DNA from: a virus
Taxonomy: Duplodnaviria; Caudoviricetes
DNA: 64,000 bases
Direction: 5' to 3' (one strand)
IMG/VR virus record: IMGVR_UViG_3300046514_000337
Span: 1,423 to 65,422 of that record
Shown here: in pieces, positions 1-64,000 of the stretch
How positions within the stretch are numbered: the first letter of the stretch is position 1
How the letters are laid out: the number at the start of each line of letters is the position of its first letter
Made by a program: the position numbers and the translations under genes
The notes under the pieces: generated by a model
What the model was told of the DNA's origin: nothing
Database searches by the model: none
The model's input: the letters and a program-made list of their open reading frames with translations, nothing else

Positions 1-815
1 ACTCGCCATGCGTTGCGCGCTACGCGTTCGGCTTCTTGTTGTCGTAAAGCCTCTGCCCGCTTGCGGTCGAGTTGGGCGAGGCGTTGTTTGTGCAGTTCAG
101 CAGCAATGCGGGCGGCCTTTTGCTCGACGGCGTGCTTTGCGATTGCCGCCGCGGCTGCCTCTGCTTCGCGGGCTTCCTGAGCGCGCTTTTTTACCAGCCA
201 TGCCGCCATCCCCGCTTCGGTTCCCAGTTTCAGTGCCGAAAACAGCCACTCGCGGGGCGCTGCGCGAAGGATAAAGTCGGGGAGAAGAAGCGGGTCAATG
301 GCTTCGCTATTGTGCCGCTTGTGCTGCGATGACAGGTCGATTTCTATCGCCGGCATTTTCAAGCGTGCATATTCGGCGCGCTTTTCCTGACTGACGCGAT
401 GGGCAACATACACTTCCACGGCCAACGCTGTGCGGGCATCGCGCAAGATCGCATCGGGCTGGATCGCACCAGCCCGTATTTCCAGATCGACGCTATCGGC
501 GATGAACTCGGCTGCGTCGCGGATGACCTTACGCCAGCGCTCTACGGTGGCCACAAGGGGGGGGAGCCACACCGAGCGGGCATCGGCGAGCGTCTGCTTT
601 GCAAGTTTGTGGAGCATGGTTTCGAGCGCTCCGCCGCAATCGGCGTCCGCCTCGTGGGCAAAATGGGGGGATCTCTCCATTCCCTTTTTGGCCACGAGGG
701 GCTTGCCGCAATCAGGGCATACGCACCCGCAAGCAAGCCCCCGTTCAACCGTCGTTATATGCAGTAGGCGGCCGTTCGCAGCCAGTCCGTACGCCAACTG
801 TACACCATCGCTCAC
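1..815 (-). CDS. CoiA-like PD-(D/E)XK nuclease with N-terminal Zn finger and C-terminal coiled coil (partial, runs off left edge)
   Basis: Absent from the ORF track because there is no stop in the window. GTG at 815 overlaps the stop of 812..1054. Manual translation gives VERGLACGCVCPDCGKPLVAKKG..HFAH, QPDAIL..LAVEVYVAHRV..K and PAIEIDLS; the frame stays open to base 1. Confidence 0.75.
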   Translation of the reverse strand, partial: MSDGVQLAYGLAANGRLLHITTVERGLACGCVCPDCGKPLVAKKGMERSPHFAHEADADCGGALETMLHKLAKQTLADARSVWLPPLVATVERWRKVIRDAAEFIADSVDLEIRAGAIQPDAILRDARTALAVEVYVAHRVSQEKRAEYARLKMPAIEIDLSSQHKRHNSEAIDPLLLPDFILRAAPREWLFSALKLGTEAGMAAWLVKKRAQEAREAEAAAAAIAKHAVEQKAARIAAELHKQRLAQLDRKRAEALRQQEAERVARNAWR

Positions 816-1054
816 GCGGCCCGTCTCCGCTCTGCCTCGCGGGTGAGCACGCCCGACAGCCAGCGTTCGGCGGCCTCGGCGCGGTCCCATGTGTCGATGG
901 TGCCGCGGTTGAGCGCCGATGCCATGAGTGCGTCAAGGGCTTCGGAGTGCGCGATGAGGCCAGCAGCGACGAAGCGGCCGAGGCGGCGAGCGTAGAGGGA
1001 AAGGGGGACGGGCTTTACTACGGGCGGTGTACTCATGGCGTCGCGTACTCCCAC
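812..1054 (-). CDS. hypothetical phage protein
   Basis: ORF coupled (GTGA overlap) to the downstream CoiA-like gene. Confidence 0.55.
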   Translation of the reverse strand: MGVRDAMSTPPVVKPVPLSLYARRLGRFVAAGLIAHSEALDALMASALNRGTIDTWDRAEAAERWLSGVLTREAERRRAA

Positions 1055-1248
1055 GGGTTGACAAAATCCGTAGGCGCGTTAGATACACGGCTGGTCGGGA
1101 AACCATGCGTGCTCACGCGCGCCCTTAGTTCGAGCCGGTCGATCCTCGCGGGTTGGCCGGCTCGCGGCGTTTCAGGGGGGCGACACTGCGCCGCGCGGTG
1201 CGGCTTGGCAATGCGCGCCCGGTGATCAAGCGGGGCTCTTTCTTGTGG

Positions 1249-1794
1249 CTACGCCGCATTGTCCCGCCGCGGTGCTTTCACCCAGCATATCCGATGGTGC
1301 GCCGGGCAGTAGCTGCTGCCAGCCTTGCGTCGCGCATCGCAGAAAACCGTGTGCCGGCCTTGCGGCTCGTTTTCGATCCATCTGCAGCCGCCCACCATCT
1401 CGGGCAACGGGTAGCTATTGAGCCTCAGAGCGACACCGGCGAGGGTCGTGCCGACGATCGGCGGGCGCCTGTCGGCGTAATGCTCGAGCGGCCGTGCGCG
1501 CCCGCCTGTTCCGTACTGCTCCTTCGGGATGGCGAGGGGTGCGGCGATCTCGGGCTGCGGCTTGGCCATGGGGACGAGCTCCACCAGCTTAGGCGGCACA
1601 GGGAGAGGCTGGCGACGGGTGGGGATCGGGGATGGGCGCGAGGGGAGGCCGAGCCGGCACTTGCGGCCGATGACGGCGTTCTTGCCCTTGGGGCCGAGAC
1701 GGAGGGCGATGGCGATCTTGGTGGTGCTGACGCCCTTAGCCCATAGCTCGCGGAGTTTCAGGTCGCGCCAGGGCTCATCCCAGACGGAGGCCAT
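1249..1794 (-). CDS. gcrA: GcrA-like cell-cycle regulator
   Basis: N-terminal W...LRELWAKGVSTTKIAIAL...KNAVIGRKCRLGL and C-terminal CRWI...FCD...GSSYCPAH match GcrA architecture. Start trimmed to MASVW. Confidence 0.85.
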   Translation of the reverse strand: MASVWDEPWRDLKLRELWAKGVSTTKIAIALRLGPKGKNAVIGRKCRLGLPSRPSPIPTRRQPLPVPPKLVELVPMAKPQPEIAAPLAIPKEQYGTGGRARPLEHYADRRPPIVGTTLAGVALRLNSYPLPEMVGGCRWIENEPQGRHTVFCDARRKAGSSYCPAHHRICWVKAPRRDNAA

Positions 1795-1836
1795 GGCTAC
1801 TCTTCCTTCCTGGCCGACCACGGAGAGTGGCGCAAA

Positions 1837-2145
1837 CTAGCCGGCCCTCCTGATCGGCGACGGCCGCGGCGGGAAATCGTGGCGATGGGATACGCCCGCA
1901 ATTACGTTCTTCGTGACGTTTAATTGCCGCGCGATCTCGCTGACGGAGAAGCCTTCCCTCCACAGTCGGCGCGCCTTGGCGACGAACGCGGCGTCGCGGG
2001 GGATCTGCTCGATGTTGCTGGGTATTCCCCTCTTATGCAGGATTTGCCGCACGCGCTCGCGGGTAATCCCGAATGCTGCGCCGATCTGCTGCAGCGTCAG
2101 CTTTTCCTTCGTGTAGAGGCGAACGATCTCATGGTTTCGCATCAT
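1837..2145 (-). CDS. sigma70 region-4 HTH fused to GcrA N-terminal-like HTH
   Basis: LTLQQIGAAFGITRERVRQI (sigma r4) followed by ARRLWREGFSVSEIARQLNVTKNVIAG (GcrA-N). Confidence 0.75.
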   Translation of the reverse strand: MMRNHEIVRLYTKEKLTLQQIGAAFGITRERVRQILHKRGIPSNIEQIPRDAAFVAKARRLWREGFSVSEIARQLNVTKNVIAGVSHRHDFPPRPSPIRRAG

Positions 2146-2156
2146 GGCGCTCCATT

Positions 2157-2348
2157 TTAGCCGTTTGGCCACCAGAACATCAGCCCATACACAAACAGCA
2201 GGACGCCAGGACAGGCGATAAGCCAACTACCGACGATATAGCTAATGTGCATATCGCTGTATTTCGTGCCTTTAAGAAGGACTACGAGGCCGGCAAAGAA
2301 CAGGAACGGGCCTCCCAGCATCGAAGCCACAAATGGTCCGTTGCCCAT
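2157..2348 (-). CDS. small two-TM membrane protein
   Basis: Two hydrophobic segments; lower GC than the flanks. Confidence 0.5.
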   Translation of the reverse strand: MGNGPFVASMLGGPFLFFAGLVVLLKGTKYSDMHISYIVGSWLIACPGVLLFVYGLMFWWPNG

Positions 2349-2349
2349 A

Positions 2350-2862
2350 TCATTCCTCGTCCAGAAAATCCTGTAAGCGTTTTGCGCTCTCCTCCGCCGC
2401 CTGCTCGCCGGTCGGGAGCCGGTCCCAGCGGCGAGAGGCGCGCTTCGGGGCGGGCCGGACGGACAGGGCGGCGTCGTATTCCATCGCCAGGATGCTCATA
2501 GAGCGCGGCAGATCGGGGAAAATCTCCCGCATGCGTGCATCCACCTCGGCGACGCTCCAGGCTGGGAACCAGTCGAACCCATTGCCAATCATCGCGCACC
2601 CGAAAGCCTTCTCGGCTTCGGTTGGGGTATTGCGCCCCCACTTTAACTCCACCGCCACGCACTTGCCCCGCGCCCATAGCATATAGTCGGAGATCCCCGG
2701 CAGCACGCCCTGGCCTTTCCAGAAGGAGGCTTGTGCCATTCGTTCCTCCGCCGTGCCATCGAAGCGGCGCGCGTGCTCGATCGCGCTGTGAATGGCCGGC
2801 GGGGGGAAGGCGTGCCCCATCCACATGCGCACGCGGGATCTGAGGCGAGCTTCAGGGGTCAC
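2350..2862 (-). CDS. VRR-NUC domain nuclease (Holliday junction resolvase-like)
   Basis: GVLPGISDY...VAVELKWGRNTPTEAEKAF motif; GTG start overlaps the methyltransferase stop. Confidence 0.75.
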   Translation of the reverse strand: MTPEARLRSRVRMWMGHAFPPPAIHSAIEHARRFDGTAEERMAQASFWKGQGVLPGISDYMLWARGKCVAVELKWGRNTPTEAEKAFGCAMIGNGFDWFPAWSVAEVDARMREIFPDLPRSMSILAMEYDAALSVRPAPKRASRRWDRLPTGEQAAEESAKRLQDFLDEE

Positions 2863-4055
2863 TGGTTTGCCACCTCGGCGAACAGCGGTGCATCTCCTGG
2901 AACATCGCGCGGAGTTTGAGGCGAAGCGGCTTGCTGCACTTCGACGTTCGCGAACAATCCGGCGTCGTTCTCTAGACGCTGCCGTCCCATCTCTACGTAC
3001 GCGGGATTGAGTTCTATCCCCACGAAGGACCGCTGGAGACGGCTCGCGACCAGTCCAGTCGTAAATGCACCCGAAAACGGATCGAGGACGGTGCACGGCA
3101 CGGGCGGCGCTTCGGGGCAGCCGCACGTCGACCGCCAGCCGGTTGTGCGCGTGCCGATCGGTTCGTTATAGCTGGTGCCAGCGGTGCCTCTGGAATGCCG
3201 CGCTTCCTGCTTATCGCCGAACCATTTCTCGTGATGGCGGTATTCGGTTTCAGTCGTGCGCACCCACGGCGCCCCGCACTGCGCGCAGCAGCCGCGCTCG
3301 CTGGTGCCAGCACGAATGCACCGCGCGGCCAGTTCGGGAGGGAATGTCGCAAAATGCGCCTCGGGGAACGGAGCGGTCGCGATCTCCCATACGTTGCGGA
3401 CGTTGCGCGTGCCGGTTGGTTCGCGGCGAGATAGGCCGCCATTTCCGTTTGTCGAAACCAGATCGCCATGCAGCGCCGGTCCGCGCATCCGATCGCACTC
3501 GCCCGTTTCCCGCACCGCCTCGGCATCGAAGAAATACCGCGCCGATTTCGTCAGCAGGAAAATGTGCTCGTGCGCCGATGTTGGTCGGTCGGTCACGCTC
3601 TCGGGCATCGGGTTCGGCTTGTGCCAGATGATGTCTGACCGAAGGAACCAGCCATCCGCTTGCAGCGCGAGCGCCACGCGGGCGGGGATCATCATCAGGT
3701 CTTTGGGCTTTAAGCCTTGCGGAATGCCCGCAAAATTAGGCGAACGTCCCGCCTGCTTCCATCCCGCCTCGGTATGGAGAGTGCGCGGCGCATTGTAGGT
3801 GCTGCTGCTGGCGTAGGCATCGCCCAGGTTCAGCCACAACGTCCCGTCATCGCGCAGCACGCGGCGCACCTCGGCGAACACGGCCACCATCTCGGCCACG
3901 TATTCGTGCAGCGTGCGCTCAAGCCCGATCTGCCCGGCGACGCCGTAATCGCGCAGGCCCCAGTAGGGCGGCGAGGTTATGCAGCATTGCACGCTCGCGT
4001 CGGGCAGAGTCGGCAGAAGCGCGCGGCAGTCGCCTTCGAGGACCCGGACGCTCAT
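2859..4055 (-). CDS. DNA N4-C/N6-A methyltransferase (beta class), orphan
   Basis: TSPPYWGLRDY catalytic motif near the N-terminus; HFATFP; VLDPFSG SAM-binding motif near the C-terminus. Confidence 0.92.
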   Translation of the reverse strand: MSVRVLEGDCRALLPTLPDASVQCCITSPPYWGLRDYGVAGQIGLERTLHEYVAEMVAVFAEVRRVLRDDGTLWLNLGDAYASSSTYNAPRTLHTEAGWKQAGRSPNFAGIPQGLKPKDLMMIPARVALALQADGWFLRSDIIWHKPNPMPESVTDRPTSAHEHIFLLTKSARYFFDAEAVRETGECDRMRGPALHGDLVSTNGNGGLSRREPTGTRNVRNVWEIATAPFPEAHFATFPPELAARCIRAGTSERGCCAQCGAPWVRTTETEYRHHEKWFGDKQEARHSRGTAGTSYNEPIGTRTTGWRSTCGCPEAPPVPCTVLDPFSGAFTTGLVASRLQRSFVGIELNPAYVEMGRQRLENDAGLFANVEVQQAASPQTPRDVPGDAPLFAEVANQ

Positions 4056-4056
4056 G

Positions 4057-4296
4057 TCACTTCAGCGGCTCCGTCACGACGCCGCCTGACGTGTGCTTCA
4101 CAAACACGATGCGCCCGCCATCTGCGGCGGAGATCAGGATCATGTCGCCGGACGCCATCATGTCAGTGGCTTTGTCAAAAAATCCGGCAGCGCACACATC
4201 TGCGAGCGTCGCGGCCCCAGCCTTGTAGTGCCAGAGCGTGAAGCCCTGCGCGTAGCTGAGAACCGACGGGTCGCGGATCGCAAAGGGGGCGCTCAT
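4057..4296 (-). CDS. hypothetical protein
   Basis: Compact ORF (SVLSYAQGFTLWHY...GFFD...GDMI) tightly packed in the operon. Confidence 0.65.
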   Translation of the reverse strand: MSAPFAIRDPSVLSYAQGFTLWHYKAGAATLADVCAAGFFDKATDMMASGDMILISAADGGRIVFVKHTSGGVVTEPLK

Positions 4297-4616
4297 TCCG
4301 CGGCGTCGCCCTTCCCGTTGCCCGGCGCGGCTGCCACACCCTCCGGGGCCGGGACAGCGGCGCGCGGCCTGCGGGCGGGCTTGGCCGGTGTCGTCTGTGC
4401 AGCGCTCGGTTTCCGCCCACGTGTCGGTACCACGCCAAAGGCTGCGAGGACCGTCTGTAATGTAGCGTGCTCGGCGCGCGCTGCGTCCGCTCGCGCCGTG
4501 AGCTTGCGCAGCTCGTCATCCAGATTGGCGATACGCTGCCAGGCGGCGTCGAGTTGCGCCGTGATCCGCTCGCGTGCGTCGGCGAGCTGGCGGGCGGGCT
4601 TGATGCGGTCTGTCAT
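4293..4616 (-). CDS. coiled-coil hypothetical protein
   Basis: RBS-like GAAAGGA before MTDRI; heptad pattern; ATGA coupling to the next gene. Confidence 0.6.
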   Translation of the reverse strand: MTDRIKPARQLADARERITAQLDAAWQRIANLDDELRKLTARADAARAEHATLQTVLAAFGVVPTRGRKPSAAQTTPAKPARRPRAAVPAPEGVAAAPGNGKGDAAE

Positions 4617-4949
4617 GGTGTCCTTTCTGGAATTTGGGCCGTGACCATATTTCCGCATACTTCGCAGTAAGCGCATGGGCCGAAGCCTAGAAGCCAAGCG
4701 TCCTCGTCAAGACTAGAGGAGGGGCAATCGTCTCTCTCGCACCGAATATGGCAGAGCATGTCGGGGGCATCGAGGACCCAAGGCTTTGGCGCGCTGCTCA
4801 CGCTCCGACGCCGCGCTGGTCCTGCGGGTCGTACGCTCCCCCGTGTCCGCACTTGCCCATGCCGAAGCGGATGAACACACCGACGCACGCACCAACGCAG
4901 GCGGAGAGGCCGAGAGCCAGTCCGATCAACGGGAGAAAGTAGAGGGCGC

Positions 4950-5153
4950 TCACGTGCGCTTCCCCGGCTCTTCGTGTTTGGCCAACGTATCTAGGAGCCG
5001 CGCTACGTTCCGCAGGGTTGGGCTAGTCTCGCCAATTTCCCACCTGTTCAGAATGCTGACGGCCACACCCGCCTCTTTGCACAACCGGGTGATCGTCAGC
5101 CCCGCCCGTGCAGCGCGCTCTTTGATCTGGGCAGCCGTTGGGAGTTCGCTCAT
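4950..5153 (-). CDS. Cro/XRE-family HTH regulator
   Basis: GLTITRLCKEAGVAVSILNRWEIGETSPTL; first gene of the leftward block. Confidence 0.85.
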   Translation of the reverse strand: MSELPTAAQIKERAARAGLTITRLCKEAGVAVSILNRWEIGETSPTLRNVARLLDTLAKHEEPGKRT

Positions 5154-5159
5154 GCTCCG

Positions 5160-5232
5160 ACCATGCCACGCAGGATATTTGTGTGTCAAGCATCTTTGCG
5201 CTTGACCGCGCATTTGTGCCTATGCTATCAAC
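5160..5232. promoter_or_regulatory. back-to-back divergent sigma70-type promoters
   Basis: Rightward CTTGAC(5201)-N18-CTATCA and leftward TTGACA-N18-CATGGT. The two -35 boxes form GTCAAGC-N8-GCTTGAC; ATTTGTG occurs in both spacers. Confidence 0.65.
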
Positions 5233-5260
5233 ATCCCAGCGAACGCAAGGAGCGTCGATC

Positions 5261-7146
5261 ATGCCAGACACAGACCACCTCGCCAAAGTTGCCGAGACGC
5301 TGGACAGCCTCGCCAAAGAGGCGCTGCTTACGTCGGATCGCGCCATCATCTACCGCCGCGCTCTCACTGAAATACTGGGCGAGACGAACGATACCAAAAT
5401 CCTGAACATTGTCCGCGGCGCTCTGCGCGAAGCGGAGAAACACCAGTGAACCACCCGATGCAGCCGGTTGAGTGGGACGGCAAGGGCGTTATCCGGTTCA
5501 AGCGCAACGCGATCGTGGCGCATTTGCTTGACCTCACCACACTTGCCGGGATCTGCGATCTAAATCGCATTGTCATCGGTGTTGCACGGGGGCAATTCAG
5601 CAACGAGGACCAGGTACAACTCGCGCAACTGCTCGGGTATTCGGTGTCGGGATATGGCGATCTTGATTTTGTGCCGCGCGATGTGGTGCGCCGGGCAGAT
5701 CGCCGAGCCGCAGCCCTGATTGTACGAGAGCCGCCCCGCCAGGAGGACGCACCATGACCGACCGCTTTCACTTTCCTTTCCGTGCCTTCCCCGCGAGCGA
5801 GCGGTGGCGCGAAACTTACGACGCGTGGAAACTGGCGACGCCCGAGGACGATGCCCGTGTGTGCGACGAATGCGGCGGGTGGCTGGCGCGCTCGATCGGC
5901 CCTGGCTGGCACTGCGAGCGGTGCGACGATCTCGACGTTGACCGGCTGCGTGAGGATCGCGAGGAGCGGCGGCGAATGGAGAAGGAGCCGTGAGCGCGAT
6001 GTACATCGAGTGGCACGAACAGTCCCTCCGAAACTCGCGTGATAGTCTGCGAACCGAGCGGCGGCGTTTTGATGCGGCCAAGGTGAACCTCCTGCGCCGC
6101 GAAGCGGAAGTTGCATTCTATGAGCAGCAAATAGAAGCGGCAAAGGCGCGAGGCATGGCGAAATTCGACCGGGATAAATTGCTGATAACGAAGAAGGATC
6201 GCGAGCCGCGAGGAAGCAAATGAAGATCGTGGCCTGTGAGGACAACACCGGCTTCGCGCCGCCCTCGTGCCGTTGGTCGGCGATCGACGAGGACACCTAC
6301 GATGGCGCGCACGACAGCCGCACGCGGAACCAGATCGGTTGGGGCCGCACGGAGGCCGAGGCCATCGCTGATCTCATGCAGCAGTTGGAGGATGATGCGC
6401 CGTGAGCATGGATATTGACGAGGTAGTGGATTGCGACATGGCGAAGCTGCGGCAGATCGCAGACGCAATCCGGGAGGCGCTGATGTGCGTCCGCACGGTC
6501 GGGCCAACGGCGCACGCGTACGTTGCAGGCGAGGATTGGGAGGATTTTCTGGCGCGGCTACAGGACTTGGTGCCGGACGTGTCGGCAGAGGCGGAGGCGC
6601 GGTTGCGGGCGCTGATCGAGGATAAGGCGAGGGCGGGGGAGATAGTGTAATGGATATGCAAATCAATCTTGTGTGCTGCACGGAAAAGAAATGCACGCAG
6701 AAAGATATCGCACTCATCTATGCGATGGCGATGAAGTCAGCGCATCAGAAGGCCGATACGCCTGATTGGCACGCGATCAATCGCGCAATCATCGGACGAT
6801 GGAGCATGTCGGGATTGGAGCGCGTGAAGAAGATGGCGTACGATCTTTTGGCAGGAAAACGCGCGCTATGACCCCCCTCTCCATCTCTGCTCGCCTCGCC
6901 GAGATCCGCCTGCGCCTGCTCGCTGCCCGCCTGCCCAACATGGCGCACGATGTGGACGCCATCATCCTTGACGTGTGCCGGATGGAGCGCACGCTGAACG
7001 AATTAGTCTCTGAGGCGCGGGAGCAGATGCATCTCGCTTTGGCAACGCAGCAGGCGGCGGTGCGGGCTGCTGCGCGTCCGCCGGCGACGGTGCTGCCGTT
7101 CAAGCGCCCCGTGCCGGCGCTTGTTGTGGGGGACGACAGAGCATGA
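5261..7146 (+). CDS. run of eight small coupled early ORFs (5261-5449, 5446-5757, 5754-5993, 5990-6223, 6220-6405, 6402-6650, 6650-6871, ~6868-7146)
   Basis: Consecutive ATGA/GTGA/TAATG overlaps and SD motifs; 5754-5993 has a CxxC...CxxC Zn ribbon. Confidence 0.7.
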
Positions 7147-7676
7147 CCGCCGACATCCAGGCGCGCGCAGATGATCTGGCAGAGCGTGTGGCGCGGGCGT
7201 TATTGGGGGCGCTCAAAAAGAACCCGGACGCCTATGTCGGTGCCGACGATCCGGTTGAACCAATAACAGTCGATGAATGGGGAGGACACCTCGGCGGCGT
7301 AACTTTGGATGGAAGGTTTGATATTGTAGAGGCAGCTCGTGCTGCGATTGAGGCAGTGCGCGGGTCCGCGATGCAGCCGCAACAACCTCCTGCCGACGAG
7401 TTGGCCTCCACCCGCGCCGCCATCGCCGCGCTGGAAAAGCGCGAGGCCGAGTTGCGGACGTTGATGCTCACCGATCCGTCCGCGCGCACGGGGAACAAAG
7501 TGGTCGCCGAAATTGTCACCGTGAAAACCTCACGCGTGGACCTGAAAGAGTTGCGGGCTATGCACGCCGACATCCTAGAGGCTTACACGTTCACGCGCGA
7601 TGTGCAGAAGGTGGAACTGCGCGCGATCAGCGCGGACGGCGAAATCACGAACAGACCCAGACAACGGAGAGCGTAA
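7143..7676 (+). CDS. hypothetical protein (possibly two fused ORFs)
   Basis: ATGA-coupled; C-terminal half has a coiled coil plus RVDLKELR, as seen beside phage recombinases. Confidence 0.6.
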   Translation: MTADIQARADDLAERVARALLGALKKNPDAYVGADDPVEPITVDEWGGHLGGVTLDGRFDIVEAARAAIEAVRGSAMQPQQPPADELASTRAAIAALEKREAELRTLMLTDPSARTGNKVVAEIVTVKTSRVDLKELRAMHADILEAYTFTRDVQKVELRAISADGEITNRPRQRRA

Positions 7677-7677
7677 A

Positions 7678-8151
7678 ATGAAGCCTCTCGCTCCTCGGTG
7701 GAATCATTCCAAGCCGCTCGATGCCGTGTGGCTTTGGCAGCATGTTTCGCCCTGTCCTAACACTGGGTGTTGGTGGTGGACCGCAGCGCTCAGCGAAACT
7801 GGCTATGGTAATGCATCAGTGGCTGGCCGGTTCATTCCCGCCCATCGGGTGGTCTATCAATTAGTCCGGGGAGAAATACCGCGCGGGTTGCATCTGGACC
7901 ATCTGTGTCGTAACCGTGGCTGCGTGAACCCGTTTCATCTTGAGCCGGTATCGGTTGGCGAAAACTCTCGGCGTGGTGACACCGGAAGCTATCTGGCAAA
8001 GATTAATAACGCTAAGACCCAATGCCCGCGCGGCCATCCGTATTCAGGCGATAATCTGTTTGTGACCCGCGCAGGGAAGCGCCTTTGTCGAACTTGCAAG
8101 AGAATGAATGAGCGGGCGCATTATTGGAAAAACAAGGGAGCTACCCCATGA
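7678..8151 (+). CDS. HNH homing endonuclease
   Basis: CWWWT...GYG...AHRVVY...LDHLCRNRGCVNPFHLEPVSVGEN; C-terminal CPRGH...CRTC. Confidence 0.92.
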   Translation: MKPLAPRWNHSKPLDAVWLWQHVSPCPNTGCWWWTAALSETGYGNASVAGRFIPAHRVVYQLVRGEIPRGLHLDHLCRNRGCVNPFHLEPVSVGENSRRGDTGSYLAKINNAKTQCPRGHPYSGDNLFVTRAGKRLCRTCKRMNERAHYWKNKGATP

Positions 8152-9179
8152 GCGGTTCACGCGTCTTGACGGTTTCCGATGTGGAAAGAAAGCTAACGGA
8201 ACTTACTCCGCAGTTTGCTCCTGTTTTACCCCCTGGCATGACACCGGAGAGGTTTGGACGGGTTGCACTCACTGCAATACAGAACGCGCCGAACTTGTTA
8301 AAATGCGAACCAGGGAGCCTCTGGAACGCTTGCATGAAAGCTGCCCAAGATGGCCTGCTCCCTGACGGCAGAGAAGGGGCAATTATTCCTCGTGCTGGGC
8401 AAGCTGTGTGGTCCCCGATGGTGCAGGGACTGATCGCGAAAGCTAAGCGCCGCGGCAGCGTGACAAACCTTGTCGCTAATATCGTCTACGAGGGTGAGCC
8501 GTTTGAGGTGCTGATGGGCGATGAAGATCGCATTCTCCATCGCCGCGAACTCAACCGGGTGCAAAAGGGCAATGAGGTCGCCGTCTACGCCATCGCCACA
8601 CTGAAGGACGGCACGAAAGAGCGCGAGGTGATGACATGGGAGGAGGTTCAGGCGGTACGGCGCATGTCAACGACGCCGAACGCCGGCCCATGGGTCACTT
8701 CGGAAGGAGAGATGGCGCGCAAAACCTGCATTCGCCGCCTGTCGAAGCGGCTGCCTGCGCTTGATGACGACGACGATGATCTGCGGCAAGCGATTGAGCG
8801 TGTGGATGAACTGTATCCATTCGGCAAAAACGCCCCGCAGAAGCCGGCGCCAATCATTGAGCACGCCGCACCGCCCGCGCGTCCTGGCGGGATGGTCGAG
8901 GTTGCCCGCGAGATGGCGAACGGCGACGCGCCTACCGGGCAGACGCTGAAGCAGGTGGTGGCGCGGCTCGTGGTCGATTTCGCGCAGGCGCAGAGTGCCG
9001 GCGGCCTCGCCGACATCGAGGCCCGCGAAGAGACAAAGAAGATCCTCGCGCGCGGGCCGGATAGCGATGCCGCAAAGGCCGTCGTCAAAGCTCGTGATGC
9101 GGCGCGCGAGCGGCTGCTGACGCTGCCGACGGAGGACGAGGGGGACGCCCGCCTCGAGCACAAGATGATGGAGACATGA
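8148..9179 (+). CDS. recT: RecT-family single-strand annealing recombinase
   Basis: PERFGRVALTAI, LLKC...SL...AAQDGLLPDG and EMARKTCIRRLSKRLP motifs. Confidence 0.92.
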   Translation: MSGSRVLTVSDVERKLTELTPQFAPVLPPGMTPERFGRVALTAIQNAPNLLKCEPGSLWNACMKAAQDGLLPDGREGAIIPRAGQAVWSPMVQGLIAKAKRRGSVTNLVANIVYEGEPFEVLMGDEDRILHRRELNRVQKGNEVAVYAIATLKDGTKEREVMTWEEVQAVRRMSTTPNAGPWVTSEGEMARKTCIRRLSKRLPALDDDDDDLRQAIERVDELYPFGKNAPQKPAPIIEHAAPPARPGGMVEVAREMANGDAPTGQTLKQVVARLVVDFAQAQSAGGLADIEAREETKKILARGPDSDAAKAVVKARDAARERLLTLPTEDEGDARLEHKMMET

Positions 9180-10869
9180 CCCCCGCCGAGCGCGACATCG
9201 CAACGCTCGTGGTCGAGATGGCCTTCACGACGGCTTCTCTCGATCGGAGAACCCCCGAATTTCGCGCCGCGTTTCAGCGCCTCAACGCGGCGCTCTATCC
9301 GGCTCCGCCAAGGTGCCCGCTATGCGGCGACGCCGGATGCGACGGCAGAGTTGTCGATTGTCCTATGGGGCTCGTTGAGCCATGACCCGAAAGCGGCTGT
9401 TTCTTAACGATTGGAAAGAGAGGGACGCCTTCGCGCAGTTCGATAAGTTTGTGGCGCAGCACAACGTCACGGTCCTAGCGTCCCAGTACTACCGAATACC
9501 CGAAAGGCTGTGCGTCTGGGTTGAGTACGAAGTGGAACCCGAGTGGCCAGCGTATGCGACCGATGCGGGCTGGTGGCCTGTTCCTGGCACACCGGAAGAC
9601 GCCGCCATAAACGCTGAGATACGAAAGGAAGCAGGGCTGTGACCCCCACTGAGCGCATCGCCCTCCTCAAAGCCGCCGTGCGCTTCGTTCAACTAGTTCA
9701 TGTGCCAGAAATGCGCGGGGCCGATGGCTTCAGTATTCGTGCAGGATATCTGCTCGCACTTGCTGAAGATGGCAGCATGTGGACTGGCGAGGAACACGGT
9801 TACGGTCCCTGGGTATGCACTCGCACCATCGCCGACCGCCTCCGCGCGCCAGAGGGCGAGGCAGTGGGTGGGGCGCAAGCGCCTCCATACGCTGCCGTGA
9901 ACGAGGCGTTCGACGCTGCGCGCGGGTCACATCCAACACTTCGCGCGGTAATGGCGGAACGCACGGCGCAATCGCCCCCGGCCGAGCCGAGCGAGGAGAC
10001 GCTGCGCGAACTGGCCGTGCTATGGTGGTCCAGGCTGTTGTTTTCCGATCTACAACGCACCGGAGAACTGTTCGACAAGTTAGACAAATCTCGATGCGAT
10101 GCGTGGATCGACGCCGCCCTCGCCGCCTGGCGCTTCTACCGCGAGCGCATGGGCAGCGCCCCACCATTGTCGGTCGCGACGGGGCCAACACAGGAGCAAA
10201 TCGCGGAGATCATCGAGCGGGAGCGTGCGACGGTTGAGCAGATGATCTCGGCGATCATCCAGCGCTGGCAGGGCATGCCTCTGACTACTGGCGAGATTTC
10301 GGATGGGGCGGCCTGCGCGATCGTCGCCCTCTTGCTCGACAAGGCCGCCCCGCCGATCCCCGCCGATCTGATCGAGCGCGCGCGGAAGATCGAGGCGCGA
10401 TGGCGGCTCGGCCCCTACGACCACAACGCCGACATCACCGACCTGGTGCGGGATATTGCCGCTCTCGGTGCGGGCGGGGGAGAGGCGTGATGAAACCCGC
10501 TGAGCGCGCGCTGTTGCTGGAACTGGCCCGCGTCATCGAGGGAATACTCGTCGAGCGAGGCCCCGCGGCGGATGCTCCCCGGCTCGTGCTGGCGGGCTTG
10601 CGCGCGGCCGTCGAGCGGGAAGAATGAGCGCTGAGATGGAAGCATGGCGGTGCCCGCATTGCGGCCATCCTGTGTTATCCCCGACGGCGCAGCTTGAACT
10701 TGATTATGCAAAGCGAGAGGCCCCAAAGCGCGGTGGGTTTATCTGGGAGGGAGCGCGCGAAGCATACGAGGCGGGAACCTACAAGGACGAAGTTCTGGAC
10801 GAGCTTCTCGCTGCTGGCGCTATCGTGGCTCACCCCCTGAAGGGCTGGATGATTTCGCAGCGGTTTTGA
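9176..10869 (+). CDS. five coupled hypothetical early ORFs (9176-9385, 9382-9642, 9639-10490, ~10490-10627, 10624-10869)
   Basis: Stop/start overlaps; these end the rightward operon. Confidence 0.65.
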
Positions 10870-10928
10870 GCGCTACCGTGATATCTCCAGCACCAGCACA
10901 CCCCGCGCCACGTTGAGTGATAGGATGC

Positions 10929-11825
10929 TCAGCCGGCGAGCACGGCATTCCGAAACGCGGTTGCACCCGGCCTCGGACTGCCGTCGTTGTTAAACAGGCC
11001 CCACGGTCCAGACCGATCATCGTAAAGCCCGTAATAGATCAGGCCCGCGTTGCCTGCCTTCTTAGATGCGGCGACTGCCCGGGTGACATACTCGCCCGCG
11101 AGTTCCGGTGTGATCGAAGCGCCGCCAGTGCCGATCGGGTAGCCGAACTCCGTGTGGATCACCGACCGCTGCGGCGCCCCCATTTTCGCCAGATCAGTGA
11201 AGCGCGCGATGTCGCTTTCCGGCGGATCACCGTTCTGCGGATAGGTATGGGCATTGCCGAAATTGCAGTAAGCGGACTGGTCTCCGATGTTGGGGTAGTT
11301 CCCTTGATATAGCGGCGGGAACCAGTTGGCCCCGACGCTCAGATTGTTGACCAGCACCCTTGCTGCCTGGCCCGCCGTCCACACATGCGGCTGAAAGCTC
11401 TTTGCCCAGTCGAGAGTCATTCCTTGGCTCGTGGCGTAACTGCCGTCGGGCTCATTGCAGCCAGAAATGTGGGAAATGATCTTCGCCGCGGCGAGTTGCG
11501 GCACTAGCGCGAGCGCCTGCTGGCACAGAGCGGGCGACCCACTTGGCAGATAGTCGATGAACTTCGCGCCCGTGGCGCTGGCTACCTGTTGCCACACGGG
11601 GATGATCGCCGCATCCGAGCAACTGTCGCGGATGAACTTCACGCCGAGATACTGGAGCGCCTTGATGGTCTGCGGGATGTTCGAATATCCGCCGTCCGAC
11701 CAGCCGAGATGCGCATTCACACCCAGGACAAAGCCGCTTGGCGTCGGCGTCGGCGGAATCGGCGGCACAGTAGCCGCGCCGACAATGCTGATCGTATCAC
11801 CCGGGCGGACAATGATGGTGGTCAT
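10929..11825 (-). CDS. clan GH-A (beta/alpha)8 glycoside hydrolase (GH5/GH39-like)
   Basis: GVNAH, NEPD (acid/base), NAHTYP, TEFGY (nucleophile), YGLYD...WGLF; start trimmed to MTTII. Confidence 0.8.
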   Translation of the reverse strand: MTTIIVRPGDTISIVGAATVPPIPPTPTPSGFVLGVNAHLGWSDGGYSNIPQTIKALQYLGVKFIRDSCSDAAIIPVWQQVASATGAKFIDYLPSGSPALCQQALALVPQLAAAKIISHISGCNEPDGSYATSQGMTLDWAKSFQPHVWTAGQAARVLVNNLSVGANWFPPLYQGNYPNIGDQSAYCNFGNAHTYPQNGDPPESDIARFTDLAKMGAPQRSVIHTEFGYPIGTGGASITPELAGEYVTRAVAASKKAGNAGLIYYGLYDDRSGPWGLFNNDGSPRPGATAFRNAVLAG

Positions 11826-11833
11826 GGCTGTAG

Positions 11834-12013
11834 CTATCGAAGCAGAGGTCCGTGTCCAAATGCGCCGAACAAAAGGTAGGCAATAAAGCACGCGAAAGCT
11901 AGCCAACCCAGATGCACCCTAACATACCACGGGGCTGGTGCTGGCGCGGCCGTGAAGATCGCCGCACAGACCGCAAAGACGAAGCTGAAGACAAGAATGA
12001 TCTCGCCGGACAT
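11834..12013 (-). CDS. 59-aa two-TM membrane protein
   Basis: Manual translation MSGEIILVFSFVFAVCAAIF...HLGWLAFACFIAYLLFG; below the ORF-track cutoff. Confidence 0.6.
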   Translation of the reverse strand: MSGEIILVFSFVFAVCAAIFTAAPAPAPWYVRVHLGWLAFACFIAYLLFGAFGHGPLLR

Positions 12014-12118
12014 GTCAGAAGCCTTCCCTATAGACGGTCCGTTACCAAAACCAGAGGAGCCAGTAAACGACGCTGAGAACCTCCGCTATCAGCCCCTCTG
12101 GAATGAGCGACTCAGACT

Positions 12119-12604
12119 TTAGGCTTTCCGGCACTCGCAAACAACAAAGTCCACATCGCCGCCCACGTTGGCTTCGAGCTTTCCGCTAATAACTACGCTC
12201 GCCGTCCCCGCAGGATACTTGATGTCGTAGACGAGCGTGTTGATGATCCCGATGTTGTTTTCCTTCTCGACCATAACGCTTGAGCCAGGCCCGGTCTTAG
12301 TCCCGCCGGGGACAGTCTTCACGAACAGGGCGGCGAGGCCACTAAGGGCCTTCTGGTGGAAGTCGGCATGGAGCTGGGTGATGCCACCAGGGTACGTCAC
12401 CGTGACGCCCCACTCGTAGGCGGCCGAGCCAACGAAGCTGCCCTGGAAAGTGAAGCGATTGGGGGCCAGCAGGAACGTCGTAACGGCGTCGACCGGCCAG
12501 TTGCTCGAAAAAGTCCAATTATCGTAGGTCATCGAGTCAATGGACACCGAGTCCCCGACGAGCTTACTGGCGGCGATGTGCCCTCCGGCTGCAAAGTTGA
12601 GCAT
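12119..12604 (-). CDS. hypothetical beta-rich protein
   Basis: SD GGAGA before MLNFAAGG; typical codon usage. Confidence 0.6.
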   Translation of the reverse strand: MLNFAAGGHIAASKLVGDSVSIDSMTYDNWTFSSNWPVDAVTTFLLAPNRFTFQGSFVGSAAYEWGVTVTYPGGITQLHADFHQKALSGLAALFVKTVPGGTKTGPGSSVMVEKENNIGIINTLVYDIKYPAGTASVVISGKLEANVGGDVDFVVCECRKA

Positions 12605-12654
12605 TTTATTTCTCCATAAGCGGTTGATCGGCACGGCACGGCACGCTCAGAAAT

Positions 12655-12807
12655 CTATAGCCGTCCCACCAACAGCAACACGACGACAATTACGAGGATC
12701 AGCCCGAGCCCACCGCCATAGTAGTGGCCGTACCCGCCGCTGTAGAGACCGACCGGGAAACCTCCCAGGAGGAGCACGAGCAGCAGGACGACTAAAACTA
12801 GGCCCAT
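12655..12807 (-). CDS. DUF3309-like small membrane protein (50 aa)
   Basis: Manual translation MGLVLVVLLLVLLLGGFPVGLYSGGYGHYYGGGLGLILVIVVVLLLVGRL. Confidence 0.8.
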   Translation of the reverse strand: MGLVLVVLLLVLLLGGFPVGLYSGGYGHYYGGGLGLILVIVVVLLLVGRL

Positions 12808-12811
12808 ACCC

Positions 12812-12964
12812 CTACCTCCACGTCGTCGCGAGAACCGCCGCCACGACGGCGACGATCGCTACCGCCCAGAGCCCGGCGAAAAAATACCGCACGGATGATG
12901 GAACGCGCGGGCGGCGAGACTGTTCCGTGTCGGGCTTCCACCGACTGCCGCCTGTTCTCTCCAT
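12812..12964 (-). CDS. 50-aa single-TM protein
   Basis: Manual translation ending YFFAGLWAVAIVAVVAAVLATTWR. Confidence 0.45.
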   Translation of the reverse strand: MERTGGSRWKPDTEQSRRPRVPSSVRYFFAGLWAVAIVAVVAAVLATTWR

Positions 12965-13057
12965 GCTCACCAGGCGTCTCTCGCGCGCTCACCGGCCGGG
13001 GATTGCGCGCAATCAAGCAACGATGGCCCGCAAGAGCGGAAAGCGCGCCGTCAGGCC

Positions 13058-13243
13058 CTACGCCGTTCCTGCCTGCGCGGCCACCTTGGCGTCGAGCGCG
13101 GCCTTCGTAACGCCCAGTGCGTCGAGATCGGCATCGGTAAATTGGACGCCAGAGAACTCCTTTTGGATCAGCGGAATGAGCCCGGCGATCAGCGGCTCAA
13201 GTTGGGCAGCTAACTCAAGGGCGGCGATCAGTGCTGCGGACAT
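13058..13243 (-). CDS. small amphipathic protein (lysis-module associated)
   Basis: ORF with SD directly after the lipoprotein gene. Confidence 0.6.
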   Translation of the reverse strand: MSAALIAALELAAQLEPLIAGLIPLIQKEFSGVQFTDADLDALGVTKAALDAKVAAQAGTA

Positions 13244-13246
13244 GGC

Positions 13247-13618
13247 TCAGTTCCCTTTCTTCACGGCAATATTGTTGGCGCCCAGCGCGGCTATCAGCGC
13301 GTTGATCGCGGTCTGCGCCGCTGCCTGCTCAGCCACCGCGTTGCCGGTTTTGCTCACCGCAGCGAACTTGTCCAGCGCAGCCGACGCTGCCAGACGCGTT
13401 GGCTCGATGGCGGCGATCTGGGCCTTCGTCACCTTGCCTGCCGTGAGCGCGCCCAGGTAGGCGGTATCGGCGGCGATGTAGGCGCCGAGGAGCCCAGCGG
13501 CCACCTGCTCGGCGGCGTTGGTGGTGGGCGTGCTGCCGGGCTGCACGTTGGCGACGGGCGTGCCGCAGGCGGTGAGGCCCAGCGTGAGGGCCGCGGCGAG
13601 GGCGAGGAGGCGGTTCAT
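13247..13618 (-). CDS. lipoprotein (spanin-like candidate)
   Basis: MNRLLALAAALTLGLTA-C lipobox; helical Ala-rich body. Confidence 0.75.
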   Translation of the reverse strand: MNRLLALAAALTLGLTACGTPVANVQPGSTPTTNAAEQVAAGLLGAYIAADTAYLGALTAGKVTKAQIAAIEPTRLAASAALDKFAAVSKTGNAVAEQAAAQTAINALIAALGANNIAVKKGN

Positions 13619-13791
13619 GCTGTTTGCTCCTGATAATCTCGTTCGTCGTTGTCGGTGAACTGCTCGGCGATCAGAGACATGGAATGCGCCCACAGCACGG
13701 CCTTCTGGATAGAGCGCCGCGCCTCGGCATCTTCCAGTGCGGCGGCAAGGAGGTCCGTGAACCACTGATCTTGCTCCACCTGGTCGAGCAT
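13615..13791 (-). CDS. hypothetical protein
   Basis: MLDQVEQ..., coupled at both ends. Confidence 0.5.
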   Translation of the reverse strand: MLDQVEQDQWFTDLLAAALEDAEARRSIQKAVLWAHSMSLIAEQFTDNDERDYQEQTA

Positions 13792-14249
13792 CACGCCGCG
13801 GCCTTCGCCACCGCAGGTACAGCTGCTACCTGTGCCGGGCTCGCGCCTTTGCTGAAGAAGCCGGCGATCGGGCTGGTGGTGACGTACCGCATGACATACG
13901 CCGCCACAGCAGTGCCCACGAGTGCCCCAGCGCCGCTCACCAGGTTGATGGTGTCCTGCGTCCAGCAGGAGGCCGTGGCGGTTGCCGCAGCGCTGCATGC
14001 AAGCCCGTAGTGCGGGATTGCCCAACCCAGCACGAGGCCGATGACGGTGCCCAGAGGCGTCTTGCTGGCGATCAACGCTTTCCCTTCAATGGAAGCCGCC
14101 AGCGCTGGGTCAACCACCTGCAGGCGGTTCACAAGGTCGGGGAGATCCCTCGCTGCTGCAACAGCCGCCGTCACCGGGGCCGTAGCGTGGGCCGCCGTAA
14201 CCGTGCTGAACGGCGCGGGGCTGTCGGGCGTGGTGGTGGTGGCGCTCAT
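13791..14249 (-). CDS. two-TM membrane protein (holin candidate)
   Basis: SKT motif followed by two hydrophobic helices with an intervening Cys pair. Confidence 0.55.
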   Translation of the reverse strand: MSATTTTPDSPAPFSTVTAAHATAPVTAAVAAARDLPDLVNRLQVVDPALAASIEGKALIASKTPLGTVIGLVLGWAIPHYGLACSAAATATASCWTQDTINLVSGAGALVGTAVAAYVMRYVTTSPIAGFFSKGASPAQVAAVPAVAKAAA

Positions 14250-14268
14250 TGAGGACAGGATCTCCGTT

Positions 14269-14556
14269 TCAGCTAATTTCGTCCCGCTCCGGGCGTTCCG
14301 CGGGCCAGTAGCCAGCGGACGGAGGCGAGATGCCCGCTAGTCCCACCCAGGCCGACCTCGGGTGCACTTGCGCCCCCCGGCGGAGGCCCCGCTTTATTTC
14401 CTTCGATTGGATTTGCGCAAGTGACCGCGTAAGGATGCGCGCGCTAGTCCTGGCACTGTTCCCGCGCCTATGGTTTGCGTCGAGCACCACAAGATCGTCG
14501 AGGGACCAAGCGCGATACCCACGCTTAGGTAAGTCGTGGCTAGTGATAGCGCTCAT
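14269..14556 (-). CDS. small HTH-like protein
   Basis: WSLDDL...G.S....ARIL.RS...I..K...GL pattern. Confidence 0.45.
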   Translation of the reverse strand: MSAITSHDLPKRGYRAWSLDDLVVLDANHRRGNSARTSARILTRSLAQIQSKEIKRGLRRGAQVHPRSAWVGLAGISPPSAGYWPAERPERDEIS

Positions 14557-14602
14557 GTGGCGCGTCTCCGTTTCGGCGAGTTTACCACTTTCACACGTCG
14601 TG

Positions 14603-14818
14603 TCATAGTCCGCTCGCGCTCCGTGCGCACGGCCTGTGCGCTGGCACCGGCTCAAGCACCCATCCTTTGTCCGTGCAGTACCGACGCACGTAGGCGATCG
14701 GCTTGCCGGACATCCACTTGATGATCGGCGCGGCCATGGTGACACAGCCATCCTGCGCGACGAACAGGCCGGCGCAGAAATGGCGCGCGGTGATGCGATA
14801 GAGCATATCGGGCATCAT
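14603..14818 (-). CDS. hypothetical protein
   Basis: RITARHFCAGL...AAPIIKWM.GK...YC..KGW; flanked by a 28-bp direct repeat. Confidence 0.65.
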   Translation of the reverse strand: MMPDMLYRITARHFCAGLFVAQDGCVTMAAPIIKWMSGKPIAYVRRYCTDKGWVLEPVPAHRPCARSASGL

Positions 14819-14842
14819 AGTCCGCTCGCGCTCCGTGCGCAC
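14603..14842. repeat. 28-bp perfect direct repeat TCATAGTCCGCTCGCGCTCCGTGCGCAC (14603-14630, 14815-14842)
   Basis: Read directly; both adjacent ORFs end in CARSASGL. Confidence 0.95.
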
Positions 14843-15330
14843 TTCACCTCGCCACCCCAGAAGCAGACATAGGCGCGGCCATCGGGAGGATCGCCATCGG
14901 CCTTCGTCTCCAGCCACACGCGCTCGCTAATCTGCCGCCAATCGTCAGGAGCGTTCGGCCCGAACTGGTCCTTGCCGATCCACGCCCAGCGCGTGCCATC
15001 GTCATTGAATTGGAGCGCGGTGCGCCGGCAGTCCCATGAGCTACAACACAGGCGTCCGTCAGGCGCTGTCAGCGTACGTATCCATCGCGCGATCGGCGAG
15101 TTTGGATCAGCACCCGGCGGCGGCGCGGCCAACGCATCCGTGACGAGCGCCATCTCCACCCCCAGGCACCAAGCGGAGATTGCGACACACACGGCTAGTG
15201 CGAGGATTGCGAGGATGTCGGCGGCACGAGAGGTCCCACGGCCAGTATCAGGTCTTCGTGTCCGAGCGGACGATGGTGGCGTGGGAGCCACGACGCCGCG
15301 GCAATAGCACGTTTGCGGGGGCAGCCGCAA
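14815..15330 (-). CDS. exported or membrane-anchored Cys-rich protein
   Basis: Hydrophobic segment followed by CCSSWDC...YVC...VKC; start uncertain. Confidence 0.65.
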   Translation of the reverse strand: MRLPPQTCYCRGVVAPTPPSSARTRRPDTGRGTSRAADILAILALAVCVAISAWCLGVEMALVTDALAAPPPGADPNSPIARWIRTLTAPDGRLCCSSWDCRRTALQFNDDGTRWAWIGKDQFGPNAPDDWRQISERVWLETKADGDPPDGRAYVCFWGGEVKCARSASGL

Positions 15331-15342
15331 TGAGGATCGGCG

Positions 15343-15618
15343 TCACTTCTCGTGCGGCGAAGCGAACATTGTAGCGCGCTCTAGCGCACCCACGCGCTTC
15401 AACAGATCGTCCACGTTGCGCATCACGACCTGCTGCCGTTCCGCCATGATCTGCCCAGGAGCACTCCCATTCCGCCGCAGGTCATCGACCTGCCGTTCGA
15501 GCATATCTTCCCTGTCAACCTGCCGTCCAACCAGGAAAGCCATCAGCAATGCCTGGCCAACGATAACGATGATCGCCCCGACGTAGACACTGCTGATGCG
15601 GATTTCAGAGCCGGACAT
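15343..15618 (-). CDS. N-terminal TM plus coiled-coil protein (holin-like candidate)
   Basis: One TM segment followed by heptads. Confidence 0.6.
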   Translation of the reverse strand: MSGSEIRISSVYVGAIIVIVGQALLMAFLVGRQVDREDMLERQVDDLRRNGSAPGQIMAERQQVVMRNVDDLLKRVGALERATMFASPHEK

Positions 15619-15640
15619 GCTCGCCCTGGCCCCGGCGCAA

Positions 15641-16354
15641 TCACGGTTTCGGCGCGGCTACGATCGCCCCAGCAGCAGCTGGTGCAGGCAGATAGACTAC
15701 CTGCGGAGTTGCCCCCGGGCGTTGCCCAAACACCAATGGTGCCAGCCCGATCGCTATCGAGACAAGAACCCCCGCGATCAACAGAGCCTGCCCCACCTCA
15801 GCACGATGGTCGACTCGCGTGTCACGCGCGCCAGAAACGCCGCCCTCACCGCGGTTCAGCCGTCCCTCCAGGTTGCGAACGTCCGACTGGAATATCTGCT
15901 TCAAACTCTCGATCTTTTCATTGAGCGACTGCAATTCCTTGGTCGTCGAACCCTCGCTCTTGGTGATCGCGGCGCTGTTGCTCAGGTTCTGGGCGATGTT
16001 CAGCTTCTCTTGCGCTGCAAAGGCGGCTGCCACGGCTGTAGCGGCGGCGATCTTGTCCTCGCGGAAGGCGATCTTCAGCCCCTCGATGCGTTCGTTCGTC
16101 AGCTCCGCCAAGGCGTCCAGCCGCCCCTGGGAAAGCTCCCTCGCATGTCTGATCGAGGCACTGGCGGCAGTGTTGACTGCTTCAAGTTTTACCGAGATTG
16201 TTTCACGATGCGCCTCGGTGTTTTCCTTTGTGCTGGCAAGGACATCGCTAATCGCCTTTTCCATCTCGCGCTTTAGCTTCGCGATCTCGCGCGAGGTGAT
16301 CTCAGTCGGGTCCGGAATCGGGATTGTGGACTGAACGGTTCGCGTCTCAGACAT
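15641..16354 (-). CDS. coiled-coil protein with C-terminal TM
   Basis: Long heptad region followed by ALLIAGVLVSIAIGLAPLVF. Confidence 0.7.
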   Translation of the reverse strand: MSETRTVQSTIPIPDPTEITSREIAKLKREMEKAISDVLASTKENTEAHRETISVKLEAVNTAASASIRHARELSQGRLDALAELTNERIEGLKIAFREDKIAAATAVAAAFAAQEKLNIAQNLSNSAAITKSEGSTTKELQSLNEKIESLKQIFQSDVRNLEGRLNRGEGGVSGARDTRVDHRAEVGQALLIAGVLVSIAIGLAPLVFGQRPGATPQVVYLPAPAAAGAIVAAPKP

Positions 16355-16587
16355 GAGGTTTCTCCCTGCCCCACTCAGCCGTCATGGCCTCCTCGTCAAA
16401 CTCCAGATCCGGCTTGATTTCCTTCAGCACCCCCACCACGAAGCGCAGCCCCCGCTCGCAGCGAAGGTGGTGATCCATGCACTCGTCGAGCCGCCGGCTC
16501 AGCGCCTCCATCCGCTCGTGCAGTATGTCGTCGCTCATCGTGATCGCATCGTCAAATAATAAACGTCGGCGTCGATTTTTTTGAGCT

Positions 16588-17514
16588 TCACGGACGCTGC
16601 CACAGGCTAAAGTTCTTAGCCTGCAACGCCGAAGCAACGTAGGCATTCAGCATAAAAAAGAAATGGTACGTGTCGGCCAACGAGTAGTTCCCCCCCGCCG
16701 AATAACTGGTCGATGCCGTATTCACCCCGTTGAAGAACCAATCCGCCAGGCCCGTTCCGTGGTTCAGGTTCGACGTGACCAACCGCATGCCGTAAGAGTT
16801 CCACCCAGTAGCGCCAGACGATCCAGCCATAACCGAGGATAAATCGTTTACGACGTTGGTATCGCCGGTGTTGATGCCGCTTTGGAATGTCTGATCGTGG
16901 AAGGAACCGGACAGATGCGATCCGTAATATTCCATCGCATCAAACTCGATGTTGTGCTGCACCGACGGGCCAGAGCCGCCGGTCACAAACTCGGTAGTTA
17001 CCGCCCAGAAAGCTGGCCACCACGAACTACCCCCCGGAATGCCAGGCGGCCCAGCCGATCCTTTGGTAAAGCTGTAAGAAATCTCGGCGTAAAACCCGCC
17101 CTGGATCGCGGTGCCGACATACCCCGAACCGCCATCGGTGCGGATGGTTGACAGCTGCTGAGCGTCCCAAGAGTTGTCGCCGAGGAGACTGATCTGGCCG
17201 CTGGAAAGCGTAAACGACGAGGAGGACTGTGGTCCCGGAGAGTTCTGCCAGCCAGAAATCTGTGCGCACTGCGGCCACGTATTGTGGAGGTACCATTGGA
17301 AGCCGCTGGCTCCGGTATCGTTGAGGTCGATCGTGCTCAGGCTAGTCATTGGGTCGAACGCGACCAGCTTCGTATATCCCCACTGGGCCGCTGCCGCCGG
17401 AATGGCAACTGGGGGTGATCCTCGCAGATTCGCAGCAGCCCGCGTGATGATGGCTGGCGCGGCCAGCGCCGATGCCGTCGCGATCAACCTCCGCCGTGGG
17501 ATAAAGAGTGTCAT
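16588..17514 (-). CDS. GH16-family glycoside hydrolase with Tat signal peptide
   Basis: PRRRLI...AAA twin-arginine leader; WWPAFW and EFDAME (ExDxxE) motifs. Confidence 0.75.
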   Translation of the reverse strand: MTLFIPRRRLIATASALAAPAIITRAAANLRGSPPVAIPAAAAQWGYTKLVAFDPMTSLSTIDLNDTGASGFQWYLHNTWPQCAQISGWQNSPGPQSSSSFTLSSGQISLLGDNSWDAQQLSTIRTDGGSGYVGTAIQGGFYAEISYSFTKGSAGPPGIPGGSSWWPAFWAVTTEFVTGGSGPSVQHNIEFDAMEYYGSHLSGSFHDQTFQSGINTGDTNVVNDLSSVMAGSSGATGWNSYGMRLVTSNLNHGTGLADWFFNGVNTASTSYSAGGNYSLADTYHFFFMLNAYVASALQAKNFSLWQRP

Positions 17515-18683
17515 GGTGTGGCGTAGTAGTCTTGCGCGCTGGTGCGATACGCGGCCCGGTCTCCACTACTCATTGCCCCGGTCGCCTCGAAAAACTCCCC
17601 CTCATAGCCTATGCCCACAGTGGAAGAAGAATCACTAATCTGGATCGGTCCTGCGGGATCGGCAAAACCAAAGGTTGTTCCGGCGTTAAGACTGCTGGTC
17701 AGCACGCCATCGACATTGGCGGACGAAGACGCGCCGTTAAACACCACCGACACAGCGTGAACCGTATTATCAGTCGACGTAAAATTACCCGAAGCGGCCC
17801 CAGCGAAAAGGTGCCTTGAATTTGTGCCGGTGCCGAAGATACCAAACCCATGCGACACGAAAACGTCGATACTAGCTAGAGCGTTATCCGAGTACGCCCC
17901 GCCAATGGTGGTTGGTTGTGCGTCTCCGCTGGCCGGATTTGCGCTGGCCATATAGCGCTGGCCGCTGCCCCCGGTGTAAAAGTTGACGCACGGCAGAGTA
18001 GTGTTGATGCAATTAAACGACAGCAGCGGAATTAAGCCCGCGCCAGTTTGCACAAGGTCCGGAAACGAAGCGGCAACCTGGTTATATTGCCGCGTCACAT
18101 TGCACGTCGTTGCAGCGCAGAACGTCGCTGCCCCGGCCGTGTCGAAGTTGCCCGTATTGAGGATGTTGAACGTCTGCGTAGTGCTGTCGGACGCCCGCTT
18201 AATGTCACACGCCTTGTTTGTCCCCGTGGAATAGGCGGCGCTCACACCACGCGCGCAGCTAACGAAATAATGGATCGTCGCAGCCACCGCATCCGCCGGC
18301 AACGCGATCGACGTAAAGATGCCGGAGGTTCCGGAAGCACTCGTATTGTTGTGGTCGCGCACGCTGACAGTATGATTGCCTGTCGGTGCAGCAGGGGCAG
18401 TTGTTGTGAACGAGAATGAGCCGCCGCCAATTGTAGGGCTACTAACCGGATTGTAGCCTCCCGCGTCGAACTCAACATCAATGGCGGTGACGGTGCCGGT
18501 GTAGGTGCCTGAGACCGTCATCTGTGCGCCCGCGTTCGGGTTTGCTGGCGTGGCGACGGTGACGCCTGTTCCGCCGCCGCCGCCAAGCGCACCGCCGGCA
18601 CCGAGCAGGAGCATATCGGCTTGCGCCGATGCCGAGGCCAGAAGCAAAACTCCGGCAAGGAGAGATGCGCGCACAGTCGTCAT
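17511..18683 (-). CDS. secreted protein: Ig-like domain plus ConA/AbfB(GH54)-catalytic-like domain
   Basis: Signal ...LLLASASAQA; SAAYS...ACDIKRASD...FCAATTCNV..YNQ. Confidence 0.65.
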   Translation of the reverse strand: MTTVRASLLAGVLLLASASAQADMLLLGAGGALGGGGGTGVTVATPANPNAGAQMTVSGTYTGTVTAIDVEFDAGGYNPVSSPTIGGGSFSFTTTAPAAPTGNHTVSVRDHNNTSASGTSGIFTSIALPADAVAATIHYFVSCARGVSAAYSTGTNKACDIKRASDSTTQTFNILNTGNFDTAGAATFCAATTCNVTRQYNQVAASFPDLVQTGAGLIPLLSFNCINTTLPCVNFYTGGSGQRYMASANPASGDAQPTTIGGAYSDNALASIDVFVSHGFGIFGTGTNSRHLFAGAASGNFTSTDNTVHAVSVVFNGASSSANVDGVLTSSLNAGTTFGFADPAGPIQISDSSSTVGIGYEGEFFEATGAMSSGDRAAYRTSAQDYYATP

Positions 18684-19564
18684 CAGTGGTCCGAATACGT
18701 TATGAACCCCGAGACATTCCCGGCACCGCTTTGGATTAAGCAAAGATGGTCAGCCGAGACTTTCATCTGGATAATAGGCATGAAACTCGTGGCGGAAAAA
18801 CCACCGTTTGCCGCTACCTGCGTTGTGCCTCCGCTCCCACCAAGAAGGTAAGCGGTTCCTGTCCCGCAAACCGATCCTGTGCCCTCATTAATGGAGATTC
18901 CTTGCTGACTCGCAGATACGAGGACGATCGAACAAATGTAGCCCGTCGCCGACATTGTGTGGAGGTCGGTAGAAGTTGTCTGGTTAACTGCGAGCGTGTT
19001 GGGACAACCGGCGTTTGTCCCAGCTACGATAGCGCCCTGTGCCGCGTTCAGGATGCCCCGCAACAAGCTGTCGACCGTCCACGATCCGCCAGTACCGCTC
19101 GTTGCCGCGCTGTCGCCCTTTGCGCCCAGCGTGACGCTCGATCCGTCGGCAATCGACGTTCCTACCGGCGTCATCGAGGCGATGCCCTGGATGGTGATGA
19201 CATCCGCCGAGGCCGTGCCTGCGGTTCCGAGTGCAGGTTGCTTCGCCGCCGTGGCCGCTCCCGTTGGCAGCGTGATCGTGCCGCTGATGTTGGTGATGTT
19301 CCACGTTCCGCTCTCGGCAGCAAGCAGCGGCGTCATCGAGGCGATGCCCTGAACGGTCAGCACGCCAGCATTGGCCGATCCGGCCGTGCCCAGGATCGAG
19401 AGGCCGGCCGCATCAGAGAGAAGAACCTGTGCTTCTAGAACGCCAGCCCCGACGTCTTTGTAGTGCAGCGTAGTTCCGCTGCCAGCCGTAACCGTGAGGT
19501 TGTCGGCGGCGAAGGCAGAACCGAACGGTAGCGCCAGCAGCGACGCGAGGAAAAGCCGCTTCAT
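18683..19564 (-). CDS. secreted fibre-like protein
   Basis: MKRLFLASLLALPFGSAFA signal; G/S/T-rich; internal repeat TxQGIASMTP (24-bp DNA repeat 19166-19189 / 19328-19351). Confidence 0.7.
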   Translation of the reverse strand: MKRLFLASLLALPFGSAFAADNLTVTAGSGTTLHYKDVGAGVLEAQVLLSDAAGLSILGTAGSANAGVLTVQGIASMTPLLAAESGTWNITNISGTITLPTGAATAAKQPALGTAGTASADVITIQGIASMTPVGTSIADGSSVTLGAKGDSAATSGTGGSWTVDSLLRGILNAAQGAIVAGTNAGCPNTLAVNQTTSTDLHTMSATGYICSIVLVSASQQGISINEGTGSVCGTGTAYLLGGSGGTTQVAANGGFSATSFMPIIQMKVSADHLCLIQSGAGNVSGFITYSDH

Positions 19565-20349
19565 AGCACCACCGCCACATATTGAGAGTTGCAGGCATCG
19601 GAAAAAACGAGGCTGTTGGAGCACCCACCACCGCCGGTGACGGTAAAGCTGCCCGATGTGTTCGCAACAAACGTGTGCGGCTGCTCGCGCACACCGACGA
19701 CATGCGGGCCGGCAGAGGCGATCACTACATCAGCCGCAGTGGAGATCCACGCACCGGCCCCGATCGTAGGCGACACCAGCGCCGCGAAAGCCCCGCCGTC
19801 CACGTTGTAGTCCACGCCGGTCGGCGCGGTGCCCGTGTAGGTGCCGGAGATGTCGAAGCCAACTCCTGCGGTTTGCGGCGATGGCGTCGCCACGGCGATC
19901 GTCTGCGTCGGCGGGGCAGGACTTGTCCCACCACCCCGCATCGACAGGTAGCCCGTGCCAATCTGGATGGTAAGGACCTGCGTGCCGCTGCCCGAAATAC
20001 CAGCCAGGTATGTTGCAGTTCCAACGGCAATTGTCATCTTTTGGCCCGCTGCGACCGGCTGCCCGTTCGCCGTCGTAACCGTTACGCTGCTGTCCCCGAG
20101 GCGGACGAAAACAACGTCCGTGCCGGTATTGGTGATCCCAATGTTTGGGCCACCAGCCGGCAACGCCACGCGCGAACTGCTTCCCGTCGCCGAGAGCGTC
20201 GCGTAGCCTCCCGCAACGCTCACGAACGGCTGCGGCGAGACAACGGGCACGGTAGCCCCGTTTGGGGTGATTGCCGTGCTTTGCGCCCGCGCGCCCCCCG
20301 CCATCCCGACGAGCAGCAGCGTGGCAACAATGAGGAGACGAGCGGCCAT
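19561..20349 (-). CDS. secreted protein with beta-sandwich and Ig-like domain
   Basis: MAARLLIVATLLLVGMAGGARA signal; C-terminal Cys pair. Confidence 0.7.
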   Translation of the reverse strand: MAARLLIVATLLLVGMAGGARAQSTAITPNGATVPVVSPQPFVSVAGGYATLSATGSSSRVALPAGGPNIGITNTGTDVVFVRLGDSSVTVTTANGQPVAAGQKMTIAVGTATYLAGISGSGTQVLTIQIGTGYLSMRGGGTSPAPPTQTIAVATPSPQTAGVGFDISGTYTGTAPTGVDYNVDGGAFAALVSPTIGAGAWISTAADVVIASAGPHVVGVREQPHTFVANTSGSFTVTGGGGCSNSLVFSDACNSQYVAVVL

Positions 20350-20419
20350 CAGAGCACTCCTTCGGAGGTGCGGGGTGTAGCACGGGCGGAGAGGGGATGG
20401 GGAGATATCGGGCATTCAC

Positions 20420-21364
20420 TTAGCACCCCGCCGACGACAGGCCCCACGCAGTCCGCTGATTCGTGCAAAGCGCGGTGCGAACCCCAGCCGTCACCGCGAC
20501 ATTATCTATAAAACCCATCTCCACGGCATTGATCGGATCGGAGGCGGATGCGCTCGGACTAAACGCACGTGACGTGAAGGCTTGCGAGACCCCCGTTACG
20601 GTGCCCGTCGTATCTGCTCCGTCGATGGAAAGCACAGATGATGCACCATTCACAACCCCGATCATCGAGTGCCACACAGTACTGCCCGAAACCGTTATGA
20701 CCCCCGACGCACCGGCAAGCTGATAGCCGCATCCCGTCGCACCACCGCTCGTTTGAACCGTCATTCTATTGCCACTACCCGCGCCATTCCCGCTCTCTAC
20801 CATGGAAAACCACGCGCCAGTTGCACCACATGTGGGCCGCTGAAAGACCTGCATAATCGTGGTTACAACGGAAGATGTGAAAGACGCTCCAACTAAAACC
20901 GAAGTGGTCTGTCCCGTCGGTCCCTGCATGCACGGGAACGAAGTATTAATGCAGTTTGTTATCAACAGCGGTCGGTTTGCTACCGTTGCCTGAGTCCAAT
21001 TGCTACCGCTCCGCGAACCCTGATTATACGCTATCTTCACATTACACCCAGCCCCTGGGCATGTGTGTGTGCCATCCACGACCGCCGCTATGAGGTAGCC
21101 CGTCAATGGATCGCTAATCAAATCCGAACAACCATCATCGACGCCCGCGGTCGAGTGGCAGGCGTTGATAGCCGGCTTCCCGAGTTTCGCCGCACTACAG
21201 GAACGGACCCCTATCCAATCCGTAAATGGAACCCCGTTCTCAATAGCAATATCGCACGATTGATTATACACGACTACCTGCGGGACCGATTGCCACGAGG
21301 CAGCGGCAGGTGGCGGAGACGCCGCCACCAAACCAAACACCGAAGCGATCAGAAGATGCTTCAA
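20420..21364 (-). CDS. secreted ConA/AbfB-like protein, paralog of 17511-18683
   Basis: TTG start overlapping the upstream stop; signal LKHLLIASVFGLVAA; shares CNV...YNQ, PLL..NCINT..PC and NGASS....DG. Confidence 0.65.
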   Translation of the reverse strand: MKHLLIASVFGLVAASPPPAAASWQSVPQVVVYNQSCDIAIENGVPFTDWIGVRSCSAAKLGKPAINACHSTAGVDDGCSDLISDPLTGYLIAAVVDGTHTCPGAGCNVKIAYNQGSRSGSNWTQATVANRPLLITNCINTSFPCMQGPTGQTTSVLVGASFTSSVVTTIMQVFQRPTCGATGAWFSMVESGNGAGSGNRMTVQTSGGATGCGYQLAGASGVITVSGSTVWHSMIGVVNGASSVLSIDGADTTGTVTGVSQAFTSRAFSPSASASDPINAVEMGFIDNVAVTAGVRTALCTNQRTAWGLSSAGC

Positions 21365-22119
21365 AGTTGGTAGCCCCACGCTGTTACCGATACCACCCCG
21401 CCCGTCCCCGGGGCCGCTGACACCACCGCTATTGCCGTGTTTGTCGCGCTCGAGGGCACGCACGGCATGAACACCTCCTCCGTAACCCCTAGCCCTGCCG
21501 CATTCGGAGCCGTCCACTGCGTGAAATTTATCGTCGCCGTGACAACCCCGGTCACCGTCGCATTCCCAGTCGCCGCAGCCGTGGCGTTCGCGCGGATCGA
21601 GAAGCCGCAGATGTAAGTCTTGAGAGTGGCATTCGCAGCGAGCGTCGCTGTCGTTGCGCCCGTCGTCCCCGTTGCTGTGGCCGTGATCGGGATCGCGCCG
21701 TTAGGATACGGACCGGCAGTGTTGCTCGCAATCGTAGCAAGCGATGTGTTGGCGGTGGTTTGGAGCGTCGATGTGGCAGGATTGGCCGGGAAATTGGTGA
21801 CAGATGCATTGACGCCCGGAACCAACACAGCACCAGGCGATGTGCCGTAGTTTGCCATCGCCCCAAGCGTGCCGCCGCCCCATGTCGTAATGCTGTCCAC
21901 CCAGGGCACCGTACCCTGTGTGACCGAACCGCCGCCGCCGCCGCCGCCGCCCGCCGTACATAGCGTGCCGGTCTGATCCATCGTGATGATGCCGAAACCC
22001 AGCGGATAACCAGCCGTGCCGCAGGTGGCAAGGACACGCCCGCTAACGTCCTGAGCGTGTGCGTCCCCCGCCAACCAAGCGATCAGTAGCGCAGCGGCAA
22101 CGAGGAGGCGAGCAGCCAT
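21361..22119 (-). CDS. secreted fibre-like protein
   Basis: MAARLLVAAALLIAWLAGDAHA signal; T/A/G-rich; C-terminal YICGF beta domain resembling that of 18683-19564 (YICSI). Confidence 0.7.
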   Translation of the reverse strand: MAARLLVAAALLIAWLAGDAHAQDVSGRVLATCGTAGYPLGFGIITMDQTGTLCTAGGGGGGGGSVTQGTVPWVDSITTWGGGTLGAMANYGTSPGAVLVPGVNASVTNFPANPATSTLQTTANTSLATIASNTAGPYPNGAIPITATATGTTGATTATLAANATLKTYICGFSIRANATAAATGNATVTGVVTATINFTQWTAPNAAGLGVTEEVFMPCVPSSATNTAIAVVSAAPGTGGVVSVTAWGYQL

Positions 22120-22168
22120 CAGGGCACTCCTTCAGATGTGCGGGGTGTAGCACGGGCGGAGCAGGCGG

Positions 22169-25100
22169 TCACGGCGGGGCTCCCATGGTGATGCGGCCCT
22201 TTGCGTTCTCCTTCATCCTGGCACGCAGGGCGCGGATGTCCTGCCGCTGCTGATATGCTTCCCCGCGCTGTGGATTGGTGATCGACTGCGGGGCCGGTTG
22301 AATGCCGAAGAAGTTGAGCGCCTGCGTCAGCGACGACGCCCCCGCTTCCCACGTTTTCAACCAGCCGCGCCAAGAGAACGGGATGGCTTGGTTCAGCAGG
22401 TATTCAGGGTAGGATACCATCGGATTGTCTACGCCAGGCATATTGATGATGCCGCCGTAGTAATCTCGGTTCTTGCCCAACTCAATGCCGGTCTCAAAAA
22501 GCGGCTGGGTTTTATTTCCGATCGTGCCAAGCGGGTCGTTCTTAAACGCCATCACGTCCTTGATGTAGCCGGGTAGCGTCGTGCGATCTGGCACTCCAGG
22601 CTGCGTTTCTGAGCCAGTCCTTGGGTAAAAGTAGTCCAGCAGCGATTGCGGTCCCTGTCCGGTCATCGCATAATTCAGGAGTGCGCCGTACATGCCGGTG
22701 ATGATCGGCATGGCGATGACATAGGCCATGCGGTTCGTCAGTTCTGGCTTCCGGCCCCGCACCATGTCACCAACGGCCTTCACAGCATCGACACCGCCAC
22801 CGCCGATCTCGCGCACACTGCCGAGGTTCCACCCCACCGAGCGCGTCGTGATGAACGCCAAGTCCTTCGACACCTTGTTCCAGAACAGGTTATCGTAGAC
22901 GAGTTGCCCCATTCTGTTGTCCACGCTGTCCCATGCCTTCGTCATGGCGGCGGCGAACTGTTCGTCGGTGGCTTCTGGATTGCGGCGGAGGAAATCCGAG
23001 GCGAGTTCGGAGAAGACCCCGAGCTTGGCGCGCGGAACCATGACGCCCATAAGCGGCTGATTAAGTGTATCGATGAAACGGCCCACAATACGGAGGGGAG
23101 CAGCGATCGGCGTGTCCTTCGCCATCTGCCAGGCGTCATGCAGTATTCCTGATGGATTTTTCAGATCGCCCATGTTCTTGATGAACGAGCCGGCCGCTGT
23201 GGAGCGGTAGAACGGATCCATGGCAATCCGCCCACCGCCCTTGACGAGCGCCTGCACGAGACGCCGCATCTCTGGGCTGGCGTTCTCCGGGTGTAGATAC
23301 GCCTCCCGCAGTGCCGAGCCGCGCGCCACCGTCGAGAAGATCGTCGTCGGCGACAGCCCCTTGGCCATCGTTCCCAGCCCACGGATCGGCTCACCGCGGC
23401 TCAATTGCTGGATGCCGAGCGCCAGCTTGCTCATCATCGTGTCGAAGGCGATGAACGTGGCGTGGAAGCCGCTGAACGAAAGCTGCGCCGAGTTCAGGGC
23501 ATTGCCGGCCCCGCGAACCGCATCATAGATTGACGAGTGTCCGGCCAATCCGCGCGACACGTAGTTGTTGAAGACGCGCGCCACCTGTTCCGGCGCCCAC
23601 CAATTGCCGTATTCCTTGCGGCCATACTCGCCCGGCTCGGTGACGCGAGGCTGGAATGCTGTGTCGTCGAGCTTTGCGTAACCGGACGCCCGCGCCGCGC
23701 CCTCATCATTGTAGGGCACCCAATGCGCAAGCCCGCTGTTCTTGATGTCCTCAGCCAGCTTCACGCCATGATAGAAGCGCTGCATTTCGTACAGCTTCAG
23801 CAACTGCATCTCGATCGGGTTCTTTGTAACCGGGATCAGCCCGGCATCCATGCCCTCGCGCTGCGTGTCGAACGTGCGCTGCTTCAGGAACGCACCGCTG
23901 CCCTTGAGTGGTGACTTGCCCCGCGCCTGTGCCTGCGCGATGCCTTCGCCACGGGCCTGAGCCGCCGCTTCTTCGGCCTCGATGCCCGCCTTCCACTCTG
24001 GGTAGTTCGCCCAGATATGCCCCATGTAATTCTCGCGCAGCGTCTTCAGGTATTCGGGGCCTAGCGAGCGGATTTTCTGCGCCCACTGTCCCTGCTGCTG
24101 GCGAAGTGCGTCGATGACTTGGTTCAGTTCCGGCGTTGGCTGCGCTTCCCCGCGCTCGCGGCGGTCAGTGATAGCGAGTTGTTCCGCCTCGGGCAGCCGA
24201 GCGATCATGTGCCCGAACCGCTCGAGCGCATCCGTGGATCTGGCGTTCGCTTGGGCACGCTCAGCCGATGACGCGCGGATCAGATGCTCCGTGCTCTTGG
24301 CCTGCGGCCCGCGCGATGTCGGGGAGAAGAGTTGCTTGACCTCATCGGCTACGCGCTTGGCGAAGCCGAGGCGATCTTTGGCGGCGGCGGCGAGCGGCAA
24401 CTCCTTCTCCCGCCGCCCCATCTGTGCCTCTGGCGCCGGCCTCCGCCCCTGCGCCGTCTCAAACCGCTGCGCTGCCGCCTGGCTCTCTGCCAGCGACGGC
24501 GCATGAGCAGCCGGCTCGCGCGCACCGATCTCTCCGCGCTGCATCGCGCCGAACACGTCCTCCGCCGTGCGGAAGCCTCGCCCAGCGAGCGCATTGCGGA
24601 GCCGGTCGAAGAACTGCGTGATCTTCGCCCCGAGCCGCTGGATGATCGGCACCGTGGCCTTCGGTGTCGTGGAGTAGCGCGCGAACTCCTCCGCGATGGC
24701 CTCGCGCATCTGCTGCTGCGGCGTCTGCTCGGGGTAGCGCTCGGCGATGCGGTGCTGCTCTGCCCAGTTGCCTCGTTGCGCTGCCGCCTCGAGCGCCTTC
24801 ATCTCGCCGGGCTTGAACACGCCCAGCGCCTCGAGGGCATGCACCGCTTCGTGGTTCAGGTTCCACGCGGTGCGTTCCGGCTCGATCGCTGCGCGGATCA
24901 GGCGGCCCAGTGTGTAGCCGAACACCTGCTCCTCGTGCCCGTCGGGGAAGCGGACGCGGAAAGCGTCGTGCGCGGCGTCGTACGTCTCAATACGTACGGA
25001 CTTGCCCGCGATGCGTTGAGCGGTCTCTACGGCTGCGCGGACGGCTTCCGGGTGGGGGCGCTCATCGGCTGCTGTTGGCTCACGGCGTCCGAACTCGGGC

Positions 25101-28100
25101 GCGCCTTCATGAACGCCGCCGCCTTCCGGGCGAACGCCTTGATCTCCGCGTCCGACATCGGCTTCTCCTCCGGGTCCGGGTCGCTGATCCAGGGAGCCCA
25201 CTGCGCGGGCGATGGCATCTTCGGGCACTCCTTTGCTGCGGGCGAGGTCACTGATAGCCGTCGCGTAATCGACGTTGATTCCCTCGCTGTCCCGTCCCCC
25301 GAGCTTACCATAAAGCTCCTTCTCCGGATACCACAGAATGGCCTGAAGATCAGCGTTGGTGAGGTTGATCCCCTCTTGCGCGAGCAGCTCGCGGGTTCTG
25401 GCAACGCGCTCTCGTATCCACTGCCGCTGCGCGCCGGATTTGGGTGTCTCGTTAAGACCGTCCTTACCGGCAACCACGCGCTCCGCCGCGAGGACTAGTT
25501 CTGACTTGGTGTACTTGCCAGAGTTGTAGTCTTCGCGGTTAGCGTTGAAGTGCTTTTCATGTGCGTCAAAGATGCGGTTGGCTTCTTTCAGCAACCCCGG
25601 CGTCGTTTGCGGAACCTTCATCTGGTTCAGCGCCATTTCTGTCCGCAGTCGCTCCTGCTGCTTCGCAACCACCTCCGGTGATAGCCCGACCAACGTCCCG
25701 GTAAGCCTTCCCCATGTCCGCATGAACCACAGGTCCATGGCGACCGGATTATAGTTGCCGTTGAGGTTCTGGTAGAAGCCTTGGCCGATCTTTGGCCCGA
25801 GAATGGCCGACCCTTTGACCGCCGTGTCCAGGTTCTCGCCACCAATCTTGTGGCCCATGGCTGTCAGTTCTCTGACCGTGAAGTCCCTGGAAAGGAAGTC
25901 GCGCAAGCCATCTACCCCGCGGCCAGGCGCAATCTGTTCATGCGCGTCCATCAGCGCGTTTAGCTTGGCAAAATTGCGGTTCATCGCCGCCGCTTTTTTT
26001 GCCTTGATGTCCGTCGGGAAACGCCCGTTTTCCTTGAAGTATGCGTAGGCTGGCTCTGCCAACCGCACGTTCAAGGGGACAGTCTCGCCCTGGCTGGTGA
26101 TCGCGAGCGCTGCCGTAAAGCCCATCCGCGCGTTCGGATCTGTCTCGATTTCCGGGTGAATGGTGGTAGCCGCCGCCATCGCCTGGCGCACTTTCCGTGT
26201 GTACCAGTCGAAGCCCGAGCCGCCCGTTCCCCACGCTCGTTGCAACGCTGCTTTGGCTTCGGACGCGAGTGAACGCGACAGCAGTTCATCGGTGTGCGGC
26301 GCGGGACCTTCGATCTTTCCCGACCGAATGCCGAGCATTCTGAGCGCGGATTGACCGCGTTCCATAAGTTGCCGACCTACAGTCGGAACGGCAACCGAGC
26401 GCAATGGCATGGCCGGATAGCGCGGATCAAGAAGATCGAGGGACGAAAGATTACGCTCAAGTTGCTGCCTGACCCCGACTGGATTGGCGCCGGCAAAGCC
26501 GCGGCGTCCGAACAGCGGGTTCTGCTCCGTCTCCTTCGGTGCAAACAGCCCTTCGTCCGCCGGCTTCTGCCCCCCGCGCGGTCCTGCTTGGTCGCGCGCC
26601 GCCTGCGCCTGCACCGCCGATGGCTCGGTGCCCAGCAGCCCAAGTTGGCGCGGATCGTTGCGGATCGTCGGTTCGGCTGTTTGCGCCGTCGCGCGCTCTG
26701 GAGGCAGGATCTGCACCGCCTCGTATGCGCGGTCATAGCGCGCCATGAGGGCGTCACGGGCTTTGCGAGCCGTAAGGTATTCATCATCCCCGATTTTGCG
26801 CGATCGGTAATCAGCCAATGTCTGCTGGTAGGATGGCTCCCCTGCCCGGAATGCTGCGTCCGCATCCGTGAGTTCTTGCCTGATTTGCTGCGGTGATCGT
26901 TCACCCAGTAACGGCGCACCAGATTGCGGCGGAACAGGCAGCCGCCGCCCGAACGGCACATCCTCGACGTTGCTTCCGAACCGCGTCGCCTCGTGGATCG
27001 CCTGCGCAACCGGCATCCCGTACTGCGCAAGCTGCACCGCATGATCCAGCGTCGCCCCGCCGAGCTGCACACCAGCGTCGTCAGCCGCCATGCGCACGTC
27101 TTCCGTCAGCGCCTCACGCCGCGCTTCCTCGCGCCCAGTAACATCAACGCCCGGCGTGATTTGCTCCGGCAGATGATTGCCGTATTGCTTCTGCCCCTTC
27201 AGTTCGCGGCTGACGAGATCAAGGAAATCGCCGATGGTGCTGTCCATTGGCAAGAAGCCAGCCTCGGCCGCAGCCTCCCGCGCGTAGTCGAGTTGCATCC
27301 CAGTTTTGCGCACGAGCCCGGGGCGAGCAATGTGCGCATCCATGGCGCGGAGATCGCCATGCGGCTGCAGACCACCGCGTTCGATTAGGAATGGCAGCAG
27401 CGAGGTACCGGGATCGGGGCGGCCAATTGCACCGATACTGGCGTCATTCGCCGCGCGCGGGGGGCGAAACGCTCCTACGCCTTTCTCGAAAGCATCGACC
27501 GCATGTTTCGCGGCCTGCTGAGGTTCCGCCCCGCTTTCGGATGCTCTACGATATTCGGCCAGTAGATTACTCAGCGTATTTTCGTAGCCGCTAGGTTGGC
27601 GCATCGCTACATTAGGGAAATCTGCGGTCCCTTCCATAAATTCCGCGAACGCCTCATGCGACGCGCTTTCCGCTTCTAAGTGCCCAACTCCGCCTTCCAT
27701 AGCATCGGCATACACGCGGTCGGCGTAATCCCATGCGGCCTGCTCAATCCGTGACGGCGGTTTGACGGCAGGCGTGGAGCGCACCTCCATCGCCGGACGC
27801 TGATCTGGCGGTACGGCTTCGGGCGCAGTTGCAGGCGGGACAGAAGCAACAGGCGGCGTTGCTTCCATAGGCTTCGGTTCAGGTGGTGTAGCCACGGCTT
27901 GCGCCGTCTGTTCCAACTCGGTGCGCGCCGCCTGATCTGCCCGCTCGACCGGCTGAATGGCTGCCGCTGCTGCCGCTGGCTGCTTCACGGCCTCCGTCGC
28001 CGCCACGCGCTGCGCTGCCTCCGGGCCGATGCCGTCCTCGTTTTCGATCTCCTCTGGCGTCCGCACACGCGGCACGGCGGGCGGGGTCTCTGCCGACGGT

Positions 28101-28993
28101 GCCGGCCCCGATGGGTGCCCCGCAAGACGGCTCACAACAGCATGCCCCGCCGCAGGAATCGCCGTCGTCACCGCGGCGTTCAGCGCCGCTTCAGACATCC
28201 CCTCCGTGACCGGCTTACCCTGCTCGACGTTCTCCACACCGCGCTGCGCCACCGCTGCGCCGGGTTGAGCGACGAACGCCTGGAACAGAATGTCCTTCGC
28301 CGCCTGCTTGAACGGAGCCCAGCCGAACAGCGCCCACGATGCGCCCGTGAACGCGCCTTCCTGTCCGGCACGCAACAGCGCCCGATCGAAGGCACCGTTC
28401 GGATCGCCGCCCTTCGCCGTTTCCTCCGCAAGATACGGCGCGAGCGACTGAACCGCTGACACGCCGCCGGCACCCAGTGCAGCCCCTACCAACGGCCCGA
28501 CGGGTCCGGTCGCTTCGGATGTGGTCGCGCCAGCGAGGCCGCCAGCAATGCCTCCGACCAGCGATGGCATGCTCTTCGCCAGCCCGTAAGCGATCTTCGG
28601 CGCGGCGCGCGACGGCGACAGCAAATCGCCGAATGAAAGCGGCTCCGTGTAGTAGGGCTGCGCTTCCTTTGGTGTCGACGGCGCGGTGCCTGCCATTGCC
28701 GCGGGCGCCTGCGACAGTTCCCGAACAGCGCCAGCCACGCCCGAAACAGCGGCGCGCGGAATATCGGAGAGCGACGGCTGCGGCTCCTCCGGCGGTAGAT
28801 CCTCCGCCTTCGCCACAGGGAGCGCCGCGCGCGAGGGGCGACCGCTGCCCTGCTGCGCGTAAAGGTTCCACGGCCCTTGCGCTGGAACAGCAGACGCCGC
28901 TGGGGGCGCTTGCTGATACAACGTCCATGGTCCAGCCGCTGGCGCGATTGGTGCGGCGGTATCGTCCTGTGGGGTGCTATCGAGAGGGGGCAC
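22169..28993 (-). CDS. large polyvalent internal virion/ejection protein (2274 aa)
   Basis: Last gene of the ejection block; hydrophobic Gly-rich N-terminal region; central GPKIG..FYQNL.G...VAMDLW..R domain; HEAVH...EAIAE metallopeptidase; helical C-terminal domain. Confidence 0.8.
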   Translation of the reverse strand: MPPLDSTPQDDTAAPIAPAAGPWTLYQQAPPAASAVPAQGPWNLYAQQGSGRPSRAALPVAKAEDLPPEEPQPSLSDIPRAAVSGVAGAVRELSQAPAAMAGTAPSTPKEAQPYYTEPLSFGDLLSPSRAAPKIAYGLAKSMPSLVGGIAGGLAGATTSEATGPVGPLVGAALGAGGVSAVQSLAPYLAEETAKGGDPNGAFDRALLRAGQEGAFTGASWALFGWAPFKQAAKDILFQAFVAQPGAAVAQRGVENVEQGKPVTEGMSEAALNAAVTTAIPAAGHAVVSRLAGHPSGPAPSAETPPAVPRVRTPEEIENEDGIGPEAAQRVAATEAVKQPAAAAAAIQPVERADQAARTELEQTAQAVATPPEPKPMEATPPVASVPPATAPEAVPPDQRPAMEVRSTPAVKPPSRIEQAAWDYADRVYADAMEGGVGHLEAESASHEAFAEFMEGTADFPNVAMRQPSGYENTLSNLLAEYRRASESGAEPQQAAKHAVDAFEKGVGAFRPPRAANDASIGAIGRPDPGTSLLPFLIERGGLQPHGDLRAMDAHIARPGLVRKTGMQLDYAREAAAEAGFLPMDSTIGDFLDLVSRELKGQKQYGNHLPEQITPGVDVTGREEARREALTEDVRMAADDAGVQLGGATLDHAVQLAQYGMPVAQAIHEATRFGSNVEDVPFGRRLPVPPQSGAPLLGERSPQQIRQELTDADAAFRAGEPSYQQTLADYRSRKIGDDEYLTARKARDALMARYDRAYEAVQILPPERATAQTAEPTIRNDPRQLGLLGTEPSAVQAQAARDQAGPRGGQKPADEGLFAPKETEQNPLFGRRGFAGANPVGVRQQLERNLSSLDLLDPRYPAMPLRSVAVPTVGRQLMERGQSALRMLGIRSGKIEGPAPHTDELLSRSLASEAKAALQRAWGTGGSGFDWYTRKVRQAMAAATTIHPEIETDPNARMGFTAALAITSQGETVPLNVRLAEPAYAYFKENGRFPTDIKAKKAAAMNRNFAKLNALMDAHEQIAPGRGVDGLRDFLSRDFTVRELTAMGHKIGGENLDTAVKGSAILGPKIGQGFYQNLNGNYNPVAMDLWFMRTWGRLTGTLVGLSPEVVAKQQERLRTEMALNQMKVPQTTPGLLKEANRIFDAHEKHFNANREDYNSGKYTKSELVLAAERVVAGKDGLNETPKSGAQRQWIRERVARTRELLAQEGINLTNADLQAILWYPEKELYGKLGGRDSEGINVDYATAISDLARSKGVPEDAIARAVGSLDQRPGPGGEADVGRGDQGVRPEGGGVHEGAPEFGRREPTAADERPHPEAVRAAVETAQRIAGKSVRIETYDAAHDAFRVRFPDGHEEQVFGYTLGRLIRAAIEPERTAWNLNHEAVHALEALGVFKPGEMKALEAAAQRGNWAEQHRIAERYPEQTPQQQMREAIAEEFARYSTTPKATVPIIQRLGAKITQFFDRLRNALAGRGFRTAEDVFGAMQRGEIGAREPAAHAPSLAESQAAAQRFETAQGRRPAPEAQMGRREKELPLAAAAKDRLGFAKRVADEVKQLFSPTSRGPQAKSTEHLIRASSAERAQANARSTDALERFGHMIARLPEAEQLAITDRRERGEAQPTPELNQVIDALRQQQGQWAQKIRSLGPEYLKTLRENYMGHIWANYPEWKAGIEAEEAAAQARGEGIAQAQARGKSPLKGSGAFLKQRTFDTQREGMDAGLIPVTKNPIEMQLLKLYEMQRFYHGVKLAEDIKNSGLAHWVPYNDEGAARASGYAKLDDTAFQPRVTEPGEYGRKEYGNWWAPEQVARVFNNYVSRGLAGHSSIYDAVRGAGNALNSAQLSFSGFHATFIAFDTMMSKLALGIQQLSRGEPIRGLGTMAKGLSPTTIFSTVARGSALREAYLHPENASPEMRRLVQALVKGGGRIAMDPFYRSTAAGSFIKNMGDLKNPSGILHDAWQMAKDTPIAAPLRIVGRFIDTLNQPLMGVMVPRAKLGVFSELASDFLRRNPEATDEQFAAAMTKAWDSVDNRMGQLVYDNLFWNKVSKDLAFITTRSVGWNLGSVREIGGGGVDAVKAVGDMVRGRKPELTNRMAYVIAMPIITGMYGALLNYAMTGQGPQSLLDYFYPRTGSETQPGVPDRTTLPGYIKDVMAFKNDPLGTIGNKTQPLFETGIELGKNRDYYGGIINMPGVDNPMVSYPEYLLNQAIPFSWRGWLKTWEAGASSLTQALNFFGIQPAPQSITNPQRGEAYQQRQDIRALRARMKENAKGRITMGAPP

Positions 28994-28996
28994 TGC

Positions 28997-31900
28997 CTAC
29001 GGCCCCGCTGGCGCCCACGAAGTCTGCACGCTCGGATCGCCGCCGAGGAACTTGAAGCCCTGCACCACATCGCCGACTTTCGGTGCAGGTGGCGGCGCCG
29101 GAGCACCGCTCGGCTGGTTCAGTCCACGCGCCGTCTCCCCTGCCGCATGTGCCTGTGCCGGCGTCAGTTGCGGTTTGCCCATCAGGTCTTTGTAGTTTTC
29201 TTTCAGGTCCTGATCGGTCATCCGCAAGATGCGATCCTGCTCAGCCTTGTCCTTTGCCTGAGCTAATGCGGCCTTCCGTAGTGCGATATTCTGTGCTGCC
29301 ACGTCGCTGCGCGCCGCCTGATCCGGCTTCATGTTGATCGGCTGATCGCCCGATTTCATCGTGCCGGTGCGAGTGTCCATGAACAGCGGCATTCCCTGCC
29401 CATCTGTCCCGACGTAACTGAAGTGCCCGTTTTCAGCCCGCGTCGATGCTGCCTGCGCTGCGAGGTGCGCAGCATACGCTTGATCGCGCGCCGCCATTGA
29501 CTGAACGCGCTGCCCGTAGATGTCCGTGCGGTTCTCCGCATTGTGCGCCATCTGCTGCCGATACTGATCCAACTCCTGCTGCTTGAGCTGGTTGTATTCC
29601 AACTGCTGCTGCCGTAGCTTCTGGTTCTGCGCCCAGGTCAGCCCCTCGAGCGCGCCGTGGCCAATGTTGACGCTGGCATACGGTGACGACCCGCTCAGAA
29701 TACCGAGTCCCGCCGCCATCAGCGCCGCGCCCGGCGTTTGCGTCCAGTCTCCGGTGCCATGCGTACTCGGCGGCCCAAGCGCTCCGTGCGGGGCCGGCGC
29801 GGCTTCCTGCGCATCCTGCGCTGCCGTCACCTGATGCGCTGGTGGAGGCCCAAGCGCCCCATTGCCCGCCGCAGCAGGGCCGCCCGCAACGCTCGTGCCC
29901 ATCGGCTGCGTTATGTCGATGCCTGGCATTGCCGCTTGCAGCGCCTTGACTGTGCGCGGGTCCCATCGCTGCACCGGGATAATGTCGGCTACCATCGTCT
30001 GCGTGTCTTTATCAGCATCGTCAGCGGTGGGGTATTTGCGCAGATCGACGCCAGCCTTCGGGGCGAAATCGCGCCAGGTGCCGTCTGTAATCTGGTAGAA
30101 GCCGCGAGCGCGGCCCGAACTTGTCATGGGACCAGCGCCGTGCTCGCGGCCTGAATTTTCGGCAGCCCCAGTAACATCATGCACGATGTCGAGCGGCCCA
30201 CGGGGCGCACCCAGTACGTTGCCAGCCGAGGCGCCTGGCATCATTAGCGGAGCCTGCGGCGGCCCGAGGGCAGTGGCAGGTTGAGGAGCCGACGGCGGAA
30301 ACATCCTTGCCCCAGAGTAGGTATCCGGCACGGAGTTTGGATTGCGCAACCCGGCGGTTTCGCTCGCAATGTCAAAGTGCGCAGGCAAGTCTAAGGCTGC
30401 ATCAGGCATCGACTCCGGTGGGGGGGCCTGCATATGCTGCCACGCACCGCGAGCACGGCTACCAACCGCTCCCAACGCGCGCGCCATCGGACTGTCCGGT
30501 GCAATGAAAGGCTCCGCTCCAGCATCGCTCGGCCCACCGTAATCGTCATCTGCGACGCCACCGCTCGCCATCCCCATACCCGGCAAGCCGCCCAGCCCCT
30601 GCATCATCGGCTGAGGCTGCTGCGCGAGCGCCGGATCGCTCTGCGGCATCATCTGGCGCCGCCGCAGCACCGCCTGCACCAGCCCGCCCTGCTGCGAGCC
30701 AGGCGGTACACGCGCCTGCAACTCGCGCAGCTTCTCCGTCGGCATCGAGGACAGTTGGTTCAGCGCGTTCCCGTACATCGGGTTGCCAGAGCCGAGCCCC
30801 GCCTGCGATACCGGCGACAGGCCCGGCGTCGGCCCGAGGGCTAGCGGCAGCGCACCGCCGTCGTCGTAGCCGATCGGGCCGCCGAGTGCGCGATGTGGGA
30901 TGCGTCCGCCGCGAGCGCCGCCAGTATAGTACCACCCGGTATCCGCAGCACCCGTCGCACCCGCAAGGCCGGTGTCTATTGCGTTGCCGCCAGAGCCACC
31001 GAACCAGTTCCCCATCCCGTTAAACGCACCGCTGTTGTACAGCCCCAGCCCTGTCAGCCCGAGCCCCGCGGCCTGGCTAGCGATCGATGGCCCCGGCGTC
31101 GTCGTACTGCCCGAACTACCCGCGCCGTCCGCACCCGTCGCCAGCCCCAACTCGAAATTGCTGATCTGATACGGGAACGCCTGCGCCTGCTGAAACTGCT
31201 GATACGGCACGTTCAGTTGCTGCTGCGCCAGCCCCTGCATCTGGTTGCCGATGCCCAACTGCGCATTGGCCCCGCTCAGCCCGAGGCCCTGCGCCTCCTG
31301 CCCCAGGTTCGCCATCCCGAACGCGCCCTGCGACGCCAGCCACGCATTCGCCTCCTGCGAGGACAGCCCCGTGCCGAGCGCGCTCTGATAGGCAGCTTGT
31401 CCTATGTTTCCGAGTTGCCCGAGTGAACCGGCCGCGCCCAGCCCCAACTGCGCATTGGTCGTGCCAGTCTGCATCGCCGCGCCGAGCGCCTGCCCGTAGC
31501 CAGACTGCAGCACGTTCGCGAGCGAAGCATTGTTGGCGAGATCCTGTTGACCCGCGAGCGTCGATTGCGCGATGGCCGCCCGGTCGCCGCCGAACGCGCC
31601 AGCACCGACAGCCGAGCCAACAAGTTGCTGCTGCTGGATGGCATCGTTTTGCTTTTGCAGCGCTTGCAGCGAGGACGTGACGTTCTGCGTGTACGGCGAC
31701 ATGAAATTCTGCACGCCGAACTGGCCGCCGAGCGGATTCATGCCCTGCCCAGCCGTAGTCGCGAACTGCGATGCCGGCCCTAAGTAGCCTTGCAGTGCCG
31801 GATTGGAATACTGTCCTACGGTGGACGCCGGGTTGACGCCGGAGGTGCTCGCGTTAATGAGGTTCGCGGCTTGGCCTAGGTATGGCTGCGCGAGGCTAGA

Positions 31901-32155
31901 GGCGGCGTTGATGTTTCCAAATGCCGCCTGTTGCTCGGGGTTGAAGCCAGCAACGAGGGGGCTGTTGTACGTGGGATATGGAGCCTGAGCTACGTTAGTC
32001 CCGGTGTTAATGGCTGTCTGGTACGCTGCCTGGGCAAGTGGGTTCGGCGTCGTCGTCTGGGTGACAGTCGAGTTATTGCCACCACCCTTACTTCCAAACA
32101 GGAGAATAGAAGCGCGGTCTAGATATCTCGCAAAGCCTGTGTTACTCTGGCTCAT
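28997..32155 (-). CDS. ejection (DNA transfer/pilot) protein with lysozyme/transglycosylase-like domain
   Basis: GSKGGG..TVTQTT N-terminus; Q/G/A-rich; AENSG...ARGFYQITDGTW motif. Confidence 0.75.
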   Translation of the reverse strand: MSQSNTGFARYLDRASILLFGSKGGGNNSTVTQTTTPNPLAQAAYQTAINTGTNVAQAPYPTYNSPLVAGFNPEQQAAFGNINAASSLAQPYLGQAANLINASTSGVNPASTVGQYSNPALQGYLGPASQFATTAGQGMNPLGGQFGVQNFMSPYTQNVTSSLQALQKQNDAIQQQQLVGSAVGAGAFGGDRAAIAQSTLAGQQDLANNASLANVLQSGYGQALGAAMQTGTTNAQLGLGAAGSLGQLGNIGQAAYQSALGTGLSSQEANAWLASQGAFGMANLGQEAQGLGLSGANAQLGIGNQMQGLAQQQLNVPYQQFQQAQAFPYQISNFELGLATGADGAGSSGSTTTPGPSIASQAAGLGLTGLGLYNSGAFNGMGNWFGGSGGNAIDTGLAGATGAADTGWYYTGGARGGRIPHRALGGPIGYDDGGALPLALGPTPGLSPVSQAGLGSGNPMYGNALNQLSSMPTEKLRELQARVPPGSQQGGLVQAVLRRRQMMPQSDPALAQQPQPMMQGLGGLPGMGMASGGVADDDYGGPSDAGAEPFIAPDSPMARALGAVGSRARGAWQHMQAPPPESMPDAALDLPAHFDIASETAGLRNPNSVPDTYSGARMFPPSAPQPATALGPPQAPLMMPGASAGNVLGAPRGPLDIVHDVTGAAENSGREHGAGPMTSSGRARGFYQITDGTWRDFAPKAGVDLRKYPTADDADKDTQTMVADIIPVQRWDPRTVKALQAAMPGIDITQPMGTSVAGGPAAAGNGALGPPPAHQVTAAQDAQEAAPAPHGALGPPSTHGTGDWTQTPGAALMAAGLGILSGSSPYASVNIGHGALEGLTWAQNQKLRQQQLEYNQLKQQELDQYRQQMAHNAENRTDIYGQRVQSMAARDQAYAAHLAAQAASTRAENGHFSYVGTDGQGMPLFMDTRTGTMKSGDQPINMKPDQAARSDVAAQNIALRKAALAQAKDKAEQDRILRMTDQDLKENYKDLMGKPQLTPAQAHAAGETARGLNQPSGAPAPPPAPKVGDVVQGFKFLGGDPSVQTSWAPAGP

Positions 32156-32181
32156 CGCCGTCCCACCGTAGAGGCAATGGC

Positions 32182-32700
32182 ATGCTCACCGCCGAAAGGC
32201 TGCGGGAAGTTATTCGATATGACCCGGAGAGCGGACTCATTTATCCGCTGCAGCAACCAAATCGCCCAAAACGAAATGACCTTGGACGCTCCGTAGGAAG
32301 AATGAGCGTTCATGGCTACGTCAGGCACAAAATCGAAGGCAAAGACCGCTGGGTTCACCGCTTGGCGTGGCTTTATATGACCGGAGAATGGCCGGCCGCT
32401 GAGGTCGATCACGTTAACGGCGTTAGACACGACAACAGATGGGGCAATTTGCGAGCCGCTACCAAAGCGGAAAATGCTAAGAATAATAGAGGCAAATCGG
32501 TAAATGGGTACCTTAAGGGCACCTATCCGCACTATCGCAAATGGTCCGCCGCGTTGCGGGTTAATGGCAAGCGCTTGTTGCTGGGCTATTTTGCTACCGA
32601 GATTGAGGCACATAACGCCTATATGGAGGCAGCGAGAAAACACTACGGAGTCTTCGCCACACGCGGGAAGGTGGCAAATCAGCGCGGCATTCATGACTGA
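32182..32700 (+). CDS. HNH homing endonuclease with AP2-like C-terminus, antisense to the late operon
   Basis: LTAERLRE..YDPESG; HRLAWLYMTGEWP..EVDHVNG.RHDNRWGNLR; LGYFAT..EAH.AY. Confidence 0.92.
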   Translation: MLTAERLREVIRYDPESGLIYPLQQPNRPKRNDLGRSVGRMSVHGYVRHKIEGKDRWVHRLAWLYMTGEWPAAEVDHVNGVRHDNRWGNLRAATKAENAKNNRGKSVNGYLKGTYPHYRKWSAALRVNGKRLLLGYFATEIEAHNAYMEAARKHYGVFATRGKVANQRGIHD

Positions 32701-33089
32701 ATGTCCCTCATCATTACGAGGCCGTACCTCGTCCATCCACGCTTAGCTAAAAACGGCTCCCATCCTTCGCGTCCGCACTCCGTCAGCGCCGTGCAGCCCT
32801 GTTGGCGCGCGAACTCCTCCATCTGGGGAATGAGGGAAAGGCAAGCGTCCAGTTCGCCGATCGCAAGCCAGATGTTCATCACCTTGCGGCGGGGATAAAC
32901 CGTAACTTCGGTGATGCACGCGCCCCTGTCATCACCGAAGAACTGCGCAGCGCCGCGCTGGATCATGGCGATGATGTCGCCGACTGTGTGTGTGTCGCCC
33001 GCGCGGCGAAGGGCACGGAGCAGCGGCGTCCGAAGCGCCAGAAGCGCGTCGATCCGCGGATCGGTCTGGAATGCGACGGCTTCGCTCAC
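32691..33089 (-). CDS. GNAT-like virion assembly protein
   Basis: CITEV..YPR..NIWLAIGEL...EEFARQQGC......GREGW; located before the ejection genes. Confidence 0.7.
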   Translation of the reverse strand: MSEAVAFQTDPRIDALLALRTPLLRALRRAGDTHTVGDIIAMIQRGAAQFFGDDRGACITEVTVYPRRKVMNIWLAIGELDACLSLIPQMEEFARQQGCTALTECGREGWEPFLAKRGWTRYGLVMMRDIQS

Positions 33090-33544
33090 GCCGCCCTCAC
33101 CAGAAACATCGAGCCGGCCCGTGCCCCGTTCTTGGCGAACAGGCGCGATTTGCCGCCGTCCCCATCGGTCCAGTCCATCAGGTAAACGCGCAGCCCCAAC
33201 TGTGCGCCGAACCAGTCCGAGAACTTCACCAGATCGGCGGCGTGGCTGGACTTCCGGTGGTCAGAATGCACGTGGCCTCCGAAGAACGACATCACCGCGT
33301 AGTCGTCCGAATACCACCAATTTTGGATATGAAGTCCAATAGCGGCAACGACAATATTGCCCTCTTTGATTATCCCAAACACGGGATTCACCCGCTTGGT
33401 GATGGCGTTCGTGACCGTGTTCCACACCTTCTCAGTGTTCACCGGCGCGTGCCGCATTTCCTCGTGCGCGGAGATGCAGAACGTGTAGAGCGCGTCGGCA
33501 TCCGCCTCGGTGGCGATTTTCACGCTGGTTGGACACGCGATCAT
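33086..33544 (-). CDS. GNAT-like protein
   Basis: VKIATEAD start; WWYSD...HVHSDHRKS..A..L motif. Confidence 0.65.
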   Translation of the reverse strand: MIACPTSVKIATEADADALYTFCISAHEEMRHAPVNTEKVWNTVTNAITKRVNPVFGIIKEGNIVVAAIGLHIQNWWYSDDYAVMSFFGGHVHSDHRKSSHAADLVKFSDWFGAQLGLRVYLMDWTDGDGGKSRLFAKNGARAGSMFLVRAA

Positions 33545-35166
33545 TTCTGCGGCCCCGGCAAACGCTTAATGACAGAAATGTTATGTTTTCGGAACTTCAC
33601 GATGAAATCGTCGAGGAGCGCATGGCCGTGCTCTAAACTCTTGCCAGAGAGCTTCATCACTTCCTCCGGGGACACTATTCGCTCTCCCCCGGCCACGATT
33701 ACAGGGACGAGCCCCTTCGTTCGCCCGCCGCGCGAGAAGTGGTGCGCTCCGACCATGCGTGGCGCTGACGGTGGCCGAGGTAGCGTGCCGTGCAGCTTAG
33801 GCATCGGCAACGAGGTCCCGAACGGCCCCTGATGGATCATCGCATCAAACTGATGCGCGCCAGAAGCGGTGTTTCCCTGTCCCATGCCGGACATTATGTC
33901 AGCAGGCATAACATAGCTGCCATGTGGCAGCGAAAGCGGGATGTGATCGCTCCGCCCCCCTATGGGGCTATTAATCAGCCCCGACGGGTGTTCCGTGTTC
34001 CGCGCCTCGTTGCGCTCAAACCATGGTGCGGCCTGTCCCATCGGCATCATGCCGCCGCCGTTCGCGCGCTTTTTGATCCGGCCACCGCGGGCCTGACCGC
34101 CGCCCGTGATGTCGCCCATACCCTGGCCGCTCTCAAGGCCAGCGCCCAGCGCGTTAATTCCCAGGTCGCCAGCCACGGCCTGCGCGCCTGGATCCTGCGA
34201 CGTGCCTGGGTCAAATCCCCCAATTGCGCCGCCGATGCCCCCCCCCACCAACGAACCCAATGGTCCGAGCCCCAAGACAGAGCCAATCCCGGCGCCTATC
34301 TTTGCTCCAGTGCCAGAAAAGCCAAACGACGGTCCCTGGCCGCCGATGATATCTACCACCGATGGGTTGCCACCCCCGACCCCCGCATTGACGCCGCCGA
34401 CCTCGGCGTTCCCCGCGCCCTCCGGCCCGCTCCCGGGTTGCCCGGCTTGTCCAGACGGCTGCGCACTGGCGGCTGGCGCCCCCGCCTGCTGCCCCCCGAT
34501 ATTCAGCCCCCGCTGCGCCAGCGTCCGTAGCGCTGCCTGTGTCCCTGGCGTCAGCGCCCCCGTCATCGGATCGAGGCTGAAGTCACCCGTCTGCGGGGTG
34601 TTCATAAAGCCAGCGGAGTTGATGCCCATGTCGCTGGGCACCTGCGGGCTGTAGCGCGGCAGGTTCGCGAGGTTCACGGGGCTACCGGCGGTGCCGGCCA
34701 GATAGGACGGAGCCTGCGGGAGAGGTCCGGCAGGCGACTGTCCCGCTGGCGACTGCCCCGAGGAACCGCCTGGCGGGGCAAACACGTCCCGCGCATACTG
34801 CTGGGCCCCCGCATGGGCTGCGGCGATGGCATCGTAGCCGGCCTGGATCGCATCACTCTGGCTGACACCACCGCCGCCAGCAGGCGACTGCCCCGACGGA
34901 GTGCCCGTACCGAAAACCCCCTGCGCATACTGCTGCGCCCCTGTACGGGCTGCAGCAATGGCATCGAAGGCAGCCTGCATAGGATCGCTCTGGCCGACTC
35001 CACCGCCCGCGGCACGCTTCTTCACCCGCGCGTTCGCTGTGGCGATGGCCAGGCCCTCGTCGCCTGTCCGCTTCAGGATGGCGTTGGCAATGCGCGCCGC
35101 GTGCGCCGACTGCCCTGGGGAGAGCGCTCGGTTGTGCTTTCGGAAGCTGGCTTGGTCCCAAGGCAT
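33541..35166 (-). CDS. putative internal virion protein with ChaB/YdaT-like N-terminus and a GRSDHIP...GSYV domain
   Basis: MPW...ARIANAIL..GDEGLAIATAN; ~44-aa tandem repeat; C-terminal GGRSDHIPLSLPHGSYVMPAD and VAGGERIVSPEEV. Confidence 0.65.
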   Translation of the reverse strand: MPWDQASFRKHNRALSPGQSAHAARIANAILKRTGDEGLAIATANARVKKRAAGGGVGQSDPMQAAFDAIAAARTGAQQYAQGVFGTGTPSGQSPAGGGGVSQSDAIQAGYDAIAAAHAGAQQYARDVFAPPGGSSGQSPAGQSPAGPLPQAPSYLAGTAGSPVNLANLPRYSPQVPSDMGINSAGFMNTPQTGDFSLDPMTGALTPGTQAALRTLAQRGLNIGGQQAGAPAASAQPSGQAGQPGSGPEGAGNAEVGGVNAGVGGGNPSVVDIIGGQGPSFGFSGTGAKIGAGIGSVLGLGPLGSLVGGGIGGAIGGFDPGTSQDPGAQAVAGDLGINALGAGLESGQGMGDITGGGQARGGRIKKRANGGGMMPMGQAAPWFERNEARNTEHPSGLINSPIGGRSDHIPLSLPHGSYVMPADIMSGMGQGNTASGAHQFDAMIHQGPFGTSLPMPKLHGTLPRPPSAPRMVGAHHFSRGGRTKGLVPVIVAGGERIVSPEEVMKLSGKSLEHGHALLDDFIVKFRKHNISVIKRLPGPQK

Positions 35167-35229
35167 TACCGCCGCTCCTTCACGCAGCGCCGGAAGGATA
35201 GCGGGTTATCCCCCGTTTTTCCAGCGGTC

Positions 35230-35682
35230 TTATTTTAGATACCATATCGTCGCCACGACCGACGCGCTGCCCCATGCCGCCGAGGCCACGTAAACGGTCT
35301 GCGGAGCCGTCCACGCCTGGAGCAGGAACGCGCTCACCGGCACGATCGAGTTGGCCGCCACGGCCGTCGCACCCAGGATCTGTGCCCCACCCGGTGACGT
35401 GCCGAGCGACACGCTGACGTTGTGTCCCGCCGTCTCGCGCAGCGTCACGGCGATAATGATGGCGTTGGCCGGGATCGTGTCGAGCGCCCCGTTCGCGCCG
35501 AACGCGCCAGATGCTTTGTCGATCGGGGAGTTCGCCTCGTCGATTGCGGCATCGGCCGCAAAGGAGCGCTCGATCTGCGCCATGGCGTTGTTGAACGTAC
35601 TGGCGTCTACCTGCGGCCCGCGGGCACGCGGATATGGCGGTGCCGAAAGAATGCCGCTTCTACCTTTGACACTCCCGCTCAT
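35230..35682 (-). CDS. tail-associated hypothetical protein
   Basis: Coupled to the tail tubular gene; C-terminal beta sandwich. Confidence 0.6.
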   Translation of the reverse strand: MSGSVKGRSGILSAPPYPRARGPQVDASTFNNAMAQIERSFAADAAIDEANSPIDKASGAFGANGALDTIPANAIIIAVTLRETAGHNVSVSLGTSPGGAQILGATAVAANSIVPVSAFLLQAWTAPQTVYVASAAWGSASVVATIWYLK

Positions 35683-37247
35683 CGGCGGCCGTCAGAAGCG
35701 ACGCGGATGCGCGTGCGGCCGAGGCGCCACGGGAGCGTGCTCCCATTATTTGAGAAACGAAAGGCGATTTGGCGGCCCCGCATGCGGAAATTCACGTTTC
35801 CGACCGCGGGGTTGAACGCATACGGCCCATATGCAGTCGGGGGGTTAACCGTCGGATAATCGGAACCGTAAACCGTAACCTGCCCGCTAGTGCTCGCGCC
35901 AATCTGATCTGCGATGAGCCAATCAACGAACGAGAAATTTTCGCCGTTGGACATGTCCATAAACCCACTCGAAAGCGTCCATGGCAGAGCCAAAGGGAAT
36001 GAGCCGAGGGCTAACTCAAACGGCGCTCCTGTTTCTTGCTTCCAGACCTTACCCGCATCGTCAACACCGATCGGATACCCAAGCGTGGGGACGAAATCCG
36101 TCATAGCATTGCGCCCAACCGAAGGGCTGCTGATTGACGTTCCGTAGCCCCATGTGCCATTCAGCACATTGTACGAAACGTAGGTGTCGCAAGCAGTGCT
36201 GCTGGGATTAGAGGGGAAATCCCACCGGATCTCCTGGTATTTGCTGTTCGTGGATGCCGATACTGCAGTCGCCGCTATCGAGTTTGGCAGCACGGTATCA
36301 ATGCAGAACTGCCTAATTGGGCATACAAGCGGACGAACAACACCGTCGTAAGAGAAAAACTCGCCGTTGGAAGACCACCAAAACGCCTGTCCACCCAGCG
36401 TTGCTGCAGCCAGCGGCCCGATGCTTCCGCAGCCCGTGCCAAGTTGCTGGAACCCGTAAATCAAATTTCCGCCTTCAAACTGCATCGAATAAAGAGCCGA
36501 GTCCGTCAGCGGCAACAACTGTCCCTGCGCCGGTAGGATCGTCATAATCTGCGAACCCTGCGTCAGTCGGAAGCTGCCGGCCGCATTCGTCGCCAGCGGA
36601 ACCCAGGATGTGTAATCGCTGTAGTCAGTCCATGCGATGAGCATAGGGTCCTGAACGCCTGTCCATCCCGCCGCTGCTCCGTCTTTGTTCACACCCCACG
36701 CAATCAACTGCTGCGCTGGGCTCGACACGACGCAGCCGTTACAGTTCAGTGGAGCACCGCTTATTGCGGCTGCCGGGAGGTAGGCATTCGTCGGAGGCCA
36801 CGCATAGATCGTGGTGCCTGGCGTTGTGCCACTGAGCCTGCGCACAGCGACAAGATTTTGGCCGAAGTTATCAATGGCCCACGACGCGACGCCAGCAACA
36901 TAACCAGCGGGAGTGATATCGTGCGCTGTCGTGTAATCGAAAGCATAGAGTTTGCTCGACGTACCTATGGCGAGAAGCGGCGTAATCGTACCCGCTGTTA
37001 TCGCGCCCGGTAGCGGCGACCATGCATGCAATCCACGCGGAGACCCCGCTACGCTCGTAAACTGTCCCCACCCGCCGATTACCTCTGGCAGGCCCTGCGC
37101 ATCGGCGGGAAATCGTATGAGACTCGAACTAGGAGTGAAACCCACGGCACTATCGTATTGCTGACCAAGGAACCATCCGGTCTCCAGCACAAGCGGCGTA
37201 ACCTGACTGAAAAGACCGGGGTGGAATTTGAGGCTTTCGAATGGCAT
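35679..37247 (-). CDS. tail tubular/nozzle protein (P22 gp10 / T7 gp12-like)
   Basis: Beta-propeller-like repeats; DNFGQNLV; RMRGRQIAFR...WRLG..R...DGRR end; synteny. Confidence 0.75.
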   Translation of the reverse strand: MPFESLKFHPGLFSQVTPLVLETGWFLGQQYDSAVGFTPSSSLIRFPADAQGLPEVIGGWGQFTSVAGSPRGLHAWSPLPGAITAGTITPLLAIGTSSKLYAFDYTTAHDITPAGYVAGVASWAIDNFGQNLVAVRRLSGTTPGTTIYAWPPTNAYLPAAAISGAPLNCNGCVVSSPAQQLIAWGVNKDGAAAGWTGVQDPMLIAWTDYSDYTSWVPLATNAAGSFRLTQGSQIMTILPAQGQLLPLTDSALYSMQFEGGNLIYGFQQLGTGCGSIGPLAAATLGGQAFWWSSNGEFFSYDGVVRPLVCPIRQFCIDTVLPNSIAATAVSASTNSKYQEIRWDFPSNPSSTACDTYVSYNVLNGTWGYGTSISSPSVGRNAMTDFVPTLGYPIGVDDAGKVWKQETGAPFELALGSFPLALPWTLSSGFMDMSNGENFSFVDWLIADQIGASTSGQVTVYGSDYPTVNPPTAYGPYAFNPAVGNVNFRMRGRQIAFRFSNNGSTLPWRLGRTRIRVASDGRR

Positions 37248-37249
37248 CG

Positions 37250-37960
37250 TTACTGCCTCGGCGGCGTCGCAGCGCGCGATGGCATCTGGCTCGACCAGCT
37301 AGCCGCCGTGTACGAGCGGCGCGCTTCCTCCATGTCGATGCCTTCCATCAGTTTCGTGAACTGGCTCTCCCAATACGGTGCGGCCTGCGGATCATCGCTG
37401 CTGGCTGTGAGGTAGTCCTTGCGCCATCCGCTCAGATTCACCATGCACGCCGCCACAAAAGCTTCCGGCAGATTGTCGCACAACCAGGTCGTCGTCACGG
37501 TCGCAGAGATCGGAGGAGGACGGTACACGCCGAATACGTCCGTGCCATACGCGCTATCTGGATATGGCCCGATCAGCGCAGTTTGGGTGTCCAGCATTGT
37601 GTAGTCAGACGGCAGTCCCGTGACCGATGGATCGCCCCACACCATATCCAAGTACGGCTTTGACTGCTGCGTCAGCGGCCTCAGCGCCGAACCGACTTTG
37701 ATGTTGATCTGCTCCACCACAACCAGCGCTGTGGTCAGAGCGCTCAGATCCACGATTCTGCTCCCGAGCGTCAGCGCCGGCCCATTTTGTGACGTGCTGA
37801 ACTGGAGGAAATCCACCATCCTACAGATGCGGTTGTTGGCGTAGGATATAGCCAGGGGAAGCGCGATGATGAAGTCGGGATCGGTCGGCACCCCTGCCGA
37901 CTGCAACGACAGCGGCACGAGGTAGTCGGCGAGAGTGGTTACAAGCGTCGGATAATCCAT
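37250..37960 (-). CDS. head-tail adaptor / tail tubular protein A-like
   Basis: MDY..L...L..Y; IGPYPDSAY; TTWL.DN.PE; synteny. Confidence 0.7.
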   Translation of the reverse strand: MDYPTLVTTLADYLVPLSLQSAGVPTDPDFIIALPLAISYANNRICRMVDFLQFSTSQNGPALTLGSRIVDLSALTTALVVVEQINIKVGSALRPLTQQSKPYLDMVWGDPSVTGLPSDYTMLDTQTALIGPYPDSAYGTDVFGVYRPPPISATVTTTWLCDNLPEAFVAACMVNLSGWRKDYLTASSDDPQAAPYWESQFTKLMEGIDMEEARRSYTAASWSSQMPSRAATPPRQ

Positions 37961-37988
37961 TATGATGCCCACAACGGAGGAGACAGAG

Positions 37989-38162
37989 ATGGACGAAGAC
38001 AGGTTTGTGGTTGCCGGGTGCCATGAGTGTGGCGACCGCGCGTATCATGCAGCGGCGGACGTTGAGCGCGGCCTGCGGTGCAGCAACTGTGACGCCCCGC
38101 TGGTAGCGTTGCTCGATGTGACCCTGGACGAGATTGCGCCATACACATGGGCATCTAGTTAG
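37989..38162 (+). CDS. small Zn-ribbon protein, antisense insertion
   Basis: SD GGAGGAG; CHEC...CSNC. Confidence 0.55.
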   Translation: MDEDRFVVAGCHECGDRAYHAAADVERGLRCSNCDAPLVALLDVTLDEIAPYTWASS

Positions 38163-41103
38163 CCGCCATAATTTGCCAATTTACGCCGTCAGACTGGAGC
38201 GTACAGTATTTCCCGGCGGTTGCCGCTAGGATCGCCGTGCCGGCTGCTCCACCCGCCAGAGGCACCACATTAGTAGTCGCGCTCGCAACCGCATGTGCAG
38301 CAATCAACTTCAGGTTCAGGATGCGGCCGAAATACGATGCAGCCGCGAGAAGCGTGAGGGTGAGATCGCCGCTCGGATTGAGAACCAGCGAGAAGTCAGC
38401 CTCCGTCTGAGTGTACGTCGTATTCGTAACCGGCCTATTCGTCGCCGCGATGCCTCCCGCCGAATGCACGCCATGCGCGTCTATGGAAGCCGCTACCCCC
38501 ATGACAACAGAGCCGCGCGCTGCGGTCGAGCCGTTTACCGGCGTGGAGAACGTGACGCCAGGAAAGACTGTGTAGCCAGAGCCAGCAAGAGTAACGGCGA
38601 CGCCGGTTCCGTCCTTCCTCACGCCCCACGCCAGCGGGCTTATGACGAGGCCCGTGCCAGAGCCGCCGGTGGTTGTCGTAGCCCCGACGGGGGGATAAAC
38701 AGAGTAGCTCCCAGGCGTAAGTCCGGTGAATGAGGTAACGCCGCCCGCGCCATCCACGCTGGCCACTCTCAACTGCGCCGCAGTACTATGGGTACCGCCG
38801 ACGAGCGTAGGGATGTCGCCGACCACGTATCCAGTGCCCGGCGTGATGATATGCTGATCGCTCAGCCACTGCATCGCTGTGACCGTTGCGGTGGCGCTTA
38901 CGCCAGCAGAGGCGTCAATCGCGACCGTTGGGTAATCGGGATTAGTGTAGTTCCCAAATACGTTGACCGTGATCGAGGCCACGGTGCCATCAGACGCGCT
39001 GATAGCCCCTATGGATTGGATGCCCGCACTAACCTGCAGCGTCCCGGCAACGCTTGCGTTGTTTTGCTCCATTATGTTGTAGGAAAATAACTCCGGCCCC
39101 CCAGCCCCGATTATCACAACAAAACCAGTCATATCTGCGGGGGTATTATTTGACCAACGCTGCTTGATGCCCTCGGGACCAAGCACAATGCCGGAAAAAG
39201 TCACGTTGGTTGGGTTGCTAAAGTACTCAGCGGTCGTGCTGTTGAAGGCGACATTGATCAGCGTACTGAACATCCGTACGTTGACGATGCCAGGCTGCGA
39301 GGTGTCGAACAACTGTTCCGTGATGGCACATGCCGCGTCGCTGAACTCAAACCGGCTGAACTGAGGCGTGCCATAGCCACTCGTCGGCCCCTTGCGGAAC
39401 GATACCACATGCCGGGCCTGCTCGACGTGACACATCTTCGCCTGCAAACCAGCTGTGACACCGCAAAGTGCCGAAACGATAATAACGAAAACATCCTGTT
39501 GGCAGAAGAAATACGAGTTGCTGTAGTCATGGTCAGCGCCACCGAGCATCCACACGCCGCACCCGTTCGGATGGTGGTTGATTATGGATAGCTGGCCGGG
39601 GTTGCCGCCTTGGAAGGGTTGCGCGTGGTCTTTCGTTGCAGCGTTGGTGATGTACTTCGACGTGACATTCCAGAAGCTGCTGTTGCACGTATCCACAATC
39701 CGGCAATAGGGCGCGTTGAAACCGCCTCGGACTAGACCAATGTCGGTAGCCTCGGAACAGAACGAATAATCAAAGCCTGCATCCGCGAACGTGCCCTCGA
39801 TAATGAGCTGATCGAAGGTGTTCGCCGGCGCAACTATAGTGTTGGAGACGCGGCCATATTGGTAGGACCAGCGCGGGATGAATGTTGCGTCTCCGGTAAT
39901 TGTCAGGTTGATGTTGGCGACAGCGGCCGAGCCAAGTTCGTCAAATACCGGCAATCCCGCCGCCGCCGAATAGATCTTTGCGCGCTGCCCGTCAATGGTG
40001 AGGCGCGACAAGCCCGTAAAGTTCAAGCTATCCAGAACAAGATAGTCACCGCCAAAGGCGAACACCAACTTGCCATAGATCGCATTGCGGCCCGACGCGT
40101 CAGGTACCGATTGCGCGCGCATCGCTGCCGAAGCGGCGTTGATCGCTGGCGCGTTGTCGGTGCCGATGACCACGGTGGGTGCCGTCCACGATACGTTGAA
40201 CGTAACTCCGGTGCCTGGGCCAGTCGCACTTACGGGGTTCGCGGGAACGGCAGAGTAACCGCCCGGCACGGTCACGGCGGCAATTGACCCAGGCTGGCCC
40301 TGGATTTGAACGTTGTTCGCACCCATAACGATAGCAACGGTCGCGCCGACAAGGCCGCTGACGCCGCCGACATCGACAATCGGCTCGGCCGCTAAGTTGG
40401 GCGGATTGGCCTGATAGATGCCGGGAGTTGTCGGGGTAGCAACGACGCTCGCAAGCACGCCGCCCGTGATCGTGCCGGTGAAGCGAAACTGGGTTGCGGC
40501 TGGCGACGTGCCGATGAAGGTATAAACCCCGTCGATGCCTCCGGTGCCGTTAGTATTGCGCGCTACAGTGTTGACCTTCGTCGTCTGCACCGTCACCTGG
40601 GCAGGCACCACAAAAGTCCCACCAAGCAGCGTGTAAACGTCGAGGGGACTGACGCCGGTGCCGGCGGCAGCGATTGTGGGATTGCCGGTCGCCTGGAAAG
40701 CAACGCCTGACAGCGCTGTTGTCGCGGCGCCAGAGAGCGTGATCTGGCTGGCCAAAGCATTTACCGAAACGACGGGAGCAAGAAGCCCCGTGCCCCCCGG
40801 GCCGCCAAGAGGCAGGATCGCGATTTGGCCAGGAACGACGGTGCTTACGTCGGCGCCCGCGATCGTAAGCACCGAACCGCCAGCGTCAATGGACAGCGTG
40901 CCAGAGTACTGCTTGCGATCGCCCTTCGCACCGTAGGTGCTGACGGAAAACTCCGTCGCGCCGCCGAGCATGTCGGCCAACGAGTACCGCAGCACCGGAG
41001 CCGTGGCAGAACCTGATGTGGCGGCCAGGAATTGCTCCAGCCCCGTCATCGGTCGCGAGCCGAGAGGCGTGTTGTTCCATAGGTTCGGGTAGGCGCCGCT
41101 CAT
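38155..41103 (-). CDS. tailspike / receptor-binding protein (beta-helix)
   Basis: VSTYGAKGD...GTDNAPAINAA (split pectate-lyase-3-type motif); repeated GTGY..GD modules; no signal peptide. Confidence 0.8.
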   Translation of the reverse strand: MSGAYPNLWNNTPLGSRPMTGLEQFLAATSGSATAPVLRYSLADMLGGATEFSVSTYGAKGDRKQYSGTLSIDAGGSVLTIAGADVSTVVPGQIAILPLGGPGGTGLLAPVVSVNALASQITLSGAATTALSGVAFQATGNPTIAAAGTGVSPLDVYTLLGGTFVVPAQVTVQTTKVNTVARNTNGTGGIDGVYTFIGTSPAATQFRFTGTITGGVLASVVATPTTPGIYQANPPNLAAEPIVDVGGVSGLVGATVAIVMGANNVQIQGQPGSIAAVTVPGGYSAVPANPVSATGPGTGVTFNVSWTAPTVVIGTDNAPAINAASAAMRAQSVPDASGRNAIYGKLVFAFGGDYLVLDSLNFTGLSRLTIDGQRAKIYSAAAGLPVFDELGSAAVANINLTITGDATFIPRWSYQYGRVSNTIVAPANTFDQLIIEGTFADAGFDYSFCSEATDIGLVRGGFNAPYCRIVDTCNSSFWNVTSKYITNAATKDHAQPFQGGNPGQLSIINHHPNGCGVWMLGGADHDYSNSYFFCQQDVFVIIVSALCGVTAGLQAKMCHVEQARHVVSFRKGPTSGYGTPQFSRFEFSDAACAITEQLFDTSQPGIVNVRMFSTLINVAFNSTTAEYFSNPTNVTFSGIVLGPEGIKQRWSNNTPADMTGFVVIIGAGGPELFSYNIMEQNNASVAGTLQVSAGIQSIGAISASDGTVASITVNVFGNYTNPDYPTVAIDASAGVSATATVTAMQWLSDQHIITPGTGYVVGDIPTLVGGTHSTAAQLRVASVDGAGGVTSFTGLTPGSYSVYPPVGATTTTGGSGTGLVISPLAWGVRKDGTGVAVTLAGSGYTVFPGVTFSTPVNGSTAARGSVVMGVAASIDAHGVHSAGGIAATNRPVTNTTYTQTEADFSLVLNPSGDLTLTLLAAASYFGRILNLKLIAAHAVASATTNVVPLAGGAAGTAILAATAGKYCTLQSDGVNWQIMAAN

Positions 41104-41113
41104 CTGACGTCCT

Positions 41114-41503
41114 TCATGGCGGGATCACGCGCTCAGGTGTGTTCGCACCGATCTGCGGCGCAATCGCATTGATGACTGAGCTATCGTTCCTTCGGATGAT
41201 CGCCCCGTTGTTATCAGTCAGCACGTAAATTTGCATCGGAGGCCCGATGTCCAAATCCGGTCGCGGATTCCAGATCGGCAGCGGATCGGGGGGCGGAACG
41301 TATGTGCGAAGCTGCGCCTGCGGGATATCGAGGCAACCCGGGCACACGAGAATGCGCAGATTCGCCAGTTGGGCGCCGCGCCAGTCGTACTGCCAAGTCA
41401 GCCGACTGTGGTTGTACCACAGGCCGCATCTATCGCAGCATCCAAACGCGCGGGGCCTGCGCGATGATATCTGAACTCGACCTCGGGCTTGGACGAACGC
41501 CAT
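41114..41503 (-). CDS. Cys-rich phage neck/tail protein
   Basis: CDRCG...QYDWRG...ILVCPGCLDIPQAQL...DPLPIWNPRPD. Confidence 0.7.
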   Translation of the reverse strand: MAFVQARGRVQISSRRPRAFGCCDRCGLWYNHSRLTWQYDWRGAQLANLRILVCPGCLDIPQAQLRTYVPPPDPLPIWNPRPDLDIGPPMQIYVLTDNNGAIIRRNDSSVINAIAPQIGANTPERVIPP

Positions 41504-41748
41504 CAGGGTTTAGCCGCTCCCTTCGCGGCTGCCAGTTCGTCCTGCGCCTTCTTCAACTCGGCGGTGAGCTGTTGGATTTTCACCTGCGCGTCCATGAGCG
41601 ACACCTTGGCGCTCAGGCACGCCATTGCCTCCTGGCCGATCACCTGGGCGGCGAACGGCGAGGTCTGCGTATCCTGCGCCGCGCATGGCGCTACTGCCAA
41701 GACCGCCAGACCCACAGCCGCCAACAGTGCGCGCATGATCTTTCCCAT
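41503..41748 (-). CDS. small secreted coiled-coil protein
   Basis: MRALLAAVGLAVLAVAPCAAQ signal; heptads. Confidence 0.65.
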   Translation of the reverse strand: MGKIMRALLAAVGLAVLAVAPCAAQDTQTSPFAAQVIGQEAMACLSAKVSLMDAQVKIQQLTAELKKAQDELAAAKGAAKP

Positions 41749-43133
41749 CAGCAGTGCGTCACGATGCCGCCGACGCTGGCGAAGCTGATGGTCGGGGCAC
41801 CAGAGCACGACACGCCGGCGGTTGCCCCGGAACTAAAGACGCCGGTTGCGGAAATCGCGGCCTTCGTCACGCCGGCCACCTGGTAGAGCAGCGACGTGCT
41901 GCCGGTGTCGTAAAGCAGCGTATTCCGCGCCGCTGGGGATAGCGTTGTGTCGTCGCCGTTGAACTCGATTGCCTGCCCCGCGTCCATATTCAAACCAAAC
42001 ACCGGGGCACTTGAGCCCGTCGGCGCAATCGCACCACGCGCATCGTAGGCACTATAAGTCTGCGTGCTTTTTGCGAACCCGAAAGCGCTTCCGAAATTAG
42101 TATGATCGTCGTGAGTGATGCTGCCAGCGGGATCAGTCGTCGAAAGCCAAACTCCTAGGCCGATCTGGGTCTGAGTAGTGTCTGTGGTAATTTGCCGAAT
42201 GCCCGCCAGATGTATCCCGCTGCGGATACCCGCGCCGCCAATCCAGGAAGGGTTGGTGGCATCGTCGGCCTTGTTGGTGCTCACATCTAATTCCAAGGCG
42301 TTAAGTAATGCGTTCCCGGTCGAAGACGTTACATCAGTCAGATCAAGAGCCGACGAAATACTGCCCTTGATCCACGCATTCGATCCGACGTTGCGGATGC
42401 CTGTAAAAAAACCACCGAGGCAAAACCCCGAGACCGTCGAATTGCTCGTGCATTTCCCGACGATGTTCCACTCATTGCTGCCATCAGTGGCTGCAGCAGT
42501 GGTTTCGACGCCAAGCGCCCGCACGATATTGGCGAGTGTACCGCCGCCAGTGGTAACGCGCAGAATACGGAACGCCGAGTAGTCTGCCGGTTGCGCCGCG
42601 TTCATGTTGAAGATCAGGCCGCCGCCCGTGGGAAGAAACAGCCCCGGCAGGCCGCCGACCGTGGTGAGTGGCCCTAGCGCCTTCCCAATCGCCGTGCCAA
42701 ACCCGGTGATCGTCGTGCCAGCGACCGTCAAATTCCCGGTGCTCGAAAGCGTCGTGAATGCGCCAGCACCCGGCGTTACCCCACCGATCGCTGCGCCATC
42801 AATGGTGCCGCCAGTGAACGCAACCCCTCCGCTCAAAAGGGTGGCGAACGTCCCGGTAGTGGCACCGAGCGTCGTGAACAGCCCCGTGTTTGGTATCACG
42901 TTGCCAATCGGAGGCGGCGTGCTCCATGGAACCGCCCCACCCCCCACCGCCGCCTGGATCTGCGAAATCGTGAATTTGACGGTGTTGCCGCTCTGGCCAC
43001 CAAGCACAAGGTCGTTGGCGCCTGGCGTCGTGCCGGCGGTGCAACTGTAGGGGAGGACGCCAGTGCAGCTTGCCTGGGCAGCCAGCGGGCTGGCGAAGGC
43101 GGCGGCGAGGCCGAGCCAGAAGAGCGGTTTCAT
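41748..43133 (-). CDS. tail-fibre-like protein with Sec signal peptide
   Basis: MKPLFWLGLAAAFASPLAAQA; TPPPIG..PNTG.FTTL and IDGAAIGGVTP.AGAFTTL fibre repeats; ends GVSC...GGIVTHC. Confidence 0.75.
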   Translation of the reverse strand: MKPLFWLGLAAAFASPLAAQASCTGVLPYSCTAGTTPGANDLVLGGQSGNTVKFTISQIQAAVGGGAVPWSTPPPIGNVIPNTGLFTTLGATTGTFATLLSGGVAFTGGTIDGAAIGGVTPGAGAFTTLSSTGNLTVAGTTITGFGTAIGKALGPLTTVGGLPGLFLPTGGGLIFNMNAAQPADYSAFRILRVTTGGGTLANIVRALGVETTAAATDGSNEWNIVGKCTSNSTVSGFCLGGFFTGIRNVGSNAWIKGSISSALDLTDVTSSTGNALLNALELDVSTNKADDATNPSWIGGAGIRSGIHLAGIRQITTDTTQTQIGLGVWLSTTDPAGSITHDDHTNFGSAFGFAKSTQTYSAYDARGAIAPTGSSAPVFGLNMDAGQAIEFNGDDTTLSPAARNTLLYDTGSTSLLYQVAGVTKAAISATGVFSSGATAGVSCSGAPTISFASVGGIVTHC

Positions 43134-43134
43134 G

Positions 43135-43899
43135 TTAGCGATCATAATAACTGGCCAAGCCGGGGGCAATGTAGATGGACACAACCTCCCTTTCCGCGAT
43201 CCGCGCTCGCTGGTAGCTTGCAGCGGCCTTTGCTGTCAGCGCGGCGGACATTTCCGGCGCATAGGTGTAGGAAAGCTCGACCGCCAGCGCGTCTACGTAG
43301 GCCATCAACCAACGAGCGGGTATCGCTACCTGTGTGCCACCTGCCAGCGTTGCATCCTGCGACTTTTTAAACCGCCAGTAGAAAAGAACGTATGGTCCAT
43401 TCCGGTCCGGCACGGGATAGAGATGGATGACAGGCGATATGAGCCGGTCAAACCAATAAGTTGTGGTAGGAGCCTGCAAGAACGGGTTCGGGTATGACGC
43501 AAACTCGCTACGCCCAACCGGAAAGATCACCCGATTGTTTGCGAACTGCGTGCTGCCGTTCGCCATCAGCGCGCCGCTCTCGTCCACCAGCGGAACGCCT
43601 ACATTGTCCGTCAGAAAGCCGGATGCCTGGGTCTGCACATAGGCATCGGCAACCATGATCGTATCCGGCGGGCACTGCACAATCTGCTGCCCCTGAGCCA
43701 GCGGGGCCGTTTGCAGGTCCACATCCCACAGCAGGGGCTGGTCAGTACTCCAATCGCTAAGTATCAGGTTTGCCGCCATATAGGCGTCGGCCAGATGCTC
43801 CTGAAGGACGGCAGTGCGGCGCACCTTCACGCGGCCAAGCGCGTAAACCGCGAGGCCGCCGAGCGCCGGATTGAAGGTGGTGGTGCCGGTGGTAGTGAT
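43135..43899 (-). CDS. head-tail connector-like protein (probable ATC start)
   Basis: The frame extends 23 codons upstream of the tracked GTG to an ATC behind GGAGG; ANLILSDWS...LW, YWFDRLISP..LYPVPD. Confidence 0.7.
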   Translation of the reverse strand: MTTTGTTTFNPALGGLAVYALGRVKVRRTAVLQEHLADAYMAANLILSDWSTDQPLLWDVDLQTAPLAQGQQIVQCPPDTIMVADAYVQTQASGFLTDNVGVPLVDESGALMANGSTQFANNRVIFPVGRSEFASYPNPFLQAPTTTYWFDRLISPVIHLYPVPDRNGPYVLFYWRFKKSQDATLAGGTQVAIPARWLMAYVDALAVELSYTYAPEMSAALTAKAAASYQRARIAEREVVSIYIAPGLASYYDR

Positions 43900-43954
43900 G
43901 GCGCGCCTCCTGCCCGCAGACTAGAGCCGGGCGGCGGGCTCCGCCAGTGTTACC

Positions 43955-44293
43955 TCAGCGGGACGACATCCCCTGGATCGTGCGGAACGTGATGCTGCCG
44001 CCCGACGGGCCGGTGGTGACGTTGATCCGCAGGAACTGGATCGGCTCGGTGATGAGGCCGTTGGCGTTGCCTGTGGCCGCCGTCACCACGTCGGTCCATA
44101 CCGGAGCCGCCACCGTATTCACGTCATCGAAGGTCTGCTGCACGCTGAAGGTGCCCGTAACCGCCGTGCCCAAATTCTCAACGCTCCAGGAAAGCCCGAA
44201 CGGAGTCTGCATCCAATCGCAGTTGTAGGGCGCCTGGGCCCCTGCCGGCGAGCCGGTCCCCACGTTCGCCACGGTTTGCACGCGGAGAGCCAT
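43955..44293 (-). CDS. small beta-rich structural protein
   Basis: FSVQQTFDD...PIQFLRINVT; synteny. Confidence 0.65.
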   Translation of the reverse strand: MALRVQTVANVGTGSPAGAQAPYNCDWMQTPFGLSWSVENLGTAVTGTFSVQQTFDDVNTVAAPVWTDVVTAATGNANGLITEPIQFLRINVTTGPSGGSITFRTIQGMSSR

Positions 44294-45063
44294 CAGGAGC
44301 CTCGCCCGATGTCAGGATACTTCGCATGAACCTTCGCGCGCACGGTCGCCTTCTGCGCCGGAGAGCCGTGCTGCGATACCCGCGCGAGGGCGTTTCTGGC
44401 GTGAGAGGCATCTGGGATCGGATACGAGCCAGACCCAGCCCCCTTCGGTCCCGCGCCCTTGCCTGGCAGCGCGAAATCGCTCTTGGGGAGATGCTGACGC
44501 TCGGAGGCAGTCAGACGCCCCCCGCCAGCCAGCTTGATCGGCTTGTGCTCGCCGCCGTGCTCCGCCGTCTCATGCTGGCGGATCGCGCTACGGATCATCG
44601 AGGCATCGGCTGCCCGGTCGTCGTGTGTTTCACGTGAAACACTCCCGCCGCGCGCCCGGTTATGCACCGCCGGCAGCGCGCCAGGCTCGTCGATCGTCGG
44701 ACGCGCGGGCTGGTCATGCGCAGCGGCGTTGAACCGCTCCTTGATCGAGCCGCCAGCCGCGCGTTGCCGATAGCGATCAATGTTGTGCTGGGCAGCATCG
44801 CCTATGCGGTGCGAGTCCTCGATCAGTCCAGAAACAGCACCGAGCGAATCGCTCGGGCCGACATTTGACGCAGTTGGACCTGGATATGGCTCGCCGCTTG
44901 GCCACGCCTTGCCGCGCGAGTAGATGTCGTCATTGGCCGAACCGCCCGTCGCCCGCTTCTTCGCCGGAGCACGATCCAGCCGCCGCTTTGCGCCCTGGCC
45001 CTCTACCGAGCCGCCAAAGGCACGCCGCAACCGCTTCGCGTAGAGCTTCTCATGCGGCTGCAT
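44293..45063 (-). CDS. basic AxGG-repeat protein with C-terminal DUF6582-like domain
   Basis: ER..LPKSDFALP...YPIPDASHARNALARVSQ. Confidence 0.65.
   Translation of the reverse strand: MQPHEKLYAKRLRRAFGGSVEGQGAKRRLDRAPAKKRATGGSANDDIYSRGKAWPSGEPYPGPTASNVGPSDSLGAVSGLIEDSHRIGDAAQHNIDRYRQRAAGGSIKERFNAAAHDQPARPTIDEPGALPAVHNRARGGSVSRETHDDRAADASMIRSAIRQHETAEHGGEHKPIKLAGGGRLTASERQHLPKSDFALPGKGAGPKGAGSGSYPIPDASHARNALARVSQHGSPAQKATVRAKVHAKYPDIGRGS
44626..44641. promoter_or_regulatory. parS site TGTTTCACGTGAAACA
   Basis: Perfect 16-bp palindrome matching the bacterial parS consensus; lies within a CDS (encodes VSRET). Confidence 0.85.
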
Positions 45064-45236
45064 CTAGGCTCTCGCTCGTCGCGTCACATTGGAGCTGCAC
45101 GCACGCCTCCAATGAGGCTGGGTGCCTAACTATGGCGGCGCTGTCTGGCAACAGGATATAACTGCCATCGTCCGACAGTTCCCCGCGCTCATCTTCCCAG
45201 TGTAGTCGCCGCTCGATAACCACCACGCCACCGACC

Positions 45237-45680
45237 TCAGTCGTCCCGCTTGTCGGTCGAGGTCTGCAGCGAAGCCCCCGACGGCGCCGTCAGCCGGGCA
45301 GCCGACGTCATGGGCGACGTGTCCGCACCAATCCCGCCGCCACGCTTGCGCCCTGGCACGCGGTCCATCCTGTGATGCCGCGGGGCCTTTCCATCAACGT
45401 GCATCGGCATCGAGCCATGATGCACACCGCCGCCGCGCTTCAGTGCGATCGGGCCGCCTTGCTGCAGCACAATCGGGCCGCCTTGGGCGCGCTTGTGATG
45501 CTTCGCCCGGCCGCCGTGCTTGTGGCCGCCGTACCCGCCGGCCATGGCGTCCTTCTCGGTCTTCGACCCGACCGCGTTGTACTTCTGCGATCCGCGGCCT
45601 TCCTTCTCGTCCTCGGCCAGCTCCTCCATGCGCGACTCCTCAGCACCGCCGCCAGAAGCCCTCTTGTGGTGTGCCATCAA
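45237..45680 (-). CDS. basic His/Gly-rich AxGG-repeat protein
   Basis: Strong SD; six xxGG motifs. Confidence 0.7.
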   Translation of the reverse strand: MMAHHKRASGGGAEESRMEELAEDEKEGRGSQKYNAVGSKTEKDAMAGGYGGHKHGGRAKHHKRAQGGPIVLQQGGPIALKRGGGVHHGSMPMHVDGKAPRHHRMDRVPGRKRGGGIGADTSPMTSAARLTAPSGASLQTSTDKRDD

Positions 45681-45692
45681 CTGGCCTCCTTA

Positions 45693-46964
45693 TTAAAACT
45701 GCGCGTTGCCCATGAGCGAGGTCGCGCTCACGGCATTCGCCAAGATCATCTCCGACAGCGAGTTCCGCACGCCCATCGAAAGAATGACGCCCGTGAATGC
45801 CGTGCCTGAGTGGGATCCGTTCGAGGCGGTCGAGCCGATGCCTCCGCCGAGGCCGCCGATCGCCGATGTCTGGATCGTGCCGCGCACATCAGCCGTCGTG
45901 GCCGTGCTCGCCGTGCCGGAGGCCAGACCTGCAGTGAAGCCCGTGGCAGCCACGTTCATGCCAGCGTTCCACCAAACCTCGGTGTTCTCGATCTGCGCCG
46001 CCCTCGTCGCGAAGCCGAATACATCCGATGTGCCCACCGCATAGGTGTAAGTAGCATCAGTGAAGGCCGGTGTCACTGACGCAATGTACTTGAACGCCTT
46101 GATGCCATAGGTCGTGACCGATGTGCCCGGCACGCTCGTGATCGTCTCCGTCATGGCCTGGCCGTAGACGTCGTAGCCCTTGACGGTAAGCGCGCCGCCA
46201 GCGCCCAGCGCGTTGTTGCAGGTGATGACCACGCCCCGCGCAATCGCCTGCCGCGGATCGAGGAACAGCCCGGGCCCCGAGGCAAAGTAAGGAGCCGCCG
46301 CCGTAGGCACGCCTGCCGAGCCGCCTTCGATCGGCTGCCAGATATTGCCCGTGCCAACCCGTGCGCCGCCTGTCGCCGCCGAAAACGGCGCCGTGCTCGT
46401 CATCACCGCTACCGTCGCCGAGGTGATGCTCTGCACCGTCGTCATCCACGGCGTGGTGGTCGTCGCGATGGCCGCAAACACCAGCGGCATGCCGGGCACC
46501 AGCACCGACGTATCCGCAAATGTCACGTTGGCCGAGCCACTCACCAGCGTGGCCAGCCCAAACCCGAAGTCGAGGCACAGCGCCGGCGTGACGATCGTCT
46601 GACCGCCGTATCCGTTGCCCGTTGCCGATATCGGCGAAATCGGGATGTTCGCCACCGCGCCGAAGGACGGCACCGCCAGCGTCATCGCTACGCCGCTCGC
46701 CACCGTATGCGCAGCCGCAATATTTGTGGTGAGGTGCGCCGCTGGCGTTCCAACCGCCGAGCGGTAAAGCGCGGCATTGAACAGCGCCGGAGCAATGCCC
46801 TTAAAGCCCCCCGCGCGTTCCTTGTCGAAGATAAACCGCGGATCGGGCACGCCGTAGCCGTGGTAGAACATCGACGGGCCGAGACCCTGCTCGCCGCCCG
46901 CGACGCCGCCCGCAGAGAGCGAGCCGTAGGCAACGAACGGGCCTTGACCACCTGTCATTGCCAT
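45693..46964 (-). CDS. putative capsid-associated structural protein
   Basis: 423-aa beta-rich ORF directly after the major capsid gene. Confidence 0.7.
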   Translation of the reverse strand: MAMTGGQGPFVAYGSLSAGGVAGGEQGLGPSMFYHGYGVPDPRFIFDKERAGGFKGIAPALFNAALYRSAVGTPAAHLTTNIAAAHTVASGVAMTLAVPSFGAVANIPISPISATGNGYGGQTIVTPALCLDFGFGLATLVSGSANVTFADTSVLVPGMPLVFAAIATTTTPWMTTVQSITSATVAVMTSTAPFSAATGGARVGTGNIWQPIEGGSAGVPTAAAPYFASGPGLFLDPRQAIARGVVITCNNALGAGGALTVKGYDVYGQAMTETITSVPGTSVTTYGIKAFKYIASVTPAFTDATYTYAVGTSDVFGFATRAAQIENTEVWWNAGMNVAATGFTAGLASGTASTATTADVRGTIQTSAIGGLGGGIGSTASNGSHSGTAFTGVILSMGVRNSLSEMILANAVSATSLMGNAQF

Positions 46965-47013
46965 TTCAGGCGCTCCTTAGTTGGCAGGTCATGCTATTTC
47001 TTCCCCACCACGG

Positions 47014-47928
47014 TCAAGATGTGGGGAACGTGCCCCAAATACCTCTTGGGTTTTTATACCCAGCAAAGTACCTTTCGTAGCCTTTCACTAATAGGTTATC
47101 AGTCGAGTCATCCACCCACATGGACATCTCGAACTCCTGCCGCTGCAGGTAGAGCAGCCCGTCGTAGTTCGTCTGCACGAACCAGGCGAAGTTCGACGTG
47201 AAGAAGTCCATGACCTCGTAGCCGTCGGGGAGCGAGCCGGTGGCGCGCATGGCGTTGGCATCGTTGTCCGCGGTGCCGGGGCGCAGCGTCGTGTGCCACA
47301 GGCGCGCGGCGACCCACTCGTTGTAGGGATGCACGAGCAGCCGGCGCCCCCGCCAGAAGCCCTTCAGGCCCGCTTGATCGCGGAACAGCGTGCGGATCGA
47401 GGTGAGTGCGGTGAGGAGCGCCGCTTCGTTCAGGTCGAGTTGCGCGCTCGACGGCGTGTTCGCCCAGGTGCCATAGTCGTAGGGATGCGACGCGGAGCAC
47501 ATGGCCACGCCGTCCCCCTGGACCGCACCATTATAGACATTGGCGGTGTTCAGGACGTTGGCAGCCTGGATTTCCTTGTACTGCGCGAAGCTCTCGTGCA
47601 AGCCAAGGTTGGAGGCCGGGAACTCCGCTTCATACAGGTTGTCGTCGATCGCCTTGCGGGTGATGGCGTAGCCCAGCCCCACCTCGAAGTGCTCGTGGTT
47701 ATAGATGAAGCGCTCGCCGGCGTTGTTGTCCATGTAGGTCGCGGCGCCCTCGGTCTTGAGAGCAGCGAGACCCATGTAGCGGTTCTCGGCGGTGCGCTCG
47801 ATGCCGAGGTTCGACTTGCCTTGCCAGAAGATTTTGCTCCACTGAGTCGGGATCTGCTCGTATTTGCCTTCGATGCCGCGGAGGCCGGGGCGGGTGAGGT
47901 CGTAGATGGAGGCGACTGAAATGGCCAT
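47014..47928 (-). CDS. major capsid protein (HK97 fold)
   Basis: MAI.....L.RPGL; K.EG....D; GLGYAIT.KAIDDNLY; GDGV...SASHP; KGYERY; strongest codon bias. Confidence 0.88.
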   Translation of the reverse strand: MAISVASIYDLTRPGLRGIEGKYEQIPTQWSKIFWQGKSNLGIERTAENRYMGLAALKTEGAATYMDNNAGERFIYNHEHFEVGLGYAITRKAIDDNLYEAEFPASNLGLHESFAQYKEIQAANVLNTANVYNGAVQGDGVAMCSASHPYDYGTWANTPSSAQLDLNEAALLTALTSIRTLFRDQAGLKGFWRGRRLLVHPYNEWVAARLWHTTLRPGTADNDANAMRATGSLPDGYEVMDFFTSNFAWFVQTNYDGLLYLQRQEFEMSMWVDDSTDNLLVKGYERYFAGYKNPRGIWGTFPTS

Positions 47929-47940
47929 TGCTTCGCCTCC

Positions 47941-48585
47941 TTATGCGACTGCTGTGACGGTGCGGGTTTCGGCGAAGTTGAACATCACCACCACCCAGTT
48001 GTAGGCGGTCGTGTCGTCCACACCCGGAGAGCCCACCTCGAGGAAGTCACTGGCAAGGCCAACGATGCGGAAGGGCAGCGTCGTGCCCGCCGAAGCGACC
48101 GCCGTGAAAAGATCGATGTAGCAGGACGACTGCCCGGTCGTGGTGTTGCCGACGTTCGAGGCGCCCGTGTAGTTGATGTCCACGGTATTGCCGACGTTGG
48201 CGATCGTGGCTGGGCTGACGGTGCCGCTCGAGGCCCCGGTCTGCGCGAGAAACCGCGCGTTGGGGTTCGTGAAGATATTGGCCGGGAACGGGTTGGCGAG
48301 GGCGTCGCTCGTGCCCGGCCAGAACTTCGACATCACCGGGATTTTCCCGGCGATGGAGTAGTATTCGCAGTCCCAGAAGACGCCGGCCGCCTGGGCGCTT
48401 GAGCCCGCCGCCATCTGGCGGATGTAGCCGGCCTCCGTGGAGGTGCCCGTGACGACCGGATCGCCGCGAAAGATCGCGGTCGTGTCGGTCTTCAGGATTT
48501 TCCGGGGATTGAAGCTGAAGTTCGTGACCGTGCCGTCGCCAGACCAGAGCGGCATCAGGCCGAATGGAAGATTGGTGTTTGCCAC
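47941..48585 (-). CDS. capsid decoration/cement protein
   Basis: ANTNLPFGL.P, TAIFRGDPV, TLPFRIVG; immediately upstream of the major capsid gene. Confidence 0.7.
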   Translation of the reverse strand: MANTNLPFGLMPLWSGDGTVTNFSFNPRKILKTDTTAIFRGDPVVTGTSTEAGYIRQMAAGSSAQAAGVFWDCEYYSIAGKIPVMSKFWPGTSDALANPFPANIFTNPNARFLAQTGASSGTVSPATIANVGNTVDINYTGASNVGNTTTGQSSCYIDLFTAVASAGTTLPFRIVGLASDFLEVGSPGVDDTTAYNWVVVMFNFAETRTVTAVA

Positions 48586-48599
48586 GGGCAACAGCCTCC

Positions 48600-48725
48600 A
48601 TCGCTCGGAAGCTGGTGGCGGGCTCCGCCTGGGCTACCGATGATGAGGCTTGGTTCCCGGCATGGGAACGGTCGCGGCCGACGCGGCGGCCAGACCCCTC
48701 GAATGCCTCCAGCGCGGAGGCGGCG
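48600..48725 (-). other. structured leader with three tandem GC hairpins
   Basis: Stems at 48653-48669, 48676-48691 and 48705-48721. Confidence 0.6.
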
Positions 48726-48845
48726 GGACGTTAGGCGCAAGCGGTGAGACAGGTCAAGCTAATTGTTCTAGAGAAAGCGGGGAGGCAGTGGTTCCCGCCG
48801 CTGGCCTCCCCTAAGCCTGCACCCTTATGCAGAAGGATGCAGCTA

Positions 48846-49201
48846 TGAGCGTCGTAGAAATACGCGAAACCACCGTAACACAGGATTTATCTGGCGCAAT
48901 CGTTCAGCTTCGGATTTCCGACGCAAAGCTGCCAGACGACCCTGCCGAAATTCGTCTAACCATTCAGGCGGCAGTTCCGGCATTCGAACTGCCTTTGCTC
49001 GCACAGGTTCAGGGGGATGCGCTAAAGGCAGCATCATCTGTACCACGTGTTGCCGAGGCTTGCGCCCGTCATTTTCCCTCCGTTACTCTCAGCGCACGTC
49101 AAGAGGATTGTTGCTGCGGGCCGGAGTATACACCGGCTATGGCGGTGTTCCTCCGCCTCGGCATGCCGGCGATCAACCCGGCTTTCGGCAATGTAGTCTA
49201 G
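48846..49201 (+). CDS. antisense hypothetical ORF (moron-like, possibly degraded)
   Basis: Protein-like N-terminal half with lower GC; C-terminal half looks off-frame. Confidence 0.4.
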
Positions 49202-49257
49202 CCTTTCCGCGCGTGTCCTCTCCACGCCGCCGCAGCGTCTACGCTATACCACGAAAC

Positions 49258-49836
49258 TTACTCAATAGCCATCCCATCGCTGATCGGCATCCGCGTCACG
49301 CGCACGCTCGGCGCGATGCCCGGATGGTTCCGTGGCCCGGTGCCAGACGGTGCCGTCGCCAGCATGGCGTTCGCGTTCTGCTTCGCCAGCTTCGACTTCA
49401 GGTATGCGCCACGATGGCGGTTGTATGCCTCGTTCTCCGGCAGTTCGTAGAGCCGCTGACCCTCAAGTTCGATCGCGCCCTGATGGCCAGGCGGCATGAA
49501 CAACCCATCATGCCGTGAGGCCGGCACGGGCCGCCAGCCATTGCGCTCGGCCCGCTGCGCACGGCGGTTCGTGTCCGGCATGCCGTAGACTTCGGTGCGA
49601 AACCACTGGTACACCATGCCGGCGGGGATGATTTCCTCCGGCACCTCGAACTGCAGCGTCTCGTCCTCAAAGCCGCGCGCGATGATCTCCTCGTCCGTCA
49701 GGCGGCGCGATTGCAGACCATGCGGCTGCAGCGGCTCGCTGAGCGGCTTCTGCGCCGCCGTCAGCTCAGCATCCATAACGCTGGCGTCGAGACGGAGCGG
49801 CTTCTTAGCCGAGGGAGCATCAGCCGAGGTGCTCAT
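49258..49836 (-). CDS. head-module hypothetical protein
   Basis: IP.GMVYQW.R..V.G...GWRPVPASRH. Confidence 0.7.
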   Translation of the reverse strand: MSTSADAPSAKKPLRLDASVMDAELTAAQKPLSEPLQPHGLQSRRLTDEEIIARGFEDETLQFEVPEEIIPAGMVYQWFRTEVYGMPDTNRRAQRAERNGWRPVPASRHDGLFMPPGHQGAIELEGQRLYELPENEAYNRHRGAYLKSKLAKQNANAMLATAPSGTGPRNHPGIAPSVRVTRMPISDGMAIE

Positions 49837-50804
49837 CGTGCGTTCCTCCACGGATTGCCTCTCTTGAAGCCCTCGCTCCCAGTGGCCTGCTCCATGCGCA
49901 ACGCCTCAGCCCAGGACTGTGATACGAGCTGCATGTCGGGCACCTGCCGCCCATTCTCCTTCTTCGTAAAGCCCCATACCTTCATGGCGTGATCCACGAA
50001 CTCCTTGGGAATGTGATCTCCTCTCGGGCGCGTTTGGCTGTGGAGAGAAGCCGTCTGCCGTCCGGGCGCGGCCTGCGGAATCTGGCGCTGGCCACCGTTG
50101 GGAGGTGCCGGCTGCTCTGGATTGGTCAACCCTGCTGTCCTTTCGACGAACTGGAAATACTCCGGACTGTTTTGAGTGAGACCGCTCCCCATCGCGAGAG
50201 AATGAGCGCCGACAACACGAGCCTGGAACGCCGGATCGGTGTAGAACAGCGGACGGCCATCGGAGCCTACGTGGCTTCGTATCCAAGTCGCCGCCCGGGC
50301 ATCGCGCGTTGCCAGATCGGCTTCAATCGGATCGGCACCATCCTGCGGCTGTTGTTGCCTAGGCTGTTGCGCTGGCTCGCGAAGCTGCTGATTGCGCCGC
50401 GCCTCCATCTCCCGCTTGCCGGCCTCGAGTTGCGTAATCCGCGCTCCCACCTGCCCGGCCTGCACCGACAGATCCGCCACCTTCTCGAAATCGCCGGCTT
50501 CACCGGCAGCCTTCATCTGCCCCCGGATCAGATCGGCCTGGCGCAACTCGGCATCAAGCGCATTGCTGACTGAGGCGAAGTCCGATGTCTCCCGCTCCTG
50601 CGTGACGGTCTGCAACTGCTCGGTGACGTTGGCGACCTGCGCTTGCGCCGACCGGAGGCTCGCCTGATAGCGCCGTTCACGCTCGACGCGATCCGTCTCG
50701 AACTGCGCCTTGATCGCATCGATGGACGTAGCGGGGTCGGCGGGATCTGGCTTGTCGTCGATCGGTTCTTGTTCGGGCGGGGCGGCTTCTGCTGTTTCGC
50801 TCAT
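49833..50804 (-). CDS. scaffolding-like protein
   Basis: Acidic coiled coil; A.EAGDFEK; upstream of the capsid genes. Confidence 0.7.
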   Translation of the reverse strand: MSETAEAAPPEQEPIDDKPDPADPATSIDAIKAQFETDRVERERRYQASLRSAQAQVANVTEQLQTVTQERETSDFASVSNALDAELRQADLIRGQMKAAGEAGDFEKVADLSVQAGQVGARITQLEAGKREMEARRNQQLREPAQQPRQQQPQDGADPIEADLATRDARAATWIRSHVGSDGRPLFYTDPAFQARVVGAHSLAMGSGLTQNSPEYFQFVERTAGLTNPEQPAPPNGGQRQIPQAAPGRQTASLHSQTRPRGDHIPKEFVDHAMKVWGFTKKENGRQVPDMQLVSQSWAEALRMEQATGSEGFKRGNPWRNAR

Positions 50805-51367
50805 CAGAACACCACATCCGGCCGCGACACTGGCATTTTGATCGCCCGCTCATTCACGAAGTGCAGGCAGTTCACGCCGTTGATCGAAAGCCTGAACCCG
50901 TTGGCATCACCGCGGCGGAAGATCACCCAGTCATTCACCTCGAACTTGTCGGCGTCGGTCCACGTCAGTTGGGGCGTCTCCTCGAAACACCGCGCCCCCA
51001 TCTTCAGCACCAGCCCAACATGGCCCTGGTAGATGTCCTCATCGAGAACCCGATCAGGCCGCTGGATGCTTTCCCACGGGAACTTGTCGGGCCGCTTGTA
51101 CACCGCCACCAGAACCGCGTTCAGCGTCACCCGCACCGTATTCAGCGCCCACCCGACTTGATCGCGAATACGCTGCTTTTCGGACTCAAAGAACGCCATC
51201 GCCTCCGCCGTGTTGGGGCCGACCTCGACGCCAGGAACACGCTGCGGCGGGGCATCCTCGGCTTCTGCAGCAGCCATCGCGGCCGCACGCTGTTCCTCCG
51301 CCCGCCGCGCGTTCCGCTCCTGCATCCGCGCCTCACCGATATGCCTCGGCAACACCAAACTAGACAC
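50804..51367 (-). CDS. GroES-like co-chaperonin
   Basis: VLV...VGLVLKMG..CF...EVNDWVIF...INGV....NE..I. Confidence 0.7.
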   Translation of the reverse strand: MSSLVLPRHIGEARMQERNARRAEEQRAAAMAAAEAEDAPPQRVPGVEVGPNTAEAMAFFESEKQRIRDQVGWALNTVRVTLNAVLVAVYKRPDKFPWESIQRPDRVLDEDIYQGHVGLVLKMGARCFEETPQLTWTDADKFEVNDWVIFRRGDANGFRLSINGVNCLHFVNERAIKMPVSRPDVVF

Positions 51368-51668
51368 CGTACAGCGGCTCCTTCTTTTCTACGGCCTCGG
51401 GCTCGCCGCTCGCCTCGCGCTCAGCCTCCCTGATGGCCTTCAATGCGTTCGAGTACCCGCGCAGTTCCCCTACCGCCTCGCGATAGGCTTCCAGCGTTGG
51501 GAGCGTGCCTTCCGTCAGCGCGCCGCGCACCCGCTCGGAATGCTCCTGCAATAGGCGCGTCAACCGGCCAATGACCGTCTGCTCGGCGTAGGTCAGCGAC
51601 GGCTTCGGCTGCGGGATAACCCCCTGTTTGAGAGGCGCCCAGGCGTCGGGGTTGAGATCGATCCTCAT
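51360..51668 (-). CDS. hypothetical head-module protein
   Basis: YR..VG.LRG...AL..I helical motif. Confidence 0.65.
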   Translation of the reverse strand: MRIDLNPDAWAPLKQGVIPQPKPSLTYAEQTVIGRLTRLLQEHSERVRGALTEGTLPTLEAYREAVGELRGYSNALKAIREAEREASGEPEAVEKKEPLYGV

Positions 51669-51684
51669 TGTTTCACGTGAAACA
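51669..51684. promoter_or_regulatory. parS site TGTTTCACGTGAAACA
   Basis: Second perfect copy; intergenic, abutting the ATG at 51668. Confidence 0.85.
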
Positions 51685-51695
51685 TTTGGCAGACC

Positions 51696-52250
51696 CTAGT
51701 CAATCCGCATCTCTTTCTTTTGGGCAATCGACTTCTCGATCCGCCCCAACCCGCCGCCCGAGCCGGCATCCATCTTCGGCGGCTTCACCGCGCCGCCGCC
51801 CTTCATTCCAGGCGGGCGCATACCGGGCGGCGGTGGCATCCCGCCAGGGGGCGAACCCATCGGACGCGGCGGCATAGCGCCCGGGGGCATTCCACCCGGC
51901 GGTCCACCGGGCGGACCCCCCGGAGGCCCACCCATCTGCGGCATCGGAGGCCGCGCCGGAACCGGAACCGGCACCGCCTGCGGAGCGGACTGCTGCGCCG
52001 GTGGCACCAGCACGTTCACGCTCACATGCGCCTTCCCCTTGTGGCGATCGGCGCGCTTCTTGCTCGCACCACCCTCCACCGCCCCACCGTCAGCGTAGCC
52101 GGCACGATGATCCGGCTTCGAGTGATGCTTGCCGTGCGTCCCAGTGCGGGCATGGGGCACAGAACCCCCGCGACTTACCCCTGCCCGTTCCGCAATCCGC
52201 CCACCGCGAGCCTCGGCGCACGCCGAACGCATGCTGCGATAGTCAGTCAT
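51696..52250 (-). CDS. Pro/Gly-rich AxGG-repeat protein
   Basis: ARGGRI, SRGGSV, ADGGAV, KGGGAV; ends AGSGGGLGRIEK. Confidence 0.7.
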   Translation of the reverse strand: MTDYRSMRSACAEARGGRIAERAGVSRGGSVPHARTGTHGKHHSKPDHRAGYADGGAVEGGASKKRADRHKGKAHVSVNVLVPPAQQSAPQAVPVPVPARPPMPQMGGPPGGPPGGPPGGMPPGAMPPRPMGSPPGGMPPPPGMRPPGMKGGGAVKPPKMDAGSGGGLGRIEKSIAQKKEMRID

Positions 52251-53085
52251 GTGATGTCCTTCCATCAAAGACGGCAGTTCCGTCCTTATCAAGATATAGC
52301 GGTGGAACCGAGGGCCGGACCGGCGGGACAAGCTCTATTGGCCCTCCGTGCAGCTTCATCAACGCATCCATCGCCGCAATGAGGTAATCCGTTGGATCAC
52401 GCAACCCAACCCGCAACGGTTTCCCATCCTCCCCGATACGGCAACGCATCCCATTCTTTAGTGCCTGCGCCACTTGGCTGGCAGCCTCGAATGCAATGGA
52501 TGCCTCAGCCATCACGCACTCCCCTGCAGGTTGTCGAGAATTGCAGCCTGTTCGGCCCAGTTCGTCACAGCCTCGAACGCCTCATCGCACATGCAATGAA
52601 CCTCCAAAAACACGTCCGCCCCGGTTACAGACCGCAACACCGGGAATTTGCGAACGATGCCCTCGATTAAGTCCAACAGCGTCAGCCCGCGGTCATAGAG
52701 CGCGGCAATTTCCTCGGGAACCTCAGCACCGCAGGCGACTGCCATATCGAGAACAGCACGAGAGCATTCCCGCTGTTCCGCTCCCGCAGCAAGCAACGCC
52801 TGCAAGCGCTCTTCGTGCGACCGCTCAACCATCGGACACCCATAGGCGCTTCCACTGCCGCGCCCGACCCTTCACCCTGTCGCCCCCGTAATCCATGAAA
52901 GCAACCAGCGTGTCGCCCAGCACCCGCCAGCGGTACGGGCCCTGGTCGTAAACAACCTCGCCATTCGTGCCCGCCCATCGCGCGGCTTTCGCCGGAATGG
53001 GCGGGACATCAGCCCGGGAAATGAAGACACAGCCCTCTGGCATCATGTCCCGGTGCCCGAGATCAATGATTAGCGTTACGCTCAC
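52243..53085 (-). CDS. three small coupled hypothetical ORFs (52243-52515, 52512-52832, 52825-53085)
   Basis: Overlapping stops and starts. Confidence 0.55.
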
Positions 53086-53789
53086 GCGCCCGCCGGCACC
53101 GCCGCCGTTGTCTCGAAACTCCCAGAGACACCCGACACGCCAGGATTGGCACGATCACGAACCGCCAGCACATGCGATCCAGCCGCCGGCGCCGCTGCCT
53201 TGAACGACCACTTCTCCGCTTCGATAGTGGCACCCTCCGCCGGGACCCACCCGCTGCCGTCGAACTCGTAATCCAGCGCAGCCGGTGCTGCACCAGCATA
53301 CGTGCCGGTGTAGGTCGTCTCAGTCCCCGCCACTGCAGCAGCCGGCAGATCAACCACGATGGCCTCCTTACCCACGACCGGCGCCGTACCCGCAAAAAGT
53401 GCGTGGACATCCGTCGCCAGCACCGCGATCGTACAGTTACCGCGCGCCGCAACGCCAGCCTTCGCTGCCAGTTCGAGATCCAGAAGATCAGCCGCCGTCG
53501 GCTCCGTCGCCCGCCAAACCGTCCATTCGAGGTTGCCCTCAACGTAGAACTCCACGAGGAACCCAACCTTCTGCCGACCGCTCCTGACGACGATCGTAGG
53601 CAGAACCACCGGAAGAGCCTCCCGCGCCTTCTCCGCCGCCGCAGCGCGCTCCTCCGCCGCCGCCTGCTTCTCCTTGGCCGCGGCATCGGCCTTGGCCTTC
53701 ACCGCATTCGGATCGCTGCCAACCGCCGCCGACGGCGTAGGGATGGGCGGCCAGATCGTAGCGGTCGGCGTAGTGAGGGTCGTTGACAT
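53082..53789 (-). CDS. protein with C-terminal Ig-like domain
   Basis: TGTYAGAAPAALDYEFDG...WSF...AGSHVLAVRD; strong SD. Confidence 0.7.
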   Translation of the reverse strand: MSTTLTTPTATIWPPIPTPSAAVGSDPNAVKAKADAAAKEKQAAAEERAAAAEKAREALPVVLPTIVVRSGRQKVGFLVEFYVEGNLEWTVWRATEPTAADLLDLELAAKAGVAARGNCTIAVLATDVHALFAGTAPVVGKEAIVVDLPAAAVAGTETTYTGTYAGAAPAALDYEFDGSGWVPAEGATIEAEKWSFKAAAPAAGSHVLAVRDRANPGVSGVSGSFETTAAVPAGA

Positions 53790-53851
53790 GCTATTTAGCC
53801 TCCTGATGCCGGGGAACTACCCGGAGTTGTAGGGGAAGATAGCGGGTTGCC

Positions 53852-54106
53852 TCAAGCTCGTGCATCCCAAAACCAATAACGACGGTTGCCATCGCGGGCA
53901 TACATCAGATTCGAGAGCCAATCGCCCTCAAACCATGTTTGAACGCCATCAGCGCGTCGCTTAATGTCCAATTCCTTCCGGGGATGAAGCTCCGCCAGAA
54001 GATCGCGGCCGTTCACATGGCTGAAACTGGCATGTACAAGCGCATCAAAGCGCTTTTGCTTCTCGTCCGCCGACAGAGCCAGTAATTCAGCTTTGGTAGC
54101 CATCAT
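53852..54106 (-). CDS. hypothetical protein
   Basis: MMATKAELL..., coupled to the portal stop. Confidence 0.5.
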   Translation of the reverse strand: MMATKAELLALSADEKQKRFDALVHASFSHVNGRDLLAELHPRKELDIKRRADGVQTWFEGDWLSNLMYARDGNRRYWFWDARA

Positions 54107-56526
54107 TATGGCCCTCCCCCCGGTTGAGGTCGCGTTGCCAGTCCAGCCGCAGCAACAGCGTGGTCGTCCGCGTGCGCAACCATCTCGTGCTGTAGCCTCA
54201 ATCTCTCCGTCTGCTCGCGCGTCATATCGATCTCGGTCTTCGCCGCACGATCCGCCGCACGGTCCTGGCTCTCGACCATCGCCTCGTGCGCCCGCAACTG
54301 CTGATCGGCCCCAACCGCCGACCCTTCCGCCGCCGTCTTCTGCGTCTGCGCCCCCAGCAGCGGCACCTTCGCATCGGCCTCCTTCGCCCGCGCCTGCGCC
54401 GTCGCAATCGACGCCTGCGCCTGCATCATCTTCGCCTGCGTCGCCTGCGGATCCGGTGGCTTCGCGCCGGCCCCACCAGCCGCCGCTGCCTGCTGCGCCT
54501 GGAACGCCTCGAACTCCTCCTGCGTGTTCAGAAGCGAGTCCGTGCTCGTGACACCCATGCCGCGCAGAACCCACTCCGCCGTAGGCACCACCTTGAACAC
54601 CCCCGGCGGTGTCTGCAGCGCCATCTGGAACACCGCCATCCGCTGCATCACCCGATGCAACATCGACGGCGTATTCGGATCAGCCGCCGGCACCAGATCG
54701 TAATCGTCCAGCGCCGCCAGCAGCGTAGCCTCATCCCACTGACGCGCCGGCTTCTTATTGTGACGCCAAAACGCCTCCGGGTCCTCACGCAACCGCTCGG
54801 CAATCAGCCCAAACTCCTCCGCCTGCGCCGCATGCAGCCGCTTAAACACCGCACCCGTCAGCTTCGTCGCCTCGATGATGTTCGCCATCACCGTCCCGAC
54901 CGGAGCGTTCTGCACACCCTCGCCCGTCGGTACATTCGGCCGCGACCCCACCCGAGCCGCCGCCTGCGCCACATTGTCCAGCAGCGACAACCCCGCAGGC
55001 TGCGGCCCCTTGTACGGCAGCGGCGAGATCATGTTCCCGATGGGCTGCCCACCAGTCTGAATCGGAACACCGGCCCCAGGCGCAACCCGGAAGATGTTCG
55101 TCAGTTGCTTCCCCAGCACATCCACATACAAAAAGCCCGGGAAGTTGGAAAACATCATCGAATCGAGCATCAGCCGCCATCCGGCCGTCAGTGCCATCGT
55201 CGTATTGCCGAGGATGTGCATCAGCCCGATGCCGTAAAAACTAAGGACCGGCGCAAACGAATACTTCACAAACGTCCGCCGAGCCGCAAAGTCCTTGTCG
55301 CCAGGCATCCAGTCGCGCCGAATCTCGAACACCTGTCGACTGTCCCGGTCCATCGATACCTTGTACGGGCGCGGCACCCGGATTTCGCCGTCGTCCGTAA
55401 ACCCGCCACCGTTCCCCGGCGCCCCATCATCCAACCCACGGATATTCAGTTTCGTATAGCACTCCCAGACCGTGTGCGGCTTGTCTTCAGGACGCTGCGC
55501 GCTGCGATCATACCCCTGCGCCTCAGCCACAGCCTCCTGCACAGGATTCTGCACATACAGGGGCTGGCTAATCCGCCCCTCCGCGTATACCCCCGCTTCC
55601 ATCAGCTTCAGGATATCGTCCTTCAGCTTCTCCATTTCGTGCGTTACTCGCGGCGCATTCGCCGTGTCAGTCACACCAGCATCGACAATCAGATCCTTGG
55701 AACTGATGCTCTCGCTCACCGGACGACGCCGCAGTGGGCAGTTGAACACCTTCTTAAACGCACATCCCAGCAACCCAACCACGAACGCCATCTGGTCAGT
55801 ATCTGGGTAATACTCCGTCGCCGTATTCGTCAGAAAGTGGTTCAGGTCCTTCTCGAGATCCGCCGCCAGCTCATCGCCCATATCCAGGGCTGGGCCGCCG
55901 TTGTGCCCCATCCCGGCTTCGTTCGCCGCCATAACAGCCTGAACCGCCGTATCCACGTTCTCCGGCGCGATCACACCAGCCGTCGCCATCGCCTGCACAG
56001 CGAACCGAACAACCTCCTCCGGCACCCCACTCGGAGCCGTGGCGTCGTTCCGCACCTTTACCGGACCATCCGCCGGCAGCATCTCACCCCTGAAATCCGA
56101 CTGAAACCCAAGACACGCCTCGAGCAGCAGCGGATGCCGAACCGTGCTCATCCCCTCCAGAGGCGCACCACTCCCACCCGCATCGCTCCGCGGCGGCTCC
56201 AACCGCAGCCCAAGCATCCGAATGGCCTCGGCCGTCATCTCCATCACCCCGCGCCGGCTGGCGATGTCCGCCGTCACCCCGCGCCAGACCTCATCCCCGA
56301 TCCGCGCCACCTCGTTCTGGTCCAGCACGTCCACCAGGTTCGCGAAGTGCTTCCCGTTCCCCGCACGCTTCGCCGGTCGCCACTCTTCCTCGGGCAGTTC
56401 GTCGATCGAGTTGTCGTCGTTGAGGATCAGCAGGCCGCCGGTATCGGGGTTGACCGTCCCCTCGCGCCCGTCCGGGGCGGTACCGTACTCGGTGTCCTCA
56501 CGGGGGCGGAGGTTTACGACGACCAT
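54106..56526 (-). CDS. portal protein (P22-like podoviral)
   Basis: HFANL, STVRHPLL.EA...FQ, G.AFKKV, FYGIGL.HILG, APVGT; Q/A-rich C-terminal barrel. Confidence 0.9.
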   Translation of the reverse strand: MVVVNLRPREDTEYGTAPDGREGTVNPDTGGLLILNDDNSIDELPEEEWRPAKRAGNGKHFANLVDVLDQNEVARIGDEVWRGVTADIASRRGVMEMTAEAIRMLGLRLEPPRSDAGGSGAPLEGMSTVRHPLLLEACLGFQSDFRGEMLPADGPVKVRNDATAPSGVPEEVVRFAVQAMATAGVIAPENVDTAVQAVMAANEAGMGHNGGPALDMGDELAADLEKDLNHFLTNTATEYYPDTDQMAFVVGLLGCAFKKVFNCPLRRRPVSESISSKDLIVDAGVTDTANAPRVTHEMEKLKDDILKLMEAGVYAEGRISQPLYVQNPVQEAVAEAQGYDRSAQRPEDKPHTVWECYTKLNIRGLDDGAPGNGGGFTDDGEIRVPRPYKVSMDRDSRQVFEIRRDWMPGDKDFAARRTFVKYSFAPVLSFYGIGLMHILGNTTMALTAGWRLMLDSMMFSNFPGFLYVDVLGKQLTNIFRVAPGAGVPIQTGGQPIGNMISPLPYKGPQPAGLSLLDNVAQAAARVGSRPNVPTGEGVQNAPVGTVMANIIEATKLTGAVFKRLHAAQAEEFGLIAERLREDPEAFWRHNKKPARQWDEATLLAALDDYDLVPAADPNTPSMLHRVMQRMAVFQMALQTPPGVFKVVPTAEWVLRGMGVTSTDSLLNTQEEFEAFQAQQAAAAGGAGAKPPDPQATQAKMMQAQASIATAQARAKEADAKVPLLGAQTQKTAAEGSAVGADQQLRAHEAMVESQDRAADRAAKTEIDMTREQTERLRLQHEMVAHADDHAVAAAGLATRPQPGGGP

Positions 56527-58102
56527 CAGGCCGCCACCTCATACATCGTGTCCGTTACCGTCACCAGATGCCCAACGGCGGGTTTCCACTTAACAAAACC
56601 GCAGTCCAAAGCGTGGCGGAAGCCAGCCTCAGTCGCAACGAGTTCTATGCGGCCATCCGCAGCGTCGCGCGCCTCACACAACCCGGCGTCAATCAACTCC
56701 ATAACAGACGATAAACTACCCGCGTCAACCTTCCACCGGCCTAGCACCACGGCCTCCTGCAGTATCGCCACATGGTGACGACGAAGGGGTTCGACGCCGA
56801 TCATAAACCCGCCAGTTACCACACCACAGCCGAGATGTCACCCAATCCGTTCAGACGCTCACCACGCCTCACGCTCCAGTAGATCCTCGTGCCACCAGTT
56901 CTCCAACCATGGGTCCAAAATAAAACCGGCAGCCGCCACTTCTTCCGCCGTCACCCAGCCGTCAAGGATCGCCTCCCGGAAAATAACCGGGCGGTTCAGA
57001 AGATAAGCACGCAGAAACTTCCGACGGACAGATCGCTCAGCGTCAGTCGCATCGGGGGGAAGGCACAGTTGAATACCCACCGACCGCGCCAATTCTGCGG
57101 CCAGATGCGATTCTTGCCAGACGCCCATCACTCAATCTCCAACTCCGCCGCGTGCAGCCGCCCCAGCCGCCGCCCCACCCCCGCCACATTCGGCGACGGA
57201 AGCCACTCGTCCGTCCGCAGCGGGCCAGCACGAACCATGTCCCCCGTGATCCGCCCGTAGATCCCACGCCCCGCCTCGATCATCGCATCCTGCTGCGCCA
57301 TCCGCCCCTCAGCCGCCCACTTCTGTCGCACGTAGGCCGCCTCCGTCTCCCGCGCTACCTCCGCCATCCGCTCACGCCACGCCGCCAAATCCTCCCGATA
57401 CTGGCGAGCAAACATACGGGCGCGAGCGGGGTTCATGCCAAAGCAGGCTTCAGAGCATCAATCGCCGCCCGCGCGGCCGCGTCCTCCACGCCCGCCTCCC
57501 AACGCGTGTAGATCAACCCATACTTCCCGCAATTGCCGCACCCATTCACGCAGGCAATGCTCGTCCCCTCGTGAACCTCACTCTCCCACCCGCATTGGCG
57601 ACACGAGAAAACAGTGCGGTTTTCGCGCCCAGTGCGCATCACCCCAACCCCTCCATCAACTTCCCAACACACTCAGGCACCGGATACACATCCCCCAAGT
57701 CAAACAACTCCGCCACCAGCCGATCCCGCTCCGCCAAATCCACACCTCCCACCATCTCGCCCCTCCTCACACGCCGCACCAACTCATACGACCAGCCCCC
57801 AGCAACGGGCAGCGCACGTACATGATCCACAATCCACAACTCCCCACCAATCTTCGTCACATACCGATGCCGCCGAAATACCAACTCCCCACCCGCCGGA
57901 GGCAACCACGCCAAGGGTAGAGCGTGCTTCACGCTTCATCCCATGGCAACTCGCCCATCGGGATAGGATCAATCTCGCAATCCCCATACGTTACCCGAGG
58001 CCGACAGCGACCACTCCACTCGCTCTCGCCAACCAGACGAGCCGGCTCACTCACCCGCGTTACATCCTCCCACACTCGTTCACCCGGGGTCATGCCGCCT
58101 AG
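56526..58102 (-). CDS. cluster of small hypothetical ORFs between TerL and portal (56526-56822, 56859-57131, 57128-57436, 57433-57672, 57639-57932)
   Basis: Mostly coupled; 57433-57672 has two CxxC pairs. Confidence 0.55.
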
Positions 58103-59742
58103 GTCCTGTATAGGGGTTGAAGCCGCCCAGCCCGATCATCTGCCATCGCCCCCAACCGATCCGCCTCCACAGCCTCAACCTCCCGCATCAGCATCCCGTT
58201 GTCCCGCATCCATCGAAGCGCGCTCGTTACAGCATCGCACCTATCATCATGCCGCCCACGCGGAAACAAACTAATCTCACGGATCGTATCCTCACACCAC
58301 TCAGGCCACGCCAGTTCGTCCGTCCCCGCACGCAACACCCGAGGCGCATACACCATCCCATCCTCAAACAACGGCACAACACTCATCACCCGCGACACCT
58401 TATCGTACCCTCGCCGCCCCGCCACACTCCCACGCGGATCAGTCATCGTTATCGAATACGGCTTGCCTTGAAACACCCGACCCAGTTCCTGCACCACACT
58501 ATATCCCGTCGCCTTGTTCTCAACCAGCAACGTATTCACCTTATACCGCCGAGCCGTCTCATCTATCCGCTGAACCGCATCATTCAACGCCATCCGATCA
58601 GCCCAACACCGAATCAACATCACCTTCGGCATTCCATGACGCTGCTCGGTGAACGTCCCCAAAACCGCCATCGCCGTCGGATCGTTCACCGTGCGCTCAG
58701 TGAACGCCCCGTCAACCCACGCCACCACAAAATCAAACCGGGGAAATTTCGGCGCGCTCACATCAACAGGGTCCCACGGCTGCCACCAGTCATCCCGAAT
58801 GATCGCCCCACCACGCGGCACCGGCAACTGCTGAAACTGAGACGCTACCGCATATTGCCCCATCGCACGCTTGTCGCGCTCGACAACCCACGCCGGGAAA
58901 CGCTCAGGGAAACACAACTCCCCTCGCACCTCCCACCATTGCCGGTCGTTCCGACCAGGCTCCAAGTCCTCAACCGTCCGCGGCTCTCTCCAACCTATCG
59001 ACGTCTCGCACCGCCGCTCGTCCAACTCCATCGGGATCATCAGGTGCGTGTAGTCCCCACCATCACTCAACAGCGTCCCCGTCGCATCATCCTCATGCGT
59101 CCGCTGCTCAATCGCCACAATCGCACTCGCCTGCGGATCGTTCATACGTGTCGGCAGCGTCTCCCGAATGTACCGCTGCGCCACCCCGCGAACCACAGGA
59201 CTGTCCGCCTGCTTCACCGAAATCAAGTCATCCAACAGCACCCGATCGCCGCGCTCCCCCGTCCCCACCCCATCCACCGACGTCGCCAGCTTCCACCCCG
59301 TCTTGTCATTCGCCAGCTTGCCTACCCCCGTCTGCGTCACCTCAAACCGATCGCCCCAATACTTCGTAAACATCGGCGACCGTAGCAACTGAAGCGCCCT
59401 CCCATTGTCGCGCTCTGTCAGCGATGACGTATACGACACACACACATACCGCATCGACGGATGCCGCACCCACTCCCAGCACGGCCAGAATACCTGCGTC
59501 GTCAAACTCTTCGACATCCCAGGAGGGCAGTTGATAATCAGCCGCGCTATCTCCCCTGTCGTCACCGCCTCAAGATGTTCGCAAATCGCCCCGATCGCCC
59601 AACCGTTTACGAACGGACGCGATGGCTCTACCGCACTCCAGCAAAAACGTATGAAATCAATCAGCCGCTCCTCAGCCTGCGCCGCACGCAGAAACTCAAT
59701 GTCCGCAGCCGTCAGCCCGCCTAGGTCAAGCGGGGCCGCCAC
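58099..59742 (-). CDS. terL: terminase large subunit
   Basis: INCPPGMSKS (Walker A), GERGDRVLLDD (Walker B), QRTHEDD, FPRGRHDDRCDA nuclease motif; GTG start with SD. Confidence 0.95.
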   Translation of the reverse strand: MAAPLDLGGLTAADIEFLRAAQAEERLIDFIRFCWSAVEPSRPFVNGWAIGAICEHLEAVTTGEIARLIINCPPGMSKSLTTQVFWPCWEWVRHPSMRYVCVSYTSSLTERDNGRALQLLRSPMFTKYWGDRFEVTQTGVGKLANDKTGWKLATSVDGVGTGERGDRVLLDDLISVKQADSPVVRGVAQRYIRETLPTRMNDPQASAIVAIEQRTHEDDATGTLLSDGGDYTHLMIPMELDERRCETSIGWREPRTVEDLEPGRNDRQWWEVRGELCFPERFPAWVVERDKRAMGQYAVASQFQQLPVPRGGAIIRDDWWQPWDPVDVSAPKFPRFDFVVAWVDGAFTERTVNDPTAMAVLGTFTEQRHGMPKVMLIRCWADRMALNDAVQRIDETARRYKVNTLLVENKATGYSVVQELGRVFQGKPYSITMTDPRGSVAGRRGYDKVSRVMSVVPLFEDGMVYAPRVLRAGTDELAWPEWCEDTIREISLFPRGRHDDRCDAVTSALRWMRDNGMLMREVEAVEADRLGAMADDRAGRLQPLYRT

Positions 59743-60911
59743 GCCGCCGATCCTCCGCCGCCTGCAACTCACGCAGGAACGCAACCTCCGCAACCGTCAA
59801 ACCACCGCGCCACTTGCGCCGCCCCGGAGGCACCAGCCGCCCCCGCTCCATCCGCCCCGCCTGCCGCAGCATCGACGACGCCATCCGCAAGTTCCCCGCC
59901 ACATCACCCACGCCGCCGAGCCGCGCCACGCGATGCGCCAGCGTCTCCGCCTCCATCGCCAGACGCTCGATCTCTGCCTGGCGGAGGGGGTCAAGTAACA
60001 TCGCCCAGCTCCGTCAGCCCGTCGAGCGTCTCCCGGTGCCGCCGCTCCCGCACCTCCGCCTCCGCCCACGTCTCACGCAGTCGCCGCACACACACGTCGT
60101 GCATCGCCACCGCATCCCGGTTCGCATTCGCAAACCGCGGACCGCTCACCGATGTCAGCGCCGCCAGCGCCTTGAAGTGCGCCATCGCCGCGCGCAACTG
60201 CTCCTCCGAGATCGGCGCGTGCGTCACCAGCGCGTTTGCAGTCTGGATCGTCATTCGCACTTCGTCAGTCATTCCACATCCTCCGCCGCATCCTCCCGCG
60301 CTAACCTCTCCGCCTCCGCAAATGCCCCACGAACAGGCCAACGAGCCAGCATCCGCACCATAGGATTCGCATGGTCAAGCAGCGGGTGGCCATACGGCGG
60401 CGGCGCAACCCACCCCAGCCGCACCCAATCAGCCAGCACCGTTTCAGGATCGTCGGGTTGCCAGGGTACGTATGGCGCGTATGGCGCATCAGTCATCCCA
60501 CATCCTCCGCCGCTGCCCCAAGCCAGAACGCATACCGCGCCACCGCCGCCGCGCGCGCCGCATCCATCGCATCGGTGTCACAAAGAGGAACATCGTACAG
60601 AGAACGTGACTCACAAAAGGTCATCGGCCGTGCGCGCCCCTTCAAGTAGACGAACTCTCCGGTTCGTATATCAACGCCAGCGGTAACGAATGGGTACTCT
60701 ACCATGCCATATCCCGGTGCCGATTAATCTCCGCATTCAGCCGGGCGTACAGAACGCGGTTGGTTTGCACGAGTTCGCAATGTGGCGGATTGCAGTCCAG
60801 CGTGATGCGAACATACTCGCGCCAACGCTCGAGCGCCGACAGCACGAGGTCATCTTCATGGGGTTCGGGCAGCCCTACCACGTCTGACACATCCACTGTC
60901 CCGCCATCCAA
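59726..60911 (-). CDS. small coupled hypothetical ORFs (59726-60001, 59991-60272, 60269-60496, 60493-60705, 60699-~60890)
   Basis: ATGA overlaps. Confidence 0.55.
60265..60513. repeat. 25-bp direct repeat TCAGTCATYCCACATCCTCCGCCGC (60265-60289, 60489-60513)
   Basis: Read directly, one mismatch; encodes the AAEDV(E/G)-stop / MTD junction. Confidence 0.9.
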
Positions 60912-61087
60912 TGGCAGTTGGTGCTCACCGGACGCGCCGGCGTGTAACTGCCATATGCTCCCATCATCCCGAGCCCGGTTTGAATCAACAGCTGGTTCGT
61001 CGCCGGGGTGCCGTAGCTATAGCCGCCCTGCGCGCCGGGCCCACACGCCGCTACCGCCAGCGTCGCCGCAAGGACCATCCACCGCAT
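60875..61087 (-). CDS. small lipoprotein
   Basis: MRWMVLAATLAVAA-C lipobox; C-terminal Cys pair. Confidence 0.65.
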   Translation of the reverse strand: MRWMVLAATLAVAACGPGAQGGYSYGTPATNQLLIQTGLGMMGAYGSYTPARPVSTNCHWMAGQWMCQTW

Positions 61088-61613
61088 CTCTCTACCCTCC
61101 GCCATCACGGGGCGCAATTATGCGCGTCGGCGGCCGCAGGATCAAGCGCAATCGACATACCGCCATGGGAGCCAGCATGCGAAAGGCATCACCATCATGG
61201 TGATACCTTCACGCATGACCCGTCTCACTGTCGCCTGGCGGTTCGTTCATCTTGTTACCCCCACATCCAGCGGAGCCCTGCCGTACACAATCACAAGACA
61301 CCGGCAATCGGTCGTTTGTAAACGATGTCGGCATTCTGTACGCCAACTAACATCGATCACGTCACGCATGCCCTGGCTCATGATCGGTAACGCGGACGAC
61401 GCGCCAAATCTGAGCGCCGTCAGGAGCCCGGCCAGCGCGCACCAGCATCGTGCCCACGCTGCTCACCAGACCCTCGATCGATTCAAGCGCGCGCTCAATC
61501 TCGGCCGCAGTGAGTCGGCAACAGCGCGAGGCTAGTTCGGCAGCGGTGTTCCTGTCGGTCGCCATCGCTAGTTCGTTCCTCTCTTGTTCTAGGAGAACGT
61601 TTGATCAGGGACC

Positions 61614-62018
61614 TTAAGAGCGTTCGTCCGGCTCCTTAAGGCCACCATCAGGCTCCGCTTCCTCCGCAACCGCCTCGAGCTGCTGAACCTGCGCCGTGGC
61701 CATAATGTCGAGAATCTGTTGGCGCTGCTGATACGAGAGACCGCGCAGCATGTCACGGCGGCGTTCCATGTTCGGATCCGGCGTTTCCTGTATCGCAACA
61801 GCGGCAAGGCGCGGATGAACGTAGGGTGCTGCAGCAACAGCCATCGCAACTTGATCGGCGGTCAGCTCCATCGCCCAACGTACACCGTTCATGCGCGCGA
61901 GCATGACCTCAATCGGCGTGCGTTGAAAGCGCGCGAGCCACGGGATTGCAGCTGAAGCAATGCGTTTCAGCTCACCGGTTTTGACGTTTTGGATACCTTT
62001 ACGGCTCACAGATTCCAC
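61614..62018 (-). CDS. terminase small subunit (putative)
   Basis: RKG..N.KT...TPIEVML..M...A.AAAPYVHPRL; first gene of the late region. Confidence 0.65.
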   Translation of the reverse strand: MESVSRKGIQNVKTGELKRIASAAIPWLARFQRTPIEVMLARMNGVRWAMELTADQVAMAVAAAPYVHPRLAAVAIQETPDPNMERRRDMLRGLSYQQRQQILDIMATAQVQQLEAVAEEAEPDGGLKEPDERS

Positions 62019-62160
62019 TCATAGCACGAAGCTCGACGCAAGCGGCTGAATACTCGTGCATCACCATGAAAGCAAGGACTTGCAAATTGCGGTAACTAGA
62101 TCGTAACAGCGAATACCCAAATCACATACCTCGCGGCACGAGCCATGCACATTATCCCTA

Positions 62161-62325
62161 TTGCGGAACGGGGACAATTGGCGCATAAATGCATGTGTCG
62201 AGGCAATCAGGCCCGGCGAGGAGAACCACCACAGTCCTTAGCACCGCAGCCCTGAGTGCAACTGGGGCGGTTTGAGCCGCCCCTCACCTGCCGGGCGCGT
62301 CCCGGCGAACTGAGGAGAAACCACA
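62161..62325 (+). promoter_or_regulatory. promoter and structured leader of the small rightward operon
   Basis: TTGCGG-N17-CATAAA; hairpin GGGGCGG-N6-CCGCCCC; duplicated SD block. Confidence 0.5.
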
Positions 62326-63051
62326 ATGTCACGCTTTCATGACTTCACCAGCTACAGCAACTACGGCAACAGCGCATCGCGCGCTGAAACACTGCGGATA
62401 GCGTCAACGATCGACCTAGATGCGATCGACGTGGACGTGTTCTTCGGGCCGATCGGCAGTTGCGGGTTCAGGAGTGGCACTTGGACCGCCCGGTATGACG
62501 GCGAGACCTGGCGGTTCTTTTCCAGCGTTCCGCACAGCAGCGACCTGGATACGCAACGCGCGAGGCTCCAGCACGACGCGGCCTTGAGCATTGCCGGCAT
62601 TTGGGCAAACCGCACGCGGGCGGCTGGGGAGGGCTGAGCGATGACCGACATAGCAGCTCGCAACCGTGCGATCAAGGCGACGCTGGAGGCGGTGTTTGGG
62701 CGGGGGAAGGTGACGGTGCGTGGGAGCCGTGGCACGGCCTACGGGTGGGTGCGGGTGGCGATCGACTGGACGCCGCTTGACACGGACCAGGCTCGCGAGA
62801 TGCGGGAGCATGTGTGGGCGCTGCTGGTGGCGGCCGGACCGGGCAAGGAGATCGGGACGTACGGGTACGACGATCCTGGTTCCGACTATGGGTATGGGCG
62901 GAAGATCAACATCGACTTCCACCGCTGCCGGTACTTCCGGACGGCGCGACACGGGGACGGCACGCTGTTGGTGCTGTTGGACGGGTATGGTGCGGATTGG
63001 ATGCCGCAGGCGGAAGCGGACGCGCTGCGGGCTGGGGCGGAACCGACATGA
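62326..63051 (+). CDS. two hypothetical ORFs (62326-62637, 62641-63051)
   Basis: Strong SD before 62326; tight spacing. Confidence 0.65.
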
Positions 63052-63389
63052 CCGCCGCGCGCGGCCCTTCTGGGGGCGCTGGGGAGCCTGTGGGCATGGG
63101 GGTGGGGGAAACTTCCCCCCCGCTTCCCGAGGGGCCTGGGCAGGCTCCTGGCGGCCCGCTGACGTGCGGGGATCGCGAGGCGGCGTTGTGGGCCCTGGGG
63201 TGGTCGCCTGGGCAGTTGGCTCGGCTGCTGGGGTATTCGACGGGGACTGTGAAGCGTTGGCTGGCGGAGCCTGCGGCGCTGGTGCCGCCCGAGGTTGACG
63301 CGTGGCTGGGGCGGATGGCGGCGGTGCTGGACGCGGATCCGCCGCCTGTGCGGATGCGTCGGCGCCTCATGCGGAGCCGTTTGGATTAG
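63048..63389 (+). CDS. small HTH regulator
   Basis: ALGWSPGQLARLLGYSTGTVKRW...VPPEVDAWL. Confidence 0.7.
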   Translation: MTAARGPSGGAGEPVGMGVGETSPPLPEGPGQAPGGPLTCGDREAALWALGWSPGQLARLLGYSTGTVKRWLAEPAALVPPEVDAWLGRMAAVLDADPPPVRMRRRLMRSRLD

Positions 63390-63714
63390 CGAGCGCGAGG
63401 AGGATTTCGCGCTTGGCGTAGTCGCGGAGTTCGCGGTTGTTCGCCATCAGCCTGACGACCTTCTGGGAGCGCAGGGCGGTGAGGATATCGGCGCGCATGC
63501 GTTCGGAGAAGTCTTCGGGGAAGAAGCCCAGGACAGCGACGAAAACGTCTGGGGGGACATCACGGGCGGCCTCGGGGGGGATGTGCAGCGGGACCCCGAG
63601 GACCGTGTGGTATGGGCAGACCTGGTAGACCTGGCGGAGGGTTGCCGGCTTTCCGCGCCTGATTTGGCTGATGAGGCGGCGGACTTTGCGGTCGTGGGCC
63701 TGTGCGTTCGACAT
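63367..63714 (-). CDS. hypothetical protein
   Basis: SD GGAG before MSNAQ. Confidence 0.55.
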   Translation of the reverse strand: MSNAQAHDRKVRRLISQIRRGKPATLRQVYQVCPYHTVLGVPLHIPPEAARDVPPDVFVAVLGFFPEDFSERMRADILTALRSQKVVRLMANNRELRDYAKREILLALANPNGSA

Positions 63715-63754
63715 TGGGGTGGTCTCCGGGGCTGGTCCAGTCGTCCAATTTTTA

Positions 63755-63985
63755 AGACGGCGTAATTTGGCTGATGAGGAGGGGGTAAGGCGCCTTACGG
63801 GGTGAAATGGCGGATTTCCGCGCCATTACACTACTTACGGGACTTTCAGCGGGTTCTATTAAAGCGCTGTACAACGTCGGAGTGAGTGTCGTTTTTATAT
63901 GCGCGTTCCCCTATTACGTGTAATATGTGTAAGTGTGTAAGGAACATAGGGGTTATAGGCGTTTGCTGTGTCTTACGGAGATTCT
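63755..63985. repeat. AT-richer region with clustered TTAC/GTAA repeats and palindromes (candidate replication origin)
   Basis: GTAAGGCGCCTTAC at 63785-63798; TATTAC-GT-GTAATA at ~63912; several CTTACGG/GTAAG copies. Confidence 0.55.
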
Positions 63986-64000
63986 GGTTTAAGATCGTCG

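Follow-up and report, generated by a model that had tools for sequence, protein, structure and literature searches.

Two perfect chromosomal-type parS sites bracket head genes in an uncultured podophage-type genome without recognisable ParA or ParB genes

The analysed DNA is a 64,000-nt stretch (hereafter, the window) within the IMG/VR virus record IMGVR_UViG_3300046514_000337, which has a total length of 65,422 bp and is linear according to IMG/VR and 90% complete according to CheckV. It belongs to an uncultured phage with a podophage-type genome of 65 kb, in which 76 of the 94 ORFs had no Pfam match at E ≤ 0.01. Two 16-bp palindromes of the chromosomal parS type bracket head genes, both lying between the portal gene and the SU10-type adaptor gene (Table 1). 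The earlier note on this DNA had described two perfect parS sites on either side of the capsid genes, one inside a coding sequence and the other touching a start codon; both 16-mers were recovered exactly there, in these same placements, with the major capsid gene between them. The sites are located in the phage head module and not in an origin-proximal position beside parAB. The major capsid protein (MCP) had 12 relatives in IMG/VR with 48–88% amino acid identity. No usable PHROGs match at E ≤ 1, and no significant match in a profile search against PDB sequences, was obtained for the genes neighbouring the sites.

Table 1. Coordinates (positions in the window) of the parS sites and of the genes discussed in the text
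Feature	Position	Strand	Remarks
GcrA-family cell-cycle regulator homologue	1249..1821	-	Pfam GcrA, 52.9 bits
Sigma-70 region 4/GcrA N-terminal type HTH protein	1837..2226	-	Pfam; second GcrA match
SU10-type adaptor-like gene	43135..43830	-	Downstream edge of head module
CDS containing site 1 (256 aa, P0001)	44293..45063	-	Repeated RGG[SH]V motifs; C-terminal phrog_16160 match
parS site 1	44626..44641	.	Perfect TGTTTCACGTGAAACA; flanking G and C extend the palindrome to 18 bp
Major capsid protein gene	47014..47928	-	Homologues in named phages (64% to 33% identity) carry the annotation capsid protein
CDS (102 aa), ATG touching site 2	51360..51668	-	Orthologues in 7/12 IMG/VR relatives
parS site 2	51669..51684	.	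Perfect TGTTTCACGTGAAACA; directly against start codon
Spacer holding site 2 (27 nt), lineage-specific	51669..51695	-	Compared with relatives' junctions
CDS (211 aa), proline/glycine-rich	51696..52331	-	Ends 27 nt upstream of the ATG at 51666–51668
Portal protein gene	54106..56526	-	phrog_1216, E 1.6e-12; SU10_portal weak; tblastn to head-to-tail connecting proteins
Terminase large subunit gene (terL)	58099..59793	-	phrog_38, E 9.2e-78

Both sites matched the chromosomal-type parS consensus TGTTNCACGTGAAACA at 16/16 positions, a consensus from which the parS of the host itself may differ. The sequence TGTTTCACGTGAAACA occurred exactly twice in the 65,422-bp record, where the next best 16-mer had four mismatches, and a search of the window at ≤ 2 mismatches returned these two matches only. 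Across 100 dinucleotide-preserving shuffles, the mean number of matches (≤ 2 mismatches) was 0.01, and none of the 100 contained two or more. A chance origin of the two perfect sites is excluded. They were also the only perfect palindromes of at least 16 bp in the genome. ParB half sites were not enriched, with GTTTCAC found six times against 5.3 expected and four of the six lying within the two parS sites. A duplication or repeat family was ruled out because the site flanks have no sequence in common; parS was the sole repeated palindrome.

Site 1 comprises codons 141–146 of its gene (AGT GTT TCA CGT GAA ACA, encoding S V S R E T) and comes after a conserved RGGxV motif, where the orthologues vary in sequence. 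It is spelled by six consecutive codons ending in A or T, in a gene with a GC3 of 0.73, and the coding strand at this mid-gene position showed no promoter-like or terminator-like feature. At the orthologous place in three syntenic relatives (L120, L123 and L127), the sequence is 7 to 10 mismatches away from parS. Site 2 adjoins the ATG at 51666–51668 on the minus strand. In L125 and L127, the genes flanking the corresponding place overlap by 4 nt (ATGA), and the junction sequence in L120 and L122–L124 is the same as that in L125. An RNA structure or terminator at site 2 was unsupported, the hairpin being unremarkable (z = −0.37). Since the relatives have at least seven mismatches at the place of site 1 and the ATGA overlap instead of the spacer of site 2, both sites look newly made, that is, derived. 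Judging from the same comparisons, both are also costly, site 1 running against the codon bias and site 2 breaking the conserved ATGA overlap. Captured host DNA was ruled out as their source, given that the genes flanking the sites have syntenic phage orthologues.

The absence of ParA and ParB genes, noted earlier for the window, extends to the whole record (90% complete): a six-frame search for ParB_N, AAA_31 and CbiA found nothing at E ≤ 1, and ParB and ParA families were absent from the Pfam matches of the 94 ORFs. No parA–parB operon beside its own centromere, the cassette of the P1/N15 type, was present in the record. In lacking recognisable ParB and ParA genes, this 90% complete record resembles the phages with orphan parS of the phi29 type. 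Given this completeness, the unrecovered remainder of the genome could still contain a ParB gene or further sites.

A non-sporulating alphaproteobacterium is the probable host. This reading follows from the GcrA homologue, the sole host clue, whose presence in the phage agreed with the earlier note; the GcrA family profile also matched in Sulfolobus among 14 controls. The homologue had no match in genomes and no tblastn match in named phages, no tRNA was found in the phage, and a search for prophage relatives with the MCP gave no match in 185,579 genomes. A methylase considered as a CcrM-like host clue was set aside, its relatives being broad among phages and not specifically CcrM-like.

Among the nearest relatives, none of the 21 MCP-related loci (48–88% amino acid identity) carried parS at ≤ 1 mismatch, and none had it at either place; L126 had a two-mismatch parS at a place other than those of the present sites. 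No MCP relative closer than 88% was found in IMG/VR, metagenomes or genomes, and megablast against phages gave no match. Nor was the site carried by any of the 45 TerL relatives fetched independently of parS, so parS as a general trait of this TerL family is wrong. Nine of the ten named relatives, including the Caulobacter phages RW and GB2A, lacked parS at ≤ 2 mismatches, and Pelagibacter phage HTVC027P had a one-mismatch site ca. 630 bp from its annotated terS gene. Comparative evidence of this kind indicates that the orphan parS trait is sporadic and accessory.

The survey of related phages suggested in the earlier note came out negative for the nearest relatives and positive for cousin clades; lack of conservation, which that note listed among its refuting outcomes, applies to the nearest relatives found here. 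One of these, the L060 clade, shares 63% (MCP), 42% (portal) and 37% (TerL) identity with this phage. Its loci were fetched by TerL alone and counted if TerL identity was ≥ 80% and at least 1.5 kb of upstream sequence was available; 32 of the 34 loci had one to five exact parS, all upstream of terL. The frequency of parS fell with TerL identity (2/11 at 70–79% and 0/18 at < 70%). The clade includes arrays of three to five parS spread over about 1 kb, and in L060 and L104 one site overlaps an in-frame ATG of terL. In its larger records, ParB_N was detected in 0/5 (two of them rated 100% complete) and GcrA in 5/5, whereas GcrA was found in 0/5 other parS-bearing related records outside the clade. 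In a further clade (L035), whose nearest named relative is HTVC027P (TerL 62%), an exact parS was located ≤ 400 bp upstream of terL in 58 of 72 assessable loci, with the site 68–136 bp upstream of the terL ATG. Pairwise identity in this clade was 0.992 in the site versus 0.60 and 0.76 in the 20-nt flanks, and the site adjoins a second conserved palindrome (TTGCCTA-N5-TAGGCAA) and a promoter-like sequence. This abundant uncultured clade near HTVC027P keeps the site beside packaging genes. From these patterns of conservation, parS is apparently under purifying selection in the related clades L035 and L060. Unlike these cousin clades, the present phage had no parS in the 4.2 kb upstream of its terL, up to the end of the window.

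At least 119 stretches in IMG/VR contained parS, compared with 2 and 21 for control palindromes of the same composition, and ParB_N was found in 4 of 118 parS-bearing records among the matches listed. The site is kept across lineages in which TerL and portal are only 23–37% identical and GC content ranges from 37% to 63%, and its position varies with the lineage (within a CDS, within a spacer or as arrays). One-mismatch variants in G036, G023 and L223 read TGTTCCACGTGAAACA, which we take to be natural parS of the Bacillus type. As a positive control, the same scan recovered phi29-like records with inverted terminal repeats, with DNA_pol_B_2 in 4/5 tested.

These results bear on the suggestion in the earlier note that the phage hijacks host ParB. 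The recurrence of the same 16-mer in related ParB-less lineages and the seemingly derived, costly nature of the sites speak for it, and the nearest relatives without sites speak against it. Taken together, the results give strong though indirect support to the borrowing of host ParB by a ParB-less phage through chromosomal-type parS. Our leading explanation, tentative and somewhat short of probable, is that the two palindromes are loading sites for host chromosomal ParB and that the phage DNA is a cargo of ParA/ParB. The parS duplex reportedly used with Caulobacter ParB in vitro has this 16-mer as its core (PMC7053999). After phage entry, host ParB dimers would nucleate on each parS and, once they have bound CTP and closed as clamps, slide along the adjoining phage DNA, and the unintegrated phage genome would act as an extra centromere. 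The payoff that we rate slightly highest would be the use of the host ParA/ParB machinery to carry phage DNA, which in an alphaproteobacterial host might also be tied to the pole. The phage DNA could be positioned and passed to daughter cells under delayed lysis, slow growth or a carrier state, as with phi29 and Spo0J, and a drain on chromosomal ParB would be incidental. Because ParB is described as accumulating on closed DNA (PMC7053999), a linear phage genome may hold few ParB clamps. We infer an alphaproteobacterial host with canonical parS, ParB binding in vivo and all downstream consequences. A carrier state would be purely conjectural; integrase, repressor or replication initiator was not recognised by Pfam among the 94 ORFs. 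Counting against this explanation, the nearest relatives lack the sites, and the sites of the cousins lie upstream of terL, where this phage has none.

The same ParB binding might instead have been selected for its disturbance of the host cell cycle, with the sites acting as decoy centromeres. ParB would be pulled off the chromosomal centromere by ectopic complexes and, later, by the many phage copies, and in alphaproteobacteria MipZ and PopZ would be drawn off too, so that division and segregation stall during phage replication; the phage GcrA homologue would join the same takeover. In Caulobacter, whose chromosome is reported to have only a parS 1–7 cluster, a plasmid with parS sites 3 and 4 was lethal, and one ectopic pair of strong sites placed mid-arm led to elongated cells with abnormal ParB and MipZ foci (PMC5815017). 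The phage likewise carries exactly two strong sites. GcrA and orphan parS occur together here and in all five L060 records, as opposed to none of the five other parS-bearing related records, and site position differs among lineages, as expected if ParB loading alone matters. However, orphan parS is also present in phi29-like records and in the clade near HTVC027P, whose hosts are not expected to have MipZ or PopZ, which makes a general payoff the simpler account. Moreover, a position upstream of terL is conserved in two clades and pure titration needs no such position, and the sole experimental precedent, phi29, concerns segregation (PMC2731898). Selection for a decoy is thus possible but somewhat unlikely.

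A local role, in which site-bound ParB is a roadblock or silencer timing adjacent late genes or a packaging landmark, could account for the contact of site 2 with a start codon, for the L035 site so near the terL ATG with its neighbouring palindrome and promoter-like sequence, for the L060 and L104 site over an in-frame terL ATG, and for the one-mismatch site near terS in HTVC027P. It appears quite unlikely, given that site 1 lies within a CDS, where nothing resembling a promoter or terminator was seen on the coding strand, that positions differ between this phage and its cousins, that arrays of three to five sites over about 1 kb are centromere-like rather than operator-like, and that the RNA hairpin at site 2 is unremarkable. 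The reader of the sites might also be a phage HTH protein (e.g., that at 1837–2226, of the sigma-r4/GcrA-N type) or another host factor, as the phage encodes at least two HTH-type proteins and most of its ORFs (76/94) have no Pfam match. Nevertheless, the same 16 bases persist across lineages that differ widely in TerL, portal and GC content; a phage-encoded reader would be expected to drift, whereas a conserved host ParB explains the identity of the site, as well as the TGTTCC variant and the phi29-like genomes in the same scan. A different reader is therefore very doubtful. That the sites have no function, whether as chance sequences or as neutral remnants of recombination with host DNA, is extremely improbable: the nearest relatives lack them and the lineage is a singleton, but chance is excluded, the sites are flanked by phage structural genes that have orthologues in other phages, both perfect sites came about independently and in spite of codon bias and gene overlap, and related clades seemingly keep parS under purifying selection.

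Most bacteria segregate their chromosomes mainly by ParB/parS, and to our knowledge phi29 of sporulating Bacillus is the only well-known phage to borrow this system while lacking a ParB gene of its own. The plasmid prophages P1 and N15 carry genes for ParA and ParB proteins that have a site specificity of their own; they resemble the present case in having centromere-like sites on a phage genome, there used for partition, and differ from it in that this record lacks ParA/ParB and its sites are the chromosomal consensus. In the Caulobacter crescentus system, the parS duplex used with ParB has the identical 16-mer as its core (PMC7053999). The native C. crescentus sites cluster near ori, whereas the present sites are on a virus without a ParB or ParA gene. 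The precedent invoked in the earlier note is real, since phi29, with five parS sites, is reported to exploit host Spo0J, the described payoff being spore entrapment; phi29 and Nf resemble the present phage as ParB-less phages that carry several host chromosomal parS and make use of the segregation machinery of the host (PMC2731898). Entrapment in a spore is excluded as the payoff here, the host being probably non-sporulating. In addition, phi29 is a protein-primed phage of a spore former with a genome of roughly 19 kb, in contrast to the 65-kb podophage-type genome with GcrA and two head-module sites. A literature search, outside which lay subscription journals and supplementary files, found natural host-type parS on ParB-less phages only in phi29 and Nf. 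The present phage is best read as a further form of the phi29/Spo0J case, here in a probably alphaproteobacterial host that does not form spores.

By the counts and comparisons made here, at least two abundant clades of environmental phages have conserved the trait. A broader proposal, which we consider unlikely though worth stating, is that orphan host parS is in wide use among phages outside spore formers, as a tool not described so far, and that parS and phage GcrA form a two-part kit for taking over the cell cycle. In podophages of roughly 60 kb that encode GcrA, the parS would be a 16-bp, DNA-only 'effector' that loads host ParB, and this loading would tether the phage DNA and derail division dependent on ParB, MipZ and PopZ. 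If confirmed, a 16-bp sequence would be among the cheapest host-takeover devices known. It would also bear on phage work in which ParB/parS serves as a neutral DNA label and would provide a handle on the persistence and localisation of unintegrated phage genomes in slow-growing bacteria.

Both parS sites reported in the earlier note were recovered as perfect copies: the 16-mer TGTTTCACGTGAAACA was present at 44626-44641 (site 1) and 51669-51684 (site 2), with no further exact copy in the whole IMG/VR record (65,422 bp, the window covering bases 1423-65422; classed as linear by IMG/VR, CheckV completeness 90%). In vitro work with Caulobacter ParB has used this 16-mer as parS (PMC7053999). A scan allowing up to two mismatches returned just these two matches against 0.01 expected from shuffled sequences, and the next-nearest 16-mer in the full record had four mismatches. 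Sites 1 and 2 were also the only perfect palindromes of at least 16 bp in the genome; their flanking sequences were unrelated to each other, and no enrichment of parS half sites was found in the genome. The major capsid protein (MCP) gene lies between the sites, which therefore bracket head genes, as the note had claimed; its product shared 64% identity with the capsid protein of MW202675.1 and 33%-36% with capsid proteins from phages of Pelagibacter, Roseobacter and others. The claimed lack of ParA/ParB was likewise supported, since a six-frame search of the 90% complete record for ParB_N, AAA_31 and CbiA (E ≤ 1) gave no match.

Recognisable genes and direct repeats of the window, and parS arrays of the L060 clade
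Feature	Position	Remark
Terminase large subunit (TerL)	58099-59793	
Portal	54106-56526	
SU10-type adaptor	43135-43830	
RecT		
N6/N4 methylase		
GcrA homologue	1249-1821	
Sigma-r4/GcrA-N HTH protein		
MCP	47014-47928	304 aa; homology to annotated capsid proteins
Direct repeat	14603-14631 / 14815-14843	
Direct repeat	19166-19191 / 19328-19353	
Direct repeat	20368-20391 / 22138-22161	
parS array examples	L060:10535-11462; L021:2657-3444; L304-L369	

The genome has a GC content of ca. 63%, and its portal relatives belong to phages infecting Caulobacter, Roseobacter and Pelagibacter. Together with the GcrA homologue, this suggests that the host may be an alphaproteobacterium; among 14 control genomes, the GcrA profile matched in Caulobacter and, oddly, Sulfolobus. 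No integrase, tRNA or prophage relatives were found, and none of 94 ORFs was assigned by Pfam to a DNA polymerase, primase, helicase, integrase or repressor family. Two very large ORFs on the minus strand (22169-28993, 2274 aa; 28997-32155, 1052 aa) had no Pfam match at E ≤ 0.01 and presumably encode tail or ejection proteins. The tail-side and early region held three pairs of identical direct repeats (24-29 bp long, with spacings of 162, 212 and 1770 bp), and GC skew in the portal-terminase region (52000-60000) was strongly negative relative to the remaining genome, reaching -0.35.

The exact 16-mer occurred in at least 119 IMG/VR stretches, compared with 2 and 21 for two control palindromes of the same composition. 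Relatives of the window phage by TerL, portal or MCP made up 31 of the 119 listed parS stretches, whereas the 23 control stretches included none (one-sided Fisher test, p = 0.002). ParB_N was detected in 4 of 118 listed parS-bearing records and in 2 of the 31 that were at least 90% complete. The matches included small records with inverted terminal repeats, four of five tested encoding a protein-primed type polymerase. They resemble the known phi29 class of phages with a host-type parS (PMC2731898), which serves as a positive control. The trait is not general among TerL relatives, as none of 45 fetched independently of parS carried the site. Among ten named relatives, only the cultured Pelagibacter phage HTVC027P had a parS-like site (CGTTTCACGTGAAACA, one mismatch; MN698241.1 16412-16427, locus L216), located in the convergent intergenic region gp31/gp32 ca. 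630 bp from the annotated terS (small terminase). The one-mismatch variant in stretches G036, G023 and L223 was TGTTCCACGTGAAACA, which we take to be the Bacillus-type natural parS. Several parS-bearing contigs ended within a few hundred bases of the site (L067:43, L092:14, L072:240, L062:27, L099:132 and 11579), and L099, flagged for inverted terminal repeats, had parS close to each of its ends. Either the sites may be located close to genome termini, or they may be points at which assemblies tend to break.

Two clades were examined without ascertainment by parS, their members being fetched by TerL. The TerL of L060, a cousin of the window phage (identity: MCP 63%, portal 42%, TerL 37%), retrieved at least 600 stretches. 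Among the best 80, counting loci with at least 1.5 kb upstream, one or more exact parS were found in 32 of 34 loci at ≥ 80% TerL identity (95 sites, all upstream of terL), 2 of 11 at 70%-79% and 0 of 18 below 70%. The sites formed arrays of one to five perfect copies 0.2-4.7 kb upstream of terL, varying in spacing as well as number. One parS overlapped an in-frame terL ATG in L060 and L104 (ATG+TTTCACGTGAAACA). ParB_N was absent from five larger records of the clade, two of which were rated 100% complete; all five encoded GcrA, and their one to five sites were confined to the cluster upstream of terL. For L035, whose nearest named phage by TerL is HTVC027P (62% identity), the best 80 of at least 600 stretches (88%-100% aa) included 58 in which the 400 bp preceding terL held an exact parS, 68-136 bp upstream of the gene, and two in which a one-mismatch version occupied that position; four had a site ca. 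1 kb upstream (three exact, one with one mismatch), eight had none and eight had upstream sequence too short to judge. Across 48 distinct sequences, pairwise identity was 0.992 at the site versus 0.60 and 0.76 in the adjoining 20 nt. In this abundant clade (L217-L296), the conserved parS was immediately followed by a second conserved palindrome (TTGCCTA-N5-TAGGCAA) and a CTTGTT motif. All three elements were situated 68-136 bp ahead of the terL ATG, itself preceded by a conserved AGGGGCCCC element.

Lack of conservation, one of the observations that the earlier note listed as refuting its idea, was seen among the nearest relatives available. MCP searches yielded 12 IMG/VR, 9 metagenome and 0 genome loci (48%-88% aa identity; metagenome locus L138 equals IMG/VR locus L128 in length and match position, and the two may be one contig). 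Synteny was kept across the head module, yet none of the 21 loci, the closest of which reached 88%, had parS at ≤ 1 mismatch. Only L126, the relative whose MCP gene is most similar at the DNA level, had a two-mismatch site (7489-7504, TACTTCACGTGAAACA, then ATGGGGATGGAT), in a lineage-specific ORF (7259-7651) elsewhere in the head module. The bases following it resemble those after site 2 (ATGAGGATCGAT).

Site 1 lies inside CDS 44293-45063 (-), directly after a conserved RGGxV motif and within a stretch variable among orthologues. Its six codons (AGT GTT TCA CGT GAA ACA; S V S R E T) all have A or T at the third position, in a CDS with a GC3 of 0.73, and the corresponding place in relatives L120, L123 and L127 differs from parS by 7-10 mismatches. 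Of the 27 nt separating the stop of 51696-52331 from the ATG of 51360-51668, 16 belong to site 2; by ORF calls, these two genes overlap by ATGA in L125 and L127; the L125 junction sequence is common to L120 and L122-L124, and the upstream region of L126 differs. Given these differences at both places, the two sites are derived in the window lineage, and each came at some cost, site 1 against codon bias and site 2 against gene packing. Nothing resembling a promoter or a terminator was found at the two sites on the coding strand, and the RNA hairpin of site 2 was ordinary. R-x-GG-[SH]-V repeats with variable linkers were shared by three head-module proteins (44293-45063, 45237-45680 and 51696-52331), and the L123 orthologue of the site 1 protein had a large insertion containing a tandem peptide repeat.

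Judged from sequence comparison, the phage sites would be best explained by one conserved reader, host ParB, because phages with core proteins only 23%-37% identical and GC contents from 37% to 63% share these 16 bases, because purifying selection acts on the site and not on its flanks, and because no ParB gene is present. That the palindrome is read by a different protein, for which the two HTH proteins and numerous unassigned ORFs of the phage would speak, seems improbable, and a lack of any function, as absence from the nearest relatives might indicate, highly improbable. ParB loading in some form, whatever its payoff, is considered very probable.

As to the payoff, the sites could act as decoy centromeres that sabotage host division. 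In Caulobacter, parS placed ectopically or on a plasmid is reported to be harmful or lethal (PMC5815017), and GcrA co-occurs with orphan parS; we regard this payoff as possible, if somewhat unlikely. That ParB at the sites locally controls late genes or packaging, to which the cousin-clade sites adjoining terL starts and the contact of site 2 with an ATG would point, appears quite unlikely. Our literature search found no description of natural host-type parS on ParB-less phages beyond phi29 and Nf, which resemble the window phage in carrying such sites without their own ParB. By analogy with phi29, the sole experimental precedent, we tentatively favour the reading that host ParB may position or partition the unintegrated phage DNA.
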